Shown here: in pieces, positions 1 to 64,000 of the stretch
Position numbering within the stretch: the first letter of the stretch is position 1
Layout: every line of letters starts with the position of its first letter
NCBI GenBank assembly: GCA_022843605.1
Contig: JALHNI010000009.1
Location: 11,704-75,703 of the forward strand
Direction of reading: 5' to 3'
Length of the DNA: 64,000 nucleotides
Origin: Bryobacter sp.
GTDB lineage: Bacteria > Acidobacteriota > Terriglobia > Bryobacterales > Bryobacteraceae
The notes under the pieces: generated by a model
Database searches by the model: none
What the model was told of the DNA's origin: nothing
What the model saw: only the letters and a program-made list of their open reading frames with translations
Translations under genes and position numbers: made by a program

Positions 1-1
1 A

Positions 2-1162
2 CAGATGGTCCCGTTCATTGATGCGCCGCTGTTGAAACCCAATGAGCACGAGCGGCTTTCCCGAGCCGTGGTTTCTCCGATATCGGATACGTTGCTCAAC
101 CATTGTGAGCGGGCCCTGAATAAGGCACTTTCGACGGGCGCACACGGTTTGCCGCTATTCGGCAACGGCGACTGGAATGATGGGATGAATCTGGTGGGCG
201 CCGCTGGCCGTGGCGAGAGCGTCTGGCTCGCGTGGTTTCTCATCGAAGTGATTCATCGCTTCGCGCCGCTGCTGCCCGAGGCGAGGAGTGAGCCGCTGCG
301 CGCGATCGCGGCCCGGTTGGCCGTCGCCATCGAGACGGAGTGCTGGGATGGCGAGTGGTATCTGCGCGGCTTTTTCGACGATGGTTCGAAGCTGGGATCG
401 CACGCGAATACTGAGGCTCGTATCGATTCGTTGCCGCAATCCTGGGCGGCAATCACGGGCGCCGGCGAGCCGGAGCGGACAAGACGCTCGCTTGCGTCCG
501 CGATGGAACTTCTGGTGCCGGGGCCCGAGCGCATTATTCGGCTGTTTACTCCGCCGTTCGATGTGGCTAATCCCCATCCGGGTTACATTCAGGGCTATCC
601 GCCCGGTTTGCGGGAGAACGGCGGACAGTATACGCATGCGGCAATCTGGCTGGCGCTGGCTTTTGCCCATCAGGGTGACGGTGAGACCTGTTTCCGGCTG
701 CTCGACTTACTCAATCCGGTGGAGCAGGCCCGGGATCTACCGGCCCTCCGTCGATATGCGGTGGAGCCTTATGTGATTTCGGCCGATATTTATACCGCAC
801 CCGGTCTAGTCGGCCGCGGCGGGTGGAGTTGGTATACGGGCTCGGCATCCTGGCTTTATCGCGTTTGGATCGAAAGTGTATTGGGCCTGCGTATCTCCGG
901 AGATACCTTTACGGTGGAGCCCTGTGTGGCCGAATCCTGGACCACTTACTCCTTTACTTATCGTCCCCGCGGCGCCAGTTACCAAGTCACCGTCACTTAC
1001 GACCAGGCGGTCGAGGAGACGGAGATTGACCTGGACGGCGTGCGGCTGGGCGATCGGCACATTCCGCTACGGCTGGATAGCGGCGCGCACACCGTATGGG
1101 TCCGCATGGCTGCGCGCGATGCGCGAGAGATTCAGGAACCCCTGCGGGCACTGGCCGACTAG
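2..1162 (+). CDS. C-terminal part of a GH94-type glycoside phosphorylase / cyclic beta-1,2-glucan synthase-like protein (5' end outside window)
   Basis: The frame is open from the window edge. The motif 'LPLFGNGDWNDGMNLVGAAGRGESVWLAWF' and an (alpha/alpha)6-barrel-like C-terminus are typical of cellobiose/chitobiose phosphorylase and NdvB/ChvB family proteins. Confidence 0.7.
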   Translation, partial: QMVPFIDAPLLKPNEHERLSRAVVSPISDTLLNHCERALNKALSTGAHGLPLFGNGDWNDGMNLVGAAGRGESVWLAWFLIEVIHRFAPLLPEARSEPLRAIAARLAVAIETECWDGEWYLRGFFDDGSKLGSHANTEARIDSLPQSWAAITGAGEPERTRRSLASAMELLVPGPERIIRLFTPPFDVANPHPGYIQGYPPGLRENGGQYTHAAIWLALAFAHQGDGETCFRLLDLLNPVEQARDLPALRRYAVEPYVISADIYTAPGLVGRGGWSWYTGSASWLYRVWIESVLGLRISGDTFTVEPCVAESWTTYSFTYRPRGASYQVTVTYDQAVEETEIDLDGVRLGDRHIPLRLDSGAHTVWVRMAARDAREIQEPLRALAD

Positions 1163-1206
1163 CGTGATTCGGGTAGGCCGTGCGGAGGCGATCCCGGTAG
1201 CTTCTG

Positions 1207-2098
1207 ATGCGTCTGGCGGCTGTCATTTTGGCGTGGTTGGCGGCGGCTTCCTCCGCCGACACCATGCAGGAGCGTTTCGCAATTGGCCTTCGGGCGCAGA
1301 AGGCTGGCGATCTCGAGACCGCCATGTCCGCCTATCGCGGAATACTGAACCAGAATTCGCGGGCCACATGCGCCCGATATCTGTTGGGCATCTGCGAGCT
1401 TCAGCGAGGGAATCTACCGGCGGGCATCCGGCAATTGGAGCAGGTGCGCTGGGAAGATCCAATCCACGGCAAGCGGCTTACACTCTCGTCTCGACATACG
1501 TTGGCATCATTGACCTGGACGCGGCCAAGCGGATTCTCGAGACCAACTTGCGTGGTGACCTCAGCGCCGAGGGCCACTTCATGCGCGGGTCTCACTCAAT
1601 GGCCCGCGGTGACTACGCTGGCGCCGGTTTCCGCGTTGGAGGCGGCCCTCAAACTTGGGCCGAAGCTGCCGGGGGTGCGCTCCATGTTAGGCGTTACCCT
1701 CTGTCTCGCGAACCGGCTGAATGATGCGATTCCTGTGCTGGAGTCCGCCCTCCAAGAGAATCCACAGGACAACAACGCCGCCGCCTTTTTGGGCTGGCCT
1801 TACAAAGAGCGGAATCGCCCCGGTGATGCGCTGGCCTTGCTATCGCAGACGGTGGCGGCCCGGCCGGACGATCACCGCGCACTGTTCCTGTTGGCACAAT
1901 TGACTCAGGCTCGGGGCGAGCCTGCCGCGGCGTGGCCATGCTGGAAAAGGTGGTGGCGACGGAGCCCGAACATCGGGGCGCCCATGTCTTGCTGGCGAGG
2001 CTCTATCAGCAGTTGCGGCGCCCGGAGGACGCAGCACGCGAGCGGGCGACGATCGTCCGTCTCAATCGTGAAATGCCAGCCGCTCAGCCCGTGCGCTA
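1207..2098 (+). pseudogene. TPR-repeat protein, apparently disrupted by three 1-nt frameshifts
   Basis: TPR-like text jumps between two frames. Frame 1 gives 'FAIGLRAQKAGDLETAMSAYRGIL', frame 3 gives 'DLDAAKRILETNLRGDLSAEGHFMRGSHSMARGDYAGA', frame 1 gives 'VSALEAALKLGPKLPGVRSMLGVTLCLANRLNDAIPVLESALQENPQ...', and frame 3 gives 'VAMLEKVVATEPEHRGAHVLLARLYQQLRRPEDAA...PVR*'. The off-frame continuations are W/C/R/S-rich junk. Confidence 0.5.
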
Positions 2099-2108
2099 AC
2101 GGGCGATG

Positions 2109-2858
2109 CTAAACGTCCGTTTCGCCACCCGGCGATTGACGCTGGTTCATGGCGTCTTCCAGAATCCGGTATCGTTCGTTCGCGCGGGTGAGGTGGTCTA
2201 ACATGGCTTGTTCGGCTTCGGCAACGTCATGCGCGGCGATGGCGGCTAACAGACGCTGATGCTCGGCCAGGGTGATGAACTCCGAGCCGGGCAGGCGCAG
2301 AAGGTCGCGCCGGAAATTGAAGAGCCAGTCGAGCATGGCTTCGCTCAGGATGACGCAGACACTGTTGCCGCTCATCGCGGCGATGGCGGTGTGAAACGCC
2401 ATATCGCGTTTCACGAATTCCGGGGCGTCCTCCAACGCGGCGCGTTGCTGTTCCAGGGCGTGTTCCAGGTTTAAGATGTCCGCCGGCGTCGCATTCTGGG
2501 CGGCGGTCTTCACCATGCCGACTTCGAAAAGTATTCTGGCTTCTTTCAGGTGCTCGAGGGTGGTGGGTGAAGTTTGCAGTAGATGCAGCATGGTTTGACC
2601 GATGCGATCGAACATGTTGCGGGTATCCGGCACTGCGATGCGGGCGCGTTCGCCGTGACTGATTTCGATGAGTCCGGCTGAGCCGAGAGATTGCAGTGCT
2701 TCACGCACGGCCGGCCGGCCCACAGCAAAGCGAGCCATGAGGTCCCGTTCGGAGGGCAGCCGGTCGCCGGGTTGCAATTCGCCGCTGCGGATCATGGTGA
2801 GCAGACGATCCCGTACCTCGTCGGCCAGCTTACGGCGCACGATGGGTTGAGTGCTCAT
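2109..2858 (-). CDS. GntR-family transcriptional regulator with FadR/FCD-type C-terminal domain
   Basis: The sequence 'MSTQPIVRRKLADEVRDRLLTMIRSGELQPGDRLPSERDLMARFAVGRPAVREALQSLGSAGLIEISHGERARI' is a canonical GntR winged helix-turn-helix, followed by a helical FCD-like C-terminus. Start chosen at Met26 of the tracked ORF. Confidence 0.85.
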   Translation of the reverse strand: MSTQPIVRRKLADEVRDRLLTMIRSGELQPGDRLPSERDLMARFAVGRPAVREALQSLGSAGLIEISHGERARIAVPDTRNMFDRIGQTMLHLLQTSPTTLEHLKEARILFEVGMVKTAAQNATPADILNLEHALEQQRAALEDAPEFVKRDMAFHTAIAAMSGNSVCVILSEAMLDWLFNFRRDLLRLPGSEFITLAEHQRLLAAIAAHDVAEAEQAMLDHLTRANERYRILEDAMNQRQSPGGETDV

Positions 2859-2913
2859 GATCTCTGGTCTGATTTTCGTACACTTAGTGGGCAAATTGTG
2901 AGCGCCGGTCCTA

Positions 2914-2932
2914 TGGTATCCTAAGTATACCA
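2914..2932. promoter_or_regulatory. Candidate GntR operator: inverted repeat TGGTAT-N7-ATACCA in the divergent gntR/RLP intergenic region
   Basis: Read directly as tggtat cctaagt atacca, 10 nt upstream of the RLP ATG. It fits the generic GntR/FadR 'GT-N-AC' palindrome logic. Confidence 0.3.
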
Positions 2933-2941
2933 ATTTATCTC

Positions 2942-4216
2942 ATGAATCGCTATGACCGGATCTATGCACGCTATGAAGTTGAAACCTCGTTTCCGCTGGA
3001 GGACGCGATCGGCGTCATGGCCGGCGAGCAGTCTAGTGGCACTTTTCTACAGATTCCCGGCGAGACAGCAGAGCTGAAGGAACGAAGCGGAGCGCGTATT
3101 GAGTGGATTCGAGAGACGGGCTCAGGTGCACAGCCATCTTTGCCTGGGGCGGCGTCGCCGAAAGGTGTAGCCTCGCCGGTGTGGCGGCGAGCAGAAACGC
3201 TGCTCTCCTGGCCGATTGCCAACCTAGGCCCGAGCTTACCGAATCTGTGGGCGACCGTTGCGGGAAATCTCTTTGAACTGCAGCAATTCTCGGCGCTGCG
3301 GCTGGTGGACCTCACGCTGCCAGAGCCCTTCCGGGATGCTTATCTGGGCCCACAATTTGGCGTCGAGGGGACACGGCGGCTGACCGGTGTGGCTGATGGC
3401 CCCCTGATCGGGACCATCGTGAAGCCTAGCGTCGGGCTTTCGCCGGCAGAGACTGCGGCCCTGGTGCAACAGCTCGTCGAGGGCGGGATCGACTTCATCA
3501 AAGACGACGAACTCCAAGCCGACGGCCCACACTGTCCTTTTGCCGAGCGCGTTGAGGCAGTCATGGGGGTAATCCGTGATCACGCTGAACGCACGGGAAA
3601 GAGGGTCATGTTTGCCTTCAATCTAACGGGTGAGATTGATCAGATGCTGGCGCGGCATGACTTGGTCGAGCGGGCGAACGGCACTTGCGTCATGGTGAGT
3701 CTGAACAGTGTGGGCCTGCCCGGGCTGGCGTATTTGCGGCGGCATTGCCGGCTGGCGATTCATGCTCACCGGAATGGCTGGGGCCTATTTCAGCGGTCGC
3801 CGCACATCGGGTTGGGGTACCTTGCCTATCAGAAGATCTGGCGATTGGCGGGCGCGGACCATATGCACGTGAACGGATTGCGCAACAAGTTCTGCGAACC
3901 GGATGAGTCGGTGCTGGCGTCGGCGCGGGAGTGCCTGTCGCCGATGTTCTCGGGCGAGGGCCGCGGCTGTGAAGTGATGCCGGTGTTTTCATCCGGACAG
4001 ACGGTCAGGCAAGTCCACGACACCTGGAGCGGACTCGGCAGCGCGGACCTGATCTATGCCGCTGGTGGCGGTTTGGTGGCCCATCCGGGAGGCGTGGCGG
4101 CCGGCGTCCGCGCGATGCGGCAAGCCTGGGAAGCGGCAATGAGCGGCATCAGTCTGGAACAGCAGGCGGCCACCCACACCGAGTTGCGGCAGGCGCTGGA
4201 GAAGTATGCCGGATGA
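2942..4216 (+). CDS. RuBisCO large-subunit-like protein (form IV, RLP)
   Basis: The segment 'LIGTIVKPSVGLSPAETAALVQQLVEGGIDFIKDDELQADGPHCPFAERVEAV' matches the RuBisCO large-chain TIM-barrel region. No small subunit or CBB-cycle genes are nearby. Its stop overlaps the next gene start (ATGA). Confidence 0.85.
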   Translation: MNRYDRIYARYEVETSFPLEDAIGVMAGEQSSGTFLQIPGETAELKERSGARIEWIRETGSGAQPSLPGAASPKGVASPVWRRAETLLSWPIANLGPSLPNLWATVAGNLFELQQFSALRLVDLTLPEPFRDAYLGPQFGVEGTRRLTGVADGPLIGTIVKPSVGLSPAETAALVQQLVEGGIDFIKDDELQADGPHCPFAERVEAVMGVIRDHAERTGKRVMFAFNLTGEIDQMLARHDLVERANGTCVMVSLNSVGLPGLAYLRRHCRLAIHAHRNGWGLFQRSPHIGLGYLAYQKIWRLAGADHMHVNGLRNKFCEPDESVLASARECLSPMFSGEGRGCEVMPVFSSGQTVRQVHDTWSGLGSADLIYAAGGGLVAHPGGVAAGVRAMRQAWEAAMSGISLEQQAATHTELRQALEKYAG

Positions 4217-5508
4217 CGAACCGGCTTTTGCTGACCTACTACGGTGACGACTTCACCGGCTCCACCGATGTGATGGAGGCGCTTACGGTGCATGGCGTTC
4301 CGACCGTCCTGTTTCTGCAACCGCCGAGTCTGGATGACCTGCGGCGCTTTCCAGATTGCCAAGCGGTTGGGGTGGCGGGAGTCAGCCGTAGCCAGTCGCC
4401 TACCTGGATGCGCGAGCACCTGCCCCCGATGTTTGCGGCTTTGCGGGAACTCGGCGCGCGTCTCTGTCACTACAAGGTCTGTTCGACGTTCGACAGTTCA
4501 CCGACGCACGGCAGCATTGGCTGTGCGGTGGAGGTGGGGCGGCAGGCTTTCGGCAACGGCACGGTTCCGCTGGTGGTGGGCGCTCCGGCGTTGAGACGCT
4601 ATGTGGTTTTTGGGAATCTCTTCGCGTCGGTGCAGGACGAGACGCATCGACTCGATCGGCATCCCACGATGTCCCGTCATCCGGTTACGCCCATGCGGGA
4701 GAGTGACCTGCGGCGCCATCTTGCGCAGCAGACGTCGCTTCCGTGTGGGCTGGTGGACGTCCTGCAGTTGCAGGCCGGGAGTGGCTTGGAGGGGTATCGG
4801 CGCCTGGCGGGGCAGATGCCGCTGGTGCTGTTCGACACTTTGGATGCGGCCAGTGTGCGAGAGGCTGGCCGAGCCATCTGGGAGTCCTGTGGCCAAGCCC
4901 CGCTGTTCGTGGCGGGATCTTCTGGTGTCGAGTACGCGTTGATTGCGTGGTGGCAGGCGCAAGGCCTTCTGGGCCCGGCGCCCGCCCTGCCTGTTGCCAA
5001 GCCGGTGGACCGTCTCTTAGTGGTCTCGGGGAGTTGCTCGCCGGGTACCGGCGAGCAGATTCGCTGGGCTTTGCAGCATGGCTTCGCCGGGGTCGCTGTG
5101 GACCCGGTTCGGTTCGTTTCGGGTGAGGGTGAGTGTGAGCGGGTGCGGCAATTGGCGGGAGCGGTTCTGGCGCAAGGGCAGAGTCCGGTGGTTTACACCG
5201 CGGCGGGGCCGGCGGACGTGGTGAATTCAGATGGCCAACGAATCGGCGAGCGTCTGGGGTCGCTGGCCGCCGAACTGGCCCGCCGGAGCGGGGTTGACCG
5301 AATTCTGATCGCGGGCGGCGACACCTCGGGTCACGCCGGTCGGGCGTTGGGTATTCAGGCGCTCACCATGGTGCGTCCCTTCGCGCCGGGGTCGCCACTG
5401 TGCCGAATCTGGTCAGATGATCCGTCGGTCGACGGCAGGGAGATCCTTCTCAAGGGTGGGCAGGTCGGGGGGGAGTCACTTTTCGGGCAGGTTCGCGCCG
5501 GAGCGTGA
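4213..5508 (+). CDS. Four-carbon acid-sugar kinase family protein (DUF1537, YgbK/OtnK-like)
   Basis: The N-terminal hallmark 'LLLTYYGDDFTGSTDVMEAL' and the C-terminal 'ILIAGGDTSG' nucleotide-binding segment are present. The gene is translationally coupled to the RLP gene. Confidence 0.85.
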   Translation: MTNRLLLTYYGDDFTGSTDVMEALTVHGVPTVLFLQPPSLDDLRRFPDCQAVGVAGVSRSQSPTWMREHLPPMFAALRELGARLCHYKVCSTFDSSPTHGSIGCAVEVGRQAFGNGTVPLVVGAPALRRYVVFGNLFASVQDETHRLDRHPTMSRHPVTPMRESDLRRHLAQQTSLPCGLVDVLQLQAGSGLEGYRRLAGQMPLVLFDTLDAASVREAGRAIWESCGQAPLFVAGSSGVEYALIAWWQAQGLLGPAPALPVAKPVDRLLVVSGSCSPGTGEQIRWALQHGFAGVAVDPVRFVSGEGECERVRQLAGAVLAQGQSPVVYTAAGPADVVNSDGQRIGERLGSLAAELARRSGVDRILIAGGDTSGHAGRALGIQALTMVRPFAPGSPLCRIWSDDPSVDGREILLKGGQVGGESLFGQVRAGA

Positions 5509-5548
5509 TGTACTCATCACACCACTTGTGATAAATTGTCAGAACCAA

Positions 5549-6400
5549 ATGACCCAAACCATTGCACTCTTCGGAGCCGGCGGCAAGATGGGCTGCCGCA
5601 TCACAGACAACCTCAAGGATTTGGCCCACCGTCTCCTGTATGTGGAGGTGAATCCGGCCGGAATTGAGCGGCTCCGGGCACGCGGACTGGACGTGACGCC
5701 GCACGCCGATGCCGTTCGCGAGGCGGATGTCGCCATCCTGGCACTTCCCGATTCGTTGATCGGCAAGGTGGCGCCGAGCATCGTTCCGGGCCTGAAATCA
5801 GGAGCCATCGTGATCTGCCTGGATCCGGCCGCTCCTCACGGCGGTGAACTGCCGGCTCGCTCCGATATCTCCTACTTCATTACGCACCCCTGCCACCCGC
5901 CGGTGATCCATGACGAAACCGAACGCGAGGCGCAGATGGACTTCTTCGGGGCCATCAAAGCCAAGCAGCACATCGTTTGCGCGTTGATGCAGGGGCCGGA
6001 AGCAGACTACGCGACCGGCGAAGCGCTGGCGAGGCAGATGTTTGCGCCGGTGATGAATGCCTACCGGGTGACGGTGGAGCAAATGGCGATTCTGGAGCCC
6101 GCCCTGTCGGAGACGGTGGCGGCCACGTGCATGACGATCATTCGAGAGGCCATGGACGAGGCGATTAAGCGCGGTGTGCCGGAAGAAGCCGCGAGGGAGT
6201 TTTTGTTGGGGCACATTAAGGTGAGTATCGGCATCCTGTGGGGTTACATCAATTCGCCGTACTCCGACGGGGCTTTGATGGCGATTGCTCGCGGCAAGAC
6301 AAAGCTTTTCCAGCCGGATTGGGCCAGCGTTTTTGAGCCCGAGAACGTGATGTCCGAAATCAAAGCGATTACCGCCGGCACATCCGTTGCGCAAAAGTAA
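5549..6400 (+). CDS. NAD(P)-binding dehydrogenase (Rossmann N-terminus, helical 6-phosphogluconate-dehydrogenase-C-like C-terminus)
   Basis: Contains the dinucleotide-binding loop 'IALFGAGGKMGCRI'. Start moved to Met45 (ATG 5549) because the tracked ORF's N-terminal extension overlaps the kinase gene. Confidence 0.6.
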   Translation: MTQTIALFGAGGKMGCRITDNLKDLAHRLLYVEVNPAGIERLRARGLDVTPHADAVREADVAILALPDSLIGKVAPSIVPGLKSGAIVICLDPAAPHGGELPARSDISYFITHPCHPPVIHDETEREAQMDFFGAIKAKQHIVCALMQGPEADYATGEALARQMFAPVMNAYRVTVEQMAILEPALSETVAATCMTIIREAMDEAIKRGVPEEAAREFLLGHIKVSIGILWGYINSPYSDGALMAIARGKTKLFQPDWASVFEPENVMSEIKAITAGTSVAQK

Positions 6401-6416
6401 TAGATTGAAGAGACCG

Positions 6417-8876
6417 ATGCGCTGGATTCTCCTTGCCGCCCTGCCGGCCACTCTGTGGGCCGTTGACTCCGAGGCTGGACAAGCTTTGGAGATTCTTCGC
6501 GCAAATTGTGCCTCCTGTCACTCGAAGGGACTGGCGCTTTCGGGGCTCGACCTGAGCAGCCGCGCGGCGATGTTGAAAGGCGGCTCAGGCGGTCCGGCGG
6601 TGATCGAGGGGAAAGCCGCACAGAGCCGCTTGATTGAGGCGGTGGAACGCAAGGGCAAGCTCGCGATGCCGCCCAATAAGTCACTGAGCCCGGCGGAGGT
6701 GGCCGTCCTTCGCGGTTGGGTGGACGCGGGTGCGGTTTGGCCGGCGGCGGAAGGCCCAGCCGCCGGGCCGATTTCCACGTGGTGGGCCTTCCAGAAGGTG
6801 AAACGGCCGACGGTTCCGAAATCCGGCGACGCGCGGGTTGCGAATGCGGTAGACGAGTTCGTCTTGCAAAGGTTGAAGGCGGAAGCTCTCTTACCGAGCA
6901 AACCCGCTAGCCGGGCGACGCTCGCGCGGCGGGCCTACCTTGACCTATGGGGCCTACCGCCAAGCTTGGCGCAGGTACGTGAGTTTACTCAAGACAAGTC
7001 GCCCGATGCCTGGCCCAAGCTAATTGACAAGTTGCTCGCCTCGCCCCGTTACGGCGAGAAGTGGGGCCGCCATTGGCTTGACTTGGTGCGCTATTCGGAT
7101 ACCGCCGGCTTTGAACTCGACAGCTACATCAACGACGCCTGGCGCTACCGGGATTGGGTGGTGCAGTCGCTCAACGAGGACAAACCGTATGACCGATTCA
7201 TTCGTGAGCAAATTGCGGGCGATGAGTTGTTTCCGGAGGACCCGGTTGCGCATACCGGCACGGGAATCTACTGCGTGGGGCCGAACCGCGACCTTTTTCC
7301 CGACCAGGCCGACATCAACCGCGAAGAGGTGCTGACGGACTACGTCGACACCACCTCTTCCGTCTTTCTCGGCATGACGGCTGGCTGCGCCCGGTGCCAC
7401 GACCATAAGTTCGACCCCATCTCGCAGGAAGATTACTACCGCGTGCGGGCCATCTTTGCGCCGGCCGTGAAGACCAAGGTGGCGCTCAACCGGCTCTCCT
7501 CGCTTGGTTTCGATGTTGCCGAGAACGTGCGGGAATGGAAGCTGCGCGAGACCGGCGACCAGATTCGCGCGGTGCAGGCGCGCTGTCAGGATCACGTGCG
7601 TACCGAGAAGAACGCCAGGATTCCGGCGGAAGCGCGAGAGGCCCTGCGGTTGTCCGATGGTGAACGTACACAGCGCCAGCGCGAACTGGCGACGCAGTAT
7701 CAGCGAGCCGCTCGGGTGAGCGACGACGATGTGCGTGCCTGCCTGTCTCCGGAAGAAACCGCCAAACTGCACGAAATCGAGAAGTCACTCGTGCAGATGT
7801 ACGCGGACTATCGGCCGAAGCCTTTTGCCTGCGGCATCGCTGATTCCTGGAATGTGGCGCCCCGCACGTTTCTACCGTCGCGCGGTTCCCGGCCAGAACG
7901 TGAAGTACAACCTGGCTTTTTTACGGTTCTTGGCGGTGGCGAGGTGCCTCCTCCCGCGGAGAAGCGCGAAGCCACCGGGCCCATTCCGTTGATGCCCACC
8001 ACTGGCCGGCGGGCGGCGCTGGCCAAGTGGATTACTGACCCCAGCAATCCGTTGACGGCGCGGGTGATGGTGAATCGCGTGTGGCAGTATCACTTTGGCC
8101 GGGGACTGATTGCGACGCCCAGTGACTTTGGTACGCGTAGTGGCAAGGCGACCCATCCGGAGCTGCTCGACTGGCTGTCTGCGGAGTTCGTGGAGCGTGG
8201 GTGGTCCTTAAAGCAGTTACATCGCCTCATAATGACTTCAGCGGCCTACCAGCAGACCTCCGTGGCATCAAAGGCGGCGAACGATCGCGACCCATTGAAT
8301 CTGTTGCTTTCGCACTTCTCCCGTCGACGCTTGAATGCTGATGAGGTGCGCGATTCGGTGCTGCACGCGACGGGAGTGCTGAACTTAAAAGCTGGTGGGC
8401 GTCCCGTGGTTCCACCGCTTACGCCTGAGGAGAAGGCGACTCTGACACAACGTCCTGAGAGCGCCTGGGTGCTGACGGCCGATTCATCCGAACACCTACG
8501 GCGTAGTCTTTATCTGATTCAGAAGCGTACCTTCCGCATGCCGATGATGGAAGTGTTCGATTCGCCGGACTCCATGTTGACTTGTTCTCGCCGCGAGTCG
8601 AGCACGACGGCGCCGCAGTCACTCACCCTGCTGAACGGCGTGTTGACGATGGAGCGCGCGCGGGCCATGGCCTTGAAGCTGGCTCCGCAGGAAAATCGTA
8701 CTGCGATCGCGAGTGTGTGGCAGCAGGTGCTGGTGCGTGAACCCAACGAGGCGGAACTGGCCCGGGCAGAAACATTTCTCACCACCCAGAGTAAGAATGC
8801 AGGCGGCAGGACCGAGGCGTTGGTTGAGTTAGTCCGTGCTTTGCTGAATTTAAATGAGTTTCTCTATGTTGACTAA
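6417..8876 (+). CDS. PSCyt1 (Planctomycete cytochrome c) + DUF1549 + DUF1553 domain protein
   Basis: Signal peptide 'MRWILLAALPATLWA', haem-type motif 'CASCHS', DUF1549-like 'RRAYLDLWGLPPS', 'CARCHDHKFDP' and a DUF1553-like C-terminus 'LNLNEFLYVD'. An alternative start lies at 6387. Confidence 0.85.
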   Translation: MRWILLAALPATLWAVDSEAGQALEILRANCASCHSKGLALSGLDLSSRAAMLKGGSGGPAVIEGKAAQSRLIEAVERKGKLAMPPNKSLSPAEVAVLRGWVDAGAVWPAAEGPAAGPISTWWAFQKVKRPTVPKSGDARVANAVDEFVLQRLKAEALLPSKPASRATLARRAYLDLWGLPPSLAQVREFTQDKSPDAWPKLIDKLLASPRYGEKWGRHWLDLVRYSDTAGFELDSYINDAWRYRDWVVQSLNEDKPYDRFIREQIAGDELFPEDPVAHTGTGIYCVGPNRDLFPDQADINREEVLTDYVDTTSSVFLGMTAGCARCHDHKFDPISQEDYYRVRAIFAPAVKTKVALNRLSSLGFDVAENVREWKLRETGDQIRAVQARCQDHVRTEKNARIPAEAREALRLSDGERTQRQRELATQYQRAARVSDDDVRACLSPEETAKLHEIEKSLVQMYADYRPKPFACGIADSWNVAPRTFLPSRGSRPEREVQPGFFTVLGGGEVPPPAEKREATGPIPLMPTTGRRAALAKWITDPSNPLTARVMVNRVWQYHFGRGLIATPSDFGTRSGKATHPELLDWLSAEFVERGWSLKQLHRLIMTSAAYQQTSVASKAANDRDPLNLLLSHFSRRRLNADEVRDSVLHATGVLNLKAGGRPVVPPLTPEEKATLTQRPESAWVLTADSSEHLRRSLYLIQKRTFRMPMMEVFDSPDSMLTCSRRESSTTAPQSLTLLNGVLTMERARAMALKLAPQENRTAIASVWQQVLVREPNEAELARAETFLTTQSKNAGGRTEALVELVRALLNLNEFLYVD

Positions 8877-10278
8877 GTCACGTCGTGATTTTCTAGCTGC
8901 CGCCGGAAGAGGTTTTGGCGCGGTGGCCGCCGCTTCCTTACTGCCATCGAGCTATGGCGCTACGAGTCCCTTGGCGCCCAAGGCGCCACATCAGACGGCT
9001 CGTGCGAAGTCGGTGATCTACCTGTACATGCACGGCGGGGTGAGTCATGTCGATACGTGGGATCCGAAGCCCGAGTTGAATCGCCTCTCCGGCAAGACGC
9101 TGCCGGCCAGTTTCGTCAAGGGCCTCAAGACCAGCCGCATTGATTTCACGAAGGCTCTGGCGCGCGGCAACGCTTGGCCATTCCGTCCACGAGGACAATC
9201 GGGCATCGAAATTTCTGACCTGTTTCCGCACATGTCCGGCCATGCGGATGAACTGGCAATGGTCCGCTCCTGCCACGGCGATGCCTTTGACCATGCGCCG
9301 GCGATGTACTTGCACGCCACCGGATCACAGTTTCCGGGTCGGCCCAGCTTGGGCTCCTGGGTGAGTTATGGCTTGGGCTCAGAGAATCAGAACTTACCGG
9401 CCTTCGTCGTCATGACGGATGGCGCGATGAAGTGCGGTCCGCAGGGCTACGGTGCGGGGTTTCTGCCGGCCGTCTATCAGGGAACGATGTTTCGTGGCGG
9501 TAAGAGTCCGGTGCTCGATTTGGCAAGCCCGGAAGGCGTGAGCCAGACGACTCAGCGGGCCACGCTCGATCTGCTCGGCGATCTTGACCGCCAGCACCTC
9601 TCCGAGCGTCCTTTCGATAGTGATCTTGAAGCGCGGCTGGAGTCCTACGAACTCGCTTTCCGCATGCAGTCCGAAGCGCCGGATGCGGTGGACATCAGCA
9701 AGGAAACCGAGGCGACGAAGCGTCTGTACGGCATCGGAGAAGGACTTTCCGATGACTTCGGCCGCAAGTGTCTGCTGGCTCGCCGCCTAGTGGAGCGCGG
9801 GGTCCGATTTATTCATCTCTACTCCGGAACACACCTCGGCGACGACTGGGACGGTGCGCACAACGACCTTACCGGCTCGCACACGAAAATGGCGGCGAAG
9901 ACCGATAAGCCCATTTCCGGCTTACTGAAAGACTTGGCCGCTCGCGGGCTCTCCGACTCGACGCTGGTGATCTGGGGTAGTGAGTTCGGCCGAACGCCGC
10001 TTGCTGAAGGTCGCAACGGCCGCGACCATCATCCCTACGCCTTCTCGATGTGGTTTTCGGGGGCCGGCGTCAAGGGTGGCCGAGTGCTGGGCGCAACGGA
10101 CGAATTCGGTCTGCGGCCCATTCAGAATCCCGTGGTCTCTCACGACATTAACGCCACGATCCTTCGGATGCTGGGCATGGACCATCTGAAGTTGACTTAC
10201 TTTTATCAGAGCCGCGACATGCGCTTGACTGATGTCCACGGCGAAAACGAGTTTACCCGTTTTCTGGTGGACGGCTAA
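8854..10278 (+). CDS. DUF1501 domain protein (sulfatase/alkaline-phosphatase-like fold, Tat-type signal)
   Basis: Twin-arginine-like 'SRRDFLAAAG', then 'GGVSHVDTWDPKP' and 'WGSEFGRTP...GRDHHP', which are hallmarks of DUF1501. It overlaps the preceding DUF1553 gene, which is the typical pairing. Confidence 0.85.
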   Translation: MSFSMLTKSRRDFLAAAGRGFGAVAAASLLPSSYGATSPLAPKAPHQTARAKSVIYLYMHGGVSHVDTWDPKPELNRLSGKTLPASFVKGLKTSRIDFTKALARGNAWPFRPRGQSGIEISDLFPHMSGHADELAMVRSCHGDAFDHAPAMYLHATGSQFPGRPSLGSWVSYGLGSENQNLPAFVVMTDGAMKCGPQGYGAGFLPAVYQGTMFRGGKSPVLDLASPEGVSQTTQRATLDLLGDLDRQHLSERPFDSDLEARLESYELAFRMQSEAPDAVDISKETEATKRLYGIGEGLSDDFGRKCLLARRLVERGVRFIHLYSGTHLGDDWDGAHNDLTGSHTKMAAKTDKPISGLLKDLAARGLSDSTLVIWGSEFGRTPLAEGRNGRDHHPYAFSMWFSGAGVKGGRVLGATDEFGLRPIQNPVVSHDINATILRMLGMDHLKLTYFYQSRDMRLTDVHGENEFTRFLVDG

Positions 10279-10282
10279 CGTC

Positions 10283-11152
10283 TCACGAAGGCTGGATTGT
10301 CAAAGCGACCCCCGCCAGGATGATTCCGCCGCTGAGCAACATGAGCGGAGTTATAGCTTCGTGGATAAATAACGCGCTCCAGATGACTCCGAACATCGGC
10401 ACCAAGTAAGTCACAGACATCGTGAACGTGGGTCCGGCGTTGCGAATCAGGCGGTAGTAAATGAGATACGCGATCGCTGTGCACAAGATTCCCAGCACCA
10501 TGACACAGCCCCAGGCGAGTAAGTTCGGATTCGCGGCAGGCAGATTGGCGAGCGCGAAGGGGGCGAGCAGGCCAATCGAGATGAGTTGCGAGCCGGTGGT
10601 GGTGGCGATGGGATCGATCCCGTTGAAATGGCGACGCGCGAAATTTGCGGCGAAGCCGTAGCAGAGGCTGGCGGCCAGGCAGGCAAGTACCGGATAGAGC
10701 GAGGCGGCGATCGCCGGTCCGCTGCCGCGATTCAGGATCAGCAGCACGACGCCGCAGAAACCGCAGATCAGTCCGGCGATGGCGCGCGGCTTGAGTACCG
10801 TGGAAAAGGCCACGGCCCCGATGAGCGCACCGAACAGGGGCACCGTTGCGTTCAAGATCGCCGACGTGCCGGCGGGAAGGTGCGCCGAGGCGTAGGCGAA
10901 GAGCGCGAAGGGCACGGTCTGTGTCGCCAAGGCGAGCACGAAGAGTTGCGGCAGTCGTCCGGCGAGCGGCAGAAAGCCGCCCTTCATCAGCAGGAGCGGG
11001 AGAAGGAAGGCGGCGCCAGTCGCGACGCGGGTTGCGGCCATGGGCACAGCGCCGAACTGCGGTACCGCGATTCGCATAAAGAGGAAGGATGCGCCCCAAA
11101 TTACGCCCAAGGCGAGCAGGTCCAGCAGGTCACGGCGCTTGATGTGGTCCAC
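10283..11152 (-). CDS. EamA/DMT-family transporter
   Basis: About ten hydrophobic segments and an N-terminus 'LLALGVIWGASFLFMRIAV' typical of EamA repeat proteins. Confidence 0.8.
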   Translation of the reverse strand: MDHIKRRDLLDLLALGVIWGASFLFMRIAVPQFGAVPMAATRVATGAAFLLPLLLMKGGFLPLAGRLPQLFVLALATQTVPFALFAYASAHLPAGTSAILNATVPLFGALIGAVAFSTVLKPRAIAGLICGFCGVVLLILNRGSGPAIAASLYPVLACLAASLCYGFAANFARRHFNGIDPIATTTGSQLISIGLLAPFALANLPAANPNLLAWGCVMVLGILCTAIAYLIYYRLIRNAGPTFTMSVTYLVPMFGVIWSALFIHEAITPLMLLSGGIILAGVALTIQPS

Positions 11153-11162
11153 ACACTATTCT

Positions 11163-13166
11163 CTACCGCCGTAGGTGGGTCAGCATTTGCTCCACGGCTG
11201 CGGGCGAAATCATGTGGCGTGGAGCGGTGTCGTCGATCTCCAAAGCGAACGCGCCTCGCGTGCCCAGTGCTTCCCTCACTGCCTTTTCGTAGACACGATA
11301 GGCTGCTTCGTAATCCAGGCCATGGCGCACGGCGTTGTGCTGCCGTTCCCCGAAGCAACAGTCGTCGCGGCGATTCAGGATCTGCACTTGTCGGCGGCCC
11401 CAGGCGCCGAGCGCGTATAGGTCGCCGTAGCCCGCGAAGCTGTAGAACGGGGCCAGATACTGCTCTTTGTCGCCTACCGAATCGCCGGTCCGCAGATAGA
11501 GCGGAATGCTGCCGGCTACCGGGAAGCTGTAGGTGATCGAAGGATCGATCGCGGAATAGAGGGTCGTCGTCCAGCCGCCGCCTGAAAGGCCAGCCATATG
11601 TACTTTCTTATAGCGGCCCCGGATCGCATTCAGGCTGATCGCCACGGGCTCCAAAAAGAATTTGAGGGCATTGCCGCTTTCGGGTTTCAGCGCGAAGAGC
11701 TCTCCGTGCGGCAGCGTGCGGCAATCCCCGGGACGCATGTGGGGCATGTAGGCGGCGAGCACCGCGTAGCCCGCTTCAAGGAACCGGTCAATGGCGTGCG
11801 CCATACCTGCGCCGCGTGGATCGGCGGCATCGTCGAAGGTGCAGGCGTGGCCATGCTGCAAAACGATCAACTGGCCGTTTGGCTTCAGCGGCAGGAAGTG
11901 GTGGGTGGTGTTTTCCTGGCCGGCGTCCATGCGAATCGAGTACGTGTCGACGGATTTCAGATGCTTGAGGTCCTTCACCGGGCTGGTGCCGTTCTTGTCG
12001 ACGGAAGCCGGCCGTGTTTTGGGCACGCCCGCTGGGCCCCAGATGTAGCTGACGATCTGCGCGCGCTTCTGCTGGGCAAGAACTTCCGAGGTGACGGTGA
12101 CCCGGCGATCGTCTACCAGCACCGGGGGCGGCAGCATCAGGACGTCCGCAATCTTTGGGGCGAGGCCGTCGGCCATCCATTGAAAGCCGAGGTCGTTGGG
12201 GTGGACGCCATCTACCAGGCCATCGAGCTGACTCGGACCCAATAACGACAGGCCTTCAACGAGAGTGAGGTTCCGGTCGCCGGCATTGATGCGCGCCTTC
12301 ACCACTTCGCGGATATGCTCACGCATCAGCGGGATGCGTGCCTGCTCGCGCGCCATCGCAATGGGTGTGATGGCGATAATCGGCGTGGTGGGGTGCTTCC
12401 TCCGCACGGTGTCCAGAAACGGCGCATAGACCTCTCGCAGGCTTTCGATGGTGGGGTTGTTTTGCGAGAAATCGAGCACGAAGACCGAAGCATCGATTTC
12501 GGCCACCATACTGGCCACCGCTGGCTCGCCTTTGCCGTTGCCGGAGAAGCCGAGGTTGACGAAGTCCAGGTTGAGCTGACGCGCGAGGATCGCCTGATAG
12601 CTGAGCCCGCTGCGGCTGGCGCAGCCACCCTGCGTGATGGAGGTGCCGTAGAAGACCACCGGTTTCGCGGCTGCAAAGCGGCGAGCCTTGGTGAGCGCGG
12701 AGCCTTCATCCAGTCCGATCGCTTTCACGCTGACGGGCTTATACAGCGACAGGTAAAGCGTAAGCTCCCGATCCTGCTTGGGCAGGTTCTCGAAGAAGAC
12801 GTGCTCGATGATCTTGCCGGCCGCCGCATCCTTGGGGGCGATGGCCGTGGAGTGATAAGCGCCGTCGAGGTAGAGGTCGATACCGGTTTGCCCGAAGGCG
12901 TGCATGTTGGCCATGTTGGGTGGCGAAGGAAACTCCAGGCGCATTTTGAGGGTGCTGGAGTCCGTACGGAAGCGGATGCGGCCGCCGCTGGGCGACAGGC
13001 CCAGGTTCCAGACCGCGGGGGGCAGGGTCTCTTTCAGCCGCAGGGGCAGGCGAATGGGCTCGCCTTTGTTCTCGGCGTACCAAGGGAGACCGTGGACGGG
13101 CAAGCGCGGGTCAGGGGGCGCGATCCAGTCGAGGCTAAGCGCGGCAAGTGCGAGCACGAGGTGCAT
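11163..13166 (-). CDS. Secreted esterase fusion: SGNH/GDSL hydrolase (CE2-like N-terminal sandwich) + alpha/beta-hydrolase-like C-terminal domain
   Basis: Signal-like N-terminus, SGNH block I 'VVFYGTSITQGGCAS', block 'GFSGNGKGE', late 'DGVHPND', and a C-terminal nucleophile elbow 'HMAGLSGGGW'. Confidence 0.65.
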   Translation of the reverse strand: MHLVLALAALSLDWIAPPDPRLPVHGLPWYAENKGEPIRLPLRLKETLPPAVWNLGLSPSGGRIRFRTDSSTLKMRLEFPSPPNMANMHAFGQTGIDLYLDGAYHSTAIAPKDAAAGKIIEHVFFENLPKQDRELTLYLSLYKPVSVKAIGLDEGSALTKARRFAAAKPVVFYGTSITQGGCASRSGLSYQAILARQLNLDFVNLGFSGNGKGEPAVASMVAEIDASVFVLDFSQNNPTIESLREVYAPFLDTVRRKHPTTPIIAITPIAMAREQARIPLMREHIREVVKARINAGDRNLTLVEGLSLLGPSQLDGLVDGVHPNDLGFQWMADGLAPKIADVLMLPPPVLVDDRRVTVTSEVLAQQKRAQIVSYIWGPAGVPKTRPASVDKNGTSPVKDLKHLKSVDTYSIRMDAGQENTTHHFLPLKPNGQLIVLQHGHACTFDDAADPRGAGMAHAIDRFLEAGYAVLAAYMPHMRPGDCRTLPHGELFALKPESGNALKFFLEPVAISLNAIRGRYKKVHMAGLSGGGWTTTLYSAIDPSITYSFPVAGSIPLYLRTGDSVGDKEQYLAPFYSFAGYGDLYALGAWGRRQVQILNRRDDCCFGERQHNAVRHGLDYEAAYRVYEKAVREALGTRGAFALEIDDTAPRHMISPAAVEQMLTHLRR

Positions 13167-13183
13167 TCGTGCATGATACGCCG

Positions 13184-15442
13184 TTATTTCTTCTTGATGA
13201 GATTCGTCACGGCGCGGCGGTTCTCTTCGCCGTCGACGATGAGGCGATCGTTGTTGGCGAACCAGACCAGGCTCTTGCCTTCAGTAGTGCGCTGCGGTAC
13301 GCCGGCAAGCAAATCGACCATTCTAGGCCGCGTGCCTTCCAGCACCAAACGAGCTTCGCCCACATAGTATTCGGCATGGTCGCCCCAGCCTTGACGGCTC
13401 TTCGTATCGCGAGTCTCGACGATTTCCACCTTGCCATCGGCGAAGGCCTTCTCGAGACCGCCGTTCGGGCCTTCCCAGTTTGATTCCGAGTTTTCGTTCG
13501 ACGAAAGATAGGCGCGAATCTCCTGGCCCTTTACCTGCAAACCGGGCCGCGTGAGGACCACGCCCCCGCCACGGTAGTGTGCGAACTGATCCTTGTCGGA
13601 GTAGAGCAACTCGGGTGCGCGGACGATGGTGAATACCTGTCCCTTCGCACTCGCCTGCCGGTCCAATAGCTGGCTGACCACCTGTCCATTGGCTTTGAGC
13701 TTTTGCGCGGGACGGTCAATGTCGATGCGATTGGCGCTGAGGCGATTGGCGCCCTGCCACATCACCGCGCGGCCTTCGTAGCGCACCAGCGTATTCTTCG
13801 CGGTGGAGTACATCTCGTTGGCGGTGGCTCGAACGGGCTCGCTGCCATTCATCAGGCCCGCGGCGTTGGCCTTGCGCTCCCCTTCGCGGACACTGCGTAC
13901 CTGGCCCTTGGCGGTGAAATCGCCCGACTTCTGGTCCAGCAGAATGGTGTCGGCGTCAGTCGATCCGCTGGGGTCCCAAACGCGGGCCTTGCCGGTGAGG
14001 TTGATCTCCCCTTTGGCCTGCTCCAGCGAGGCGCGGTCCGCGGTGGCTTGCCGCGGACCTTCCTGATAGCGAAAACCTGTCCACTGCTCAAGCCTGGCCA
14101 GTTCGCCGGAAGTGGGCGAGAAAAACGCTTCGAGGTCCTGGGACCAGGTGAGCACCGGCGGCGCTTTGGAGGCTGGCTGCGCGGCCGGTTCAGTGCGCGT
14201 GGACGACTTTACGCTGCGAAGCTTTTCCAGAACATTGTTCTTGCCATAAGTCATGTAGAGCCGCTCGCCTTCCAGTCGGCGCTGGCGTTGCGTGGGAGCA
14301 TTCGGAATCAGTTCGATCACGCCGGGATCATGCGTTTCCATCCGGTCAATCTCCTCGCCGCCTGGGCGCATCACCAATTCGATGGAATCGCTCGAGAGGA
14401 CCTTGGTTTCGGCGGGAATCGATTTGGGTTTCGGCACGGGTTTGGCCTCCACCCGGGCTTTGCCTTGTGCAAAAGCTTTTTGCAGCGTGCTGGCCGCGTC
14501 CGTGGCGATGAAATCGAGCTGAACGCGGCCCGCGCTCATCACCGTGCGTTCGCGATCATTGCCCGAAATGAGCCGCGCCGCGCCGTTGCCCTCAATCTTC
14601 TGGGCCTGGCCCTTTTCATTGAAGTCGATGCGCAGGGCGTCGGCGGCATACTCGAGTGAACGGCCCTTTTGCTGCTCGGTGCCCACAGCTTGGTTCGCAT
14701 CGACGCGGCGCACGATCCCCTGGTCGAGCTCAACGACGGAGTCCTTGGCGTTCAGAACGAGTGTGTCGCGCGTGAGCTTCGCCCAGGGCTTGAGATAGAC
14801 CTTGCTTTCCAGTTCCTTGTAGAGGGCCTCCCCGGCTTCAACGTGCATGGTCTTCTCGCCGGCGTGCCAGGTAAGGGCGACCGCGCTACGTAAGTTCAGT
14901 TCGCGCAGGGCCGGGTCGTAGTCGGCGCCGACGGCCTGGCCTTCGCCCTGGCCGAACTTGAACCAGACCGGCTTATCGGTGGAGGCTTTGTTGGAGTCGA
15001 GTTCAAACCGGACGCTCGAACTCTTGATTTCGAGAACGCGGTTGGGCTTGGGGCCATCCTCCGGAATGCCCATCGTGATCCGGACATCACCTTCGGAGAA
15101 GAGGACCCGGTCCCCCTTCGTGAAGCGTGCCTGGGCGCTCTCCACCAGGTCGTACTTGGTGCCGGTTGCATCGTAGAGCAGCAATTCCAGGCCTTCAAGC
15201 TCGGTGGACGGAGGATCTTTGATCTCGCGAAAACTGGAGGCGCGGATGAGGGATTTCGGCTTGTCCCCCTGGTTGTTCGCCCATTCCCACTTGGAGGCTT
15301 TGGCGGAGAGACCCATCCCGAGGGGCGCGGGCTTCGCGGGGGCATTGCGCGCCGTGATCTGCTTCTGGCGCAAGTAAGAGTTGCCAACGGAGATCACGAT
15401 GCCGAGAATCGCAATAACAAGCAACCAAGCAAACCGGCGCAT
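13184..15442 (-). CDS. Membrane-anchored protein built of repeated OstA/LptA-like (LptC/LptA fold) modules
   Basis: N-terminal TM anchor 'FAWLLVIAILGIVISV'. Several segments resemble the LptA pattern, for example 'ADGKVEIVETRDTKSRQGWGDHAEYYVGEARLVLEG' and 'ADRASLEQAKGEINLTGKARVWD'. Confidence 0.5.
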   Translation of the reverse strand: MRRFAWLLVIAILGIVISVGNSYLRQKQITARNAPAKPAPLGMGLSAKASKWEWANNQGDKPKSLIRASSFREIKDPPSTELEGLELLLYDATGTKYDLVESAQARFTKGDRVLFSEGDVRITMGIPEDGPKPNRVLEIKSSSVRFELDSNKASTDKPVWFKFGQGEGQAVGADYDPALRELNLRSAVALTWHAGEKTMHVEAGEALYKELESKVYLKPWAKLTRDTLVLNAKDSVVELDQGIVRRVDANQAVGTEQQKGRSLEYAADALRIDFNEKGQAQKIEGNGAARLISGNDRERTVMSAGRVQLDFIATDAASTLQKAFAQGKARVEAKPVPKPKSIPAETKVLSSDSIELVMRPGGEEIDRMETHDPGVIELIPNAPTQRQRRLEGERLYMTYGKNNVLEKLRSVKSSTRTEPAAQPASKAPPVLTWSQDLEAFFSPTSGELARLEQWTGFRYQEGPRQATADRASLEQAKGEINLTGKARVWDPSGSTDADTILLDQKSGDFTAKGQVRSVREGERKANAAGLMNGSEPVRATANEMYSTAKNTLVRYEGRAVMWQGANRLSANRIDIDRPAQKLKANGQVVSQLLDRQASAKGQVFTIVRAPELLYSDKDQFAHYRGGGVVLTRPGLQVKGQEIRAYLSSNENSESNWEGPNGGLEKAFADGKVEIVETRDTKSRQGWGDHAEYYVGEARLVLEGTRPRMVDLLAGVPQRTTEGKSLVWFANNDRLIVDGEENRRAVTNLIKKK

Positions 15443-15614
15443 CCATCTATTACCCTAGCAGACTAGCGCCGAAAGGGCGAAAGTGAACAAAAGAAGCACT
15501 TTACGGGGTTGCCTCGCGAAAAGCGGAAATTCTGCGCTATACTCAGAGGGTTCGTTTCTCCGCCACTCGGGCTTGGTGCCCGGTCGGCCACACTGAGTTT
15601 GGATTAGGGTTCTA

Positions 15615-16154
15615 ATGTTTTTTAAGATCAGGGACCTTGAGTTAAAGCCAAACCGGTTTGAGGTTGCCTTTGCGCCTGGAGAGGTCGATCTCCTGGATCC
15701 CGAGCTTCAACAGGCTGGGCCGCTGACCGCCGAGGGAGTTGCAGAATTCCTGGACTCGGTGAGCGAGATCCATGTTCGCGGGGAATTTCGCGTTCGCGTG
15801 AACGCCCCGTGCGATCGCTGCCTGGAACCGGCGGGCGAGGAGATCCGGCAAAAATTCGACCTTTATTACCGTCCCATGGAAGAACTGGAAGGCGGGGTGG
15901 AGGTCGGATTGAAAGCGGCGGACGCGGATGTCGGCTTCTATGAAGGCGACGGCATCTCGCTGATCGATATTTTGCGGGAGCAGATCCTGCTGGCGTTGCC
16001 CGCGCAGCGCGTTTGCCGTAAAGATTGCCGGGGCTTGTGCCCGATTTGCGGTTTGAGTTTGAATGAGCAGCAATGCTCCTGTGTCGCTCCGGCGGTGGAA
16101 AGCCGTTGGGAGGCGTTAAAGAGTTTTAAGCCTGGCTTGAAGGCCGGGAAGTAA
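15615..16154 (+). CDS. yceD: YceD/DUF177 family protein (large-subunit ribosome maturation-associated)
   Basis: Contains 'CDRCLEP' and 'CRKDCRGLCPICGLSLNEQQCSC', and sits in the conserved position upstream of rpmF. Confidence 0.8.
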   Translation: MFFKIRDLELKPNRFEVAFAPGEVDLLDPELQQAGPLTAEGVAEFLDSVSEIHVRGEFRVRVNAPCDRCLEPAGEEIRQKFDLYYRPMEELEGGVEVGLKAADADVGFYEGDGISLIDILREQILLALPAQRVCRKDCRGLCPICGLSLNEQQCSCVAPAVESRWEALKSFKPGLKAGK

Positions 16155-16179
16155 ATTATAGAAGTACGGATCGAAATCC

Positions 16180-16368
16180 ATGCCTAATCCTAAAAGACGT
16201 CACTCCAAGCGCCGCACCTCCACCCGCCGCGCTCACGATGCCCTGCGCGTCCCCGGCCTCACCGATTGTCCCCATTGCTTTGAGCCGAAGCTCCCCCATC
16301 GTGTTTGCCCCAAGTGCGGCAAGTACGGCAAGGCCGGCCGCGAAGTGATCGAAGTCGCAGAAGCCTAA
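16180..16368 (+). CDS. rpmF: 50S ribosomal protein L32
   Basis: The sequence 'MPNPKRRHSKRRTSTRRAHDAL...CPHCFEPKLPHRVCPKCGKY' is classic L32. Confidence 0.95.
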   Translation: MPNPKRRHSKRRTSTRRAHDALRVPGLTDCPHCFEPKLPHRVCPKCGKYGKAGREVIEVAEA

Positions 16369-16380
16369 ACTCCTGGGTTC

Positions 16381-17388
16381 ATGCTGACCATAGCCGTCGA
16401 CGCCATGGGCGGGGATCATGCCCCGAAGCCCGAGGTTGAGGGCGCAATTCAGGCGGTCGTTGAACACAACGTCCGCGTCATTCTCGTCGGTCAGGAAGAA
16501 GTCCTCCGGCGCGAATTGTCGTCCCATCAAGGCGATTGGGAAGGCCTGCCCATCGTCATCCACCATGCCAGCGAAGTGATCACCATGGAGGACAGCGCCT
16601 CCAAGGCGATGCGCTCCAAGAAAGACTCCTCCATCCGGGTCGCCTCGCGTCTGGTTCGTGAAGGCACCGCTCAAGGATTGGTATCCGCCGGTAATACCGG
16701 CGCGGTGATGGTGACCGCCAAAACCGTCCAGGGCATGGTGTCCGGTGTTGACCGGCCCGCCCTCGCCGCCGTCTTCCCCACTGCGAAAAGCAAGCCCTGC
16801 GTCATGGTGGATGTCGGCGCCAATGTCGACTCCAGCCCGGAGATGCTCGCCCAGTTCGCCATCATGGGCGAACTCTATTCCCGCGTCATTTTCCATGTGA
16901 AGCATCCCCGCGTGGGCCTCTTGTCCATCGGCGAAGAGGACCACAAGGGCAACGATCTGGTGCATAAGACGCAACCGCTGATGAAGAAGCTGCCGATCAA
17001 CTACATCGGCAATGTCGAGGGCCGCGACCTCTACAACGGTCACGCCGACGTCATCGTTTGCGACGGCTTTATCGGCAATGTCGCGCTCAAGGTAAGCGAA
17101 GGGCTGGTGGAAGTGATCCGCCACAAACTGAAGGATTCTCTGTCGAGCACCATCACCCGCCAGATTGGATCCGTGCTGGCGCGCAACGGCTTCAACGAGT
17201 TCCGCAAAGGCTTCGATTACTCCGAATACGGCGGCGCGCCGCTGCTCGGGGTGAAGGGCGTTTGTATCATCTGCCACGGCCGCTCGAACGCCAACGCGAT
17301 CAAGAACGCGATCCGCGTCGCCGCCGACTACGCGCGCGGCCGCATCAACGAACGCATCGAAGAAGAACTCGCCGCGACCAAACTCTAG
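16381..17388 (+). CDS. plsX: Phosphate acyltransferase PlsX
   Basis: Contains '[19 protein letters not shown]', 'GNTGAVM' and '[10 protein letters not shown]', and is syntenic with rpmF. Confidence 0.95.
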
Positions 17389-17789
17389 CGGGCGCCTCCT
17401 AGAAATCCAGCCACCTCTCGCTAGTCGGCCGACCGACAGCCGGGAGCCCAATTGCGCTCCACTTTGGGCCGTCAGGCTGGTTCTATCGTGAAACGCCCGC
17501 CAAGTTCCGAGTAGTGCGTTGCGCTGGAGCTGATGCGCATCGCTCGACACTGTGCGACTGATCGGTACCGAATCGCAGACGGACGCGGTCGACTGCATAG
17601 TTGGTTCGAGCCGATCATAGCCGGTTTCCGATAACTGCCAGTGACCATCAACCACCGAGTGACTGTGGATGGTCATCCCGGCCAGTGAAGCGGGATAGCG
17701 CTAGCTTCGTTTGGAACTATTTGAATCAGCACAGTACACCGAATTCAGGCGGCCTCTTGACTGGGCCAAAGAACTGCTCATAGAAGCCC

Positions 17790-18260
17790 ATGAAATGTTT
17801 TGCCGCCCGCCTGGTGCTTTTCGCCGTTCTGGTTCTCGGATCAGTTCAATCTGCTATGGCGCAGTCTCACGGCTATGGATTTGCAGGGGTAACCATGGGC
17901 GACAAGTCACTTCAGAGTGCCCTTCGTTATGGCTTGGGTGGCACATTCGCCGTCCTGCCGCGTTTAACAATCGGTGGAGAGGCGGGGGGCTTTCAAAAGA
18001 GCGGTACGGGCCTGCTCGCTTCTGGCAATCTCGGAGTGCACTTCCGACGGCACGTCGAAACTGGATTCGATCCGTTTGCCACGGGCGGCATTACCGGAGT
18101 CCGTATTGGCGGCGAGACGGGATTGTACGCAAACGTCGGCGGCGGTTTCAACCAGTGGTTTCGCCCGCGGGCCGCCTTCCGGCTGGAGTTTCGCGGCTAT
18201 CCCGGCCGTCAAGACTTGAATAGCTTTTCGGAAATCCGGTTTGGGATTTCATTCCGTTAA
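17790..18260 (+). CDS. Small outer-membrane beta-barrel (OmpW/porin-family-like) protein
   Basis: Signal peptide 'MKCFAARLVLFAVLVLGSVQSAMAQ', alternating Gly/aromatic beta-strand pattern, and a C-terminal 'EIRFGISFR'. Confidence 0.55.
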   Translation: MKCFAARLVLFAVLVLGSVQSAMAQSHGYGFAGVTMGDKSLQSALRYGLGGTFAVLPRLTIGGEAGGFQKSGTGLLASGNLGVHFRRHVETGFDPFATGGITGVRIGGETGLYANVGGGFNQWFRPRAAFRLEFRGYPGRQDLNSFSEIRFGISFR

Positions 18261-18541
18261 GCCTAAGAGTTGCAGACCTCTCTCAACAACCCGGCAATGC
18301 GACCATAACACACGCGAAGTCCGTGCCGTTGTGGGTGCGTTTTGAGATAGAACCCGCAAAACGGCACAGCGTAGCGGAGACTGGAACCGTCGTCGGCTTC
18401 GTCCCTGGTGTGGCCGCGCCGCATCGCCGAAACCAGTACGCCCGCCAGCCGAGGGCTAGTTCGCGGTTTCCCTTCGCGACAAATCGCGGGCGGAGGTGCC
18501 CCCTTGCGATGACTGCCTTAGGAGTGTCAGGCTGATGGAGA

Positions 18542-19489
18542 ATGATGTGGAGGCTCATTTTTTGCTTGAGTGCCATCTTGCCGCTGGCCGCCGCACCGGC
18601 GGGCACACCGGTCCAGGGCACTCCATTTTTTCGATACACAGTCGACCGCGGGCAACTGACGTTTTACTTGTCCGGGCAGATAGAAGGTCGGCCGCGCCCA
18701 ATCGTGCTTTTCATTCAAGGCACCGGTTGCGGATCTCCATTCGTTCAAGAGAACGGGCGAATCCTCAGCGGTCTGCAATCTATCCTGCACGAAGTCAGTG
18801 CGGGGGCGGCCCGGATCATGGTTGTCGAAAAGCCCGGCGTCCGCTACCTGGACAACCCCGCGCAACCGGCTGACCACAGGCACTGTCGTCCGGAGTTCGT
18901 GCGGCAATATACCCTCGATAGTTGGTCCGGCGCGCTCGTTCGCGCGCTGGAAATCGTGAGAACGTTCGCCGGGGTTGACCGAACGCGCACGCTGGTGATT
19001 GGGCATTCCGAGGGAGCGATCGTCGGACTGCGCGTCTCGAACCTGGCACGAAATATTACTCACGTGGCGGCCCTCTCCGGAGGTGGGCCAACGTATCTGT
19101 TCCACATGAGCGAGTTCTTCCGAAAGAAAGGACTCGACCCAGAAAAGGAACTCTACCCATGCTGGACGGAGGTTCTGGGCGACCCTTCCAGCACGTCGCG
19201 GTTCTGTTGGGGGCAGACGTTTCGGCAATGGTCGAGTTTCATGAGAACCTCCCTCGTTGACGAGGCACTTCGCTCGCGAAGTGCCCTCTACTTTGGGCAC
19301 GGAACCCGCGATGACCAAAACCCCATCAGCGCTTTCGATGTCTTGCGTGCTGAACTCGCCGCTCGCGGACGGAAGGCGATTCTCGACAGAGTCGAGTCCG
19401 GTGATCATGGCTTTGACCTGCCCGGCCAGCAGCCGCCGGAGGGATTTCTCGGTGTTTTTAGGCGTACTCTCGCGTGGTTCGGATCTTGA
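18542..19489 (+). CDS. Secreted alpha/beta hydrolase
   Basis: Signal peptide, nucleophile elbow 'VIGHSEGA', and late 'GTRDD' and 'GDHGF' segments consistent with a Ser-Asp-His triad. Confidence 0.65.
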   Translation: MMWRLIFCLSAILPLAAAPAGTPVQGTPFFRYTVDRGQLTFYLSGQIEGRPRPIVLFIQGTGCGSPFVQENGRILSGLQSILHEVSAGAARIMVVEKPGVRYLDNPAQPADHRHCRPEFVRQYTLDSWSGALVRALEIVRTFAGVDRTRTLVIGHSEGAIVGLRVSNLARNITHVAALSGGGPTYLFHMSEFFRKKGLDPEKELYPCWTEVLGDPSSTSRFCWGQTFRQWSSFMRTSLVDEALRSRSALYFGHGTRDDQNPISAFDVLRAELAARGRKAILDRVESGDHGFDLPGQQPPEGFLGVFRRTLAWFGS

Positions 19490-19608
19490 TCCAAACGCAA
19501 CCCCCGTCCAGATCGTCGGCTATCCGGAAGTTGGCCTCGAACGGCGTGCTCAGAAGGATAAAGAACGAGTAGTCGCGATAGCGAGCTTCGACCAGAGCAG
19601 CCTGGTGT

Positions 19609-20223
19609 CTATTCGGATGGCCGCACAGGTTGTCGCAACACCGTCTTCAACTTCTCAGGCGCTACGCGTGTGGCGTCCGTCAAGTAGATCTCGTGGAACG
19701 GGTGGCTCGGCACCAGGTGCTTGGAAGGCAGATACTCCTCGTACATGCGCGCCACCATGGCGTTCTCGGAAGTAGGGGGACCCACGTGTGTGAACTGGAC
19801 GCTCCGGCCTTCATGAATTTCCTCTCTGCGCAAGCTCGACGGCCCTTGGCCGAGCGCTTTGCTGGCATTTGCGATCGCATCGGCTACGATCGTTTTGTCC
19901 ATCCAGTCCGCGAGCACGATCATCGTGCGCCATCGCCATTCTTGCTTCGGCGTGCAAGCCAGATTTGCTTCGGTATCCGTCCAATAGAGGGCCTCCAACG
20001 GAGGCTCGACGAAGTTCGCACCCAGTTGTTCCTTCGCCATCTTGCGAAGCGGCACGATCGAGGCGAAGAGCCACTTCACGGCGTGTCGATACTCCGGACC
20101 CGCAGGATCTCCGGCACCATCGATCACAAGATAGGACAGGGGTGGAACGGCCACTTCGACGAAGCGGTCCACTGGGGGGTGATAGAGCGTCTTTGTATCG
20201 TCACGAGTCAGGGTCTTTCCCAT
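19609..20223 (-). CDS. GyrI-like small-molecule-binding domain protein
   Basis: The N-terminus 'FVEVAVPPLSYLVIDGAGDPAGPEYRHAVKWLFAS' and the C-terminus 'HEIYLTDATRVAPEKLKT' are typical of the GyrI-like/SOUL family. It lies 24 nt downstream of padR. Confidence 0.7.
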   Translation of the reverse strand: MGKTLTRDDTKTLYHPPVDRFVEVAVPPLSYLVIDGAGDPAGPEYRHAVKWLFASIVPLRKMAKEQLGANFVEPPLEALYWTDTEANLACTPKQEWRWRTMIVLADWMDKTIVADAIANASKALGQGPSSLRREEIHEGRSVQFTHVGPPTSENAMVARMYEEYLPSKHLVPSHPFHEIYLTDATRVAPEKLKTVLRQPVRPSE

Positions 20224-20247
20224 AGTTTCCTTGGCATGCTTGGGGCC

Positions 20248-20793
20248 TTATCCCAGTTCTGGCCTGCGTTCCATGCAGGCGATGGTTGCTGCTACCCATT
20301 TCGCTTCCGCCGACAGTTGGCCCAGTGAATACTCGAACAGTGCATCCACATGATCCGGCAGCGGCTGACCAGAGAGGTGCAACTTCTCCAGGCGTGCTCG
20401 TTCGTCGTCAATCGCCTTCCCCCGCATTCCCAGTGCATGCAGCGCCACCGGCTGATCCAACAGCGGCCAGTGAATCATGCCGAGGAGCACGGAAGAACGT
20501 ACGGCGCGGAATTCACCCAGCGCTTTCAAGCTTTGCGCTTTCACCGCTTTCGTCCCCGGTTCCGTCAGCGAGTACCTCTTGCGCGCCTTCGCACCGGAGG
20601 TCTTCCCGGCTTTCACGAGCTTCTGGCGTTCAAGTTTGTTCAGCACGAAGTAGATCGACGAGAAGCCGATCTCGGTCCACTCGCGCATGCCACGATCGTC
20701 GATTACTTGCTCCAACTCGTAGCCATGCCGAGGCATCTCCGCGAGCAGACCAAGCACGAGTAAGTCCGCATCGGTGAGCGCCTTCGCTGGCAT
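20248..20793 (-). CDS. PadR-family transcriptional regulator
   Basis: Contains 'LLVLGLLAEMPRHGYELEQVIDDRGMREWTEIGFSSIYFVLNKLERQKLV'. Confidence 0.85.
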   Translation of the reverse strand: MPAKALTDADLLVLGLLAEMPRHGYELEQVIDDRGMREWTEIGFSSIYFVLNKLERQKLVKAGKTSGAKARKRYSLTEPGTKAVKAQSLKALGEFRAVRSSVLLGMIHWPLLDQPVALHALGMRGKAIDDERARLEKLHLSGQPLPDHVDALFEYSLGQLSAEAKWVAATIACMERRPELG

Positions 20794-20813
20794 ATTCTAG
20801 TACTAGAATATGC
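20790..20813. promoter_or_regulatory. Perfect 24-bp palindrome GCATATTCTAGTACTAGAATATGC overlapping the padR start codon (candidate autoregulatory operator)
   Basis: Read directly. The reverse complement of the right half equals the left half exactly. Confidence 0.5.
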
Positions 20814-21153
20814 TCCGTAAATTGTCAAGACCACGAAGGACTCCGGAGCTGAAAACGGAGGCAACGCCGGTTGGCCTATTCTCGCTCCGACTTGGCAAAC
20901 TCCTGGCAACTCGTCAGCCTGGTCACAGCGATGCAAAATATCGCTAACCCATGAATCCTCATCGCGTTCCGCCGCTTCTGCCGGTTCGCCCGCGCCGTTT
21001 CCTTCACCCCGTACGCTATTCTCCAATCAGGTGGCGACAAGTTGTTGAAATGGATCGGATAACCTGGAAATTGGGTTTGTTTCGTATTTGCGCTTCCGAA
21101 CGGGGAAGCCGGCGGGAATAAATCTGCGCCGGAGATCGATAGAATTAACCTAG

Positions 21154-23028
21154 ATGACCCCGCGCCTACTTTCCGCTCTCGTCCTGACAACCGCGCTGGT
21201 CTCGGCCCAGAAACTCGATCCCATCCAGTGGAAAGCGGAGGCGCCTTTGGCTGCCGCACCCGGGAGTACGGTGCTCATCAAAGTGTCGGCCACTATTGAG
21301 CCGGGCTGGCACCTGTACTCCCTCACCACGCCGCGCCCCTCCATTCCCACCACCTTCAAGCTCGCCGATAACCCCGTCTTCGCGTCCGCCGATCCCTTCC
21401 AACTGAAGCCCGAACTCAAGGTGGATCCCAACGGCGCGCAGGCTGAGCAGTATTCCGGCCAAGCCGACTTCTACCTGAAGGCGAGTCTGAAACCCGATGC
21501 CCCAATCGGGCCGGTGACGGTCGTGGTGCAGGTGCGCTATGCCGCCTGCGATGACAAGCAGTGTCTGCCTCCGAAGCGCAAGACCGCCGAGTTTACGTTG
21601 AATGTTCAAGCGGGTGCGGCCGCCTCGCCGTCCGAACCGCCTGCCGGATATACCGCCGGTGTCGGGCGTACGGAAATCCCGGCTGAGAATTCCGGTGCCG
21701 AACCGATGCCCGCGCAACCGGCCGCCCCCGAAGGGCTCGCCCAGTTTCTGCTGGTCGCTTTCGGCCTCGGCCTTGCCGCCGTCTTCACGCCTTGTGTCTT
21801 TCCGATGATCCCGATCACCATGTCTTTCTTCCTGAATCAGCCGCAATCCACGCGGGCGCAACAGGTGAAGCAGGCCTTCATCTTCTGCCTCGGCATCGTG
21901 GTGCTGTTTACTGGCATGGGGCTCGCGATTACGGCGGCGCTGGGTCCGTTTGGCGTGCTGCAGATCGGGTCCAATCCTTGGATCAACGGCTTTATCGGCC
22001 TGATCTTCCTGGCCTTGGGGCTCAGTTTGCTGGGCGCCTTCGAGATCACGTTGCCGAGCGGATTGCTCACCAAGTTGAATGCGGCGAGTTCCGGCGGCGG
22101 CACCCTGAGCACGCTGCTGATGGGGTTAACTTTCTCGCTCACCTCCTTCGCCTGTGTCGGCCCCTTCGTGGGCACCCTGCTCGCCGCCAGCGTGGGCGGC
22201 GACAAACTCCAACCCGCGCTCGGGATGGCCAGCTTTGCCAGCGGACTCGCTTCGCCCTTTTTCTTCCTGGCCCTCTTCCCCAGCGTGATGGCCAAGATGC
22301 CGCGCGCGGGTGGCTGGATGGTGCGCATCAAAGTCGTCTTTGGCTTCGTTGTGCTGGCCCTGATGTTCAAGTATCTGTCGATCATCGACGCGGTGATGCG
22401 TCTGGACATCTTGTCTCGTGAGCGTTTCCTCGCCGCCTGGTTTGTGCTTTTTGCGCTGCCCGGCCTTTATCTGCTGGGTTTCCTGAAGATGGAGGGGATC
22501 AAACCGGATGAGGAAGTCACGGTACCTCGCCTGATTCCGGGTGTCGCCTTTTTGATCTTCAGCTTCAGCCTGCTTCCCGGTATGTTTGGGGGCAATCTGG
22601 GCGAACTGGAGGCCTATATTCCGCTGGCGAAAGAGACGGCCGGGAGCGGATCGTCTTCCACTGGCGGTCTGGTATGGATGAAGAACGACCTTGCAGGGGC
22701 GCTGGCGAAAGCGAAGGCGGAGAATAAGGCCGTCTTCGTCAACTTCACCGGCTACGCCTGCACCAACTGCCATTGGATGAAGGCCAACATGTTCACCCGC
22801 CCGGAGGTCAATGCCGCCATGCGCGACATGGTTCTGGTGGAACTCTACACTGACGGCACCACGCCGGAGGATGAGGCCAACCAGAAGCTGCAGGAATCCA
22901 AGTTTAAGACGGTGGCGATTCCCTATTACCTGATCATGAACGCCGAAGAGAAGATACTGGCGTCGTATCCCGGGCTCACGAAGGATCCGGCGGTGTGGCT
23001 GAAGTTTTTGGCGGCCGGCAAGATTTAG
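21154..23028 (+). CDS. dsbD: Thiol:disulfide interchange protein DsbD/ScsB-like (N-terminal periplasmic domain, CcdA-type membrane core, C-terminal thioredoxin domain)
   Basis: Signal peptide, 'YAACDDKQCLPP', membrane-core 'FTPCVFPMIPIT', and a C-terminal CxxC 'GYACTNCHWM'. Confidence 0.85.
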   Translation: MTPRLLSALVLTTALVSAQKLDPIQWKAEAPLAAAPGSTVLIKVSATIEPGWHLYSLTTPRPSIPTTFKLADNPVFASADPFQLKPELKVDPNGAQAEQYSGQADFYLKASLKPDAPIGPVTVVVQVRYAACDDKQCLPPKRKTAEFTLNVQAGAAASPSEPPAGYTAGVGRTEIPAENSGAEPMPAQPAAPEGLAQFLLVAFGLGLAAVFTPCVFPMIPITMSFFLNQPQSTRAQQVKQAFIFCLGIVVLFTGMGLAITAALGPFGVLQIGSNPWINGFIGLIFLALGLSLLGAFEITLPSGLLTKLNAASSGGGTLSTLLMGLTFSLTSFACVGPFVGTLLAASVGGDKLQPALGMASFASGLASPFFFLALFPSVMAKMPRAGGWMVRIKVVFGFVVLALMFKYLSIIDAVMRLDILSRERFLAAWFVLFALPGLYLLGFLKMEGIKPDEEVTVPRLIPGVAFLIFSFSLLPGMFGGNLGELEAYIPLAKETAGSGSSSTGGLVWMKNDLAGALAKAKAENKAVFVNFTGYACTNCHWMKANMFTRPEVNAAMRDMVLVELYTDGTTPEDEANQKLQESKFKTVAIPYYLIMNAEEKILASYPGLTKDPAVWLKFLAAGKI

Positions 23029-23041
23029 GTTCGGAGTATCT

Positions 23042-23803
23042 CTACTGTCGCGGAGAAAGGTGTTTCCAGAAGCGTTCGGGACTCTCCAGAATCCCTCGCG
23101 TTACCTGGTAGTGCGAGGTATCGCGCAGGCTGACGATGCCTAGCTTGGGATCATCGAACGAGACGATCCTCGCCTCGGGATAGGTCAGCAGAATGGGCGA
23201 ATGCGTGGCGATGATGAACTGAGCATCACCGGCCGCGACGCGATCGCTGATCGCCGCCAGCAGCACCAGTTGCCGTTGCGGCGAAAGGGCTGACTCGGGT
23301 TCGTCTAAGAGATACAGCCCCTTGCCGATGCGGTTTTGCAGGACTTCCAGGAAGGATTCGCCGTGCGAACGGGTGTGCAGCGACCGCCCGCCGTAGATTC
23401 GGTAAGGATCTCCCCAGAAATCCGGATCGGCCGCCCTCGCTTCCAGCAGCGAGGCGAAGTGAGCGTGGAACTCGGCACGGAAAAAGTAGCCGTCCTTAGG
23501 CTTCCGCCGGAAGGTGGGCCGCAAAACCCGGCTGAGTTCGCTTTCGCGTTCAGGGCCGTGCTGGTCAGCGTTTTCGTTCTTGCTGCCGCCGGAGACCGGC
23601 AATTGGCTCAGCGCGGCGATGGCTTCGAGCAGCGTTGACTTGCCGGAACCGTTTTCGCCGACAAAGAACGTCACGGCGCTCGTGAAGGCCAGATTCAGCT
23701 TCGCCACGAACGGAAGCGAGAAGGGAAACGGTTCCCCTTTCGGGATGCGATCCGGCAGCACGCGCACCCCGCTGAGATAGGCAGATCCTCCGGCCACAAC
23801 CAA
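23042..23803 (-). CDS. Stand-alone AAA/ABC-like ATPase
   Basis: Walker A 'GENGSGKSTLLEAIA', Walker B/D-loop 'LYLLDEPESALSP', and H-loop 'IIATHSP'. Confidence 0.75.
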   Translation of the reverse strand: MVVAGGSAYLSGVRVLPDRIPKGEPFPFSLPFVAKLNLAFTSAVTFFVGENGSGKSTLLEAIAALSQLPVSGGSKNENADQHGPERESELSRVLRPTFRRKPKDGYFFRAEFHAHFASLLEARAADPDFWGDPYRIYGGRSLHTRSHGESFLEVLQNRIGKGLYLLDEPESALSPQRQLVLLAAISDRVAAGDAQFIIATHSPILLTYPEARIVSFDDPKLGIVSLRDTSHYQVTRGILESPERFWKHLSPRQ

Positions 23804-23859
23804 TTGTACGTGCCGTCTGGCGGAGTGGCGGACCGGCGAGCCGCTAAACTGGAAGCTAC

Positions 23860-24387
23860 ATGGCGAGGACTCTCGATGTCGGTTGCGGCATCAACAAATA
23901 CCCGGGGTCGATTGGGATCGACGTCAACCCCCGGACGAAGGCCGACGTCGTCTGCAACCTCGACCATTTCCCTTACCCTTTCCGCGATGGCACGTTCAGC
24001 GAGATCCGGGCGATCCACGTCATCGAACACGTGGGGGATGTCATCCGGATGCTGGAAGAGTTCTATCGGCTGCTGGAGCCGGGCGGCAAGGTCATCATCG
24101 CCACGCCGCACTACACCGACTTCAGCTCGTTCTGTGACCCCACCCACCGCTGGCACCTGAATAGCTACAGCCTGCGCTACTTTGGCGAGCGCAATGCCGG
24201 TTACGGCTACTATTCGGGAGCCCGTTTCAACGAGCAACGCGTCTACGTGAAGCTGCTGGCGCTGTGGCGCTATCTGGGTTTCGAGTTCCTGGTGAACCAC
24301 TTCGAGCGCTTTCGGCGCTTCTGGGAGTATTACCTCTGCTACGTCATTCGGGGCAAGGTGATCGAGTGGGAATTGAGGCGGGTTTAG
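23860..24387 (+). CDS. Class I SAM-dependent methyltransferase (Methyltransf_11-like)
   Basis: Motif I 'LDVGCG', then 'IHVIEHVGD...LEEFYRLLEPGGKVII'. Confidence 0.75.
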   Translation: MARTLDVGCGINKYPGSIGIDVNPRTKADVVCNLDHFPYPFRDGTFSEIRAIHVIEHVGDVIRMLEEFYRLLEPGGKVIIATPHYTDFSSFCDPTHRWHLNSYSLRYFGERNAGYGYYSGARFNEQRVYVKLLALWRYLGFEFLVNHFERFRRFWEYYLCYVIRGKVIEWELRRV

Positions 24388-26151
24388 GTGGACTTTAAGG
24401 ACCAACTGAAGGCTTCGGTCAGCATCGTTCGCGTGGTGGGCGACTACGTGAAGCTACGCCGCGCCTCCCCGGGCCGCTACGCCGGACTGTGCCCCTTTCA
24501 TACGGAAAAGACAGGTTCGTTTTCCGTCAGCGAGGACAAGGGCTTCTACTACTGCTTCGGCTGTAAGGCGTCGGGCGATGTCTTCAAGTTCGTCCAGGAG
24601 ATCGAAGGCGTCACGTTTTTCGAGGCGATGAAGCTGCTGGCGGAACGGCACGGCATCGCGATGCCCAAACGACGGGACCTGACTGACGAATCCACCGAAC
24701 TGCGGACCGCCCTGCAGCAGATGCACGATCTGGCGGGGCAGCACTTCCAGCAGCAACTGGCGAGTCCGGCGGCCGAAGCTGCGCGCGAATACCTGCGCAA
24801 GCGCGGACTCAGCAAACGGGCGGTGGAGGAGTTCGCGATCGGCTACGCCGATGCCGGCGGCGCCACGCTGCTCAAGAAGTTGCAAGCTGCCGGTTTTGCG
24901 ATTGACCAGATCGAGGTGAGCGGACTCATCCGGAAGCGTGAAGCCGGCGGCCACTACGACTACTTCCGCCACCGCCTGATGTTCCCGATTCACAACGAGT
25001 CGGGCAAACTGATTGCTTTTGGCGGCCGCGCCATCGGAGACGACGAGCCCAAGTATCTGAACTCACCCGAGACCAAGCTTTATTCCAAAAAGCAGGTGCT
25101 CTACAACCTGCACCGGGCGAAGCAGGCCGCCCGCAAGAGCGACTTCACGGTGGTGGTGGAGGGCTACATGGACGTGATCGGCGTCACGATGGCCGGCGTG
25201 GGCAATGTGGTGGCGCCCTGCGGCACCGCTTTGGGCAATGAACAGATTAAGGTGATTCGCCGCCATTCCGATAAGGTGGTGGTGAATTTCGATCCGGACA
25301 ATGCGGGTGCGACGGCGACCGAGAAGTCGATTCAGGTGCTGCTGGACGAGGAGATGCATGTGCGGGTGCTGGCCCTGGAAGGCGGCCTGGATCCGGACGA
25401 GTATGTAAAGGCCAATGGCGCCGAACTCTATCGCAAGCGCTTGGAGGAGGCGCCACGCTATTTTTTCTGGCTAGCTGACCGCGCACGAACCAAGTTTGAC
25501 GACGGCACGGCGGAGGGCCGGATGGAGGGCTTCCGCGAGATTTTGGAGCCCGCGATCAACCGGATTCCGAATCGGCTGGAGCGGCTGGCCGTGGCCAATG
25601 AGATTGCCGCCTACCTGGGCGTCGATGGCGCGACGATCCGGGAGCGTTTCCGCAAGGAAGAGTCAGTGAAGCGGACGGAAAAGCCCCGTCCGAATCCGCT
25701 GGCGATGATTTCGGACTCGGAACGAACTCTGCTGAAGGGAATTTTTGACGATGCGGCGTTGCGGGCCGTGGTGCTGGAGTGGCTCAAGGCGCATCCGGTG
25801 CTGGAATCGCTCCCCACCCGTGGCCTGTTTCGGGCCATGATTGCGCTTAATGAAGGAGGCGGCACGTGGGGCTTTAGTGAAATGGAAGCCCGGCTCGCGG
25901 AAAACGATCGCGCCCTACTGGCCGCCTTGATTCTCGCCGATAAGGCTTCTGAACGCGAAAATGAAGGCTTTACGGCAGAGCAGGCGACAGCTTGCTTGGC
26001 CGCGCTGGATCAGGTGTGGCGCAAGCAGGAGATTGTCCGGCTCGACACCCAGATTAAGCAGGCAGAACGAGAGCGCGACCTGACCTTAGCCATGCAACTG
26101 ATGCAACAAAGAAAAACACTCGAACGCGGCCGATGGGGAGCCAGCTCATGA
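24388..26151 (+). CDS. dnaG: DNA primase
   Basis: GTG start immediately after the methyltransferase TAG stop. Zinc ribbon 'CPFHTEKTGSFSVSEDKGFYYCFGCKASGD' and Toprim 'VVVEGYMDVI'. Confidence 0.95.
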   Translation: MDFKDQLKASVSIVRVVGDYVKLRRASPGRYAGLCPFHTEKTGSFSVSEDKGFYYCFGCKASGDVFKFVQEIEGVTFFEAMKLLAERHGIAMPKRRDLTDESTELRTALQQMHDLAGQHFQQQLASPAAEAAREYLRKRGLSKRAVEEFAIGYADAGGATLLKKLQAAGFAIDQIEVSGLIRKREAGGHYDYFRHRLMFPIHNESGKLIAFGGRAIGDDEPKYLNSPETKLYSKKQVLYNLHRAKQAARKSDFTVVVEGYMDVIGVTMAGVGNVVAPCGTALGNEQIKVIRRHSDKVVVNFDPDNAGATATEKSIQVLLDEEMHVRVLALEGGLDPDEYVKANGAELYRKRLEEAPRYFFWLADRARTKFDDGTAEGRMEGFREILEPAINRIPNRLERLAVANEIAAYLGVDGATIRERFRKEESVKRTEKPRPNPLAMISDSERTLLKGIFDDAALRAVVLEWLKAHPVLESLPTRGLFRAMIALNEGGGTWGFSEMEARLAENDRALLAALILADKASERENEGFTAEQATACLAALDQVWRKQEIVRLDTQIKQAERERDLTLAMQLMQQRKTLERGRWGASS

Positions 26152-26229
26152 TCCTGCGCGGCTGTTGTATTCTAAGGGAAATCGGAGAACATTCCGGTGG
26201 TCTCGACCGAATTTTGAATTGGGGCTTCC

Positions 26230-27918
<1,689 letters not shown>

Positions 27919-27952
27919 GCCCGCCCGCCGTTGGTTTGTGATAAACCAAAGC

Positions 27953-30160
27953 ATGCGATTTTCGTTGGCTTTGTTTTGCGCCTCGCTTCTGTCCGGTGAA
28001 GAGCTACCGCTCGTCACGAACGTGGAATTCCAGCCGCTGGCCGCGCAAGTGACCCGCGTATTGCAGGCTCTGGAACTGGTGGGTGAACCGCTGCCCGCCT
28101 CGAGCGCGGCGGAGATTCGCAAGATCCTGGACGGCGGATCTGGCGGCGCTAAGGAAATCGCCCGTCTGCAGGAGTTGTTGGACGCCTACTGCCTGGTGGG
28201 CGTCAACATCAACCCGGAATCGCGGGTGAAGGTGCAGCAAGGCCCCGCGCAAGCCGCGCTGGTGGAACAGGGCTGGCGCGCCTTCCTCGTCAAGGTTCAC
28301 AATGAAGCCGGCGTCACCGCGGTGCTGGCGGCCGATAGTCCGAATCTGGGCCAGTTGGCGAACTCCTCCGCCAATGTGGTCGGCCGCAAATGGATGGACC
28401 TGGCGATGTTCAACAAGCAGCCGATGCGGGTGCATCTGTCGGGCCTGGAACTCGAATACAACATCCTGCAGGTCTATTCGAAGGATGCCGGCAAGCGCGA
28501 GGGCAAGCTGACCTTCGACGTGGGCCAAGGTTCGCAGGACTTAGGCTTTCGCAACGAAGTCGATATCCTGTTCACCGCCGCCCCGGCGGCGAAAGTCACC
28601 CTCCGCGTGAAGGACTCCGACGGCCGCCCGACGACGGGTTCTTTCCAGATTCGCGATGCCAAGCGGCGCGTCTATCCCTCGCAAACCAAGCGTTTGGGCG
28701 GCGATTTCTTCTTTCATCCGCAGGTCTATCGCGCCGACGGCGAGTCTGTCGCTCTTCCGCCGGGCACTTACACGATCGAGTACGGCCGCGGGCCGGAGTA
28801 CATCACCAAGACCCGGACGCTCACCATCGCGGACAACCAGCCCGTCACCCTCGATATCCAGTTGGAGCGCTGGATCGATCCATCGAAGTTGGGCTGGTTC
28901 TCCGGCGACCATCACATCCATGCCGCCGGTTGTGCCCACTACGAGCGGCCCACCGAGGGCGTCTATCCGCAAGACATGATGCGCCACGTCATGGGCGAGG
29001 ATTTAAAGGTAGGTTCGGTGCTGACCTGGGGACCCGGCTGGTATTTTCAGAAGACCTTCTTCGAGGGCAAAGAGAACAAGCTTTCCACGCCTGAGCATCG
29101 CATTCGTTATGACGTCGAAGTCTCCGGGCACCCTTCCAGCCATACCGGCCATTTAATGTTACTCGGCCTCAAGCAACAGGACTATCCCGGTACTCAGCGC
29201 ATTGAGGATTGGCCCTCCTGGGGTCTGCCGATTCTGCAGTGGGGGAAGAGCCAAGGCGCGGTGGTTGGTTATACGCACTCCGGCTGGGGGCTTCAACTCA
29301 AGGAGCCGAAGTTACCCTCGTATGAGATTCCGCCCTTCGACGGGATCGGCGCAAACGAGTACATTGTTGCCGTAACGCATGGTGCCGTCGATGTGCTGTC
29401 TACCGCCGACACGCCCTACCCCTGGGAATTAAACATCTGGTACCACGCGCTTAACCTCGGCTACCGTACGCGGATCTCTGGCGAAACTGATTTCCCCTGT
29501 ATTTACGGGGAGAAAGTCGGCTTGGGCCGCAGTTATGTCCGGCAAAAGGCGCTCGACTATGAGGACTGGGTCCGCGGCTTACGCGACGGCCGGAACTACG
29601 CCTCGGACGGCAAGAGCCATCTGATCGACTTCCGTGTGAACGGCATCGAGATGGGCACGAATGCCGACGTGAAGTTGGCAAAGCCGGGAACGGTGAAGCT
29701 GAACGCGCGCATCGCGGCGCGTCTCGATGAGACACCCAACGAGGAACTGCGAAACAAGCGCGCCGATCAGAAGCCTTACTGGGATGTTGAGCGGGCTCGC
29801 ATCGGGAAGACGCGCACGGTCCCGGTGGAAGTGATCGTCAATGGTCAGGCGGTCTTGAGGAAGGAGATCGTGGCCGATGGCCAGTTGCGGGACGAGAGTT
29901 TCGACGTGCAGATTGACCGTTCGGCCTGGGTCGCTGTACGCATCCTTCCGTCATCGCACACCAATCCGGTGTGGGTGACCGTGGGCGATCAGCCGATCCG
30001 TTCGCGCAAGAGCGCGGAGTGGGCCTTGAAAGCTGTTGACCAATGTTGGAGCCAGAAGGTCAATCGCGTCCGGCTGAGCGAGCAAGGCGAGATGAAGCGC
30101 GCTTACGATCACGCCCGCGCCGAATACCGGCGCCTGCTGGCTGAAGGCCAGGATTGGTAG
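27953..30160 (+). CDS. Secreted CehA/McbA-type (PHP-like) metallohydrolase with N-terminal beta-rich domains
   Basis: Signal-like 'MRFSLALFCASLL' and the metal-binding hallmark 'GWFSGDHHIHAAGCAHY'. Start moved from 27596 to ATG 27953 because the tracked extension overlaps rpoD. Confidence 0.6.
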   Translation: MRFSLALFCASLLSGEELPLVTNVEFQPLAAQVTRVLQALELVGEPLPASSAAEIRKILDGGSGGAKEIARLQELLDAYCLVGVNINPESRVKVQQGPAQAALVEQGWRAFLVKVHNEAGVTAVLAADSPNLGQLANSSANVVGRKWMDLAMFNKQPMRVHLSGLELEYNILQVYSKDAGKREGKLTFDVGQGSQDLGFRNEVDILFTAAPAAKVTLRVKDSDGRPTTGSFQIRDAKRRVYPSQTKRLGGDFFFHPQVYRADGESVALPPGTYTIEYGRGPEYITKTRTLTIADNQPVTLDIQLERWIDPSKLGWFSGDHHIHAAGCAHYERPTEGVYPQDMMRHVMGEDLKVGSVLTWGPGWYFQKTFFEGKENKLSTPEHRIRYDVEVSGHPSSHTGHLMLLGLKQQDYPGTQRIEDWPSWGLPILQWGKSQGAVVGYTHSGWGLQLKEPKLPSYEIPPFDGIGANEYIVAVTHGAVDVLSTADTPYPWELNIWYHALNLGYRTRISGETDFPCIYGEKVGLGRSYVRQKALDYEDWVRGLRDGRNYASDGKSHLIDFRVNGIEMGTNADVKLAKPGTVKLNARIAARLDETPNEELRNKRADQKPYWDVERARIGKTRTVPVEVIVNGQAVLRKEIVADGQLRDESFDVQIDRSAWVAVRILPSSHTNPVWVTVGDQPIRSRKSAEWALKAVDQCWSQKVNRVRLSEQGEMKRAYDHARAEYRRLLAEGQDW

Positions 30161-30779
30161 GCATTGGCCACGAGCTCGAAGCTCCTGCGCTTCAACGGAG
30201 CCGTCGAACGGGATCCGGCCATCGAGCAGTCCGTAAGGCGTGGACCAGGGGCCGAAGCCGAGGTCACTGGTGAAGTCACTGATCAGCCCGTTCCTGCGAT
30301 TTCTGCCCGACCATCGAGTCAGTACCGGTGGAGTTGCCGACGCCGGAACTGGAGGGTCCGGGAAACATGCCATTGAGGCCGAACCCGATGTGGCGCCGGT
30401 GAATGTTCCACTAGGGAATTCGCAGTTCCGCGGCACCGTAAACGTGACGCTGCCCTTCAGGTTCAAGCGGGCGCGGATGGTGCCGAAGGGCACTATATCC
30501 CATTGGCCAACCCAACGCAGCTATGTTCGTGCCGGGACACGGCACCATAGGAAACGCGGGATGCGGATCCTGGCCTAAGAAGGCGTTCGGTAGGCCGACC
30601 ATGTTGCAGGCGCTGGGCTCCATCCATCGGCCCGAACAGGGAGATGGTTATCGCCCCGACATTTCGATGTGTTCCGGGCGCCGGGGAACGAACCCGCGCA
30701 GGTGGCCTCATGGTCCAGGGTCCGACCGAACGCTCGCACTCAGCTTGGTTCTGTCTAAAGCTTGGACAACAACCCAGTG

Positions 30780-32174
<1,395 letters not shown>

Positions 32175-32178
32175 TTGC

Positions 32179-35220
<3,042 letters not shown>

Positions 35221-35301
35221 AGGGCTGCTTCAAATTTACACCCGCCGGGGCCGCTCCATCGCAGCGGCCTGGGCCCTACAATGGAAGTGCGGGAGGTTTC
35301 C

Positions 35302-36096
35302 ATGAAACCGATATTGATATTGCTCGCTGGTGTCCCCCTGCTGTTGCAGGCCGGGAAGATTGCTGACGACGAGCGCATCCTGCTCTTGCGCGGCCTGATG
35401 TCGGAATTCGGTACGGCGAAGATCGTCGTGCCTCGTTCAAAGAAACCGCTACCCATCCTTGCCCAGCAGGGGCCCGATCGGCAGAAATGGGCCGAAAGTC
35501 TGCAGGAGGAAGGCCCCTGCGCCCGCACGGGTGACCTGGTGCAGATCACCAAGGTCGAAATCGATGACGACAAGGTCACGCTCCAACTCAATGGCGGCTA
35601 CAAGGGTGGCCGGAAATGGTACGAGAACGTACAGGTTGGTGGCGGCATGGGCAACAACACCCGTACCGCGCCGATCGGTGGCGGCAATCGTCGAAGCGGC
35701 CCCGCCGGCACTTCCGTGGTGCTGCACTTCCCCAAGGAATTCGAAAGCATCAGCGTTGCGGACGTAAAGAAGTGGCTCGCTCCGGCCATCGATTTCGAAA
35801 AACAGCGCAGCGCCACCGAAAACTACATCGAGCAGATGAAGCCCGAAGTACAGGCGGCCATCAAGGAGCAGCGGGCGCTGGAGGGGATGGACAAGGAGCA
35901 GGTGATTATGGCCATGGGCAAGCCGCGTGGCAAGTCACGGGAAACCAAAGATGGCCTGGAGCTTGAAGACTGGGTTTACGGGCAGGCCCCCGGAAAAATC
36001 ACTTTCGTCACGTTCGATGGTGACAAAGTCGTGAAAATCAAAGAAGCTTTCGCCGGTTTGGGCGGCGCTACCGGACCGACACTGAAGGCCCAATAG
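35302..36096 (+). CDS. Hypothetical secreted protein with BamE/SmpA-OmlA-like C-terminal segment
   Basis: Signal-like 'MKPILILLAGVPLLLQA' and C-terminal 'GMDKEQVIMAMGKP...LEDWVYGQAPGKITFVTFDGDKVVKIK'. No firm family assignment. Confidence 0.45.
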   Translation: MKPILILLAGVPLLLQAGKIADDERILLLRGLMSEFGTAKIVVPRSKKPLPILAQQGPDRQKWAESLQEEGPCARTGDLVQITKVEIDDDKVTLQLNGGYKGGRKWYENVQVGGGMGNNTRTAPIGGGNRRSGPAGTSVVLHFPKEFESISVADVKKWLAPAIDFEKQRSATENYIEQMKPEVQAAIKEQRALEGMDKEQVIMAMGKPRGKSRETKDGLELEDWVYGQAPGKITFVTFDGDKVVKIKEAFAGLGGATGPTLKAQ

Positions 36097-36126
36097 CCCA
36101 ACCTGTGTTCCAATGACAAGGATATA

Positions 36127-38631
36127 GTGACTGAAGCAGTAGCGCCGACAGCCTGGACGTACTCCCCCGTCCTCGGACATTACGACGAGGTCATCGACCC
36201 GCGCGGCCGCCCGCGAAAACACTGGCGTCGCCTCGCGAACACCATGACGCGCTTGGGCCCAGGCCAGTTTGCGCGCCGCTGGCAGCATGGACGGCAGCTG
36301 ATTCAGGCGAACGGCATCACGTTCAACGTCTACGGTGATCCGCTAGGGCAGGAACGTCCCTGGCCGGTTGACCCGATTCCCTTGGTGCTCTGCGGCACCG
36401 AGTGGAACGCGATCGAAGCAGCCGTGTTGCAACGTGCCATGCTCTTTAACCTGATGCTGGCCGACATCTATGGCCCGCAACGGCTTTTGAGCGACGGATC
36501 GCTGCCGCCGGAACTCATCTTCCACAACCCCAGTTTTCTGCGGCCTTGCCACGGGCTTACCGTGCCGCAAGGCGTCTTTCTGCACCACTACGCGGCGGAT
36601 CTTGGCCGGTCACCCGACGGCCAGTGGTGGGTGGTCTCGGACCGTACTCAGACGCCCTCCGGCCTCGGCTACGCACTGGAGAACCGGATGGTGAGCGCGC
36701 AGATTCTGCCAGAGGCCTTCAAGCGCTCGCACGTCCGGCCGCTCAATCGCTACTTCCATGAGTACCGGCAAGGCCTACTCGAGCTTACGCGGACCAAGCG
36801 GGAGAATCCTCGCGTCGTCCTGCTCACGCCTGGCCCGTTCAATGAAGCCTATTTCGAGCACGCATATCTTGCCAAGCACTTGGGCTATACCCTCGTCGAA
36901 GGCGCCGATCTGGTGGTGCGCGATGAACGAGTTTTCCTGAAGACGCTCGGCGGCCTGGTTCCGGTCGACATCATCTTGCGCCGGCAGGACGATACCTATT
37001 GCGATCCGCTATCATTCCGCGGCGATTCGGTGCTGGGCGTCCCTGGCCTGCTCGCCGCCGTTCGGGCCGGAAACGTCGTCGTCGCCAACGCCCTGGGCAG
37101 TGGCGTGCTGGAAACTCCCGCGATCTCCGGTTTCCTGCCTGCGATGTGCCGCACCCGCCTGGGTGAGAGACTCAAGATGCCTTCGCTGGCCGCTTGGTGG
37201 TGTGGAGAGGAAAAGGCGCGCCAGTTTGTCCTGGCGAATCTAGAAAAGCTCGTCATTAAACCGGCATTTCCGCGCTTTGGCCTGCATCCCATCTTCGGCG
37301 CCGGGCTCTCGGCTTCCGAGCGTGACGACCTGCGCCGGCGCATCGAAGCCGATCCCTCGCAGTATGTCGCGCAGGAACAGATGGCGCTCTCCACGGCCCC
37401 CATTTTTTCTGACCATGGCCTGGAAGCCCGTCATGTCGTGCTACGTGTCTTCGCCGTCTGGTCCGGCGACGGTTACGTGGTGATGCCCGGTGGGCTCACC
37501 CGCATCTCCACCTCTCAGGATTCGCTGGTCGTCTCCATGCAGCAGGGTGGCGGTAGCAAAGACTCCTGGGTGCTCGCTGACCACGATGAAGAGCCGCAGG
37601 CTCCTGAAGCCACCCGTCATCCCGTCGACATCACACGAACGCCGGACCTCCCGAGCCGTGTCGCCGACAACATGTTCTGGCTAGGGCGCTACCTGGAACG
37701 CGTCGAGTCGCTTGTCCGTTTGGCGCGCGCTTTGTTGCCTGCCCTTTCCAGCGAAGGAGACCTCGGCGGCGGCCTCTCCATTGAGTCCAGCGTCGAACTG
37801 CTGATCGGCTACGAGTATCTGCCGGAAGAGATGCGCGATGCTCCGGTGCTGGAGCAGCGCCGCTGGTTGGAACGCGTGCTTCGCTGGATCGTCTTCGACA
37901 CGGAGCGCGTCAACGCGCTGAGTTGGAACATCAACCAGGTTCGCCGCTCCGCCCGCAGTTTGAAGGAACGCCTCTCGAGTGACGCCTGGCGTCTGCTGAA
38001 TCGGCTCGACCAGGAGTTTCCCTCGGCTATACTCTCCGGTGAAGCTCATCTGCTCAATCAGGTGAACACCCTTGATCGGGCGATCCTTACGCTGGCCTCT
38101 TTCTCCGGCTTGATGATGGAGAACATGACCCGCAGCCAAGGATGGCGTTTCCTGGATATCGGCCGGCGGTTGGAGCGCGCCCTCCAATTGGTGGAGCTGT
38201 TGCGCCATGGCTTGGCTGGGGTGATCGTCGATGAGCAGGCTGCGCTGGAACTACTGCTGCAGATCGCCGACAGCGCTATCACCTATCGCACCCGCTACTA
38301 CACCAGCATGCAAGCCGACCTGGTGCTGGATCTGCTGCTCGTCGACGAAGCTAACCCCCGGTCAGTGGGCTTTCAATTGCAGACCCTGGCTTCGCACATG
38401 CGCAAACTGCCCGGGCAGGACCAATCCGCGCGCCTGCCGGACGAACAGCAATTCATCGTCAAAGCGCTAACGGCGGCTCGCCTAGCCAAGACGAGCGAAC
38501 TCGCCGCTGATCGCGATCAGCTTCGCGTCTTCCTCGACGAACTCCGCCAGGACCTCTTCAATGCTTCGAACGCCCTCAGCAGCCGCTACCTCAGTCACTC
38601 CATGTCCACCCGTCTGCTGGCCTCCGCATGA
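36127..38631 (+). CDS. Fusion of circularly permuted type-2 ATP-grasp domain and alpha-E domain
   Basis: GTG start. The N-terminal ~500 aa end in 'YVVMPGGLTRIS', a hallmark of the circularly permuted ATP-grasp family. The C-terminal part begins 'NMFWLGRYLERVESLVRLAR', a hallmark of the alpha-E/DUF403 family. Confidence 0.8.
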   Translation: MTEAVAPTAWTYSPVLGHYDEVIDPRGRPRKHWRRLANTMTRLGPGQFARRWQHGRQLIQANGITFNVYGDPLGQERPWPVDPIPLVLCGTEWNAIEAAVLQRAMLFNLMLADIYGPQRLLSDGSLPPELIFHNPSFLRPCHGLTVPQGVFLHHYAADLGRSPDGQWWVVSDRTQTPSGLGYALENRMVSAQILPEAFKRSHVRPLNRYFHEYRQGLLELTRTKRENPRVVLLTPGPFNEAYFEHAYLAKHLGYTLVEGADLVVRDERVFLKTLGGLVPVDIILRRQDDTYCDPLSFRGDSVLGVPGLLAAVRAGNVVVANALGSGVLETPAISGFLPAMCRTRLGERLKMPSLAAWWCGEEKARQFVLANLEKLVIKPAFPRFGLHPIFGAGLSASERDDLRRRIEADPSQYVAQEQMALSTAPIFSDHGLEARHVVLRVFAVWSGDGYVVMPGGLTRISTSQDSLVVSMQQGGGSKDSWVLADHDEEPQAPEATRHPVDITRTPDLPSRVADNMFWLGRYLERVESLVRLARALLPALSSEGDLGGGLSIESSVELLIGYEYLPEEMRDAPVLEQRRWLERVLRWIVFDTERVNALSWNINQVRRSARSLKERLSSDAWRLLNRLDQEFPSAILSGEAHLLNQVNTLDRAILTLASFSGLMMENMTRSQGWRFLDIGRRLERALQLVELLRHGLAGVIVDEQAALELLLQIADSAITYRTRYYTSMQADLVLDLLLVDEANPRSVGFQLQTLASHMRKLPGQDQSARLPDEQQFIVKALTAARLAKTSELAADRDQLRVFLDELRQDLFNASNALSSRYLSHSMSTRLLASA

Positions 38632-39536
38632 TCTATCAGGTTCGTCATCTCACGCGCTATTCTTACGCGCTCCCCGTCACCACCACGCACAGTGAACTGC
38701 GCCTGACGCCGCGCGAACTGCCTTGGCAGAACCTCGTGCGCAGTTCCATCACGCTGGACCCGCAGTTTGAGACCATGCGCAGCTTTCGCGACTACTTCGG
38801 CAATAGTGTCCGGTACTGCTGCGTCCTCACGCCGCACCATGAACTCGCCATCACCGCGGAAAGCATCGTGGAGGTGCAGGAGACGAATCCCCTGATTCCC
38901 GCCGCGACCCTGCCGTGGGAACAGGTGCGCAGGGGCCTCCGCGCTTTTGACGATCCCGTAGCCTTGCAAGCTTTCGAACTGGCCGCCGAGTCGCGCTACA
39001 TTCGCTGGACGCCGGCAATCGCCGACTACGCGCGCAGCAGCTTCACTCCCCAGCGGCCGATCCTTGAGGCTGCCGCGGAACTATCCACCCGCGTCCATCG
39101 GGACTTCAAGTACACCCCGGACTCCACGGACATCGATACGTCCGTCGACGATGTCTTTCGGAGCCGCCGCGGCGTCTGCCAGGACTTCGCCCATTTGCTG
39201 ATTGCCATGCTGCGGTCACAGGGTCTTGCTGCCCGATACGTCAGCGGCTATCTGCGCAGCGGCGGCATCGGCGCCGAGGCTTCTCACGCCTGGGTAGGTG
39301 TCTTCGTGCCCGGTAACGGCTGGGTGGACCTTGACCCGACGAACGACGTCGTTGTCGCCACCAGCCACGTCACGCTCGCTTGGGGCCGCGACTACGGCGA
39401 TGTAACGCCGGTGAAAGGCATCAATATGGGTGGCGGCGACCACACCATCGAAGTTGAGGTTCGCGTGGAGCCACTAGCCAGCATTCCCGTGCCGGTCGAG
39501 GTCCGTCGCGTTGCCGGCCGTCGCTGGGACCGTTAG
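38628..39536 (+). CDS. Transglutaminase-family protein (Bact_transglu_N + transglutaminase core)
   Basis: Contains 'MIYQVRHLTRYSYALPV' and the catalytic-Cys segment 'RRGVCQDFAHLLIAMLRSQGLAARYVSGY', then 'SHAWVGVFVPGNGWVDLDPTN'. ATGA overlap with the upstream gene. Confidence 0.85.
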   Translation: MIYQVRHLTRYSYALPVTTTHSELRLTPRELPWQNLVRSSITLDPQFETMRSFRDYFGNSVRYCCVLTPHHELAITAESIVEVQETNPLIPAATLPWEQVRRGLRAFDDPVALQAFELAAESRYIRWTPAIADYARSSFTPQRPILEAAAELSTRVHRDFKYTPDSTDIDTSVDDVFRSRRGVCQDFAHLLIAMLRSQGLAARYVSGYLRSGGIGAEASHAWVGVFVPGNGWVDLDPTNDVVVATSHVTLAWGRDYGDVTPVKGINMGGGDHTIEVEVRVEPLASIPVPVEVRRVAGRRWDR

Positions 39537-40033
39537 CAGCTGAGGGCCGGGTCGTCGTGAATTGACCGCGGGCATCTCTGCGCGGAGCAGCGCAAGCCGT
39601 GCCTGGCGAAGGGCGACCCCACGTGCTAGTCCAAGACGAAAGAGGTCAAACGACGCCCGGTGGTCAATGCTGAACACCGGGTTCAGTTTGAGCCTTGATG
39701 GTCAGGGCTAGCCGTCACCGGCTGCTCAACCCGTCACAACCTGCGGGTGCGGCCCTGGCGAGTCACTCGCACCGTCACATAAGTGCAGATGCCGTCCCGA
39801 ACACGGACTAAATCAACGTCTGCAGAAGGCGCCATTCAAGGAGAAACCCAACTGGTGGATTCTTCCGAAAAATGTAACACCCAAAGGCGTGCAATCGCAT
39901 CTGGCTATCATCATTGGCTTTGGCCATCTCTCGTCAGAGTTACGAGTTCCACTATCCGTCTGCGCGGAGCGGGGCCACTGTATTTGGCCACGTGCGTGCT
40001 CCATCGTGATCGAGGAGTGACGATCAAAAATAC

Positions 40034-40573
40034 ATGAACCAACTAAAGGAACTACTCGTCGACGAATTGTGTGACCTTCTCCATGCGGAAGGCCAGTTGT
40101 TAACTGCCCTGCCGAAGATGGCTGAGGCGGCACATCATCCGAAACTCAGGGAAGCTTTTCTGAATCACCTGCAGCAAACAGAGGGCCAGGTTGAGCGACT
40201 GAAATCCGCCTTTGAACTTCTTGGCGAAAAGCCACAACCGAAGCCGTGCAAGGCGATGGCGGGGTTGGTTGCTGAGGGCGCCGATACCATCAAGGATGGA
40301 GCGGACAAATCCAACATTGCCGCCGACCTCGGGCTGATAGCCGCCGCGCAGCGAGCGGAACACTACGAGATCTCAGCGTACGGTACAGCCCGAAGCCTTG
40401 CCCGGCAAATCGGAGAACCGAAGGTGGCCACGCTGCTGGCCCAGACACTTGGCGAAGAAGAAAGTGCAGACTTCCTTTTGACCGAACTGAGCAAGCCGTT
40501 GATGCAGCAGGCTACCTCCGAAGAGAATTCGTCGGAAAGCAAAATTACAAAAGCGAGAAAGCAAACGGCTTGA
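40034..40573 (+). CDS. DUF892 (YciE/YciF-type ferritin-like) stress protein
   Basis: Contains 'LKELLVDELCDLLHAEGQLLTALPKMAEAAHHPKLREAFLNHLQQTEGQVERL' and 'AAAQRAEHYEISAYGT'. Confidence 0.8.
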   Translation: MNQLKELLVDELCDLLHAEGQLLTALPKMAEAAHHPKLREAFLNHLQQTEGQVERLKSAFELLGEKPQPKPCKAMAGLVAEGADTIKDGADKSNIAADLGLIAAAQRAEHYEISAYGTARSLARQIGEPKVATLLAQTLGEEESADFLLTELSKPLMQQATSEENSSESKITKARKQTA

Positions 40574-40704
40574 GTCGAGATAAGGCAAGACACTCCGATG
40601 TCTCGCCTCCACCACGAAGCAACCCAGGCTATAGACATCTTGCCAGTGGCGCGGCGCATAGTTGTCATGGTCAGCAAGAATCAAAAAGAGAAAAGGATTT
40701 AGTA

Positions 40705-41112
40705 ATGAAGAACAATTTATTGAAGGCATTGAGAGGCCAAGCTTTAGCCGTTGCGATGATATTTGGTGCTGTGGCTTCCACCGGCTACGGACAAGACCCA
40801 GATAAGGCTGCTCCGAAAGCGGATAACACGAAGGTGAATAAACGTGATCGGAATGCTGGGGAAGCCACGGCGGATCAGCAGAAGGTGAACGAAACGGACC
40901 GGGACCTGACCCAAAGAATTCGGCAATCAGTGGTTGCAGATAAGTCCCTGTCCACTTATGCCCACAACATTAAGATCATCAGCCAAAATGGTGTTGTGAC
41001 TTTGAAGGGCCCAGTCAATTCAGAAACCGAAAAGAAGTCTATCGTGGCCATGGCTGTTAAAGCGGCGGGCGACGCAAGCAAAGTTACCGATCAGATCTCT
41101 GTAAAGCGGTAA
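40705..41112 (+). CDS. Secreted BON-domain (OsmY-like) protein
   Basis: Signal peptide 'ALAVAMIFGAVASTGYGQ' and BON-like 'IKIISQNGVVTLKGPVNSETEKKSIVAMAVKAAGDASKVTDQISV'. Start moved to ATG 40705. Confidence 0.7.
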   Translation: MKNNLLKALRGQALAVAMIFGAVASTGYGQDPDKAAPKADNTKVNKRDRNAGEATADQQKVNETDRDLTQRIRQSVVADKSLSTYAHNIKIISQNGVVTLKGPVNSETEKKSIVAMAVKAAGDASKVTDQISVKR

Positions 41113-41142
41113 AAGTCAGACGCGAAAGAAAAGGAATTACAA

Positions 41143-41709
41143 ATGGAAAGCAAAAACACAGCAGTCTTCGGCATTTATAAGAGCAGCGCTCAAGCAGAGA
41201 GCGCCGTGGACCGGCTCACCGTGGCGGGATTCTCTAACAACGACATCTCGGTGCTACTGCCCGACGCGCAAAGTTCGAAAGATTTTGCGCACGAAAAGAA
41301 CACCAAGGCGCCCGAGGGGGCAACGACCGGTGTGGCTACCGGCGGCTTGCTAGGTGGGACTCTTGGCCTGTTGGCAGGCATCGGAGCACTCGCCATCCCT
41401 GGCATCGGCCCCTTCATTGCGGCAGGGCCGATCATGGGGGCGCTCGCGGGCCTCGGTGTCGGCGGTGCCGTAGGGGGATTGGTCGGTGCGCTGGTCGGCA
41501 TGGGCATCCCGGAGTATGAGGCCAAGCGTTACGAAGGCCGAGTCAAGGAAGGTGGCGTGTTGCTCTCCGTGCACTGCGACACCTCCGAAGAAGTGTCGAG
41601 GGCGGAGGACCTGTTAGAACAAACAGGTGCCGAAGACATCTCTTCCACCGGGGAAGTGGCTGTGAGCGCCAGCGACTCGCGGCCCGAAAGGTCGTCGAGG
41701 CTGATCTAG
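41143..41709 (+). CDS. Stress-type membrane protein: GSP17M/DUF-like N-terminal domain + glycine-zipper segment
   Basis: Contains 'AVFGIYKSSAQAESAVDRLTVAGFSNNDISVLLPD', then a Gly-zipper 'GGLLGGTLGLLAGIGALAIPGIGPFIAAGPIMGALAGLGVGGAVGGLVGALVGMG'. Confidence 0.5.
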   Translation: MESKNTAVFGIYKSSAQAESAVDRLTVAGFSNNDISVLLPDAQSSKDFAHEKNTKAPEGATTGVATGGLLGGTLGLLAGIGALAIPGIGPFIAAGPIMGALAGLGVGGAVGGLVGALVGMGIPEYEAKRYEGRVKEGGVLLSVHCDTSEEVSRAEDLLEQTGAEDISSTGEVAVSASDSRPERSSRLI

Positions 41710-41720
41710 CCGCACACCCG

Positions 41721-41769
41721 GAGTTCGGACGGCGCGATTGCAAGCACTGCGGTCGCGCCGTTCGAACTC
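41721..41769 (+). terminator. Strong hairpin (16-bp stem with one G-U pair, 17-nt loop) 12 nt after the stress-operon stop
   Basis: GAGTTCGGACGGCGCG (41721-41736) pairs with CGCGCCGTTCGAACTC (41754-41769). There is no T-tract, so intrinsic-terminator status is uncertain. Confidence 0.45.
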
Positions 41770-41925
41770 GTGACATGCCTGGGGCCGATTGCGGCGACGC
41801 ATTGACCCGAGCAGGGGGGATCATCGACGACCCCTGCAGGTCGGTCACGCCCCAGGACGTCGCCATACCCTCCCTCAAAAGTTTCGATTTTCCCTCGCCC
41901 AACCCCCCGTGCTATCGTCAGCCTC

Positions 41926-44900
41926 ATGAGTATCCGGGTAGCCTTGCACCATGAAACGACCTACGCCTATGATCGACTGGTGACACTTGGCCCCCAGGTG
42001 ATCCGCCTGCGGCCCGCCCCTCACTGTCGCACCCCGATTCTCAGCTATTCCCTCCGCATCGAGCCGGCCGAGCACTTCCTTAACTGGCAGCAGGACCCTC
42101 AAAGCAACTACTTGGCCCGGTTTGTGTGCCCGCACCTCACCCAGCATTTCAAAGTCGAAGTTGACCTCATCGCGGACATGACGGTGATCAATCCCTTCGA
42201 TTTCTTCCTGGAAGAGTATGCCCAGAAGTTTCCCTTCGCCTACGAACCTGCTCTGGCCCACGAACTCGCTCCCTTTCTCGCCCACCCCGAACCCGGCCCG
42301 CTCCTCACCCAGTGGATCGCCTCTGTCGACCGCTCCCCCATGCCGACCAATGACTTCCTGGTCGGCCTTAATCAACGTCTCCAGCGCGAAATCAGTTACT
42401 TGATCCGCATGGAGCCTGGCGTCCAAACGCCGGAATTCACGCTGAATTCCCGCAGCGGCTCCTGCCGCGACACCGGTTGGTTGCTCGTTCAGGCGCTGCG
42501 CAATCTCGGCCTTGCCGCCCGCTTTGTCTCCGGCTACCTCATCCAATTGCGCGCCGACATCAAAGCGCTCGATGGCCCCTCGGGACCCGCTGAAGACTTC
42601 ACCGATTTGCACGCCTGGGCCGAGGTCTATCTTCCCGGCGCCGGTTGGATTGGGCTCGACCCGACTTCCGGCCTCTTCGCCGGGGAAGGGCACATTCCTT
42701 TGGCCGCCAGTCCTGAGCCCACTTCGGCGGCACCAGTTAGCGGTCTCGTCGATCCGTGCGAGGTCAGCTTCCAGCACCACATGTCGGTGCGGCGGATTCA
42801 TGAAACGCCCCGCGTGACTCTTCCCTATACCGACGATCAATGGCAGGCCATCGAACAACTCGGTGACCGGATCGACGAGGATCTCCGTCGGCAGGATGTC
42901 CGCCTCACTATGGGTGGCGAGCCCACCTTCGTCTCCATCGACGACATGGACGGCGAGGAGTGGAATACCGCCGCTTTGGGTGACGAAAAGCTCAAACGAG
43001 GCAGTGACCTGCTGCGCCGCATCCACGCTCGCTGGGGCAAGGGCGGCTTTCTCCACATCGGTCAAGGCAAGTGGTATCCAGGTGAGAGCCTGCCGCGCTG
43101 GGCGATGACCTGCTACTGGCGCACCGACGGACTCACCATCTGGCGCGACCCCTCGCTACTTGCCGACCCCGATATCAATTATGGCTTTGGCGATGCCGAG
43201 GCTGAGCGATTTTCCGACGCGCTCGCCGAGCGTCTCCGCATCGATACGGACTACGTCATTGCCGCTTATGAGGATCCTCTGGAGTACGTCCACAAGGAAC
43301 GCAAACTTCCCGTCAACGTGGACCCTCGCGACAACAAGCTCGATAACCCCGAGGACCGTGAGCGCCTGCGCCGTGCCTTCGAACGGGGGCTTGGCAATCC
43401 GTCCGGTTTCGTTCTCCCCATTCAGCGGGTATGGCATACGGATGGACCTGCTTGGCAAAGCGGCCTGTGGATGCTCCGCGCGCGCCACCTTTACCTGATC
43501 CCAGGAGATTCGCCGGTGGGGCTGCGTTTGCCTCTTCCCAGCCTGCCCTGGGCGGCGACCAAGCCGCATTATTGGACGCTCGATCCCTTTGCGGAGCATC
43601 CGCCTTTCGCCAATCAACCGGCTGCCCGTGCAACCGAAACGCAGCGCACCCAGTCCGTTTCGGCGCCTGAGGAGATGCGGCAGAACGTGAACGCGCAGTC
43701 GCTCGGCGAAGAGGTGCCTGAGTTCGGCGAGTCCGCCGAATGGGTGGTCCGCACGGCGATGGCAGTCGAGCCGCGCAACGGCCGGTTGCATGTTTTCATG
43801 CCGCCTTTGCGCTCGGCCGATGACTATCTCGAGCTTCTCGCCGCGGTCGAAGAAACCGCCGCCGCGACCCGTCTGCCAGTGATCATCGAAGGCTACACGC
43901 CGCCCCACGATCATCGTCTACAACTGATGAAGGTCACCCCGGATCCTGGCGTGATTGAGGTCAACGTCCACCCGGCTCGTACTTGGCGCGAACTCGTCGA
44001 CAACACCACCGCCCTCTATGAGGATGCTCATCAGTCGCGTCTGGGCACGGAGAAGTTCCTGCTCGATGGCCGACATAGCGGCACCGGTGGGGGCAACCAC
44101 ATCGTCCTCGGAGGTCCCACTGCTCCGGATAGCCCGTTCCTTCGTCGCCCCGACCTGCTGAAGAGCCTGATTGCCTACTGGCTCAATCATCCATCGCTCA
44201 GCTATCTCTTTTCCGGCCTCTTTATCGGCCCCACCAGTCAGGCGCCGCGGGTGGACGAAACCCGCGCCGATGCGATCTATGAGCTTGAGATCGCCTTCGG
44301 TCTGGTGCCGGATCCATCCTCGGGCCAGCACGTCCCGCCGTGGCTGGTCGACCGCATCTTCCGCAACCTTCTGGTTGACGTCACCGGCAATACCCATCGC
44401 GCCGAGTTCTGTATAGACAAGCTCTACTCGCCGGACTCTTCCACCGGCCGCCTTGGACTCCTCGAACTCCGGGCGTTCGAAATGCCGCCCCATGCTCGCA
44501 TGAGCCTTACGCAGCAGTTGCTCATCCGTGCACTGATTGCCCATTTTTGGAGGAATCCTTACCGCCAGAAACCCATTCATTGGGGCACCCGCTTGCATGA
44601 TCAGTTTCTGCTGCCCCACTACGTGCGTCGCGACTTCGCCGAGGTCCTGGACGATCTGCGCTCCACTGGCTACTCCCTCGATCCTGCCTGGTTCGACGCC
44701 CACTTCGAGTTCCGTTTTCCCTTCATCGGCGAGGTCCGTTACGATGGCATTCACCTTGAAGTTCGCCAGGCGATTGAGCCCTGGTACGTTCTCGGTGAGG
44801 AAGGCGCTGCGGGCGGAACTGCCCGCTATGTCGATTCGTCGGTTGAGCGGGTCCAGGTGAAAGTCAGTGGACTGGTCGGTGAACGTTACCTCATCACCTG

Positions 44901-45252
44901 CAATGGCCGCCGGCTGCCGCTCCAGAATACCGGTGTGCACAATGAGTTCGTCGCCGGGTTGCGCTACCGGGCCTGGCAGCCGCCACGTTGCCTGCACCCC
45001 ACGATTCCCGTGCATTCGCCCCTCGTCTTCGACGTTCTCGATAGCCAGAATGGCCGTTCGATCGGAGGGTGCACCTATCACGTGTCGCATCCAGGGGGGC
45101 GCACCTATGACACCTTTCCGGTGAACGGCAATGAAGCTCAGGCGCGTCGCGTGGGACGCTTCTTTGCCTTCGGCCACACGCCCGGTCCGATGCCGATTCC
45201 GGCGCTGGAGCCCAATCCGCAATTCCCCTGCACGCTCGACTTGAGGCGATAG
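41926..45252 (+). CDS. Large transglutaminase-family protein (Bact_transglu_N + transglutaminase core + DUF2126-type C-terminal region)
   Basis: Contains '[16 protein letters not shown]', catalytic-Cys segment '[29 protein letters not shown]' and '[22 protein letters not shown]', followed by a long conserved-looking C-terminus of about 800 aa. Confidence 0.8.
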   Translation: [1108 protein letters not shown]

Positions 45253-45266
45253 CCGCCGGCTTGGGG

Positions 45267-47816
45267 TCAGGAGCCGTAACGGCGCCAGAGGCGCTGAATC
45301 CAATCCGCGCGCCAAGTGCCGGAGGGTGGTGCTTTTGCCATTTCCTCGTGCAGTGGCGTCAGCAGCTTGCGTGCTTCTTCCCGCCGGCCATTCGCGGCGA
45401 GGCCGGCGGCGAGGGCGGCGTCGGCGTAGGAACGCATCCAATGCTTAGAGGTCAGAATCGGATTGAGGATCTCCTGAGCGGCGCGGGCGGGCGGCAGAGC
45501 TTCGGAGGCGCGTCCGTTTTCAATGAGCGCCGCAGCCAGGACGATGCGGGCGAAGCCGCGCTCAATGCGGGGCAGGGGCTTCAGCCGGTCGAGCCCGGCG
45601 ACGACCTCGGTTGCCAGTTGCAAGGCCTCGACGGGTTTGTTTTGTTCCAGGCGGAGGTTGGCGTACTTGAGAGAGGCGCTTAAGTACGGTAGCCGTTCCC
45701 TGCCGGTATTGCGCGTGTGCATCTCCACCACTTGGGCGAGGGTGGCGGCGGCTTCGTTGAGACGGTTTTCACCCTGCAGCACAATAGCCAGGTTCGAGAG
45801 GGAACTGGCGAGTTCGCCGCTGTTCGGACCGAGGAATTTACGATATTGATCGTGAGCCTCCCGGTAGATCTGTTCGGCCTTCGCATAGCGGCGTAGCGTC
45901 GCGTGGGTATTGGCTAGATTGTTCAGGGAGCGGGCGATCACGACGTGGCCTTCGGGATAGAGCTGGCGCGAGAAGTCAATCGACTGAGTGAAGTAGCGGG
46001 CGGCATCTTCGAACCGGCCCTGGCGGAAATAGAGGCCGCCGAGTTCGTCCAGGGTGACGGCGACGGTGGGGTTGCGCTTTGAGCCGGACGACCGAGCCAG
46101 GGCGAGACCAGAGAGCAGAGCTTTTTCCGCTCCCGCGAAGTCGTTTGTGTTTTTTAGGGCACGCCCGTGGCTGCGCAGGAGGTGGGCCTGTTCAAGTGGC
46201 CCGAGCTTGGCGGTTAAGCCTTTGGCCACGGCGGCTCCACAGAGAGGCGCGGCCGGGGCGAACTTGGCGGCCTGAAAGAGGGTGAGGCAGTGCTGTTCCA
46301 GTGCGGAGGCCTCGGCGGCTGGGTCAGCGGGACGGATGCTCCGCGCGATCGCAACGGAGCGAATGGCGGCGGCTTCGGCGGGAGCGTAGCGTCCGAGTTG
46401 GGAGAGGGCTGAGGAGAGTCCGGCAAGGGAGTGCGCCAGCCGGCGCGAAGGCGCGCCCGCGGAGTCGGAATCCACGATGGACTGGTAAAGCGCGAGAGCC
46501 TTTTCGTAAAGACCGAGTCCGGCATAGGCGTCGGCCATGGTTTCCGTGAGGTCGAGCCGCGTGGCGGGATCGAGGGCGGCGGACTGAATCGATTGGGCGC
46601 CCTGGTCAAGAAGTTCGCGGGTGGTGAGCCGATTGCCCTGGTTCACCTCGGGGTCAGAGGCCTGAAAGAGGCCCCGCAAAAAGGTGGCGACGGCTGTAGC
46701 GCGCTCGCGTTCACGGGAAATTTCGCGATTCTTGAAAAGTGTCAGCGCGACGGTGGAGAGCAAGAGTAACAGCAGCAGACCGGCGGAGGCAAACGCGACG
46801 GCATGACGGCGAACCAGCTTCGACAGGACGTACTGGAAGTTGCCCTGCCGGGCTTCGACGGGTAGGCCTTGCCGAAGACGCTCAATGTCGGCGGCTAAGT
46901 CGGCGGCGGAGGGGTAGCGATCCCTGGCGTCCTCGCGCGTCGCGCGGGCGATGATGGCGGTGAGATCGGCGGAGTGCGTGGCGCCGGCCAGTTTGGCCAG
47001 CAGCAGACCCAGGGAGTAGACGTCAGTGGCGGTGGTGAGCGTTTCGCCGCGCAGTTGTTCGGGGCTGGCAAAGGCCGGCGTAGCAGCGCGAAAGACGGTG
47101 GACGTGCGCTCGGACGCGGCGTCCAGCCCCGACGGATCGAGCGACTTGGCGATGCCGAAGTCGAGGAGTTTGGGATGCCCGGCGGCCGTAACCAGGATGT
47201 TCGAGGGCTTCAGGTCGCGATGGACGACCAGGCGCTGGTGGGCGTAGTGCACGGCCAGGGCCACTTCGGCGAACAGGGCAAGGCGCTTGTCCAAGGGCAG
47301 CGGCTGCGCGTGGGTGAGCAGGTCCTGACCCTCAATGTACTCAAGGACCAAATACGGTAGACCGTCCGGCGTGACGCCGCCGTCGAGTAATTTGCAGATA
47401 TTGCGGTGTTCGAGTAGTGCGACGATCTGGCGTTCGGCTTCGAAGCGCAGCCGAATCTGGCGAGCCATCGCCTCGGTCAACAACGGGGGCAGGGCGATCA
47501 CCTTGATGGCGACACGCTGCTCATAGCCGGAGATACGCTCGCCTCGGTAGACAATGCTCATTCCGCCTTGGCCAATCTCTTCCATCAGACGCCACACTCC
47601 GATGGTGGACGAAAGCGCTGGTTTCCGGGTGGCGAGCGCACTGGTTTCGAGGTAGCCGGGGGCCGAATCAGAGGCGGACAGAAGGCTCGAGACCTCGGCG
47701 CGGACGGCCGGGTCAGCTTCGGGGTGATTTAGCCAAGCCAATTGCCGTTCTTCGGGAGGAAGGGCGAAAAGCGAATCCAGAATGCCGCTGGCCCTGGACC
47801 AGAGCTCATCGTTCAT
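45267..47816 (-). CDS. Ser/Thr protein kinase with one TM segment and C-terminal TPR array
   Basis: Contains 'IGQGGMSIVYRGE', 'VAIKVI', 'HRDLKPSNILV' and 'DFGIAK', then a TM stretch 'AFASAGLLLLLLLSTVALTLF' and multiple TPR-like repeats. Confidence 0.85.
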   Translation of the reverse strand: MNDELWSRASGILDSLFALPPEERQLAWLNHPEADPAVRAEVSSLLSASDSAPGYLETSALATRKPALSSTIGVWRLMEEIGQGGMSIVYRGERISGYEQRVAIKVIALPPLLTEAMARQIRLRFEAERQIVALLEHRNICKLLDGGVTPDGLPYLVLEYIEGQDLLTHAQPLPLDKRLALFAEVALAVHYAHQRLVVHRDLKPSNILVTAAGHPKLLDFGIAKSLDPSGLDAASERTSTVFRAATPAFASPEQLRGETLTTATDVYSLGLLLAKLAGATHSADLTAIIARATREDARDRYPSAADLAADIERLRQGLPVEARQGNFQYVLSKLVRRHAVAFASAGLLLLLLLSTVALTLFKNREISRERERATAVATFLRGLFQASDPEVNQGNRLTTRELLDQGAQSIQSAALDPATRLDLTETMADAYAGLGLYEKALALYQSIVDSDSAGAPSRRLAHSLAGLSSALSQLGRYAPAEAAAIRSVAIARSIRPADPAAEASALEQHCLTLFQAAKFAPAAPLCGAAVAKGLTAKLGPLEQAHLLRSHGRALKNTNDFAGAEKALLSGLALARSSGSKRNPTVAVTLDELGGLYFRQGRFEDAARYFTQSIDFSRQLYPEGHVVIARSLNNLANTHATLRRYAKAEQIYREAHDQYRKFLGPNSGELASSLSNLAIVLQGENRLNEAAATLAQVVEMHTRNTGRERLPYLSASLKYANLRLEQNKPVEALQLATEVVAGLDRLKPLPRIERGFARIVLAAALIENGRASEALPPARAAQEILNPILTSKHWMRSYADAALAAGLAANGRREEARKLLTPLHEEMAKAPPSGTWRADWIQRLWRRYGS

Positions 47817-48450
47817 GCGAGACCTGCGGAGGAGTGTTCAATTCGCGGTAGAGCCAGGCGCGTGCGATGAGCCAGTCGCGCTGCACGGTGGCGGGACTCA
47901 CGGCGAGATGGGCGGCGATTTCGTCCCCGCTCATGCCCCCGAAGAAGCGCAGTTCCACCACCTGGGCGCGGCGGCTGTCGAAGGATGCGAGGCGGGTGAG
48001 TGCGTCGTCGAGGTCGGAATAGTGCGAGAGATCCGCGCTCAGGGGGAGTCCTTCGTCGAGCGAGAAGACGGCATTCGGCGTGCGCTTTTCCGCCTTTTGT
48101 CTACGAGCATGATCCACCAGGATGCGTCGCATCGCCTGGGCGGCGACCGCGAAAAAGTGTCCGCGGCTCTGCCATTCAACGCCGTTTTGGCCGAGCAGTC
48201 GCAGATAGGCTTCATGGACCAAGGCTGTCCCCTGCAGGGTATGGCCGGGCTTTTCCTGCGAAAGGTAGCCCTGCGCGAGGCGACGCAACTCGTTGTAAAG
48301 AAGAGGAAAAAGATCAGAAAAAGCCGATTGGTCCCCTGCGCGCCAGCGGATGAGAAGTTGTGTGATCTCGGGCTTCGAAGCCGCCGGATCACAAATGTTT
48401 TCTTCGTTGAGCAAATTTCTCTCCGCGCTGCGCTGAATGGACAAACCCAT
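47806..48450 (-). CDS. ECF-type sigma factor (PF07638 / Sig-70_X6-like)
   Basis: 'ITQLLIRWRAGDQSAFSDLFPLLYNELRRLAQGYLSQEKPGHTLQGTALVHEAYLRL' is the characteristic N-terminus of this ECF group. It has a C-terminal helix-turn-helix 'GGMSGDEIAAHLAVSPATVQRDW' and an 11-nt overlap with the kinase gene. Confidence 0.85.
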   Translation of the reverse strand: MGLSIQRSAERNLLNEENICDPAASKPEITQLLIRWRAGDQSAFSDLFPLLYNELRRLAQGYLSQEKPGHTLQGTALVHEAYLRLLGQNGVEWQSRGHFFAVAAQAMRRILVDHARRQKAEKRTPNAVFSLDEGLPLSADLSHYSDLDDALTRLASFDSRRAQVVELRFFGGMSGDEIAAHLAVSPATVQRDWLIARAWLYRELNTPPQVSHER

Positions 48451-49171
48451 GACTCAACGTCTCATCTTACTTCTCGTTCTGGGCGCGATGCGGTGGAGCG
48501 CGGCTGGCGCAACACTGACCTTAACGTCCCAGGAACTTCACCTGTACATCGACCAGGGAGCACCAGGTTTTTATAGTCCCAGCAGCGTCGAGTACTTCAC
48601 GAATCTCGATGGCGACAACTTTGGCGACTATGGTTGGCTCATCACCAACAATACAGCGAACCCTTGGGCAAACATTTCGCTCCTCTTTTTCCTGGATGCG
48701 GAATGGGACCTCGGCACCAATCTGGTTTCGAACGAGTATGGGGAGTTTTTGAGTATTGGGCTCGCGAATGGTGCGCCTCCAGGAGCTTTGGCGCCACAAG
48801 GTTGGGAGATTGACGAGCCGGGCTACGTTTTTGGCGATATCTACACGAACGTCAGTTTCAACGGCATTTTGGACAATCAGAATGCGGTTCCTTCCAACAT
48901 GCCGGACGATGTTTCGCTCGCGTTCCTCTGGGCGACGACCAATCTGGGGCCGGGCGACAGTCTGCGTTTGACGATCCTGCATCAAAGCGCGGCAGTGGAT
49001 GGGATCGGGCACTTCGATCCGGATTCGCAGGCTGTGTTCTACGTCAACGGCTACCTGGAGGTGATCTCGAACGCCGCTCCGGGAACCGGGGTGCCTGAAC
49101 CGGGCATGGGATGGGCATTGGGAGCCGGGTTGGCGGCAATTCTCTGGGTCCGCCGTAAGGGAGGGAAGTAA
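48437..49171 (+). CDS. PEP-CTERM sorting-domain protein
   Basis: Signal peptide and C-terminal 'VPEPGMGWALGAGLAAILWVRRKGGK' (PEP motif, TM helix, basic tail). An alternative start lies at 48449. Confidence 0.75.
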   Translation: MDKPMTQRLILLLVLGAMRWSAAGATLTLTSQELHLYIDQGAPGFYSPSSVEYFTNLDGDNFGDYGWLITNNTANPWANISLLFFLDAEWDLGTNLVSNEYGEFLSIGLANGAPPGALAPQGWEIDEPGYVFGDIYTNVSFNGILDNQNAVPSNMPDDVSLAFLWATTNLGPGDSLRLTILHQSAAVDGIGHFDPDSQAVFYVNGYLEVISNAAPGTGVPEPGMGWALGAGLAAILWVRRKGGK

Positions 49172-49173
49172 CT

Positions 49174-52100
49174 ATGAAGCGAGTCCTGATCGTTACGGCG
49201 TCGTTACTGATGAGTTGGAGCGTCTTTGAGGGACAAGGCTCCCCGGACTTGACGGTGGAGTCGATTTCGACCACTTCGCTGACGACGAACACGCAGACGC
49301 TGGTGGTGGGCGGGTCAATTCAGCCGGTGATCCGCAACCTGGGCGGCGGGGCGAGCGCCGCGTTCACGGTGCAGGTCTTCGAGGACCGGAATGCGAACCA
49401 GGTTTACGATGCCGGCACAGATGTGAACCTGGGGAGTGCCGCCGTGCCCTCCCTGTCGGCGGGCGCATCGGCGTCGCCGGCGATTCCGGTAAGCGGTACA
49501 TTGCTTTTCGCTGGCAACATCCTATACGTGCGTGCCGATTCCGCCAATGTTGTGACGGAATCGAATGAGGGCAACAATACCCGGCACACGGGGCAAGCCT
49601 ATACGTTTCAATTCAGCGGCGGACTGAACCCGGTGGTTCTTTGGGATCGCGCGTCCTTCACGCTGGCGCCCACCAGCCGCCGCGTGACGAATCCCATCGC
49701 GGTTGGCGACCTGGACGGCGATGGATTTCCCGAGGTCGTAATCACCACCTTCGTGACGAGCATCACCGCCGACGGCACCTTGCGGGTGCTGGATGGCCGC
49801 GATGGCAGCGAGAAGATGACCATTGTCGATCCCGCACTAGCCTTGCGCCCCACAGCCGGAATTGCTCTCGGCGACATTGACCTGGACGGACGCGCCGAGA
49901 TCGTGACGATGGACGAGTCCTGTCAGGTGATCGTTTTCGAGCACGACGGTACGCTCAAGTGGCGTGGGGCGGTCTCCGTGGCGACAGCTGCGCGATGCTA
50001 TGGTTCTCCCACACTCGCCGACCTGAATCGCGATGGCTCGCCGGAGATCGTGGCCGGACGCCGTGTCTATTCAAATACGGGCACCCTGCTATGGACGGGG
50101 ACCGCGCAGAATGGCGGACCGTGGGGGCCGCTGTCCGTGGCGGCCGACATCGACGGCAGCGGTGACCTTGAAGTGGTGGCTGGCCCCACGGCTTACGACT
50201 CGAACGGCAACATCCGCTACAATCGCACGTCGACCTATTCGGAAGGCTATCCGGCGGTGGCGAATCTGGATGCGGACCCGCAGGCCGAGATCATCTTCAA
50301 GCCGCGCTCGGGCAATGCGTTGGTGGTGCTGGAACACGATGGCACCACGAAGTGGGAGGCGCCGTGGAATGAGACTGGAGGCGGTCCGCCGACCGTGGGC
50401 AACTTCGACAGCGACCCCGAGCCCGAGATCGGCGTGGCCAGCAGTGTGAACTTTCGCGTGTATGAGGCCAACGGCACGCTGAAGTGGAGCAACACGATCA
50501 TTGACAGCAGTTCGGGGATTACCAGTGCGACGCTCTTTGACTTCGACAACGACGGCATCACGGAGGTCGTTTTCGCGGATCAGGAGTATATCTACATCTG
50601 GCGAGGAACGGACGGCGCCGAACTGTTTCGTGCGGCGCGGGTCAGCAATACCGCCATCGACATGCCGGTGGTGGCGGACGTGGACGGCGATGGACATGCG
50701 GACATCATCGCGCCTCGCAGCGGTATCTCTGCCGGCGAGCAAGGCATCGTGGTGTACCGTGGCGCGGGCCTGAACTGGGCCAACACGCGGCGGCTATGGA
50801 ATCAATCGGCCTATTCGATTACGAACGTGCTGGATGATCTGCGCATTCCGCAGACCTTCACGCCGAACTGGCTGGTGCCGGGCTTGAACAACTTCCGGCT
50901 GAATACGTTTCTGCCGGGTCAGGGAGTCGCGCCGAACTCGGTGGGCGATTTGACGATCAGCTATCTCCGCCGCGACGATCGGGACTTTCCCGGCAAGACG
51001 GTATTGACCGCGCGCATCGGTAACGGGGGCGCTGTGGTGATTCCGCCAGGCGGTGTTCGATTCACGGCGGGCGCCGGTGGACCCGTCATTTGTACGACGC
51101 AGGGCAACGGTCTGCTGCAGCCGGGACAGTTTCAGGATGTCTCTTGCGACTACCTGAGTCCGGTGCCGGGCGCGCAGAACATCGTGGCGCAGGTCGATTT
51201 CGCCAACGCGATTCCGGAAGGCGACGAGAACAACAACACGGCGGGAGCGAATCTGGTGATCGGCCTGGGGCCGGCCCAGAGCGTGAACGAACTGACGGTG
51301 CGGTCCCGCGATGCGGCGATCGACGTGAAGTGGACGCCGGTGCCGGGCGCGGTGAGCTACAACATCTACCGGCGGGCGGGAACCGCGCCGTACGCGCTGC
51401 ATCGCGCGGCCTACGTGAACGCGTTGGGCGCCTTTGCGGATACGGGGCTGACGAACAATACGGTTTATTGGTACAACGTGCGTTGGCTGAATGCGACCGG
51501 CGTTGAGTCGCCGCTGGGTACGGAAGCCAGCGCCACGCCGATTCCCCGCACGCAGCGTGGCGATACGGCGCCGACCATCACCAGTCTGCCGGTGACGCAG
51601 GGCCGCACCGGGCTGCTCTACCGATATCAGTTGATCGCCTCCGATCCTGACGCCGGCGATACCAAGACGTTCGAACTGAGCGCCCCTCCGACCGGCATGA
51701 CGGTGGGCGCCGCTTCGGGCTTGATCGAGTGGACGCCGCTGCCTGGACAGGCCGGCGCCCATCGCATCGCGGCCTCCGTGCGCGATTCGCGCAACCGGGT
51801 GACCAGCCAGACCTTCGAAATCTTTGTCGAGACGCAGGTGGTTAACAGTCCGCCGGTGATTCTGAGCACTGCCTTGACGTTCGCCATGGTGGGCAAGCCT
51901 TATGCCTATACGGTGCGTGCCAGCGATCCCGATGCCGGCGACCTACTGAGCTTCACGCGCCTCGCCGGCCCGGCCGGCCTGAGCGTGCATTCCTCCACCG
52001 GGGCCGTCATCTGGCTCCCGGCGATCAACCAACTCGGCAGCCACGCGGTGAGCGTGCGCGTGCAGGATCTAGCCGGCTTGAGCCAGACCCAGACGTATCA

Positions 52101-55100
52101 GATTCAGGTGACCAATCCCAATCGCCAACCGACGATTTCGAGCACGCCGCCGTTAAGCGGGCTGGTCGGCGCGGTCTATTCCTATCTCCCCGTTGCGAGC
52201 GATCCCGATGCGGGCGACGTGCTGAGTTGGAGCCTGATCAACGGCCCGGTTGGCGCTTCCGTCCATGCCAATACCGGCGCTTTGCAGTTCACGCCGGCCG
52301 CGGCGGGGCAGTACGCGTTCACGATTGAAGTGATGGACTTGCTGGGTGCCTTCCAGCGCCAGAGCTTTACGGTGAACGTCAGCGCATCGGTGAACAATCC
52401 GCCGGTGATCACTTCGGTTGCGCCCCTGGTGGCCGAACCCGGGCAGAGCTACTTCTATCAGGCCGCCGCGACCGACGCGGAGGGCGATTTGGTGCAGTTC
52501 GGCCTGGTTTCCGGCCCCTCAGGAATGCAGGTGACCCCGGCTGGCGCAGTGCTGTGGAGCGTGCCGTCCAACGCGACTGGCTCACAAGCGGTGACCATCC
52601 GGGCGGCCGACCCGTTCGGGGGCACGGCGCTGCAGAACTTTACGATTCAGATTGCGCCAGTGGACAATACGCCGCCGGTATTGAGCATCGTCAGCCCTGC
52701 CTTAAATGCGACGGTGAGCGGCGATGTCGCGGTGAGTGGGACGGTGACCGATCCGAATCTGCTCAATTGGTGGCTGGAGTACCAGATCTCGGGTGGCACG
52801 CAATGGTTCCTGTTGAATCAAGGCACCACGAACGTATCCAACGGCGTGCTGGGTACCTTCCCTGGCACCCTCCTGGCAAACAATCCCTACGTGCTGCGCC
52901 TGACGGCCTTCGACCGGCGGCAGGGCGCCAACGTGCAGAGTTTCGTTCGGGTTGGCGGTGACGCGGTGAAACTCGGCGCGTTTACCCTCGACTACACGGA
53001 CCTGCGTTTGCCCGCGCTCATGATGCCGATTGAAGTGAAGCGGCATTACGATTCGCGGAAGCCCTACTGGAATGATTTTGGCCAAGGCTGGGCACTGGGC
53101 TTCTCGGAGATCGATCTGCGCATCGACGGTAACTACAACGCCTATGTAACGCTGCCCAACGGCCGCGAGGCCGTGTTCGCGTTCACGCCGGTGCAGCCGA
53201 GCCCACTGTTTCCGGCGCTCGAGAATCGTTATACGGCGCCCGGCGGTGTCGACGATAAGCTTGAAAACCTGGACTGCCCTGGTTTCCTGGGCGCGGGGCA
53301 GACTTTCGCTTGTCTGGGCGGCGATACACCCTTCCAGCAGTACAATCCGAAGCGCTGGCGGCTGACCACCAAAGATGGCCTGCAACTCACGATCGTGAAC
53401 GCAGTGATCACGCGCATTGAGGATCGCAACGGGAACTGGGTGCAGATCGCGCCCGCCGGCATCTCGGCCTCGAATGGCCGGAACGTGCAGTTTACCCGAG
53501 ATGGTGCCGGCCGCATCACGCAAATCGCCGATGCGCGCGGCAATCGCCAAACCTACGCCTACGATGCACAGGGGCGCCTGATTCAGCACCTGGATCCACA
53601 AAACCAAGGCACCAGTTTCGAGTATGCCGGTGTGACGCATCTCGTCAGCCGCATCATCAACGCGGGAGGCTGCCAGGCTGTACGACAGGAGTTCGACGCG
53701 GGTGGACGCCTGACCGCGCGGGTTGACAGCGCAGGGCGCCGCACCGAGTACTCCTACGATCTCGGCGCGCGCCGGCTGACGAAACTCCTGCCCGGCCCGA
53801 TCACGACGGTGGAGACCTACGATGCCGCGGGAAATGTCCTCAGCTTCACCAACGGCGAGGGCCAGACGCTGCAGTTCTCCTACGACCTCAACGGCCGGCG
53901 AGTTCTCACCACGATGCCCAGCGGCCGCCGGATCGCCCGTACCTATGACGCGAACGGCAATCCGCTGACCGAAGAGGACGGCCCGAACGGCGGGCCATAT
54001 CTGGTGACGTCTTACCAATGGACCGCGGAAAATCTGCTGTCGCGGCTGACGCGTCCCAACGGCGAGTACCAGACCTTTGAGTACAACGCGCAGGGCAATC
54101 TGCTGCGGTCGCAAGTTTTCAGCGCGGGCGGAGTGCTCGCGGAGGAGCGCACCTTCACTTATGACGTCCGCGGCCGCCTGCTCACCGAGAACAGCGAGCG
54201 CGGAATCTACCAGTACAGCTACGACGTTTCGGGCAACCTGATCCGGATTGCGGACGGCGCCTCGCGGGCCCAAAACTTTGCCTACGACTCGACGGGCAAC
54301 ATCGTGACGGCTTTTAACGGCATGGGGCAGCGTTTTGACCGCACCTGGGACGCCTACGGATTGCCGGGCAACGCACTGGCCGGCGGCGGCATCCATCGCA
54401 CGCAGACGTGGAACATCTTCGGCAAGCCCGCGTCCACCGGCAACGGACTTGGACATAACTTCCTCTTTGGCTACAACTGCTCCGGCGACCTGACGCAGGT
54501 CACCGATCCACTGGGAGGAGCAACGCAGTACGACCGCAATGGTTTGGGCCGCGAGGTGGAGATGCGGGATGCCTTGAACCGAGCCACCAGCTACGCCTAC
54601 GATCGAAACGGCTTGCTGACCACACGTACCAGCCCGGCCGGCGATGCCGCACTCCAGAGCTTCAATGCCGATGGGCAACTCTCGATCTTCAATCACGGTC
54701 TTGGCCCGGTAGCGATTGCCTACGACGGCTACGGGCGCAAGGCGAGCGAACTGTCGGCCGATCGTAGCGATACCTTTGCTCACGATGCTCGCGGGCGAGT
54801 GAGTTCCATCGTCAGCACCGGCAACGCCGCAGGCACCATGACGTTCGTCCGCAACGCGGCGAACAAGCTGGTGAGCGTGACCGACCGCTTCAACCGCACC
54901 CTCGGCTACACCTACGACAATCTCGGCCGCCGCGCGACCATGACTGCCGCCGACGGCACGGTGACCACCTATACCTACGATGCGGGCGGCAAGATCTCCC
55001 GCATCGCCACCGGCACCGACTGGGCCGAGTACAGCTACGATGCGAGCGGCCGCCGCACCGGGTTGCTCTACAGCAACGGCGTACGGGCCGCCTATAGCTG

Positions 55101-56349
55101 GGACGGGCGGGATAAGCTTGCCAGCCTTGCCTGGTACACGCCGGCCAACGCCATCATTCGTTCCTGGGTGTATAGCTACGATGCCGCCGGGCGGCGCACT
55201 GGAGCGATCCTGAACGACGGCAGTATCTCCTGGACTTACGATGCGCTCGGACGGCTGACGTCTGAGAACATCGTGAGCACCCTCTGGGGTACGCACAGCG
55301 GCGCGTGGAGTTACGATGCGGTGGGGAATCGTCTGGATACGGGTTCGACCTTTGGCGCGGATCACCGTCTGACCTCCTTTGGAGGTGACGCGGTCTCCTC
55401 GGACGCGGCCGGCAACATTACGCGCAGCGTCACTTACAACCTGACCTACGATGTCCGCAATCGCTTGCTCAGCACGCCCTTCAACGGCGCCCGCTACAAC
55501 GGCTTAGGCCAACGCGATCAACTTACGGGCACTTCGGCGAGGAGCTACGTGTACGATGGCGACAATCTTGTCCATATCTTTACCGCGTCCGCGTTGGCGC
55601 ATCGCTACACCTTCGGTCTCCAGACCGATGAGATCCTGTTCGCGCGCAACGACGGAGCTAGCCGCTTCTATGTGACCGACGAGCAAGGCTCAGTCTTCGC
55701 GGTGACCGATGAGAGCGGAGGGCTTTTGCAGTCTTACGGCTACAACGCCTGGGGCGAGCGAATTCGCTTCGTGAGCGTTACTCAGGGTGGCCTCGGCAAC
55801 ATTAACTACAACCCTTTCCAGTTCCAAGGTAAGGAAATTTTGGCCTTCGCCGACACCTACTACTTCCGGGCCCGGGACTATAGCCCGTTGACCGGACGCT
55901 TCTTTCAGAAGGATCCGGCTCGCGGCTCGACCTTTCTTCCCGCCTCCCGGCATCCGTATCAGTTCGCGCTGAACCGGCCGACGCAATTTGTTGACCCCAG
56001 CGGCCGCACCGCGTCGCAGTACGCAATCATGGTGAAGGAGAACAAGGCGTCGGAGGGAGCCGGGATGATTATTGGCTTCACCAACGTTTTCGCCGGTACG
56101 AACCTCGGCTTCCTGGGCAACTTCCTGGACCGGCGGCTGCAGTATCCGTCGGAAAGCGTTTCGGCCAGCGCACAAGGGGCCCTCACGGCAGTCGCCGCAG
56201 ACATGGAGACGGTGCTGGAAGAGTTCGAGTCCTGGTTCACCGAGGATGGCGCCAGCATTGCCAATGGGTTGGCGTCGGGCGCGAGTTATGGCGTCCCCGC
56301 GGCAACTTACTGGATTAACTATGCCGTCCTGGGGATCCCGCCGTTCTGA
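49174..56349 (+). CDS. Giant secreted RHS/YD-repeat protein with CARDB, FG-GAP/VCBS propeller, FN3 and Ig-like (He_PIG/cadherin-like) modules
   Basis: Sec-type signal 'MKRVLIVTASLLMSWSVF'. CARDB-like 'DLTVESIS...SNEGNN'. About eight 'DxDGDGxxE(I/V)V' FG-GAP repeats. Four tandem 'ASDPDAGD' Ig-like modules. Many YD repeats such as 'YAYDAQGRL' and 'YTYDAGGKI'. RHS core ending 'YYFRARDYSPLTGRFFQKDP...NRPTQFVDPSGR'. Confidence 0.85.
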   Translation: MKRVLIVTASLLMSWSVFEGQGSPDLTVESISTTSLTTNTQTLVVGGSIQPVIRNLGGGASAAFTVQVFEDRNANQVYDAGTDVNLGSAAVPSLSAGASASPAIPVSGTLLFAGNILYVRADSANVVTESNEGNNTRHTGQAYTFQFSGGLNPVVLWDRASFTLAPTSRRVTNPIAVGDLDGDGFPEVVITTFVTSITADGTLRVLDGRDGSEKMTIVDPALALRPTAGIALGDIDLDGRAEIVTMDESCQVIVFEHDGTLKWRGAVSVATAARCYGSPTLADLNRDGSPEIVAGRRVYSNTGTLLWTGTAQNGGPWGPLSVAADIDGSGDLEVVAGPTAYDSNGNIRYNRTSTYSEGYPAVANLDADPQAEIIFKPRSGNALVVLEHDGTTKWEAPWNETGGGPPTVGNFDSDPEPEIGVASSVNFRVYEANGTLKWSNTIIDSSSGITSATLFDFDNDGITEVVFADQEYIYIWRGTDGAELFRAARVSNTAIDMPVVADVDGDGHADIIAPRSGISAGEQGIVVYRGAGLNWANTRRLWNQSAYSITNVLDDLRIPQTFTPNWLVPGLNNFRLNTFLPGQGVAPNSVGDLTISYLRRDDRDFPGKTVLTARIGNGGAVVIPPGGVRFTAGAGGPVICTTQGNGLLQPGQFQDVSCDYLSPVPGAQNIVAQVDFANAIPEGDENNNTAGANLVIGLGPAQSVNELTVRSRDAAIDVKWTPVPGAVSYNIYRRAGTAPYALHRAAYVNALGAFADTGLTNNTVYWYNVRWLNATGVESPLGTEASATPIPRTQRGDTAPTITSLPVTQGRTGLLYRYQLIASDPDAGDTKTFELSAPPTGMTVGAASGLIEWTPLPGQAGAHRIAASVRDSRNRVTSQTFEIFVETQVVNSPPVILSTALTFAMVGKPYAYTVRASDPDAGDLLSFTRLAGPAGLSVHSSTGAVIWLPAINQLGSHAVSVRVQDLAGLSQTQTYQIQVTNPNRQPTISSTPPLSGLVGAVYSYLPVASDPDAGDVLSWSLINGPVGASVHANTGALQFTPAAAGQYAFTIEVMDLLGAFQRQSFTVNVSASVNNPPVITSVAPLVAEPGQSYFYQAAATDAEGDLVQFGLVSGPSGMQVTPAGAVLWSVPSNATGSQAVTIRAADPFGGTALQNFTIQIAPVDNTPPVLSIVSPALNATVSGDVAVSGTVTDPNLLNWWLEYQISGGTQWFLLNQGTTNVSNGVLGTFPGTLLANNPYVLRLTAFDRRQGANVQSFVRVGGDAVKLGAFTLDYTDLRLPALMMPIEVKRHYDSRKPYWNDFGQGWALGFSEIDLRIDGNYNAYVTLPNGREAVFAFTPVQPSPLFPALENRYTAPGGVDDKLENLDCPGFLGAGQTFACLGGDTPFQQYNPKRWRLTTKDGLQLTIVNAVITRIEDRNGNWVQIAPAGISASNGRNVQFTRDGAGRITQIADARGNRQTYAYDAQGRLIQHLDPQNQGTSFEYAGVTHLVSRIINAGGCQAVRQEFDAGGRLTARVDSAGRRTEYSYDLGARRLTKLLPGPITTVETYDAAGNVLSFTNGEGQTLQFSYDLNGRRVLTTMPSGRRIARTYDANGNPLTEEDGPNGGPYLVTSYQWTAENLLSRLTRPNGEYQTFEYNAQGNLLRSQVFSAGGVLAEERTFTYDVRGRLLTENSERGIYQYSYDVSGNLIRIADGASRAQNFAYDSTGNIVTAFNGMGQRFDRTWDAYGLPGNALAGGGIHRTQTWNIFGKPASTGNGLGHNFLFGYNCSGDLTQVTDPLGGATQYDRNGLGREVEMRDALNRATSYAYDRNGLLTTRTSPAGDAALQSFNADGQLSIFNHGLGPVAIAYDGYGRKASELSADRSDTFAHDARGRVSSIVSTGNAAGTMTFVRNAANKLVSVTDRFNRTLGYTYDNLGRRATMTAADGTVTTYTYDAGGKISRIATGTDWAEYSYDASGRRTGLLYSNGVRAAYSWDGRDKLASLAWYTPANAIIRSWVYSYDAAGRRTGAILNDGSISWTYDALGRLTSENIVSTLWGTHSGAWSYDAVGNRLDTGSTFGADHRLTSFGGDAVSSDAAGNITRSVTYNLTYDVRNRLLSTPFNGARYNGLGQRDQLTGTSARSYVYDGDNLVHIFTASALAHRYTFGLQTDEILFARNDGASRFYVTDEQGSVFAVTDESGGLLQSYGYNAWGERIRFVSVTQGGLGNINYNPFQFQGKEILAFADTYYFRARDYSPLTGRFFQKDPARGSTFLPASRHPYQFALNRPTQFVDPSGRTASQYAIMVKENKASEGAGMIIGFTNVFAGTNLGFLGNFLDRRLQYPSESVSASAQGALTAVAADMETVLEEFESWFTEDGASIANGLASGASYGVPAATYWINYAVLGIPPF
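56008..56346 (+). other. 113-aa C-terminal tip of the RHS protein downstream of the DPSGR boundary (unassigned cargo/toxin domain)
   Basis: Sequence 'TASQYAIMVKENKASEGAGMIIGFTNVFAGTNLGFLGNFLDRRLQ...YWINYAVLGIPPF'. It is Gly/Ala-rich with hydrophobic stretches, and I recognise no nuclease, deaminase or ADP-ribosyltransferase motif. Confidence 0.5.
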
Positions 56350-56389
56350 CGGACGGCGGGATTCCTGGAGAGCGAGTTACAATCGCCAG

Positions 56390-57679
56390 ATGAACAAGCG
56401 ATCCCTCCTGGTGCTGTGTTGTCTGGCGTTGCCGGTGGCGATCTTCGCTCAACCTCAGACGCCGAAGGTGATCGTCATCTCGCTCGATGGTTTTCCGGCC
56501 TTCGCCCTGGACGATCCCAAGCTGCCGATTCCTACGTTGCGCCGCCTGATGGCCAACGGCGTGAGTGGGCCGATGTCCACCGTCAATCCCACGGTGACTT
56601 GGCCCAATCACACGACGATGGTCACGGGAGTCCGGGCCGACGAGCACGGGCTGCTGGCCAATGGTTCCATCGTCCGGACGGGGGCTTGGCCGCCGATCAA
56701 AGTCGACCCGATGGTGAGCAAGTTGAGGATGGTGCGCGCCCCGACGGTTTACGACGCCGCGCATCGGGCTGGACTCACCACCGCGCAGGTGGATTGGGTG
56801 GCGATTAACGACGCGCCCACGATCACCTGGGCCTTTCGCGAATGGGCCTCCGCGGATGGGCCGCTCGAAAAAGAGATGCTGGCCAAGGGAGCCATCACGG
56901 CGGCGGAACTCGACAACTTTTCCAAGTCCAACATTCTCTTCCGTGACCAGATCTGGACGAAGGCTGGATCTTATTTGATCAAGACCCACCAGCCGGACCT
57001 GCTCCTATTCCATCTCCTCTCGCTCGACTCCGAGCATCACCAATACGGCCCCAATACGCTGGCCGGACGGACGGCGATGGCTTTTCTGGATAGCTGTGTG
57101 GAGAAACTGGTGATGGCGGTTCGGGAGGCCGGTCTTGAAGGGCGAACCACTTTCATCATCGTTTCGGACCATGGATTCAAGGCGTACACGAAGCAGATCC
57201 GGGCGACGGTGGCCCTGGATGCGGCGGGTTTGGGCGGCAAGGCCTTTGTGCTGCCTGAAGGCGGCACGGCCTTCGTCTACCTTGATGACGTTCAATTGCT
57301 GTCCAAAGTCCGGCAGGCGCTCGATGGCGTGGAAGGTATCGAGAAGATCTATGGCGTTGAGGAGTATTCCGCGCTGGGACTGCCTCATCCCGATCGAGAT
57401 CCGCAGTTCGGACATCTGCTGCTGGCCGCCAGAACCGGCTATTCGTTTTCCGGCGCAACCGGCGGTCCGGTTACGGCGGCGGTGCCGCAGGTGGGGGGGA
57501 GCCACGGCTATCTGGCCAGTGATCCGGACATGAATGCAATCTTGATTGTGAGTGGCCGGGGCGTCACGGCGCGCGGTAAACTGCCCCTCCAGTCGAACCT
57601 GGACTTGGCGCCCACGATTGCGAATTTACTGGGTGTCGCCTTGCCTTCGGCCAAGGGTAAACCTTTACCGTTGCGTTAG
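56390..57679 (+). CDS. Secreted nucleotide pyrophosphatase/phosphodiesterase (alkaline-phosphatase superfamily, type I phosphodiesterase)
   Basis: Signal peptide 'MNKRSLLVLCCLALPVAIFAQ', 'VIVISLDGFPAF', 'VNPTVTWPNHTTMVTGVRADEHGLLANG', 'VSDHGF' and 'GSHGY'. Start moved to ATG 56390. Confidence 0.8.
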   Translation: MNKRSLLVLCCLALPVAIFAQPQTPKVIVISLDGFPAFALDDPKLPIPTLRRLMANGVSGPMSTVNPTVTWPNHTTMVTGVRADEHGLLANGSIVRTGAWPPIKVDPMVSKLRMVRAPTVYDAAHRAGLTTAQVDWVAINDAPTITWAFREWASADGPLEKEMLAKGAITAAELDNFSKSNILFRDQIWTKAGSYLIKTHQPDLLLFHLLSLDSEHHQYGPNTLAGRTAMAFLDSCVEKLVMAVREAGLEGRTTFIIVSDHGFKAYTKQIRATVALDAAGLGGKAFVLPEGGTAFVYLDDVQLLSKVRQALDGVEGIEKIYGVEEYSALGLPHPDRDPQFGHLLLAARTGYSFSGATGGPVTAAVPQVGGSHGYLASDPDMNAILIVSGRGVTARGKLPLQSNLDLAPTIANLLGVALPSAKGKPLPLR

Positions 57680-58908
57680 GACGAGGTTCGCGAGAACAGG
57701 CTCAGAAGACCGCCCCAGGAAGATGAGGTCGAGCTCTTTTTCGTGGTTTCCGGGTCTTTTTGTTCGAGCTTCTCACCCAACTGCACCATGGCTTTACCGA
57801 GGGCGCTGCCCACGGGGATGGGTTTGCCATCAATCAGCGCCCGCTGGACGGCGTCGTAATCGCTCGGGAGGACGTGGAAAACTTCCTCATGCAGCGCCGT
57901 TTCGATCACTTCTTTGCTGAGGCCGACGTCGCGGTTGTAACGGTTGACGACTAGGCGGATCTTCGAACGGTCGATTCGGTTCTGGTCCAGGTACGAGAGC
58001 GCCCGCTGTGAGGCTTGCAGGGCCGGCAGTTCGTTGGTGGTTACCAGCAGCAACTCGTCGCACATCTTCGCCAGCGCCAGGTTCCAGGCGCCGTATACGC
58101 CTGCCGTATCGAGCACGACAAGGTCGTACATCGTGCGCATAAAGTCCACGATCAGCGTAGGGTCCTGCTGGTCGCTGCCGGAGGCGTCGGCCGAATTCTC
58201 CGGGCTCATCAGGACATCGAGGCCGCTGGTTTGTGTCACCAACGACTTCCACATGGCTGGGTCCAATTCGCGGGCGTGGTGCAGGGCGTCGGTGAAGCTG
58301 TAGTTCGGTTTCAACTTCAAGATAAAGGACAGTGTGCCGGTGAATTGATCCAGGTCGCCGAGCAGGAGCTTTTTGGAGGTCTGCCGTTTGAACTGGAAGG
58401 CCAGATTGCTGGCGACGGTGGTGGCGCCGCAGGCTCCCTTGGCCGGCATCAGGCAGTAGACGCGAGACTGAGACCCGTCTCCCTTTCCCGCCGTGAGCTT
58501 TTTGTTAATCCGCTCCACCATCTGGTTGAACTGATCGTTGGTGAACGGCTGGATGAGGAATTCCGCGGCGCCCTGACGGACCCAGCGCAGAATCGTTTCA
58601 GGATCGTTTCCCGGCAGCAGGGCCACAACCGGCAGCTTTGCGTTGGCGGCGGCCAGCAACTCCACCATGGTGCCCAGGGCGCGTTCGCCATCCGTGCCGA
58701 CGTCGAGGAAGCAAACTGTTGGAGAGTGCGTCGTCAACATCTCGGCCAAGGCGTGGGCGGGTGGGTAGGTGGGTACCTGGAGTGCCGCCCCCTGAGGAAT
58801 CTCCCGACCAAGCCCTTCGACGAGTGCGGCCGACATCATCTGGTTCGGACAGATGATTAATGATTTCCAACTTGCCCCGGCGATCATCGGCCTACTTTCG
58901 TGCTCCAC
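57676..58908 (-). CDS. CpaE/TadZ-like protein: receiver-like N-terminal domain + MinD/ParA-type ATPase
   Basis: Receiver-like N-terminus ('TVCFLDVG', 'LPVVALL', 'GAAEFLIQP') and a deviant Walker A 'MPAKGACGATTVASNLA', as in TadZ/CpaE-type ATPases. Confidence 0.65.
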   Translation of the reverse strand: MEHESRPMIAGASWKSLIICPNQMMSAALVEGLGREIPQGAALQVPTYPPAHALAEMLTTHSPTVCFLDVGTDGERALGTMVELLAAANAKLPVVALLPGNDPETILRWVRQGAAEFLIQPFTNDQFNQMVERINKKLTAGKGDGSQSRVYCLMPAKGACGATTVASNLAFQFKRQTSKKLLLGDLDQFTGTLSFILKLKPNYSFTDALHHARELDPAMWKSLVTQTSGLDVLMSPENSADASGSDQQDPTLIVDFMRTMYDLVVLDTAGVYGAWNLALAKMCDELLLVTTNELPALQASQRALSYLDQNRIDRSKIRLVVNRYNRDVGLSKEVIETALHEEVFHVLPSDYDAVQRALIDGKPIPVGSALGKAMVQLGEKLEQKDPETTKKSSTSSSWGGLLSLFSRTSS

Positions 58909-59205
58909 AAACCGAGTCTCATCACCATTGGTGTCCTTAAACTCCGCGCTCTCTTGTTCTGGGTATGGATCGGCTTAGTGGCGAGGAAACTTAAGACAGT
59001 ACGTTCAACGACTTCGGGCTAAAGTTTCACCTTCGTCCGTCGATATACCTCACGTGGGGGACATACCCCGCCAGCGCAGGTGAGAGATACCCTCAAACCT
59101 ACGAGACCGAGTGGCCAAGACAATTCTATTGCTGTATGAAGTGGATCGGCTGATCGTCATCAACGCTGTAGACCAAAAATAAAACAAAGAAACGAACACA
59201 CGTAT

Positions 59206-60018
59206 ATGAACCACCCGAATTGGAATTCTCAACATATTTCTTCTTACGCGTTGGCGGCACCGCCGGCTGTCGGCATTCGTGCTTCCGAGCCTCCGGTCAA
59301 TGATGCGCGGTCGCTGGTTGGAGAGTCCTTGGCGCGGCTGTCGACTCCGACGCCGGATATTGCGGAACTGCTGGTGTGCGATTCTCAGCCGGTAACCGCC
59401 GCGGGTGTCCGGGCGCTGCTGGCCGAGGTGCCCCACCTGTTCGTTCTGCCGAACTGCGATTCGCTACAGGCCTGCCGGATAGCGGTTCGCGAGCAGCAAC
59501 CGAAGATCGTCATGCTGGATAAAGCACTCGGTATGCAAGCCGTGCTGGAGTGGATCACGGACCTTCGCCTCACTTATAGCCGAGATGGCCAACGTCCTGT
59601 TCCCGCGGTGATCGTATGGGGCGTTTCGATGACCGAGGCCGAGGCGCTGCGTTTCTTGCAGGCCGGCGCGCGAGGCATCGTCCGCAAGACAGCCAGTGCC
59701 GAGGTCCTGCTAGCCTGCCTGGAAGCCGTGGCGCAGGGCCGGAGTTGGATGGAGGATAGCGTTTTTCGCAACACCCCTACGCCCGAACGGTATCACCGCT
59801 CGGAACTCACCCCGCGCGAAACGCAGGTGATGGAACTCGTAGAGCAGGGCCTCAAGAATCGCGAAATCGCCCGCGAACTGGGCATCCGCCCGGGTACCGT
59901 AAAGATCCACCTGAAGCATATTTTCGAGAAGACCGGAGTGCGCGGCCGCTATGGCCTGGCACTCTCAGGGATGCGGGAAAAAGGCATTCTCGGCGCCGAC
60001 ACCATTGGTGATGATTAA
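59206..60018 (+). CDS. LuxR/NarL-type regulator with atypical receiver-like domain and ~55-aa N-terminal extension
   Basis: C-terminal helix-turn-helix 'LTPRETQVMELVEQGLKNREIARELGIRPGTVKIHLKHIFEKTGVRGR'. The receiver-like core has 'LLVCDSQP' in place of the usual acidic pair, while retaining 'IVMLDKAL'. Confidence 0.7.
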   Translation: MNHPNWNSQHISSYALAAPPAVGIRASEPPVNDARSLVGESLARLSTPTPDIAELLVCDSQPVTAAGVRALLAEVPHLFVLPNCDSLQACRIAVREQQPKIVMLDKALGMQAVLEWITDLRLTYSRDGQRPVPAVIVWGVSMTEAEALRFLQAGARGIVRKTASAEVLLACLEAVAQGRSWMEDSVFRNTPTPERYHRSELTPRETQVMELVEQGLKNREIARELGIRPGTVKIHLKHIFEKTGVRGRYGLALSGMREKGILGADTIGDD

Positions 60019-60053
60019 CCGGTTCCCGCAAATGGCCATGCTATTCTGAGGCC

Positions 60054-61766
60054 GTGCGCACCCCTTTCCCCGCGCTGGCCCGGCTAGCCTCTTTGTCCCT
60101 GTTGGTTTTCGGGCCGCTACCCGAAGCTCCGGCACAAAGTCAGACCCCGGCGACGCCGCTCGTCGACATTCTCGTGAGCGAGCTCGATCGCAATTTTGTG
60201 GCGCTCAAGGCCAAGGCTGACCCGCCTCCTTACTTCATCTCCTACTCGGTGACGGAGCAGGAGGCGGAGAGTGTCTCCGCGAGTCTGGGATCGCTGAACA
60301 ACAGCAATCGCAGCCGCCGCCGGTTCTTGGACGTGAGCGTCCGGGTCGGTTCACCTCAGCTCGACAACTACCGCCGTGTGCGGGGTGACTTGCCGCAGTT
60401 TACTTCGGGGGCCGCAATCACCTTGGACGACGCCCCGGACGCCATCAAACGCCGACTTTGGATGGAGACCGATCGCGTATATCGGATCGCTTCTCAGCGT
60501 CTGTTGAACGTCAAGACGAATCAGCAGGTGCAGGTTGAGGTGAAGGACGACGCTGGCGATTTCAGCGCTGCCGAGAAGTCGGTAGCCGTATTTCCAGTTC
60601 CGGTGCCGAAGTTTAAGACTGAAGAATGGCAGGCCAAGCTAAGGAAGTGGTCGGCCGAGTTTGGGAATAAGCCGGGCATCCTTTCGTCTTCGATTACCGT
60701 GATTGCTCAGCGTGACATGAAGACCCTGGTGAATACGGAGGGAACCCGATTGCAGCATGGCCGGACCTTCGCGCGCCTGATCTTCGCTGTGCAGGCCAAG
60801 GCGGCCGACGGGATGGACCTCTCATCCAGTGAGATTCTCGACGCCGAGGTGGCCGACCGTCTGCCGGACGAGAAAACGGTGAAGGCGACAATGCTGAAGG
60901 TGGAGCGCGATTTGATTTCGCTGCTTCAAGCTCCGGTCGTTGAACCTTTCGTCGGTCCAGCGATCCTTTCGGGCCGTGCTTCGGGCGTTTTCTTCCACGA
61001 GATCTTCGGTCATCGGATTGAAGGCCACCGTCAGAAAGATGAGAGTGAGGGCCAGACGTTTGCCAAGAGTGTCGGTTCCAAAATCCTACCTGAGTTCCTG
61101 TCGGTTAATCTTGACCCTACGAAACGGTCACTGGATGGAACCGACCTGAACGGATGGTATGAATTCGACGATGAGGGCGTGAAGGCGCGTCCGGTCTCCG
61201 TCGTGGACAAGGGCATTCTGCGGAACTTCTTGCTTTCCCGTTCGCCGCTCACTGGCTTTGCCGGCTCGAACGGGCATGGCCGTCGTCAACCCGGCCGCGA
61301 AGTGGTTCCCCGCCAATCCAATTTGATCGTCACCTCGTCCAACAAGGTTTCGAATGACGAATTGCGCCGGTTGTTGCTGGCCGAAGTCAAAAAGCAGAAC
61401 AAGCCATATGGACTTTACTTTGAAAAGGTGGATTCTGGCTACACTACGACGGGCCGTCGTGGGCTGCAGGCTTTCACGGTGATTCCGCAAATCGTCTATC
61501 GGGTTTATGCCGATGGCCGTCCTGATGAATTGGTGCGCGGAGCTGACATTGTCGGCACTCCGTTGGCGGCCTTCAGCAAGATTGCCGCGACCTCCGACAA
61601 GACCGAGATCTTCAATGGGGTTTGCGGCGCGGAGTCCGGTAACGTGCCCGTTTCTGCCGCCTCGCCCGCGATCTTCGTCAGTGAAGTGGAGATCCAGAAG
61701 AAAGAGCGCTCTCAGGACCGGCCGCCGATCCTCTCGGCTCCTGTCCCCGCCGGAGGCCGCTCATGA
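60054..61766 (+). CDS. Signal-peptide-bearing TldD-type metallopeptidase (TldD/PmbA family)
   Basis: GTG start, signal-like 'LARLASLSLLVFGPLPEAPAQ', metal motif 'FFHEIFGHRIEGH', and a family-typical C-terminus 'CGAESGNVPVSAASPAIFVSEVEI'. Confidence 0.75.
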   Translation: MRTPFPALARLASLSLLVFGPLPEAPAQSQTPATPLVDILVSELDRNFVALKAKADPPPYFISYSVTEQEAESVSASLGSLNNSNRSRRRFLDVSVRVGSPQLDNYRRVRGDLPQFTSGAAITLDDAPDAIKRRLWMETDRVYRIASQRLLNVKTNQQVQVEVKDDAGDFSAAEKSVAVFPVPVPKFKTEEWQAKLRKWSAEFGNKPGILSSSITVIAQRDMKTLVNTEGTRLQHGRTFARLIFAVQAKAADGMDLSSSEILDAEVADRLPDEKTVKATMLKVERDLISLLQAPVVEPFVGPAILSGRASGVFFHEIFGHRIEGHRQKDESEGQTFAKSVGSKILPEFLSVNLDPTKRSLDGTDLNGWYEFDDEGVKARPVSVVDKGILRNFLLSRSPLTGFAGSNGHGRRQPGREVVPRQSNLIVTSSNKVSNDELRRLLLAEVKKQNKPYGLYFEKVDSGYTTTGRRGLQAFTVIPQIVYRVYADGRPDELVRGADIVGTPLAAFSKIAATSDKTEIFNGVCGAESGNVPVSAASPAIFVSEVEIQKKERSQDRPPILSAPVPAGGRS

Positions 61767-63508
61767 AGCCGCTGCTTTTGTTGTTCGCGGCTTCCAGCCT
61801 TTTCGGCCAATCGGCGGATCCTGTCCTCCGTATCCTGTCGCAGGAGATGGAGCGCTCGCGTGGACTCCGCATTGCCGGTGGCAGCGATGTCCCCTATTTC
61901 TTCGAGTACAGTGTCGACGACGTGCGCAGCTACACCCTGAGCGCCACGCTGGGCGGGGTGATCGATGAGAACCGAAATCGGATGCGAATTCCCCAAGTGC
62001 GGGTGCGGGTTGGCGATTATAACTTCGATAACTCGAACTACGTGCTCTCCGATGCCAATTTCGCCGCCCGCTATGACGCCGGGATGTTGCCACAGGATGA
62101 CAACCCGATGGCGCTTCGTCAGCAACTCTGGCTGATGACGGATCGCACGTTCAAGAATGCTCTGGAAAGCATCGGTCGGAAGCGATCGGCGATGCGCAGT
62201 GTCAATGCCGTCACGGAGCCCGTTCCGGATTTCTGGAAGGCCGAACCCGTCAAGCTCGCGCTGAGTTCGAATGCGCCCGCGCTTGATGAAGCGGCCTGGA
62301 AAAAGCGTGTTATTGCAGCGTCGTCTCGCTTCGGCGCTTTCCCGGCGGTGATTTCTTCGCTGGTGGAACTCGAGAGCATCGTGAATACCTCGTACCTGGT
62401 GAATTCCGAGGGTACGGAAGTGAAGTACCCCGACAATATTCACTACATTCGGATTCGTGCATCCGGCCTGGCGCCGGACGGTTCCACCGTGCGCGATCAC
62501 GCCGTGTTTCATGCGATCGACCCGGCGCGCCTGCCGAGCGAGGCGGATCTCAACCAGGCGATCGATGCGGTCGGCCGGAACTTGACCGCCTTAGCGGCGG
62601 CACCGACGGGAGAACAGTACTCCGGGCCGGTATTGTTTGAGGGAATCTCCGGCGCACAGCTTTTTGCCGAGGTGCTGGCCTCGCAGCTTTTCTTGCCTCG
62701 CCGTCCGGTTGCCAATGCCGGACAGAGCAACCGCTTTACACCTTCGGAGCTCGAAGGCCGTTTGGGCTCCCGTATTCTCCCGACTTCCTTCACGGTGGTT
62801 GATGATCCGACCCAGACCGAGTTTCGCGGTCAGAGTCTGCTGGGCAGTTATCCCGTCGACGGCGAAGGCGTGGTGCCCGCGCCGGTTACGGTCATCGAGA
62901 AGGGCATCTTCAAGACCCCCTTGCTCACTCGCCAGCCGATTCCCGGTTTCACGGCTTCGAATGGCCGTGGGCGGCTGCCGGGCAGCAACGGCCACCGGAT
63001 GGGCGCGCTTAGCAACATTTTCGTAAAAACCACCGAAAATGCCCCTGCCGCAGATCTCAGAAAGCAACTTCTCGAGACCGTGAAGCAGCGGAGTAAACCG
63101 TTTGGCATCCTGGTGCGCCGTATGGACTATCCGTCTTCGGCGGGCGGAGACGAATTGCGGCGTTTAGCAGTAAGCCTGGGTGCCAACGCCTCGGGCAACG
63201 TCCTCAGCTCTCCCCTGCTGGTCTATCGTGTTTATCCGGACGGCAGGGAAGAATTGGTGAGGGGCCTCCGTTTTCGGGGGCTGAACTTGCGCACGCTGAA
63301 AGACATCACTTCGGCGTCGAATGAACTCTACCAGTTTGACTTCATCGGCAATCGAGCGCCGTTTGCGCTGATGGGCGTGGGCGGCTACGTCTTCCCGGCT
63401 TCCGTTGTCGCTCCGGCCTTGTTTTTTGAGGACCTGGAACTTGAGCTACCGCAGGTCGAGGTGCCTCGGCCGCCCACCGTGCCTCCACCGCCATTTAGCA
63501 CCAGATAA
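61763..63508 (+). CDS. Signal-peptide-bearing PmbA/TldE-like partner protein (TldD/PmbA family, no HExxxH seen)
   Basis: ATGA overlap with the upstream TldD-like gene, signal peptide 'MKPLLLLFAASSLFGQ', and parallel sequence blocks ('RILPTSFTVVDDP', 'YPVDGEGV', 'GFTASNGRGR'). Confidence 0.7.
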   Translation: MKPLLLLFAASSLFGQSADPVLRILSQEMERSRGLRIAGGSDVPYFFEYSVDDVRSYTLSATLGGVIDENRNRMRIPQVRVRVGDYNFDNSNYVLSDANFAARYDAGMLPQDDNPMALRQQLWLMTDRTFKNALESIGRKRSAMRSVNAVTEPVPDFWKAEPVKLALSSNAPALDEAAWKKRVIAASSRFGAFPAVISSLVELESIVNTSYLVNSEGTEVKYPDNIHYIRIRASGLAPDGSTVRDHAVFHAIDPARLPSEADLNQAIDAVGRNLTALAAAPTGEQYSGPVLFEGISGAQLFAEVLASQLFLPRRPVANAGQSNRFTPSELEGRLGSRILPTSFTVVDDPTQTEFRGQSLLGSYPVDGEGVVPAPVTVIEKGIFKTPLLTRQPIPGFTASNGRGRLPGSNGHRMGALSNIFVKTTENAPAADLRKQLLETVKQRSKPFGILVRRMDYPSSAGGDELRRLAVSLGANASGNVLSSPLLVYRVYPDGREELVRGLRFRGLNLRTLKDITSASNELYQFDFIGNRAPFALMGVGGYVFPASVVAPALFFEDLELELPQVEVPRPPTVPPPPFSTR

Positions 63509-63514
63509 AGCATC

Positions 63515-64000
63515 TTGAGCATTCTCAGCCGCGCCGTTTTCCGCGAAGTCGCCACCAGCGCCCTGCTGGGAACGGTCCTCTTTACCTTCATCCTGTTGTT
63601 GCGCAGCCTTGGCAAACTTGCCGAGCAATTGGTGCGGGGTTCGGCGTCGCCGGAGACGGTGGCCTACCTGTCGGGACTGGTGTTTATCCCCACGTTGACC
63701 TTTGCCGTGCCAGTGGGCGTGCTGGTTGGCATCCTGATTGGCCTGAGCCGGCAAGCCAGCGACAACGAGATCACCGCGATGCGCGCTTCCGGCGTCTCCG
63801 CCCGGCGGCTCTTGTGGCCGGTGATGACTTTCGCTCTGCTGGGCTTTTTGATTGCCGGGGGCGCGAGTTTGTGGCTGACCCCGTGGTCAATTCGCGAAAC
63901 TGGCCGAATCATCAACGAATTGGCAGCCGTGCAACTCACTGCCGAGATTCAGGAGCGGGTGTTCGACGAGCAGTTCCCGAACATGATTCTGTACGTGGGC
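63515..64000 (+). CDS. LptF/LptG-family (YjgP/YjgQ) permease, 5' part (runs off window)
   Basis: A TTG start gives 'SILSRAVFREVATSALLGTVLFTFILLLRSL...EITAMRASGVS...LWLTPW', which is the typical LptF/G N-terminus. The frame is open to the window end and is not in the ORF track because there is no stop. Confidence 0.7.
   Translation, partial: MSILSRAVFREVATSALLGTVLFTFILLLRSLGKLAEQLVRGSASPETVAYLSGLVFIPTLTFAVPVGVLVGILIGLSRQASDNEITAMRASGVSARRLLWPVMTFALLGFLIAGGASLWLTPWSIRETGRIINELAAVQLTAEIQERVFDEQFPNMILYVG

Follow-up and report, generated by a model that had tools for sequence, protein, structure and literature searches.

A likely D-apionate catabolic operon with a probable OiaT-type RuBisCO-like protein in the acidobacterial family Bryobacteraceae

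What is the function of a RuBisCO-like protein (RLP) whose gene is accompanied by those of a DUF1537 kinase and a Rossmann dehydrogenase? This question is raised by a locus within a 64-kb stretch of Bryobacter sp. DNA (64,000 nucleotides, hereafter the window), for which the first-pass annotation had proposed an undescribed acid-sugar route with a substrate that could not be named from sequence. The features on which this proposal was built were all found at their coordinates by open reading frame calls and Pfam searches (Table 1). The RLP and kinase genes overlap in an ATGA (4213/4216), 40 nt separate the kinase from the dehydrogenase gene (5508 to 5549), and the peptides YYGDDFTGSTDVMEAL and LFGAGGKMG both occur in the translations. 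The RLP gene was also rightly described as lacking a small subunit and neighbours of the CBB cycle, and it is the sole RuBisCO-family gene of the genome. The proposal of a new route, however, was not borne out, as the enzymes match ApnO, OiaK and the RLPs of apionate pathways.

Table 1. Features of the RLP locus and of the two genes that follow it (positions in the window).
Feature	Position	Strand	Remarks
GntR/FCD transcription regulator, NanR subfamily	2109..2858	-	Pfam GntR + FCD; divergent from operon; likely repressor
Inverted repeat TGGTAT-N7-ATACCA	2914..2932		Probable operator of the NanR-type regulator
RuBisCO-like protein (RLP), 424 aa	2942..4216	+	Pfam RuBisCO_large_N + RuBisCO_large; most likely OiaT type
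DUF1537 acid-sugar kinase, OiaK-like (3-oxo-isoapionate kinase)	4213..5508	+	Pfam SBD_N + NBD_C
ApnO-family D-apionate oxidoisomerase, 283 aa	5549..6400	+	Pfam Rossmann domain + PGDH_C
Exported PSCyt1-PSCyt2-PSD1 protein	6417..8876	+	Pfam PSCyt1, PSCyt2, PSD1; probably co-transcribed
DUF1501 protein, twin-arginine signal	8854..10278	+	Pfam DUF1501, 486 bits; PSCyt partner

D-apionate is the acid derived from apiose, a plant cell-wall sugar. Its oxidative degradation was reportedly first described by Carter and colleagues in 2018 (Nat Chem Biol 14:696), and ApnO is said to have been defined there as the first enzyme of the oxidative pathways. The variant that employs ApnO, OiaK and OiaT is known as 'route 2' (Watanabe et al., 2026; PMC13753588). 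Our analysis suggests that the Bryobacter locus is very probably an apionate-type module and likely a D-apionate catabolic operon of this known route 2, with an OiaT-type RLP. It would thus represent an acidobacterial copy of a described pathway, with a member in Bryobacteraceae, rather than a new route.

The dehydrogenase is an ApnO-family D-apionate oxidoisomerase (EC 1.1.1.421) in its predicted activity. It shares 48.7-49% identity with F8GV06 of Cupriavidus necator N-1, which corresponds to PDB entry 5T57, is named D-apionate oxidoisomerase and appears with its kinetics on D-apionate in a published table (PMC13753588); the identities of characterised ApnOs to the reference enzyme AaApnO span 39-80% (PMC13753588), a range into which this value falls. 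Members of the family combine a Rossmann GxGxxG motif with a knotted C-terminal PGDH_C domain in about 275-285 aa, and the window protein has LFGAGGKMG at its N-terminus, a PGDH_C match of 204.6 bits (PF16896) and a length of 283 aa from the ATG at 5549. Nine ApnO residues are kept with their AaApnO numbering unchanged (D68, D92, H113, H116, E183, S187, E188, H222 and S239). In AaApnO, H113, E183 and H222 form metal site II, E183 and E188 belong to metal site I, D68 contacts the coenzyme, and H116 and S239 contact the substrate (PMC13753588). The catalytic and metal-binding residues are invariant or nearly so among 41 homologues, and the gene is the only one in the genome that encodes a PGDH_C domain. 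The dehydrogenase had at first been regarded as an unusual partner for such a kinase; its family membership, its 49% identity to F8GV06 and the nine retained residues speak against this view.

The kinase gene is translationally coupled to that of the RLP. Its product matches both Pfam domains of the family (PF07005, 180.7 bits; PF17042, 117.2 bits), and its best NCBIfam model is that of OiaK (NF042436), with 526.5 bits as compared with 179 for the 3-oxo-tetronate kinase OtnK. The score lies under the OiaK equivalog cut-off of 700, but the kinase of a cluster called as OiaX by PGAP scores even lower (469 bits), so that this threshold leaves out some kinases with the function. In addition, the window kinase is 49% identical to F8GV08, which bears the name OiaK at NCBI.

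The RLP probably acts as an OiaT-type 3-oxo-isoapionate-4-phosphate transcarboxylase/hydrolase, to judge from its predicted chemistry. No curated model exists for OiaT, and among the curated RLP models only that of OiaX (NF042437) gives the window protein a good match, at 449.5 bits. It is therefore worth considering that the locus is a D-apionate module whose RLP is an OiaX-like decarboxylase, yielding L-erythrulose-1-phosphate and CO2, with isomerases encoded elsewhere leading on to erythrose-4-phosphate. Moreover, the authors of PMC13753588 used the label OiaX in one article, but OiaT in the following one, for what appears to be the same ApnO-OiaK-RLP cluster type, so that the two types are hard to separate by eye. 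We nevertheless consider this possibility unlikely. The score of the window RLP is far under the cut-off of 700, whereas true OiaX equivalogs reach 730-789 bits, and its identity to 27 of these is 41-46% as compared with 59% to F8GV07, the RLP encoded in the ApnO/OiaK cluster of C. necator N-1 (an unreviewed entry in UniRef). A 69%-identical relative has been named OiaT by JGI. In the phylogenetic tree, the window RLP falls in a 77-row clade with 98% support that also holds F8GV07 and sequences of Microvirga and Xanthobacteraceae, and from which OiaX is excluded.

The active site points in the same direction. The window RLP keeps the RuBisCO residues E60, N123, K175, K201, D203, E204, H294, R295, H325, H327, K334 and S379, and departs from RuBisCO at K177 (Ser), H298 (Trp) and T173 (Ile). 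From the alignment of 29 OiaX equivalogs we derived an active-site pattern of five substitutions (E60D, N123G, H325Q, H327Q and S379G/C) present in 29/29 sequences. All five are missing from the window RLP, which has E29, N109, H307, H309 and S350 at these places, and F8GV07 similarly carries the RuBisCO residues there. It is this closeness to F8GV07 rather than to OiaX, together with the lack of the five OiaX changes, that makes OiaT the most likely type, a call based on the exclusion of OiaX, on gene context and on residue logic. In RuBisCO, E60, N123, K334 and H327 take part in the carboxyl and hydration steps. Their retention in the window RLP is consistent with 3-phosphoglycerate and glycolate as its predicted products.

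The isomerases are less informative. The genome has no DerI equivalog (best match 89.6 bits, cut-off 240), and apart from the Rhizobium phaseoli OiaX reference (L094), none of the 94 loci in the comparison showed a TIM-like or RpiB-like erythrulose-phosphate isomerase gene. However, such isomerases adjoin OiaX in only 3/20 Rhizobiaceae loci and are unlinked to it in the other 17, which makes their absence here a weak criterion for telling the two types apart.

Comparison with related genomes links the module to apiose and apionate. The kinase gene lies directly downstream of the RLP gene in 62/68 related loci, and ApnO is encoded in the flanking sequence retrieved (at most 10 kb) in 28/51; the genes are co-conserved. 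Within the 13-row RLP clade of the window itself, ApnO accompanies nine members, and for two of the remaining four the contig stops before ApnO could be seen. Five genomes of the same family possess the RLP, with the kinase adjoining it in all five and ApnO within 7 kb in 4/5; in Bryobacteraceae, the operon is patchily distributed. Among the nearest relatives, one shows the order GH140 apiosidase-ApnL-GntR<->RLP-kinase (L014) and the other GH140-GntR<->RLP-kinase-ApnO (L016). The linkage also crosses phylum boundaries: in Microvirga, genes for an ApnL equivalog (899 bits) and for a dehydrogenase of the Gfo/Idh/MocA type adjoin NanR<->RLP-kinase-ApnO.

D-apionate can thus be named as the substrate with fair confidence, on the strength of the ApnO identity, the best matches of the kinase and RLP to OiaK and apionate-pathway RLPs, and relatives that carry GH140, ApnL and ApsD-like dehydrogenases. 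ApnO is nonetheless promiscuous in vitro, accepting D-erythronate, D-ribonate, L-lyxonate and L-rhamnonate (PMC13753588), so its substrate in the cell could be a different aldonate. In that case the locus would form an undescribed acid-sugar route, in which an ApnO-like enzyme oxidises a compound such as D-erythronate, D-ribonate or some other branched acid, and the kinase and the RLP act on the resulting 3-oxo acid. Several observations are compatible with such a route. Both kinase and RLP score under their equivalog thresholds, and an apionate transporter, the apiose dehydrogenase ApsD and a close homologue of the lactonase ApnL are all absent from the 64-kb window; elsewhere, the genome has a distant ApnL-like gene (338 bits, cut-off 750) and a weak GH140-like gene. 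Related RLP-kinase pairs also occur in clearly different contexts (with GH127 and a racemase fold, with VOC and TRAP, or with SDR and pyruvate kinase), and the window RLP differs at one conserved column (G261, Ala there) from a sister clade that mostly lacks ApnO, so that the RLP sequence alone is no proof of substrate. We still judge a different aldonate to be improbable. The window's clade and its neighbours are linked to ApnO, ApnL, ApsD-like genes and GH140 apiosidase, the ApnO residues are unchanged, including the substrate-contacting H116 and S239, and the regulator and its probable operator are common to the apionate clusters of C. necator N-1 and Rhizobium.

That the RLP might be the methionine-salvage DK-MTP-1-P enolase (YkrW/MtnW) or a CO2-fixing RuBisCO has a negligible probability despite its RuBisCO fold and intact carbamylated-lysine and metal-ligand motif, since all models fall below their cut-offs (MtnW: NF007095, 165.2 vs 409 bits, and TIGR03332, 127.2 vs 513.6; form II/III and large subunit: rubisco_III, 246.9 vs 497, PRK04208, 227 vs 438, and PRK13475, 149 vs 489), the tree, the changes at K177 and H298 and the coupling to the DUF1537 kinase gene argue against both, and neither small subunit nor CBB-cycle gene stands beside this only RuBisCO-family gene.

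The divergent regulator belongs to the NanR subfamily (NCBIfam NF003011, 294.3 bits, above the cut-off of 260), and its orthologues (44-77% identity) adjoin RLP clusters in both Acidobacteriota and Proteobacteria. The repeat TGGTATCCTAAGTATACCA ends 10 nt 5' of the RLP start codon. With one mismatch allowed, TGGTAT-N7-ATACCA has this single match in the 64 kb and none in 100 shuffles. At the same spacing and with at most one mismatch, we counted 19 matches in the 33 loci that bear the regulator (559 kb) and none in the 62 loci without it (1045 kb). The copies are mostly intergenic, just 5' of an RLP, transporter or regulator gene, and the C. necator N-1 cluster has an exact copy immediately 5' of its MFS gene. 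The earlier idea that the repeat serves the GntR protein gains from this co-occurrence, and TGGTAT-N7-ATACCA is probably the operator of the NanR-type regulator.

Taken together, these elements suggest the following scheme for the proposed D-apionate operon. ApnO would oxidise D-apionate with NAD+ and move its hydroxymethyl branch, giving 3-oxo-isoapionate, which the OiaK-like kinase would convert to 3-oxo-isoapionate-4-phosphate. The OiaT-type RLP would then yield 3-phosphoglycerate and glycolate, products that make further dedicated enzymes unnecessary. The logic of oxidation, phosphorylation and conversion by an RLP, already recognised in the first-pass annotation, is thereby retained. The NanR-type GntR/FCD protein may repress the operon, and probably also its own gene, via the repeat overlapping the RLP leader, and an acid-sugar intermediate may release it.

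The sole odd trait of the operon is that it carries two exported proteins along. It is unlikely to end at 6400, and probably continues into the PSCyt gene, whose ATG (6417) follows the stop codon of ApnO by 17 nt that contain no terminator-like site, and the DUF1501 gene beyond. The PSCyt protein has a cytochrome c motif (CASCH) and an N-terminus that resembles a signal peptide, and R10 and R11 of the DUF1501 twin-arginine signal are invariant in the alignment. In another genome (L006), the PSCyt orthologue begins 3 nt past ApnO. The DUF1501 gene groups with apionate-adjoining DUF1501 genes of three loci (L006, L020 and L024) and is separate from the roughly 60 paralogues that its own genome contains, and a member of the same subfamily adjoins a further cluster (G016). 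Overall, this subfamily of PSCyt and DUF1501 pairs adjoins apionate genes in five genomes and in three arrangements. It is tempting to suggest, albeit as a rather doubtful idea, that all five genes form one operon and that the pair is a substrate-specific periplasmic module for the use of apiose or apionate. It could, for instance, serve for the oxidation or the capture of extracytoplasmic apiose or apiosides, replacing the absent ApsD, ApnL and transporter. To our knowledge, PSCyt/PSD1 and DUF1501 proteins are among the largest families without an assigned function in Planctomycetota, Verrucomicrobiota and Acidobacteriota, and such a role, if true, would be their first link to a substrate.

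Several known systems resemble parts of the locus. The regulator belongs to the same NCBIfam subfamily as E. coli NanR, the GntR/FCD repressor of the sialic-acid regulon. E. coli NanR recognises GGTATA hexamers, similar to the half-site found here, but in tandem direct repeats and with a different regulon and effector, whereas the half-sites of the putative operator in the window are inverted and stand 7 nt apart. The closest solved structure to the RLP is that of Burkholderia (Paraburkholderia) fungorum (PDB 3NWR; 412 bits, about 50% identity over 419 residues). It keeps the carbamyl-lysine motif, H294/R295 and H325/H327, but has Asn at the K177 position, as in VOC-linked RLPs, and apparently does not come from an ApnO-linked clade.

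The cassette GH127-RLP-DUF1537 kinase-racemase-fold-MFS contains the RLPs of the sister clade mentioned above, with identical RuBisCO-site residues, G261 being the only conserved column that differs, and with the same translational coupling. It encodes a GH127 glycosidase and a one-domain Asp/Glu-racemase-fold protein, both absent from the window, and mostly lacks ApnO and a NanR-type regulator.

The OiaX 'route 1' of Rhizobium and Sinorhizobium has the first two steps in common with the window, as well as the layout NanR<->RLP-kinase ... ApnO and the operator type (TGGAAT-N7-ATACCA in R. phaseoli). Beyond the RLP differences described above, OiaX loci encode ApsD (20/20), ApnL (17/20) and TIM-like and DerI isomerases (3/20), none of which occurs in the window.

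The system most similar to the Bryobacter locus is the cluster GntR-MFS-ApnO(F8GV06)-RLP(F8GV07)-OiaK(F8GV08) on pBB1 of C. necator N-1. The window belongs to an acidobacterial host, has the order RLP-kinase-ApnO instead of ApnO-RLP-kinase, carries the PSCyt/PSD1 and DUF1501 pair without an MFS transporter, and its kinase scores lower on the OiaK model (526 bits as compared with 769 for F8GV08). Nevertheless, the two loci share all three enzyme families (at identities of 49% for ApnO, 59% for the RLP and 49% for the kinase), RLPs of one tree clade, the lack of downstream erythrulose-phosphate isomerases, and a NanR-type GntR/FCD regulator with the same putative TGGTAT-N7-ATACCA operator.

By the available tests, applied to the predicted products of its genes, the locus is a putative member of the oxidative D-apionate pathway, which Carter and colleagues are said to have described in 2018. 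It adds a member from a new phylum to that pathway, and no new route. All the features listed in the first-pass annotation are real, as seen from the ORF table and Pfam domains (see table). The stop of the RuBisCO-like protein (RLP) gene overlaps the kinase start in an ATGA, 40 nt separate the kinase stop from the dehydrogenase ATG that gives 'MTQTIALFGAGGKMG', and the repeat TGGTATCCTAAGTATACCA is present between regulator and RLP genes, where it is the sole match in the 64-kb window with one mismatch permitted (none in 100 shuffles). The genome (6.9-Mb assembly, 95% complete) encodes one RuBisCO-family gene. In contrast, the proposal of an undescribed acid-sugar route gives way to the known pathway, in which the family tests place the locus.

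Features of the window and of the compared loci (L-numbers; window positions unless a locus or contig is named)
Feature	Position	Strand	Remarks
GH94/GH65C fragment	1-1162	+	C-terminus of a 2970-aa ORF; upstream part L003:3953-12865
TPR protein gene	1207-2112		follows the GH94/GH65C ORF
GntR+FCD gene	2109-2858	-	ORF table, Pfam
Inverted repeat	2914-2932		
RuBisCO_large_N+RuBisCO_large gene (RLP)	2942-4216	+	ORF table, Pfam
SBD_N+NBD_C gene (DUF1537 kinase)	4213-5508	+	ORF table, Pfam
Rossmann domain+PGDH_C gene (ApnO)	5417/5549-6400	+	ORF table, Pfam
Exported PSCyt1-PSCyt2-PSD1 protein gene	ATG 6417	+	17 nt after ApnO stop; signal peptide, CASCH haem motif
DUF1501 protein gene	after PSCyt gene, pair 6417-10278	+	twin-arginine signal
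Second PSCyt/PSD1 + DUF1501 pair	30780-35220	-	PSCyt/PSD1 of 1013 aa
Fused circularly permuted ATP-grasp + Alpha-E protein gene	36127-39536	+	834 aa, then a 302-aa ORF
2391-aa ORF	49174-56349		
Closest in-genome paralogue of the PSCyt/PSD1 + DUF1501 pair	C47:19092-22829		adjoins a 3-keto-disaccharide hydrolase family gene
PSCyt1-PSCyt2-PSD1 + DUF1501 pair	L006:12500-16355		
PSCyt1-PSCyt2-PSD1 + DUF1501 pairs	L020:3572-7421 and 10926-15146		
PSCyt1-PSCyt2-PSD1 + DUF1501 pair	L024:5772-9783		
PSCyt1-PSCyt2-PSD1 + DUF1501 pair	L156 (G016:C262) 3940-7657		
Kinase F8GV08, Cupriavidus necator N-1	L010:10236-11630		
Kinase of the Rhizobium phaseoli OiaX cluster	L094:10269-11603		
Sister RLP clade loci	L022-L063; L001; L037-L049		examples L047:8166-12528, L033, L054

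The dehydrogenase had been thought not to be the usual partner of such genes, whereas it appears to be the defining one, a D-apionate oxidoisomerase (ApnO). Among solved structures 5T57 matches best (288.6 bits), and a gene on plasmid pBB1 of C. necator N-1 encodes the identical chain; the UniRef cluster of that gene is named D-apionate oxidoisomerase, and its accession neighbourhood is F8GV06-F8GV08. Kinetics of F8GV06 on D-apionate, from Carter et al. (2018), are tabulated by Watanabe et al. (2026; PMC13753588), who also defined the catalytic residues on AaApnO, to which characterized ApnOs are 39-80% identical. With F8GV06 the window protein shares 49% identity, and it keeps D68, D92, H113, H116, E183, S187, E188, H222 and S239, with the AaApnO numbering unchanged; across 41 homologues all nine are invariant or almost invariant.

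The kinase is matched best by the NCBIfam model of 3-oxo-isoapionate kinase (OiaK), with 526.5 bits against 179 for the next model, 3-oxo-tetronate kinase, although it stays under the OiaK cut-off of 700. This cut-off tracks one sub-lineage and not function, since the C. necator N-1 kinase F8GV08 passes (769 bits) whereas the kinase of the PGAP-annotated R. phaseoli OiaX cluster fails (469 bits). PGAP therefore leaves many true pathway kinases under the name 'four-carbon acid sugar kinase family protein' alone. NCBIfam has no curated model of ApnO, nor of OiaT, the transcarboxylase/hydrolase acting on 3-oxo-isoapionate 4-phosphate.

The RLP is no methionine-salvage enzyme and no carboxylase, its scores against MtnW and against every RuBisCO model lying far under the cut-offs. 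Its best model is OiaX, the 3-oxo-isoapionate-4-phosphate decarboxylase, at 449.5 bits against the 700 required, and the C. necator RLP F8GV07 behaves alike (445). A 93-sequence tree puts the window RLP in a 13-row Bryobacterales clade inside a 77-row clade (98% support) that takes in F8GV07, Microvirga and Xanthobacteraceae, with the OiaX equivalogs outside on a long branch. Mapped via C. necator CbbL, the RLP keeps the RuBisCO active-site residues E60, T65, N123, K175, the carbamylated K201, D203, E204, H294, R295, H325, H327, K334, S379, G381 and G403/G404, but has other residues at K177 (Ser), W66 (Phe), T173 (Ile) and H298 (Trp). The substitutions E60D, N123G, H325Q, H327Q and S379G/C occur in 29 of 29 OiaX equivalogs but in neither the window RLP nor F8GV07. 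In RuBisCO, these five residues serve carboxyl handling and the hydration and cleavage steps. Between a transcarboxylase/hydrolase and a simple decarboxylase, we infer that their retention favours the former.

A 69%-identical relative carries the JGI label OiaT and no equivalog of the erythrulose-phosphate isomerase DerI was found in the genome, and both lean toward the OiaT type. Genes for such isomerases adjoin only 3 of 20 OiaX loci (none were found in the 94 loci compared other than L094 of R. phaseoli), so that their absence is weak evidence only between OiaT and OiaX. In the literature on OiaT, OiaX and F8GV07 we found no text naming a characterized OiaT sequence, and F8GV07, labelled only 'Ribulose-bisphosphate carboxylase' in UniRef, cannot stand in for a proven one. 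The RLP is most likely of the OiaT type, which would put the locus in the ApnO-OiaK-OiaT branch. In the 93-sequence tree, the long OiaX branch (L094, L095) is nested among RLPs with RuBisCO residues, which in Latescibacterota, Myxococcota and Bacteroidota belong to clusters linked to ApnO and GH140. OiaX may on this view be a derived offshoot of the type retaining RuBisCO residues, although the nesting could be a long-branch artefact.

Co-conservation, scanned with one genome per species (80 loci, at least 8 phyla), bears out the grouping of the genes. The kinase lies directly 3' of the RLP in 62 of the 68 loci with enough sequence. Of the 51 loci that extend 5 kb or more to either side, 28 have ApnO inside the fetched flank, which reached up to 10 kb. 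Metagenome bins of Bryobacteraceae and other Acidobacteriota hold the closest RLP relatives. Of the 13 members of the window's own clade 9 have ApnO, and two of the other four contigs stop too early to show it. Unbiased clustering of adjoining ORFs recovered a GH140 apiosidase (11 loci), a 640-aa protein that is the D-apionate lactonase ApnL by NCBIfam (21 loci), Gfo/Idh/MocA dehydrogenases, and MFS, TRAP and ABC transporters. Among the nearest relatives, L014 (82% RLP identity) reads GH140-ApnL-GntR<->RLP-kinase and L016 GH140-GntR<->RLP-kinase-ApnO, gene sets that connect the clade with pectin-derived apiose. Distribution is patchy within the genus, family and order of Bryobacter: the RLP was not found in seven same-genus genomes (three more than 90% complete), is present in 7/36 same-family genomes and was found in 0/24 from the rest of the order. 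In five family genomes with the RLP, the kinase always adjoins it and ApnO lies less than 7 kb away in four.

The window holds no apionate transporter, no ApsD (the dehydrogenase of OiaX loci) and no close ApnL. The rest of the genome offers no more than a weak GH140-like gene and a distant ApnL-like one that adjoins a TonB-type receptor. These absences fit 'route 2', which begins at D-apionate (Watanabe et al., 2026; PMC13753588).

The regulator exceeds the NanR-subfamily cut-off of NCBIfam. L014 has the inverted repeat at the matching position, and so do L017 and L006, each with a single mismatch. Allowing one mismatch, TGGTAT-N7-ATACCA has 19 copies in 33 regulator-encoding loci and none in 62 loci without the regulator; copies are mostly intergenic, just 5' of an RLP, transporter or regulator gene. 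The C. necator N-1 cluster has an exact copy and the R. phaseoli OiaX cluster one with a single mismatch. This is good comparative evidence for a candidate operator of the NanR-type regulator. The pair of regulator and candidate operator is conserved across phyla and can be reused.

The upstream GH94 fragment was rejected as an operon part, being the end of a 2970-aa gene that we take, from its size and domains, to be cyclic beta-1,2-glucan synthase-like; the TPR gene is likewise no operon member. The downstream EamA transporter and GDSL esterase adjoin the cluster in none of the 80 loci. Between ApnO and the PSCyt gene, no terminator-like site was found. As the genome has about 79 DUF1501 matches, this adjacency could be chance. 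However, when 68 paralogues are compared, the DUF1501 genes that lie beside apionate genes (window, L006, L020 and L024) group together, which speaks against chance. The same subfamily adjoins the cluster of genome G016, so that five Bryobacterales-type genomes have such a pair. Its arrangements are three: downstream of the apionate genes; upstream of them (L024) or flanking them (L020); and convergent. The DUF1501 orthologues of highest identity (72-77%) are found in three RLP-free genomes as well (G007, G013 and G030), and co-occurrence is thus not strict. No sequence relative of either protein was found in the PDB, and the AlphaFold model of the DUF1501 protein reaches a mean pLDDT of only 49.5 (8-row alignment). 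A functional link of the pair to the apionate genes seems improbable. Nothing is known on the function of either family (PMC5615132). Both are very large, and hints of function such as this recurrent attachment, small though it is, are rare for them.

These results chiefly clarify annotation. Under automatic annotation the RLP gene is named 'ribulose-bisphosphate carboxylase', the kinase gene 'four-carbon acid sugar kinase' and the ApnO gene 'phosphogluconate dehydrogenase C-terminal domain protein'. Taken together, the three become readable as D-apionate catabolism, which would carry this plant cell-wall sugar pathway to the Bryobacteraceae (Acidobacteriota). The five-position signature, which tells OiaX decarboxylases from the clade retaining RuBisCO residues, can be reused.

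Related RLP-kinase clusters are of several types. Two types without ApnO, RLP-kinase-TRAP-SDR-pyruvate kinase (L096, L101, L012) and VOC-RLP-kinase-TRAP (L097, L099, L100), branch below the apionate clades; structure 3NWR, unassigned in function, has the Asn of the VOC-linked type at the K177 position. A sister RLP clade of Acidobacteriaceae and Sphingomonadaceae is arranged as GH127 glycosidase-RLP-DUF1537 kinase-Asp/Glu racemase-fold protein-MFS. Unlike the window, this GH127-linked clade is mostly without ApnO, and its RLPs differ from ApnO-linked ones in a single conserved column, with Ala in place of the window's G261.

Follow-up and report, generated by a model that had tools for sequence, protein, structure and literature searches.

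An intact Rv2566–Rv2569c-type ligase and transglutaminase cluster with a changed gene order in a Bryobacter genome

Gene sets that combine a circularly permuted ATP-grasp ligase, an Alpha-E domain and transglutaminase-like proteins are attributed to Iyer et al. 2009 in the passages of PMC5666114 and PMC6376114 that cite that work. In Mycobacterium tuberculosis, Rv2566 has been described as combining a transglutaminase with a carboxylate-amine ligase (PMC2588565), Rv2567, selected as an ATP-binding candidate, tested negative for GABA-trehalose synthesis (bioRxiv 10.64898/2026.04.15.718621), and Rv2569c has a conserved domain of the cysteine-protease type (PMC11081392). Iyer et al. 2008 assigned Rv2566-type proteins to the carboxylate-amine ligase superfamily, whose motifs are Ex[EH], [HD]x[NH], Ex[RK]xxD and arginine fingers, and favoured synthesis of a glutathione-like peptide over protein tagging because no Pup-like ORF lies nearby (PMC2588565). 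From Yersinia, an ATP-grasp protein is known to release orthophosphate from ATP (PMC6376114). Together with the GABA-trehalose test and a serine-protease claim for Rv2569c (PMC11081392), this is all the biochemistry that our literature search brought up. Our literature search found no paper naming a substrate or product for any member, which bears out a preliminary description of the DNA studied here. The same description likened the locus to Rv2566, Rv2567 and Rv2569c, and published accounts of those proteins agree with that likeness (PMC2588565, PMC11081392).

We analysed a 64,000-nt stretch of a Bryobacter sp. contig (JALHNI010000009.1, positions 11,704 to 75,703; hereafter the window), in which three genes, here called A, B and C, encode such a set (Table 1). 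The reading frames, the quoted motifs and the 4-bp overlap between A and B (ATGA) are all where they had been reported, with YVVMPGGLTRIS at residue 450 and NMFWLGRYLERVESLVRLAR at residue 515 of A, GVCQDFAH at residue 182 of B and GSCRDTGW at residue 178 of C. Gene A begins with GTG, five bases downstream of an AAGGA sequence. The order in the window is fusion gene A, transglutaminase gene B, a 2.3-kb insert and then the DUF2126 gene C, which begins 2.4 kb downstream of B. All five families anticipated for these proteins (CP_ATPgrasp_2, Alpha-E, Bact_transglu_N, Transglut_core and DUF2126) match with very strong Pfam scores, far above chance level for A, B and C alike.

Table 1. Features of the A-B-C locus, in window coordinates.
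Feature	Coordinates	Strand	Evidence
Gene A: circularly permuted ATP-grasp ligase + Alpha-E fusion, 834 aa	36127..38631	+	Pfam, PDB sequence/fold matches
Gene B: Bact_transglu_N + transglutaminase-like papain-fold core, 302 aa	38628..39536	+	Pfam, alignment to 3ISR/6G49
Insertion, ~2.3 kb relative to L001	39537..41860	.	Both junctions aligned to L001
DUF892 stress protein (YciE/YciF-like, ferritin-like), 179 aa	40034..40573	+	Pfam 3.8e-49
BON-domain (OsmY-like) secreted protein, 135 aa	40706..41112	+	Pfam BON 2.2e-11
YflT-like general-stress protein, glycine-zipper segment, 188 aa	41143..41709	+	Pfam YflT 6.6e-10
Inverted repeat (hairpin), 22-nt arms	41721..41769	+	Repeat search, 86% complementary, 5-nt loop
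Short upstream region of gene C, conserved with L001	41861..41925	+	Three-way alignment
Gene C: Bact_transglu_N + transglutaminase-like core + DUF2126, 1108 aa	41926..45252	+	Pfam, fold match

The two domains of A are covered almost end to end, CP_ATPgrasp_2 over residues 85-460 (1.5e-153, model positions 1-373 of 374) and Alpha-E over residues 508-822 (1.6e-70, 1-294 of 294). In the PDB, A matches 3N6X by sequence (1.2e-100), and 3N6X is also its best fold match (1.4e-28), followed by homoglutathione synthetase (3KAL, 6.6e-09), human glutathione synthetase (8FBZ, 3.2e-08) and, further down, Cp1B, a ligase of the E-64 pathway (9CJN, 8.3e-07). The best-studied of these structural matches are the eukaryotic glutathione and homoglutathione synthetases, at 10-13% sequence identity and with a likeness at the fold level only. 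Pfam gave no match to a glutathione or glutathionylspermidine synthetase family (E <= 0.01), and an NCBIfam search returned zero matches. All 44 ATP-grasp columns with at least 97% conservation among 98 homologues are kept in A. The Alpha-E region is all-helical in the predicted structure and contains two 'ER' motifs (E524-R525 and E683-R684), invariant in 19 homologues; because a fold search found no structural relative of this domain in the PDB, its role is a guess. Fusion of the ATP-grasp and Alpha-E parts had been pointed out as a trait of this locus. The fusion is real, but this subtype normally has it and it is no peculiarity of the locus: all of the best 120 of 7982 homologous proteins (E <= 1e-20) are fused, and so are 78 of the 97 ATP-grasp ORFs across 80 genome loci.

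B matches Bact_transglu_N (4.3e-25) and Transglut_core (1.3e-24), and alignment to 3ISR and TgpA (6G49) places its triad at Cys184/His220/Asp236, so that the Cys segment earlier called intact belongs to a fully kept Cys-His-Asp triad. The same two families are found in C (3.6e-23 and 4.6e-15), whose N-terminal part matches 3ISR by fold (3.9e-11) and holds a triad, Cys180/His229/Asp245, that is invariant across 25 homologues. C also matches the complete DUF2126 model (E = 0, 1337.6 bits, positions 1-826 of 826). Its earlier label, a giant DUF2126 transglutaminase, names the right domains but under-describes the protein, because the predicted role of DUF2126 is that of a second, glutamine-synthetase-type ligase. 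In a predicted strand, the invariant E847-x-R849-x-x-E852 resembles the superfamily motif Ex[RK]xxD, while Ex[EH] and [HD]x[NH] have no confident placement in C. The best glutamine-synthetase fold match of the DUF2126 model (pLDDT 61.9) is 5DM3, with E = 0.18 and a TM-score of 0.27, and a PDB profile search and Pfam scans of fragments of C found nothing besides DUF2126. C is very strongly conserved, with 58-73% identity across phyla, and its homologues form 3037 clusters at 50% identity (E <= 1e-30).

A different activity has been proposed for one member of the mycobacterial cluster: Rv2569c is claimed to be a serine protease cleaving E-cadherin (PMC11081392), and AEBSF and PMSF block the activity. 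Extended to B, and from B to the cluster, this would make the proteins secreted proteases acting outside the cell, which we regard as very improbable. No signal peptide is found in A, B or C, the host is a soil acidobacterium, and in 71/71 loci B is tied to an ATP-dependent ligase of the cytoplasm. B has a papain-fold Cys-His-Asp triad rather than a serine-protease fold. The activity of Rv2569c is also insensitive to E-64 and N-ethylmaleimide, and the fold's own cysteine is therefore unlikely to be its source. The serine-protease claim for Rv2569c does not fit the fold.

The three genes are intact and the cluster is complete, as the preliminary description had it. Relative to L001, the closest relative, dN/dS is 0.068 for A, 0.108 for B and 0.066 for C, values that show purifying selection; GC3 of the three genes is 0.72-0.77, and the copy looks like an expressed one. 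That the cluster is instead decaying, with rearrangement and insertion marking a loss of function, is scarcely credible. The gene order departs from the canonical one and is broken up, a relative carries C unlinked to A-B, and the exact sequence of A is absent from recorded gene calls, but every ORF is full length with end-to-end Pfam coverage, no frameshift was seen, dN/dS stays at 0.07-0.11, and none of the residues whose absence would mark decay, in either triad or in the ATP-grasp site, has been lost.

What is odd about this locus is its gene order. Linkage could be counted in 71 loci, which come from Acidobacteriota, Planctomycetota, Verrucomicrobiota, Pseudomonadota, Myxococcota and Bacteroidota. 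A homologue of B lies directly downstream of A in every one of these, and the usual order is C-A-B (DUF2126 gene, fusion gene, small transglutaminase gene), with gaps mostly below 200 bp on both sides of A. C is directly upstream of A in 49/71 loci and within 5.1 kb on A's strand in 59/71. The window, by contrast, reads A-B-[insert]-C. Clustering of neighbouring ORFs of at least 90 aa in the 80 loci found no other recurrent neighbour (no small ORF, transporter or Anbu gene) and no conserved precursor or protease partner. PADLOC models of known anti-phage defence systems matched neither A, B, C nor the upstream 264-aa protein.

The foreign-looking genes that had been said to split the cluster do so. 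In L001, B and C are 48 bp apart and the insert is absent, while two independent assemblies (L166 and L167) share it at 94-97% DNA identity. Three genes, on the same strand as the cluster and preceded by a non-coding leader of ~500 bp, occupy the stretch between B and C (39537-41925). GC at 40-41 kb is 0.525, against about 0.61 elsewhere, and GC3 is 0.61 for the DUF892 gene and 0.54 for the BON gene, whose 135-aa call is also that of L166. The BON and YflT-like genes have a common AGAAAAGGA start context, and in 8/80 metagenome loci DUF892 is followed, 1-2 kb downstream, by a YflT-like gene. The flanks show no direct repeats, integrase or tRNA. Just 3′ of the YflT stop codon sits a hairpin that probably ends transcription of the inserted module; this terminator role is inferred because no T-run follows. 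Between the insert and gene C, the segment …TTTCGATTT…TGCTATCGTCAGC…ATG is kept in L001, and this region probably serves gene C as a start or promoter of its own.

Could these stress genes have been recruited, so that the amidoligase system serves a general-stress or desiccation response from a new composite operon? They stand on the same strand between B and C, two further assemblies retain this arrangement, and the sister operon is induced by nitrogen starvation in Pseudomonas (PMC7801951). We nevertheless judge this improbable. The insert genes are absent from all 84 loci carrying gene A, and none of 80 metagenome DUF892 homologues (47-79% identity) adjoins A, B or C. Unrelated genes (citrate-synthase-like genes, PIN toxins, secreted proteins) separate C from A in 9 of the 59 loci in which C is near A, and in a close relative C lies on a different contig from A-B. 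The insert also has its own leader, start contexts and closing hairpin. It is a self-contained stress-gene module, unrelated cargo outside the amidoligase system, and the copy is otherwise an ordinary one of a known, predicted system, differing only in its order and in the 2.3-kb insert.

Together, these findings point to an intact copy of an Rv2566–Rv2569c-type system that would make a glutathione-like, ribosome-independent amide product and then trim or transfer it, a reading to which we give a probability of roughly 55%. Three cytoplasmic proteins would build this amide-linked product from common metabolites. The DUF2126 region of C, with its predicted glutamine-synthetase or gamma-glutamylcysteine-ligase fold, would turn a carboxylate into an activated acyl-phosphate and couple it to an amine, and the ATP-grasp domain of A would make a second ATP-dependent amide bond. 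The helical Alpha-E domain may act as a substrate-holding or regulatory partner, and the papain-fold domains of B and the C N-terminus would hydrolyse or transpeptidate the product. Glutathionylspermidine synthetase/amidase, in its amidase half, and phytochelatin synthase offer parallels for this last step. That the reactions run in this order, use gamma-glutamyl-type chemistry and yield a small molecule is our inference, and the 58-73% conservation of C would also fit a conserved protein substrate.

In Pseudomonas putida, nitrogen limitation induces the unfused sister operon 11-37-fold (PMC7801951, PMC8050072), in keeping with a role in the metabolism of amino acids or nitrogen. No sigma-54 site is found in the window, and the nitrogen link is therefore not directly transferable. 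Tentatively, and at less than even odds, we suggest that the C-A-B system makes a new cytoplasmic amide-linked compound common to many bacterial phyla, a glutathione-like peptide or gamma-glutamyl conjugate, which the two ligases would build and the two papain-fold enzymes would polymerise, transfer or recycle, possibly as a nitrogen or stress reserve. Within this Bryobacteraceae clade, the DUF2126 gene adjoins A-B in one genome, is split from it by an insert in the window and lies on another contig in a third genome, natural variants whose comparison could lead to the product.

Among known systems, pupylation (PafA/Dop and Pup) is similar in that its enzymes belong to the superfamily predicted for DUF2126 and are paired with a bond-reversing enzyme (PMC2588565). 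The A-B-C proteins might likewise tag or edit proteins, as pupylation does and as proposed for the sister operon (PMC6376114, PMC5666114, citing Iyer 2009), with the ligases attaching an amino acid or short peptide to the side chains of target proteins and the transglutaminase-like domains removing or cross-linking it. The high conservation of C across phyla and the absence of linked transporter or small-molecule pathway genes speak for this option, which we consider rather unlikely. Among the clustered ORFs of at least 90 aa in the 80 loci, nothing Pup-like, no proteasome gene and no Anbu gene is linked to the cluster, and the scanned parts of the window hold none either, the ground on which Iyer et al. 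2008 spoke against conjugation to proteins by the Rv2566 family (PMC2588565); pull-downs in Yersinia revealed no complexes among the operon proteins (PMC6376114); and the reversing enzyme here would be of papain fold, not a PafA paralogue.

The glutathione pathway, which we prefer as a model, has one ligase from each of the two superfamilies predicted for C and A, together with papain-fold Cys-His-Asp enzymes that hydrolyse the product or transfer it. The ligases there are GshA, of glutamine-synthetase fold, and an ATP-grasp glutathione synthetase, and the thiol-amidase partners are glutathionylspermidine synthetase/amidase and phytochelatin synthase. Alpha-E is without a counterpart among them.

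The system itself is widespread over many phyla and is a sister of the Anbu operon (P. putida PP_2685-2688, Y. bercovieri), which has the same three domain families in the same order of ligase, Alpha-E and transglutaminase. In the Anbu operon, ATP-grasp and Alpha-E are separate proteins, the former about 37-43% identical to the ATP-grasp part of A, and next comes a proteasome-like Anbu gene. After B, the 80 loci share no recurrent gene and the window has DUF892, and the scanned window ORFs include no Proteasome-family match; 18-19 of the 80 loci carry the fused type and an Anbu-type operon side by side. Compared with that operon, the window has the fused form, lacks Anbu and adds the DUF2126 ligase gene. 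The nearest likeness is to the Rv2566/Rv2567/Rv2569c cluster, which by published description has the same three architectures and is likewise cytoplasmic.

The three genes of the cluster were recovered where the preliminary description had placed them, together with the ATGA overlap between the first two and every peptide it had quoted. Gene A encodes an ATP-grasp/Alpha-E fusion, gene B a small transglutaminase, and gene C a large protein that joins a transglutaminase core to DUF2126. All five Pfam families named beforehand match essentially end to end: CP_ATPgrasp_2 (1.5e-153) and Alpha-E (1.6e-70) in A and Bact_transglu_N with Transglut_core in B, each near full model length, and Bact_transglu_N, Transglut_core and DUF2126 in C, the last with E = 0 and 1337.6 bits over model positions 1-826 of 826. 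No NCBIfam model matches A, B or C, no signal peptide was found in any of them, and a search for internal duplication within DUF2126 found none.

Coordinates of the cluster, the insert and neighbouring features in the window
Feature	Position	Strand	Size or detail
Gene A	36127-38631	+	834 aa
Gene B	38628-39536	+	302 aa
Gene C	41926-45252	+	1108 aa
Insert between B and C	~39537-41860		
Insert leader	39537-40033		~500 bp
Start contexts, BON and YflT-like genes	40689-40715 and 41127-41153		
Hairpin after YflT-like stop codon	41721-41769		22-nt arms
Secreted-looking protein	35302-36096	+	264 aa
PSCyt1/PSCyt2/PSD1 and DUF1501 pair	30780-35220	-	1013 and 464 aa
Ser/Thr protein kinase	45267-47816	-	849 aa
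Two small ORFs	47782-49171		
Giant repeat protein	49174-56349	+	2391 aa
dnaG-rpoD	24388-27918	+	
tRNA-Met (CAT)	3727-3803	+	
Mechanically listed ORF around the tRNA	2942-4216		

The cluster is complete, as first proposed, rather than decayed; neither missing domains nor lost catalytic residues were found. Alignment to solved structures places Cys184, His220 and Asp236 of B at the catalytic positions of the transglutaminase-like 3ISR and of TgpA (6G49), and the Cys180/His229/Asp245 triad of C is unchanged across 25 homologues. Across an alignment of 98 ATP-grasp domains (80 genomes; fused in 78 cases, unfused in 19; identity down to 37%), A retains all 44 columns conserved at 97% or more. Its two Alpha-E 'ER' motifs, E524-R525 and E683-R684, do not vary among 19 homologues. 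In comparison with the closest relative's locus (GCA_044226365.1; 87% identical in amino acids), dN/dS comes to 0.068 (A), 0.108 (B) and 0.066 (C), approximate values with dS saturated at ~1.3.

Homologues of this gene set are abundant. A has 7982 at E <= 1e-20, and all 120 among the matches listed are fused proteins of ~795-868 aa. The fusion is thus present, as had been noted, but it is the standard form of this subtype and not special to the window. For C we found 3037 clusters at 50% identity (E <= 1e-30), and its 289 matching PLSDB records are mostly megaplasmids and chromids of Azospirillum, Burkholderia, Ralstonia and rhizobia. Some DUF2126 relatives, P0302, P0307 and P0318 among them, are only ~700-770 aa long and align best with C residues ~608-1108; these may be variant architectures without the transglutaminase region at the N-terminus.

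To define the usual gene order, homologues of each window gene were placed by tblastn in 80 loci, one genome per species, from Acidobacteriota, Planctomycetota, Verrucomicrobiota, Pseudomonadota, Myxococcota, Bacteroidota and others; 71 were testable for layout. B lies immediately 3′ of A in every one (71/71). C lies immediately 5′ of A on the same strand, at a gap of 18-364 bp, in 49; it is separated from A on that side by 1.1-5.1 kb of other genes in nine, lies 3′ of A in one, and was not found within the flank of A in the remaining 12. The canonical order is therefore C-A-B, with A-B as an invariant core and C as a frequent but separable partner. When ORFs of at least 90 aa were clustered across the 80 loci, no other neighbour recurred, whether Anbu, transporter, regulator or precursor-like ORF.

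A second, unfused ATP-grasp and Alpha-E set, with or without a transglutaminase, occurs in 18-19 of the 80 loci, mostly 5′ of C. Its circularly permuted ATP-grasp gene is 37-43% identical to A and at most 10 kb away from the fused gene (loci L021, L022, L030-L032, L035-L037, L039, L041, L051, L060, L061, L068, L075-L078 and L080). In several of these, such as L031, L036, L039 and L076, a separate Alpha-E and/or small transglutaminase gene accompanies it, indicating two paralogous systems side by side.

In the clade of the window, the linkage of A-B to C is loosened. The closest relative has the order A-B-C with a B-C gap of only 48 bp; in the window, a 2.3-kb insert separates A-B from C downstream; and GCA_019752335.1 keeps both parts in the genome, unlinked, with C on a contig separate from that of A-B. 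There, C (contig JAIEMJ010000007.1, 8001-11315 of the extracted locus L168) is flanked by genes for an rseP-like M50 peptidase and an FKBP. P0121, another close C homologue, has no A upstream.

Both insert junctions were aligned to the closest relative, leaving ~60 bp of conserved sequence 5′ of C beyond the insert. The preliminary description had seen the cluster as split by foreign-looking genes, and the split is real: two independent Logan assemblies (94-97% DNA identity) cross both junctions, which excludes an assembly artefact. By Pfam, it encodes a DUF892 protein, a secreted BON-domain protein and a YflT-like glycine-zipper protein, with GC3 of 0.61, 0.54 and 0.71, respectively, against 0.72-0.77 for A, B and C. 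The BON and YflT-like genes share the start context AGAAAAGGAnTTAnnAATG, and a hairpin closes the module. These genes occur in none of 84 loci bearing A, and A, B or C in none of 80 metagenome DUF892 loci. In eight of those 80, a YflT-like gene lies 1-2 kb 3′ of DUF892, marking a stress module in its own right. Nine other interrupted loci carry miscellaneous genes between C and A. The insert is unrelated cargo, and the odd order and stress-gene insertion are the kind of peculiarity that roughly one locus in seven shows. C and A-B are often parted by unrelated genes, so interruption of the cluster should not be taken as the mark of a new composite system. A search for flanking repeats, an integrase or a tRNA as a mechanism of insertion found none, and Rfam gave no match anywhere in the window, including the insert leader.

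What might these enzymes make? The ATP-grasp part of A matches the structural-genomics entry 3N6X in sequence, and its next fold matches are homoglutathione synthetase, glutathione synthetase and the fungal E-64 pathway ligase Cp1B. The first two are the classic circularly permuted ATP-grasp enzymes. A is accordingly predicted, from sequence and fold, to be a carboxylate-amine ligase. Synthesis of a protease inhibitor, as the Cp1B match might imply, was not accepted, as that match is distant (13% identity). Alpha-E has no structural relatives in the PDB above noise.

Iyer et al. 2008 (PMC2588565) assigned DUF2126 to the superfamily of glutamine-synthetase-type carboxylate-amine ligases, to which GCS1/GCS2, glutamine synthetase and PafA also belong. 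Our AlphaFold model of the domain is of low confidence (pLDDT 61.9), and its best Foldseek match to a glutamine synthetase, 5DM3, is weak (E = 0.18). A PDB profile search and Pfam on three fragments were both empty, and the loci analysed contained no GlnA or GCS2 genes for an hhalign profile. An invariant ExRxxE in a predicted strand of C is the only feature resembling the strand-6 motif of the superfamily.

If the published assignment is accepted, the cluster would pair one ligase from each glutathione-synthesis superfamily with two papain-fold Cys-His-Asp domains. In glutathionylspermidine synthetase/amidase, a thiol enzyme of this kind supplies the amidase that reverses the synthesis; in phytochelatin synthase, it transfers gamma-Glu-Cys. 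On this combination we favour a cytoplasmic, two-step, ATP-dependent synthesis in which A and C would join common metabolites into an amide-linked peptide or conjugate, the thiol enzymes would turn over or transfer the product, and Alpha-E may hold substrate or have a regulatory role. Protein tagging is the main rival, as put forward for the Anbu operon (PMC6376114, PMC5666114), a sister system in which unfused ATP-grasp, Alpha-E and transglutaminase genes precede a proteasome-like gene; Iyer et al. argue for glutathione-like peptides over protein tags, since no Pup-like ORF is linked (PMC2588565). Rv2569c has been published as a serine protease whose activity is insensitive to E-64 and N-ethylmaleimide (PMC11081392), which does not fit the fold; moreover, B lacks a signal peptide and is always paired with a cytoplasmic ligase. 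A 2026 preprint found Rv2567 and Rv2411c both negative for GABA-trehalose synthesis (bioRxiv 10.64898/2026.04.15.718621). Literature searches on DUF2126, COG2307/2308, the Rv numbers and PA/PP locus tags returned no functional or substrate assignment.

The only physiological lead comes from the unfused sister operon PP_2685-2688 of P. putida, which is induced 11-37-fold in nitrogen limitation, probably under NtrBC (PMC7801951, PMC8050072). A sigma-54 scan of the window (TGGCAC-N5-TTGCW, up to 2 mismatches) gave 32 matches against 31 expected, none intergenic 5′ of A or C, so the Pseudomonas NtrC/RpoN link is not transferable. Sigma-70 promoter and terminator scans over 35.1-45.6 kb were at chance level.

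Several neighbours deserve mention. The 264-aa protein has an N-terminal hydrophobic leader, ends 30 bp 5′ of A and has no Pfam, NCBIfam or PADLOC match. It is 81-88% identical at the same position in the closest relative and in GCA_019752335.1, and both Logan assemblies have a 264-aa gene call there; none of the 80 more distant loci has it, and it is therefore probably lineage-specific synteny, not part of the system. The PSCyt1/PSCyt2/PSD1 and DUF1501 pair, a kind characteristic of Planctomycetes and Acidobacteria, points away from the cluster, and its synteny with the cluster is kept in the same two genomes. Names of homologues put the organism in the Bryobacteraceae (Acidobacteriota), with which the PSCyt/DUF1501 and PEP-CTERM genes around the cluster agree. 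dnaG-rpoD lies 5′ of the cluster here and 3′ and inverted in the closest relative (20627-22505, minus strand), indicating local inversion or rearrangement between close genomes. Convergent with C is the kinase, which ends in a C-terminal TPR array; the closest relative carries other genes there. Beyond it, the giant protein has CARDB, FG-GAP, He_PIG/Big_9, DUF6531 and RHS repeats, and one of the small ORFs before it has a PEP-CTERM motif; the region looks like a polymorphic-toxin or surface-protein locus. The listed ORF that contains tRNA-Met is probably no real gene in that form.

This gene set, which is carried by soil bacteria, by plant symbionts and pathogens and by M. tuberculosis, ranks among the more widely distributed bacterial enzyme clusters to which no reaction has been assigned. 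With its reaction in hand, core bacterial physiology would gain either a pathway for ribosome-independent synthesis of a peptide or conjugate or a means of tagging proteins. The preliminary reading was mostly right: the window adds little beyond another intact example of a known, widespread system, and its useful contributions are comparative. Among known systems, pupylation was ruled out, with no precursor-like ORF recurring near the cluster among ORFs of at least 90 aa in the 80 loci, as were the glutathione/glutathionylspermidine synthetase family by sequence (no Pfam or NCBIfam match) and known defence systems (no PADLOC match). The cluster differs from the Anbu operon in having no Anbu gene and in the fusion of ATP-grasp with Alpha-E. 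In domains, motifs and linkage it agrees with the predicted Rv2566-Rv2569c-type system, to which we assign it.
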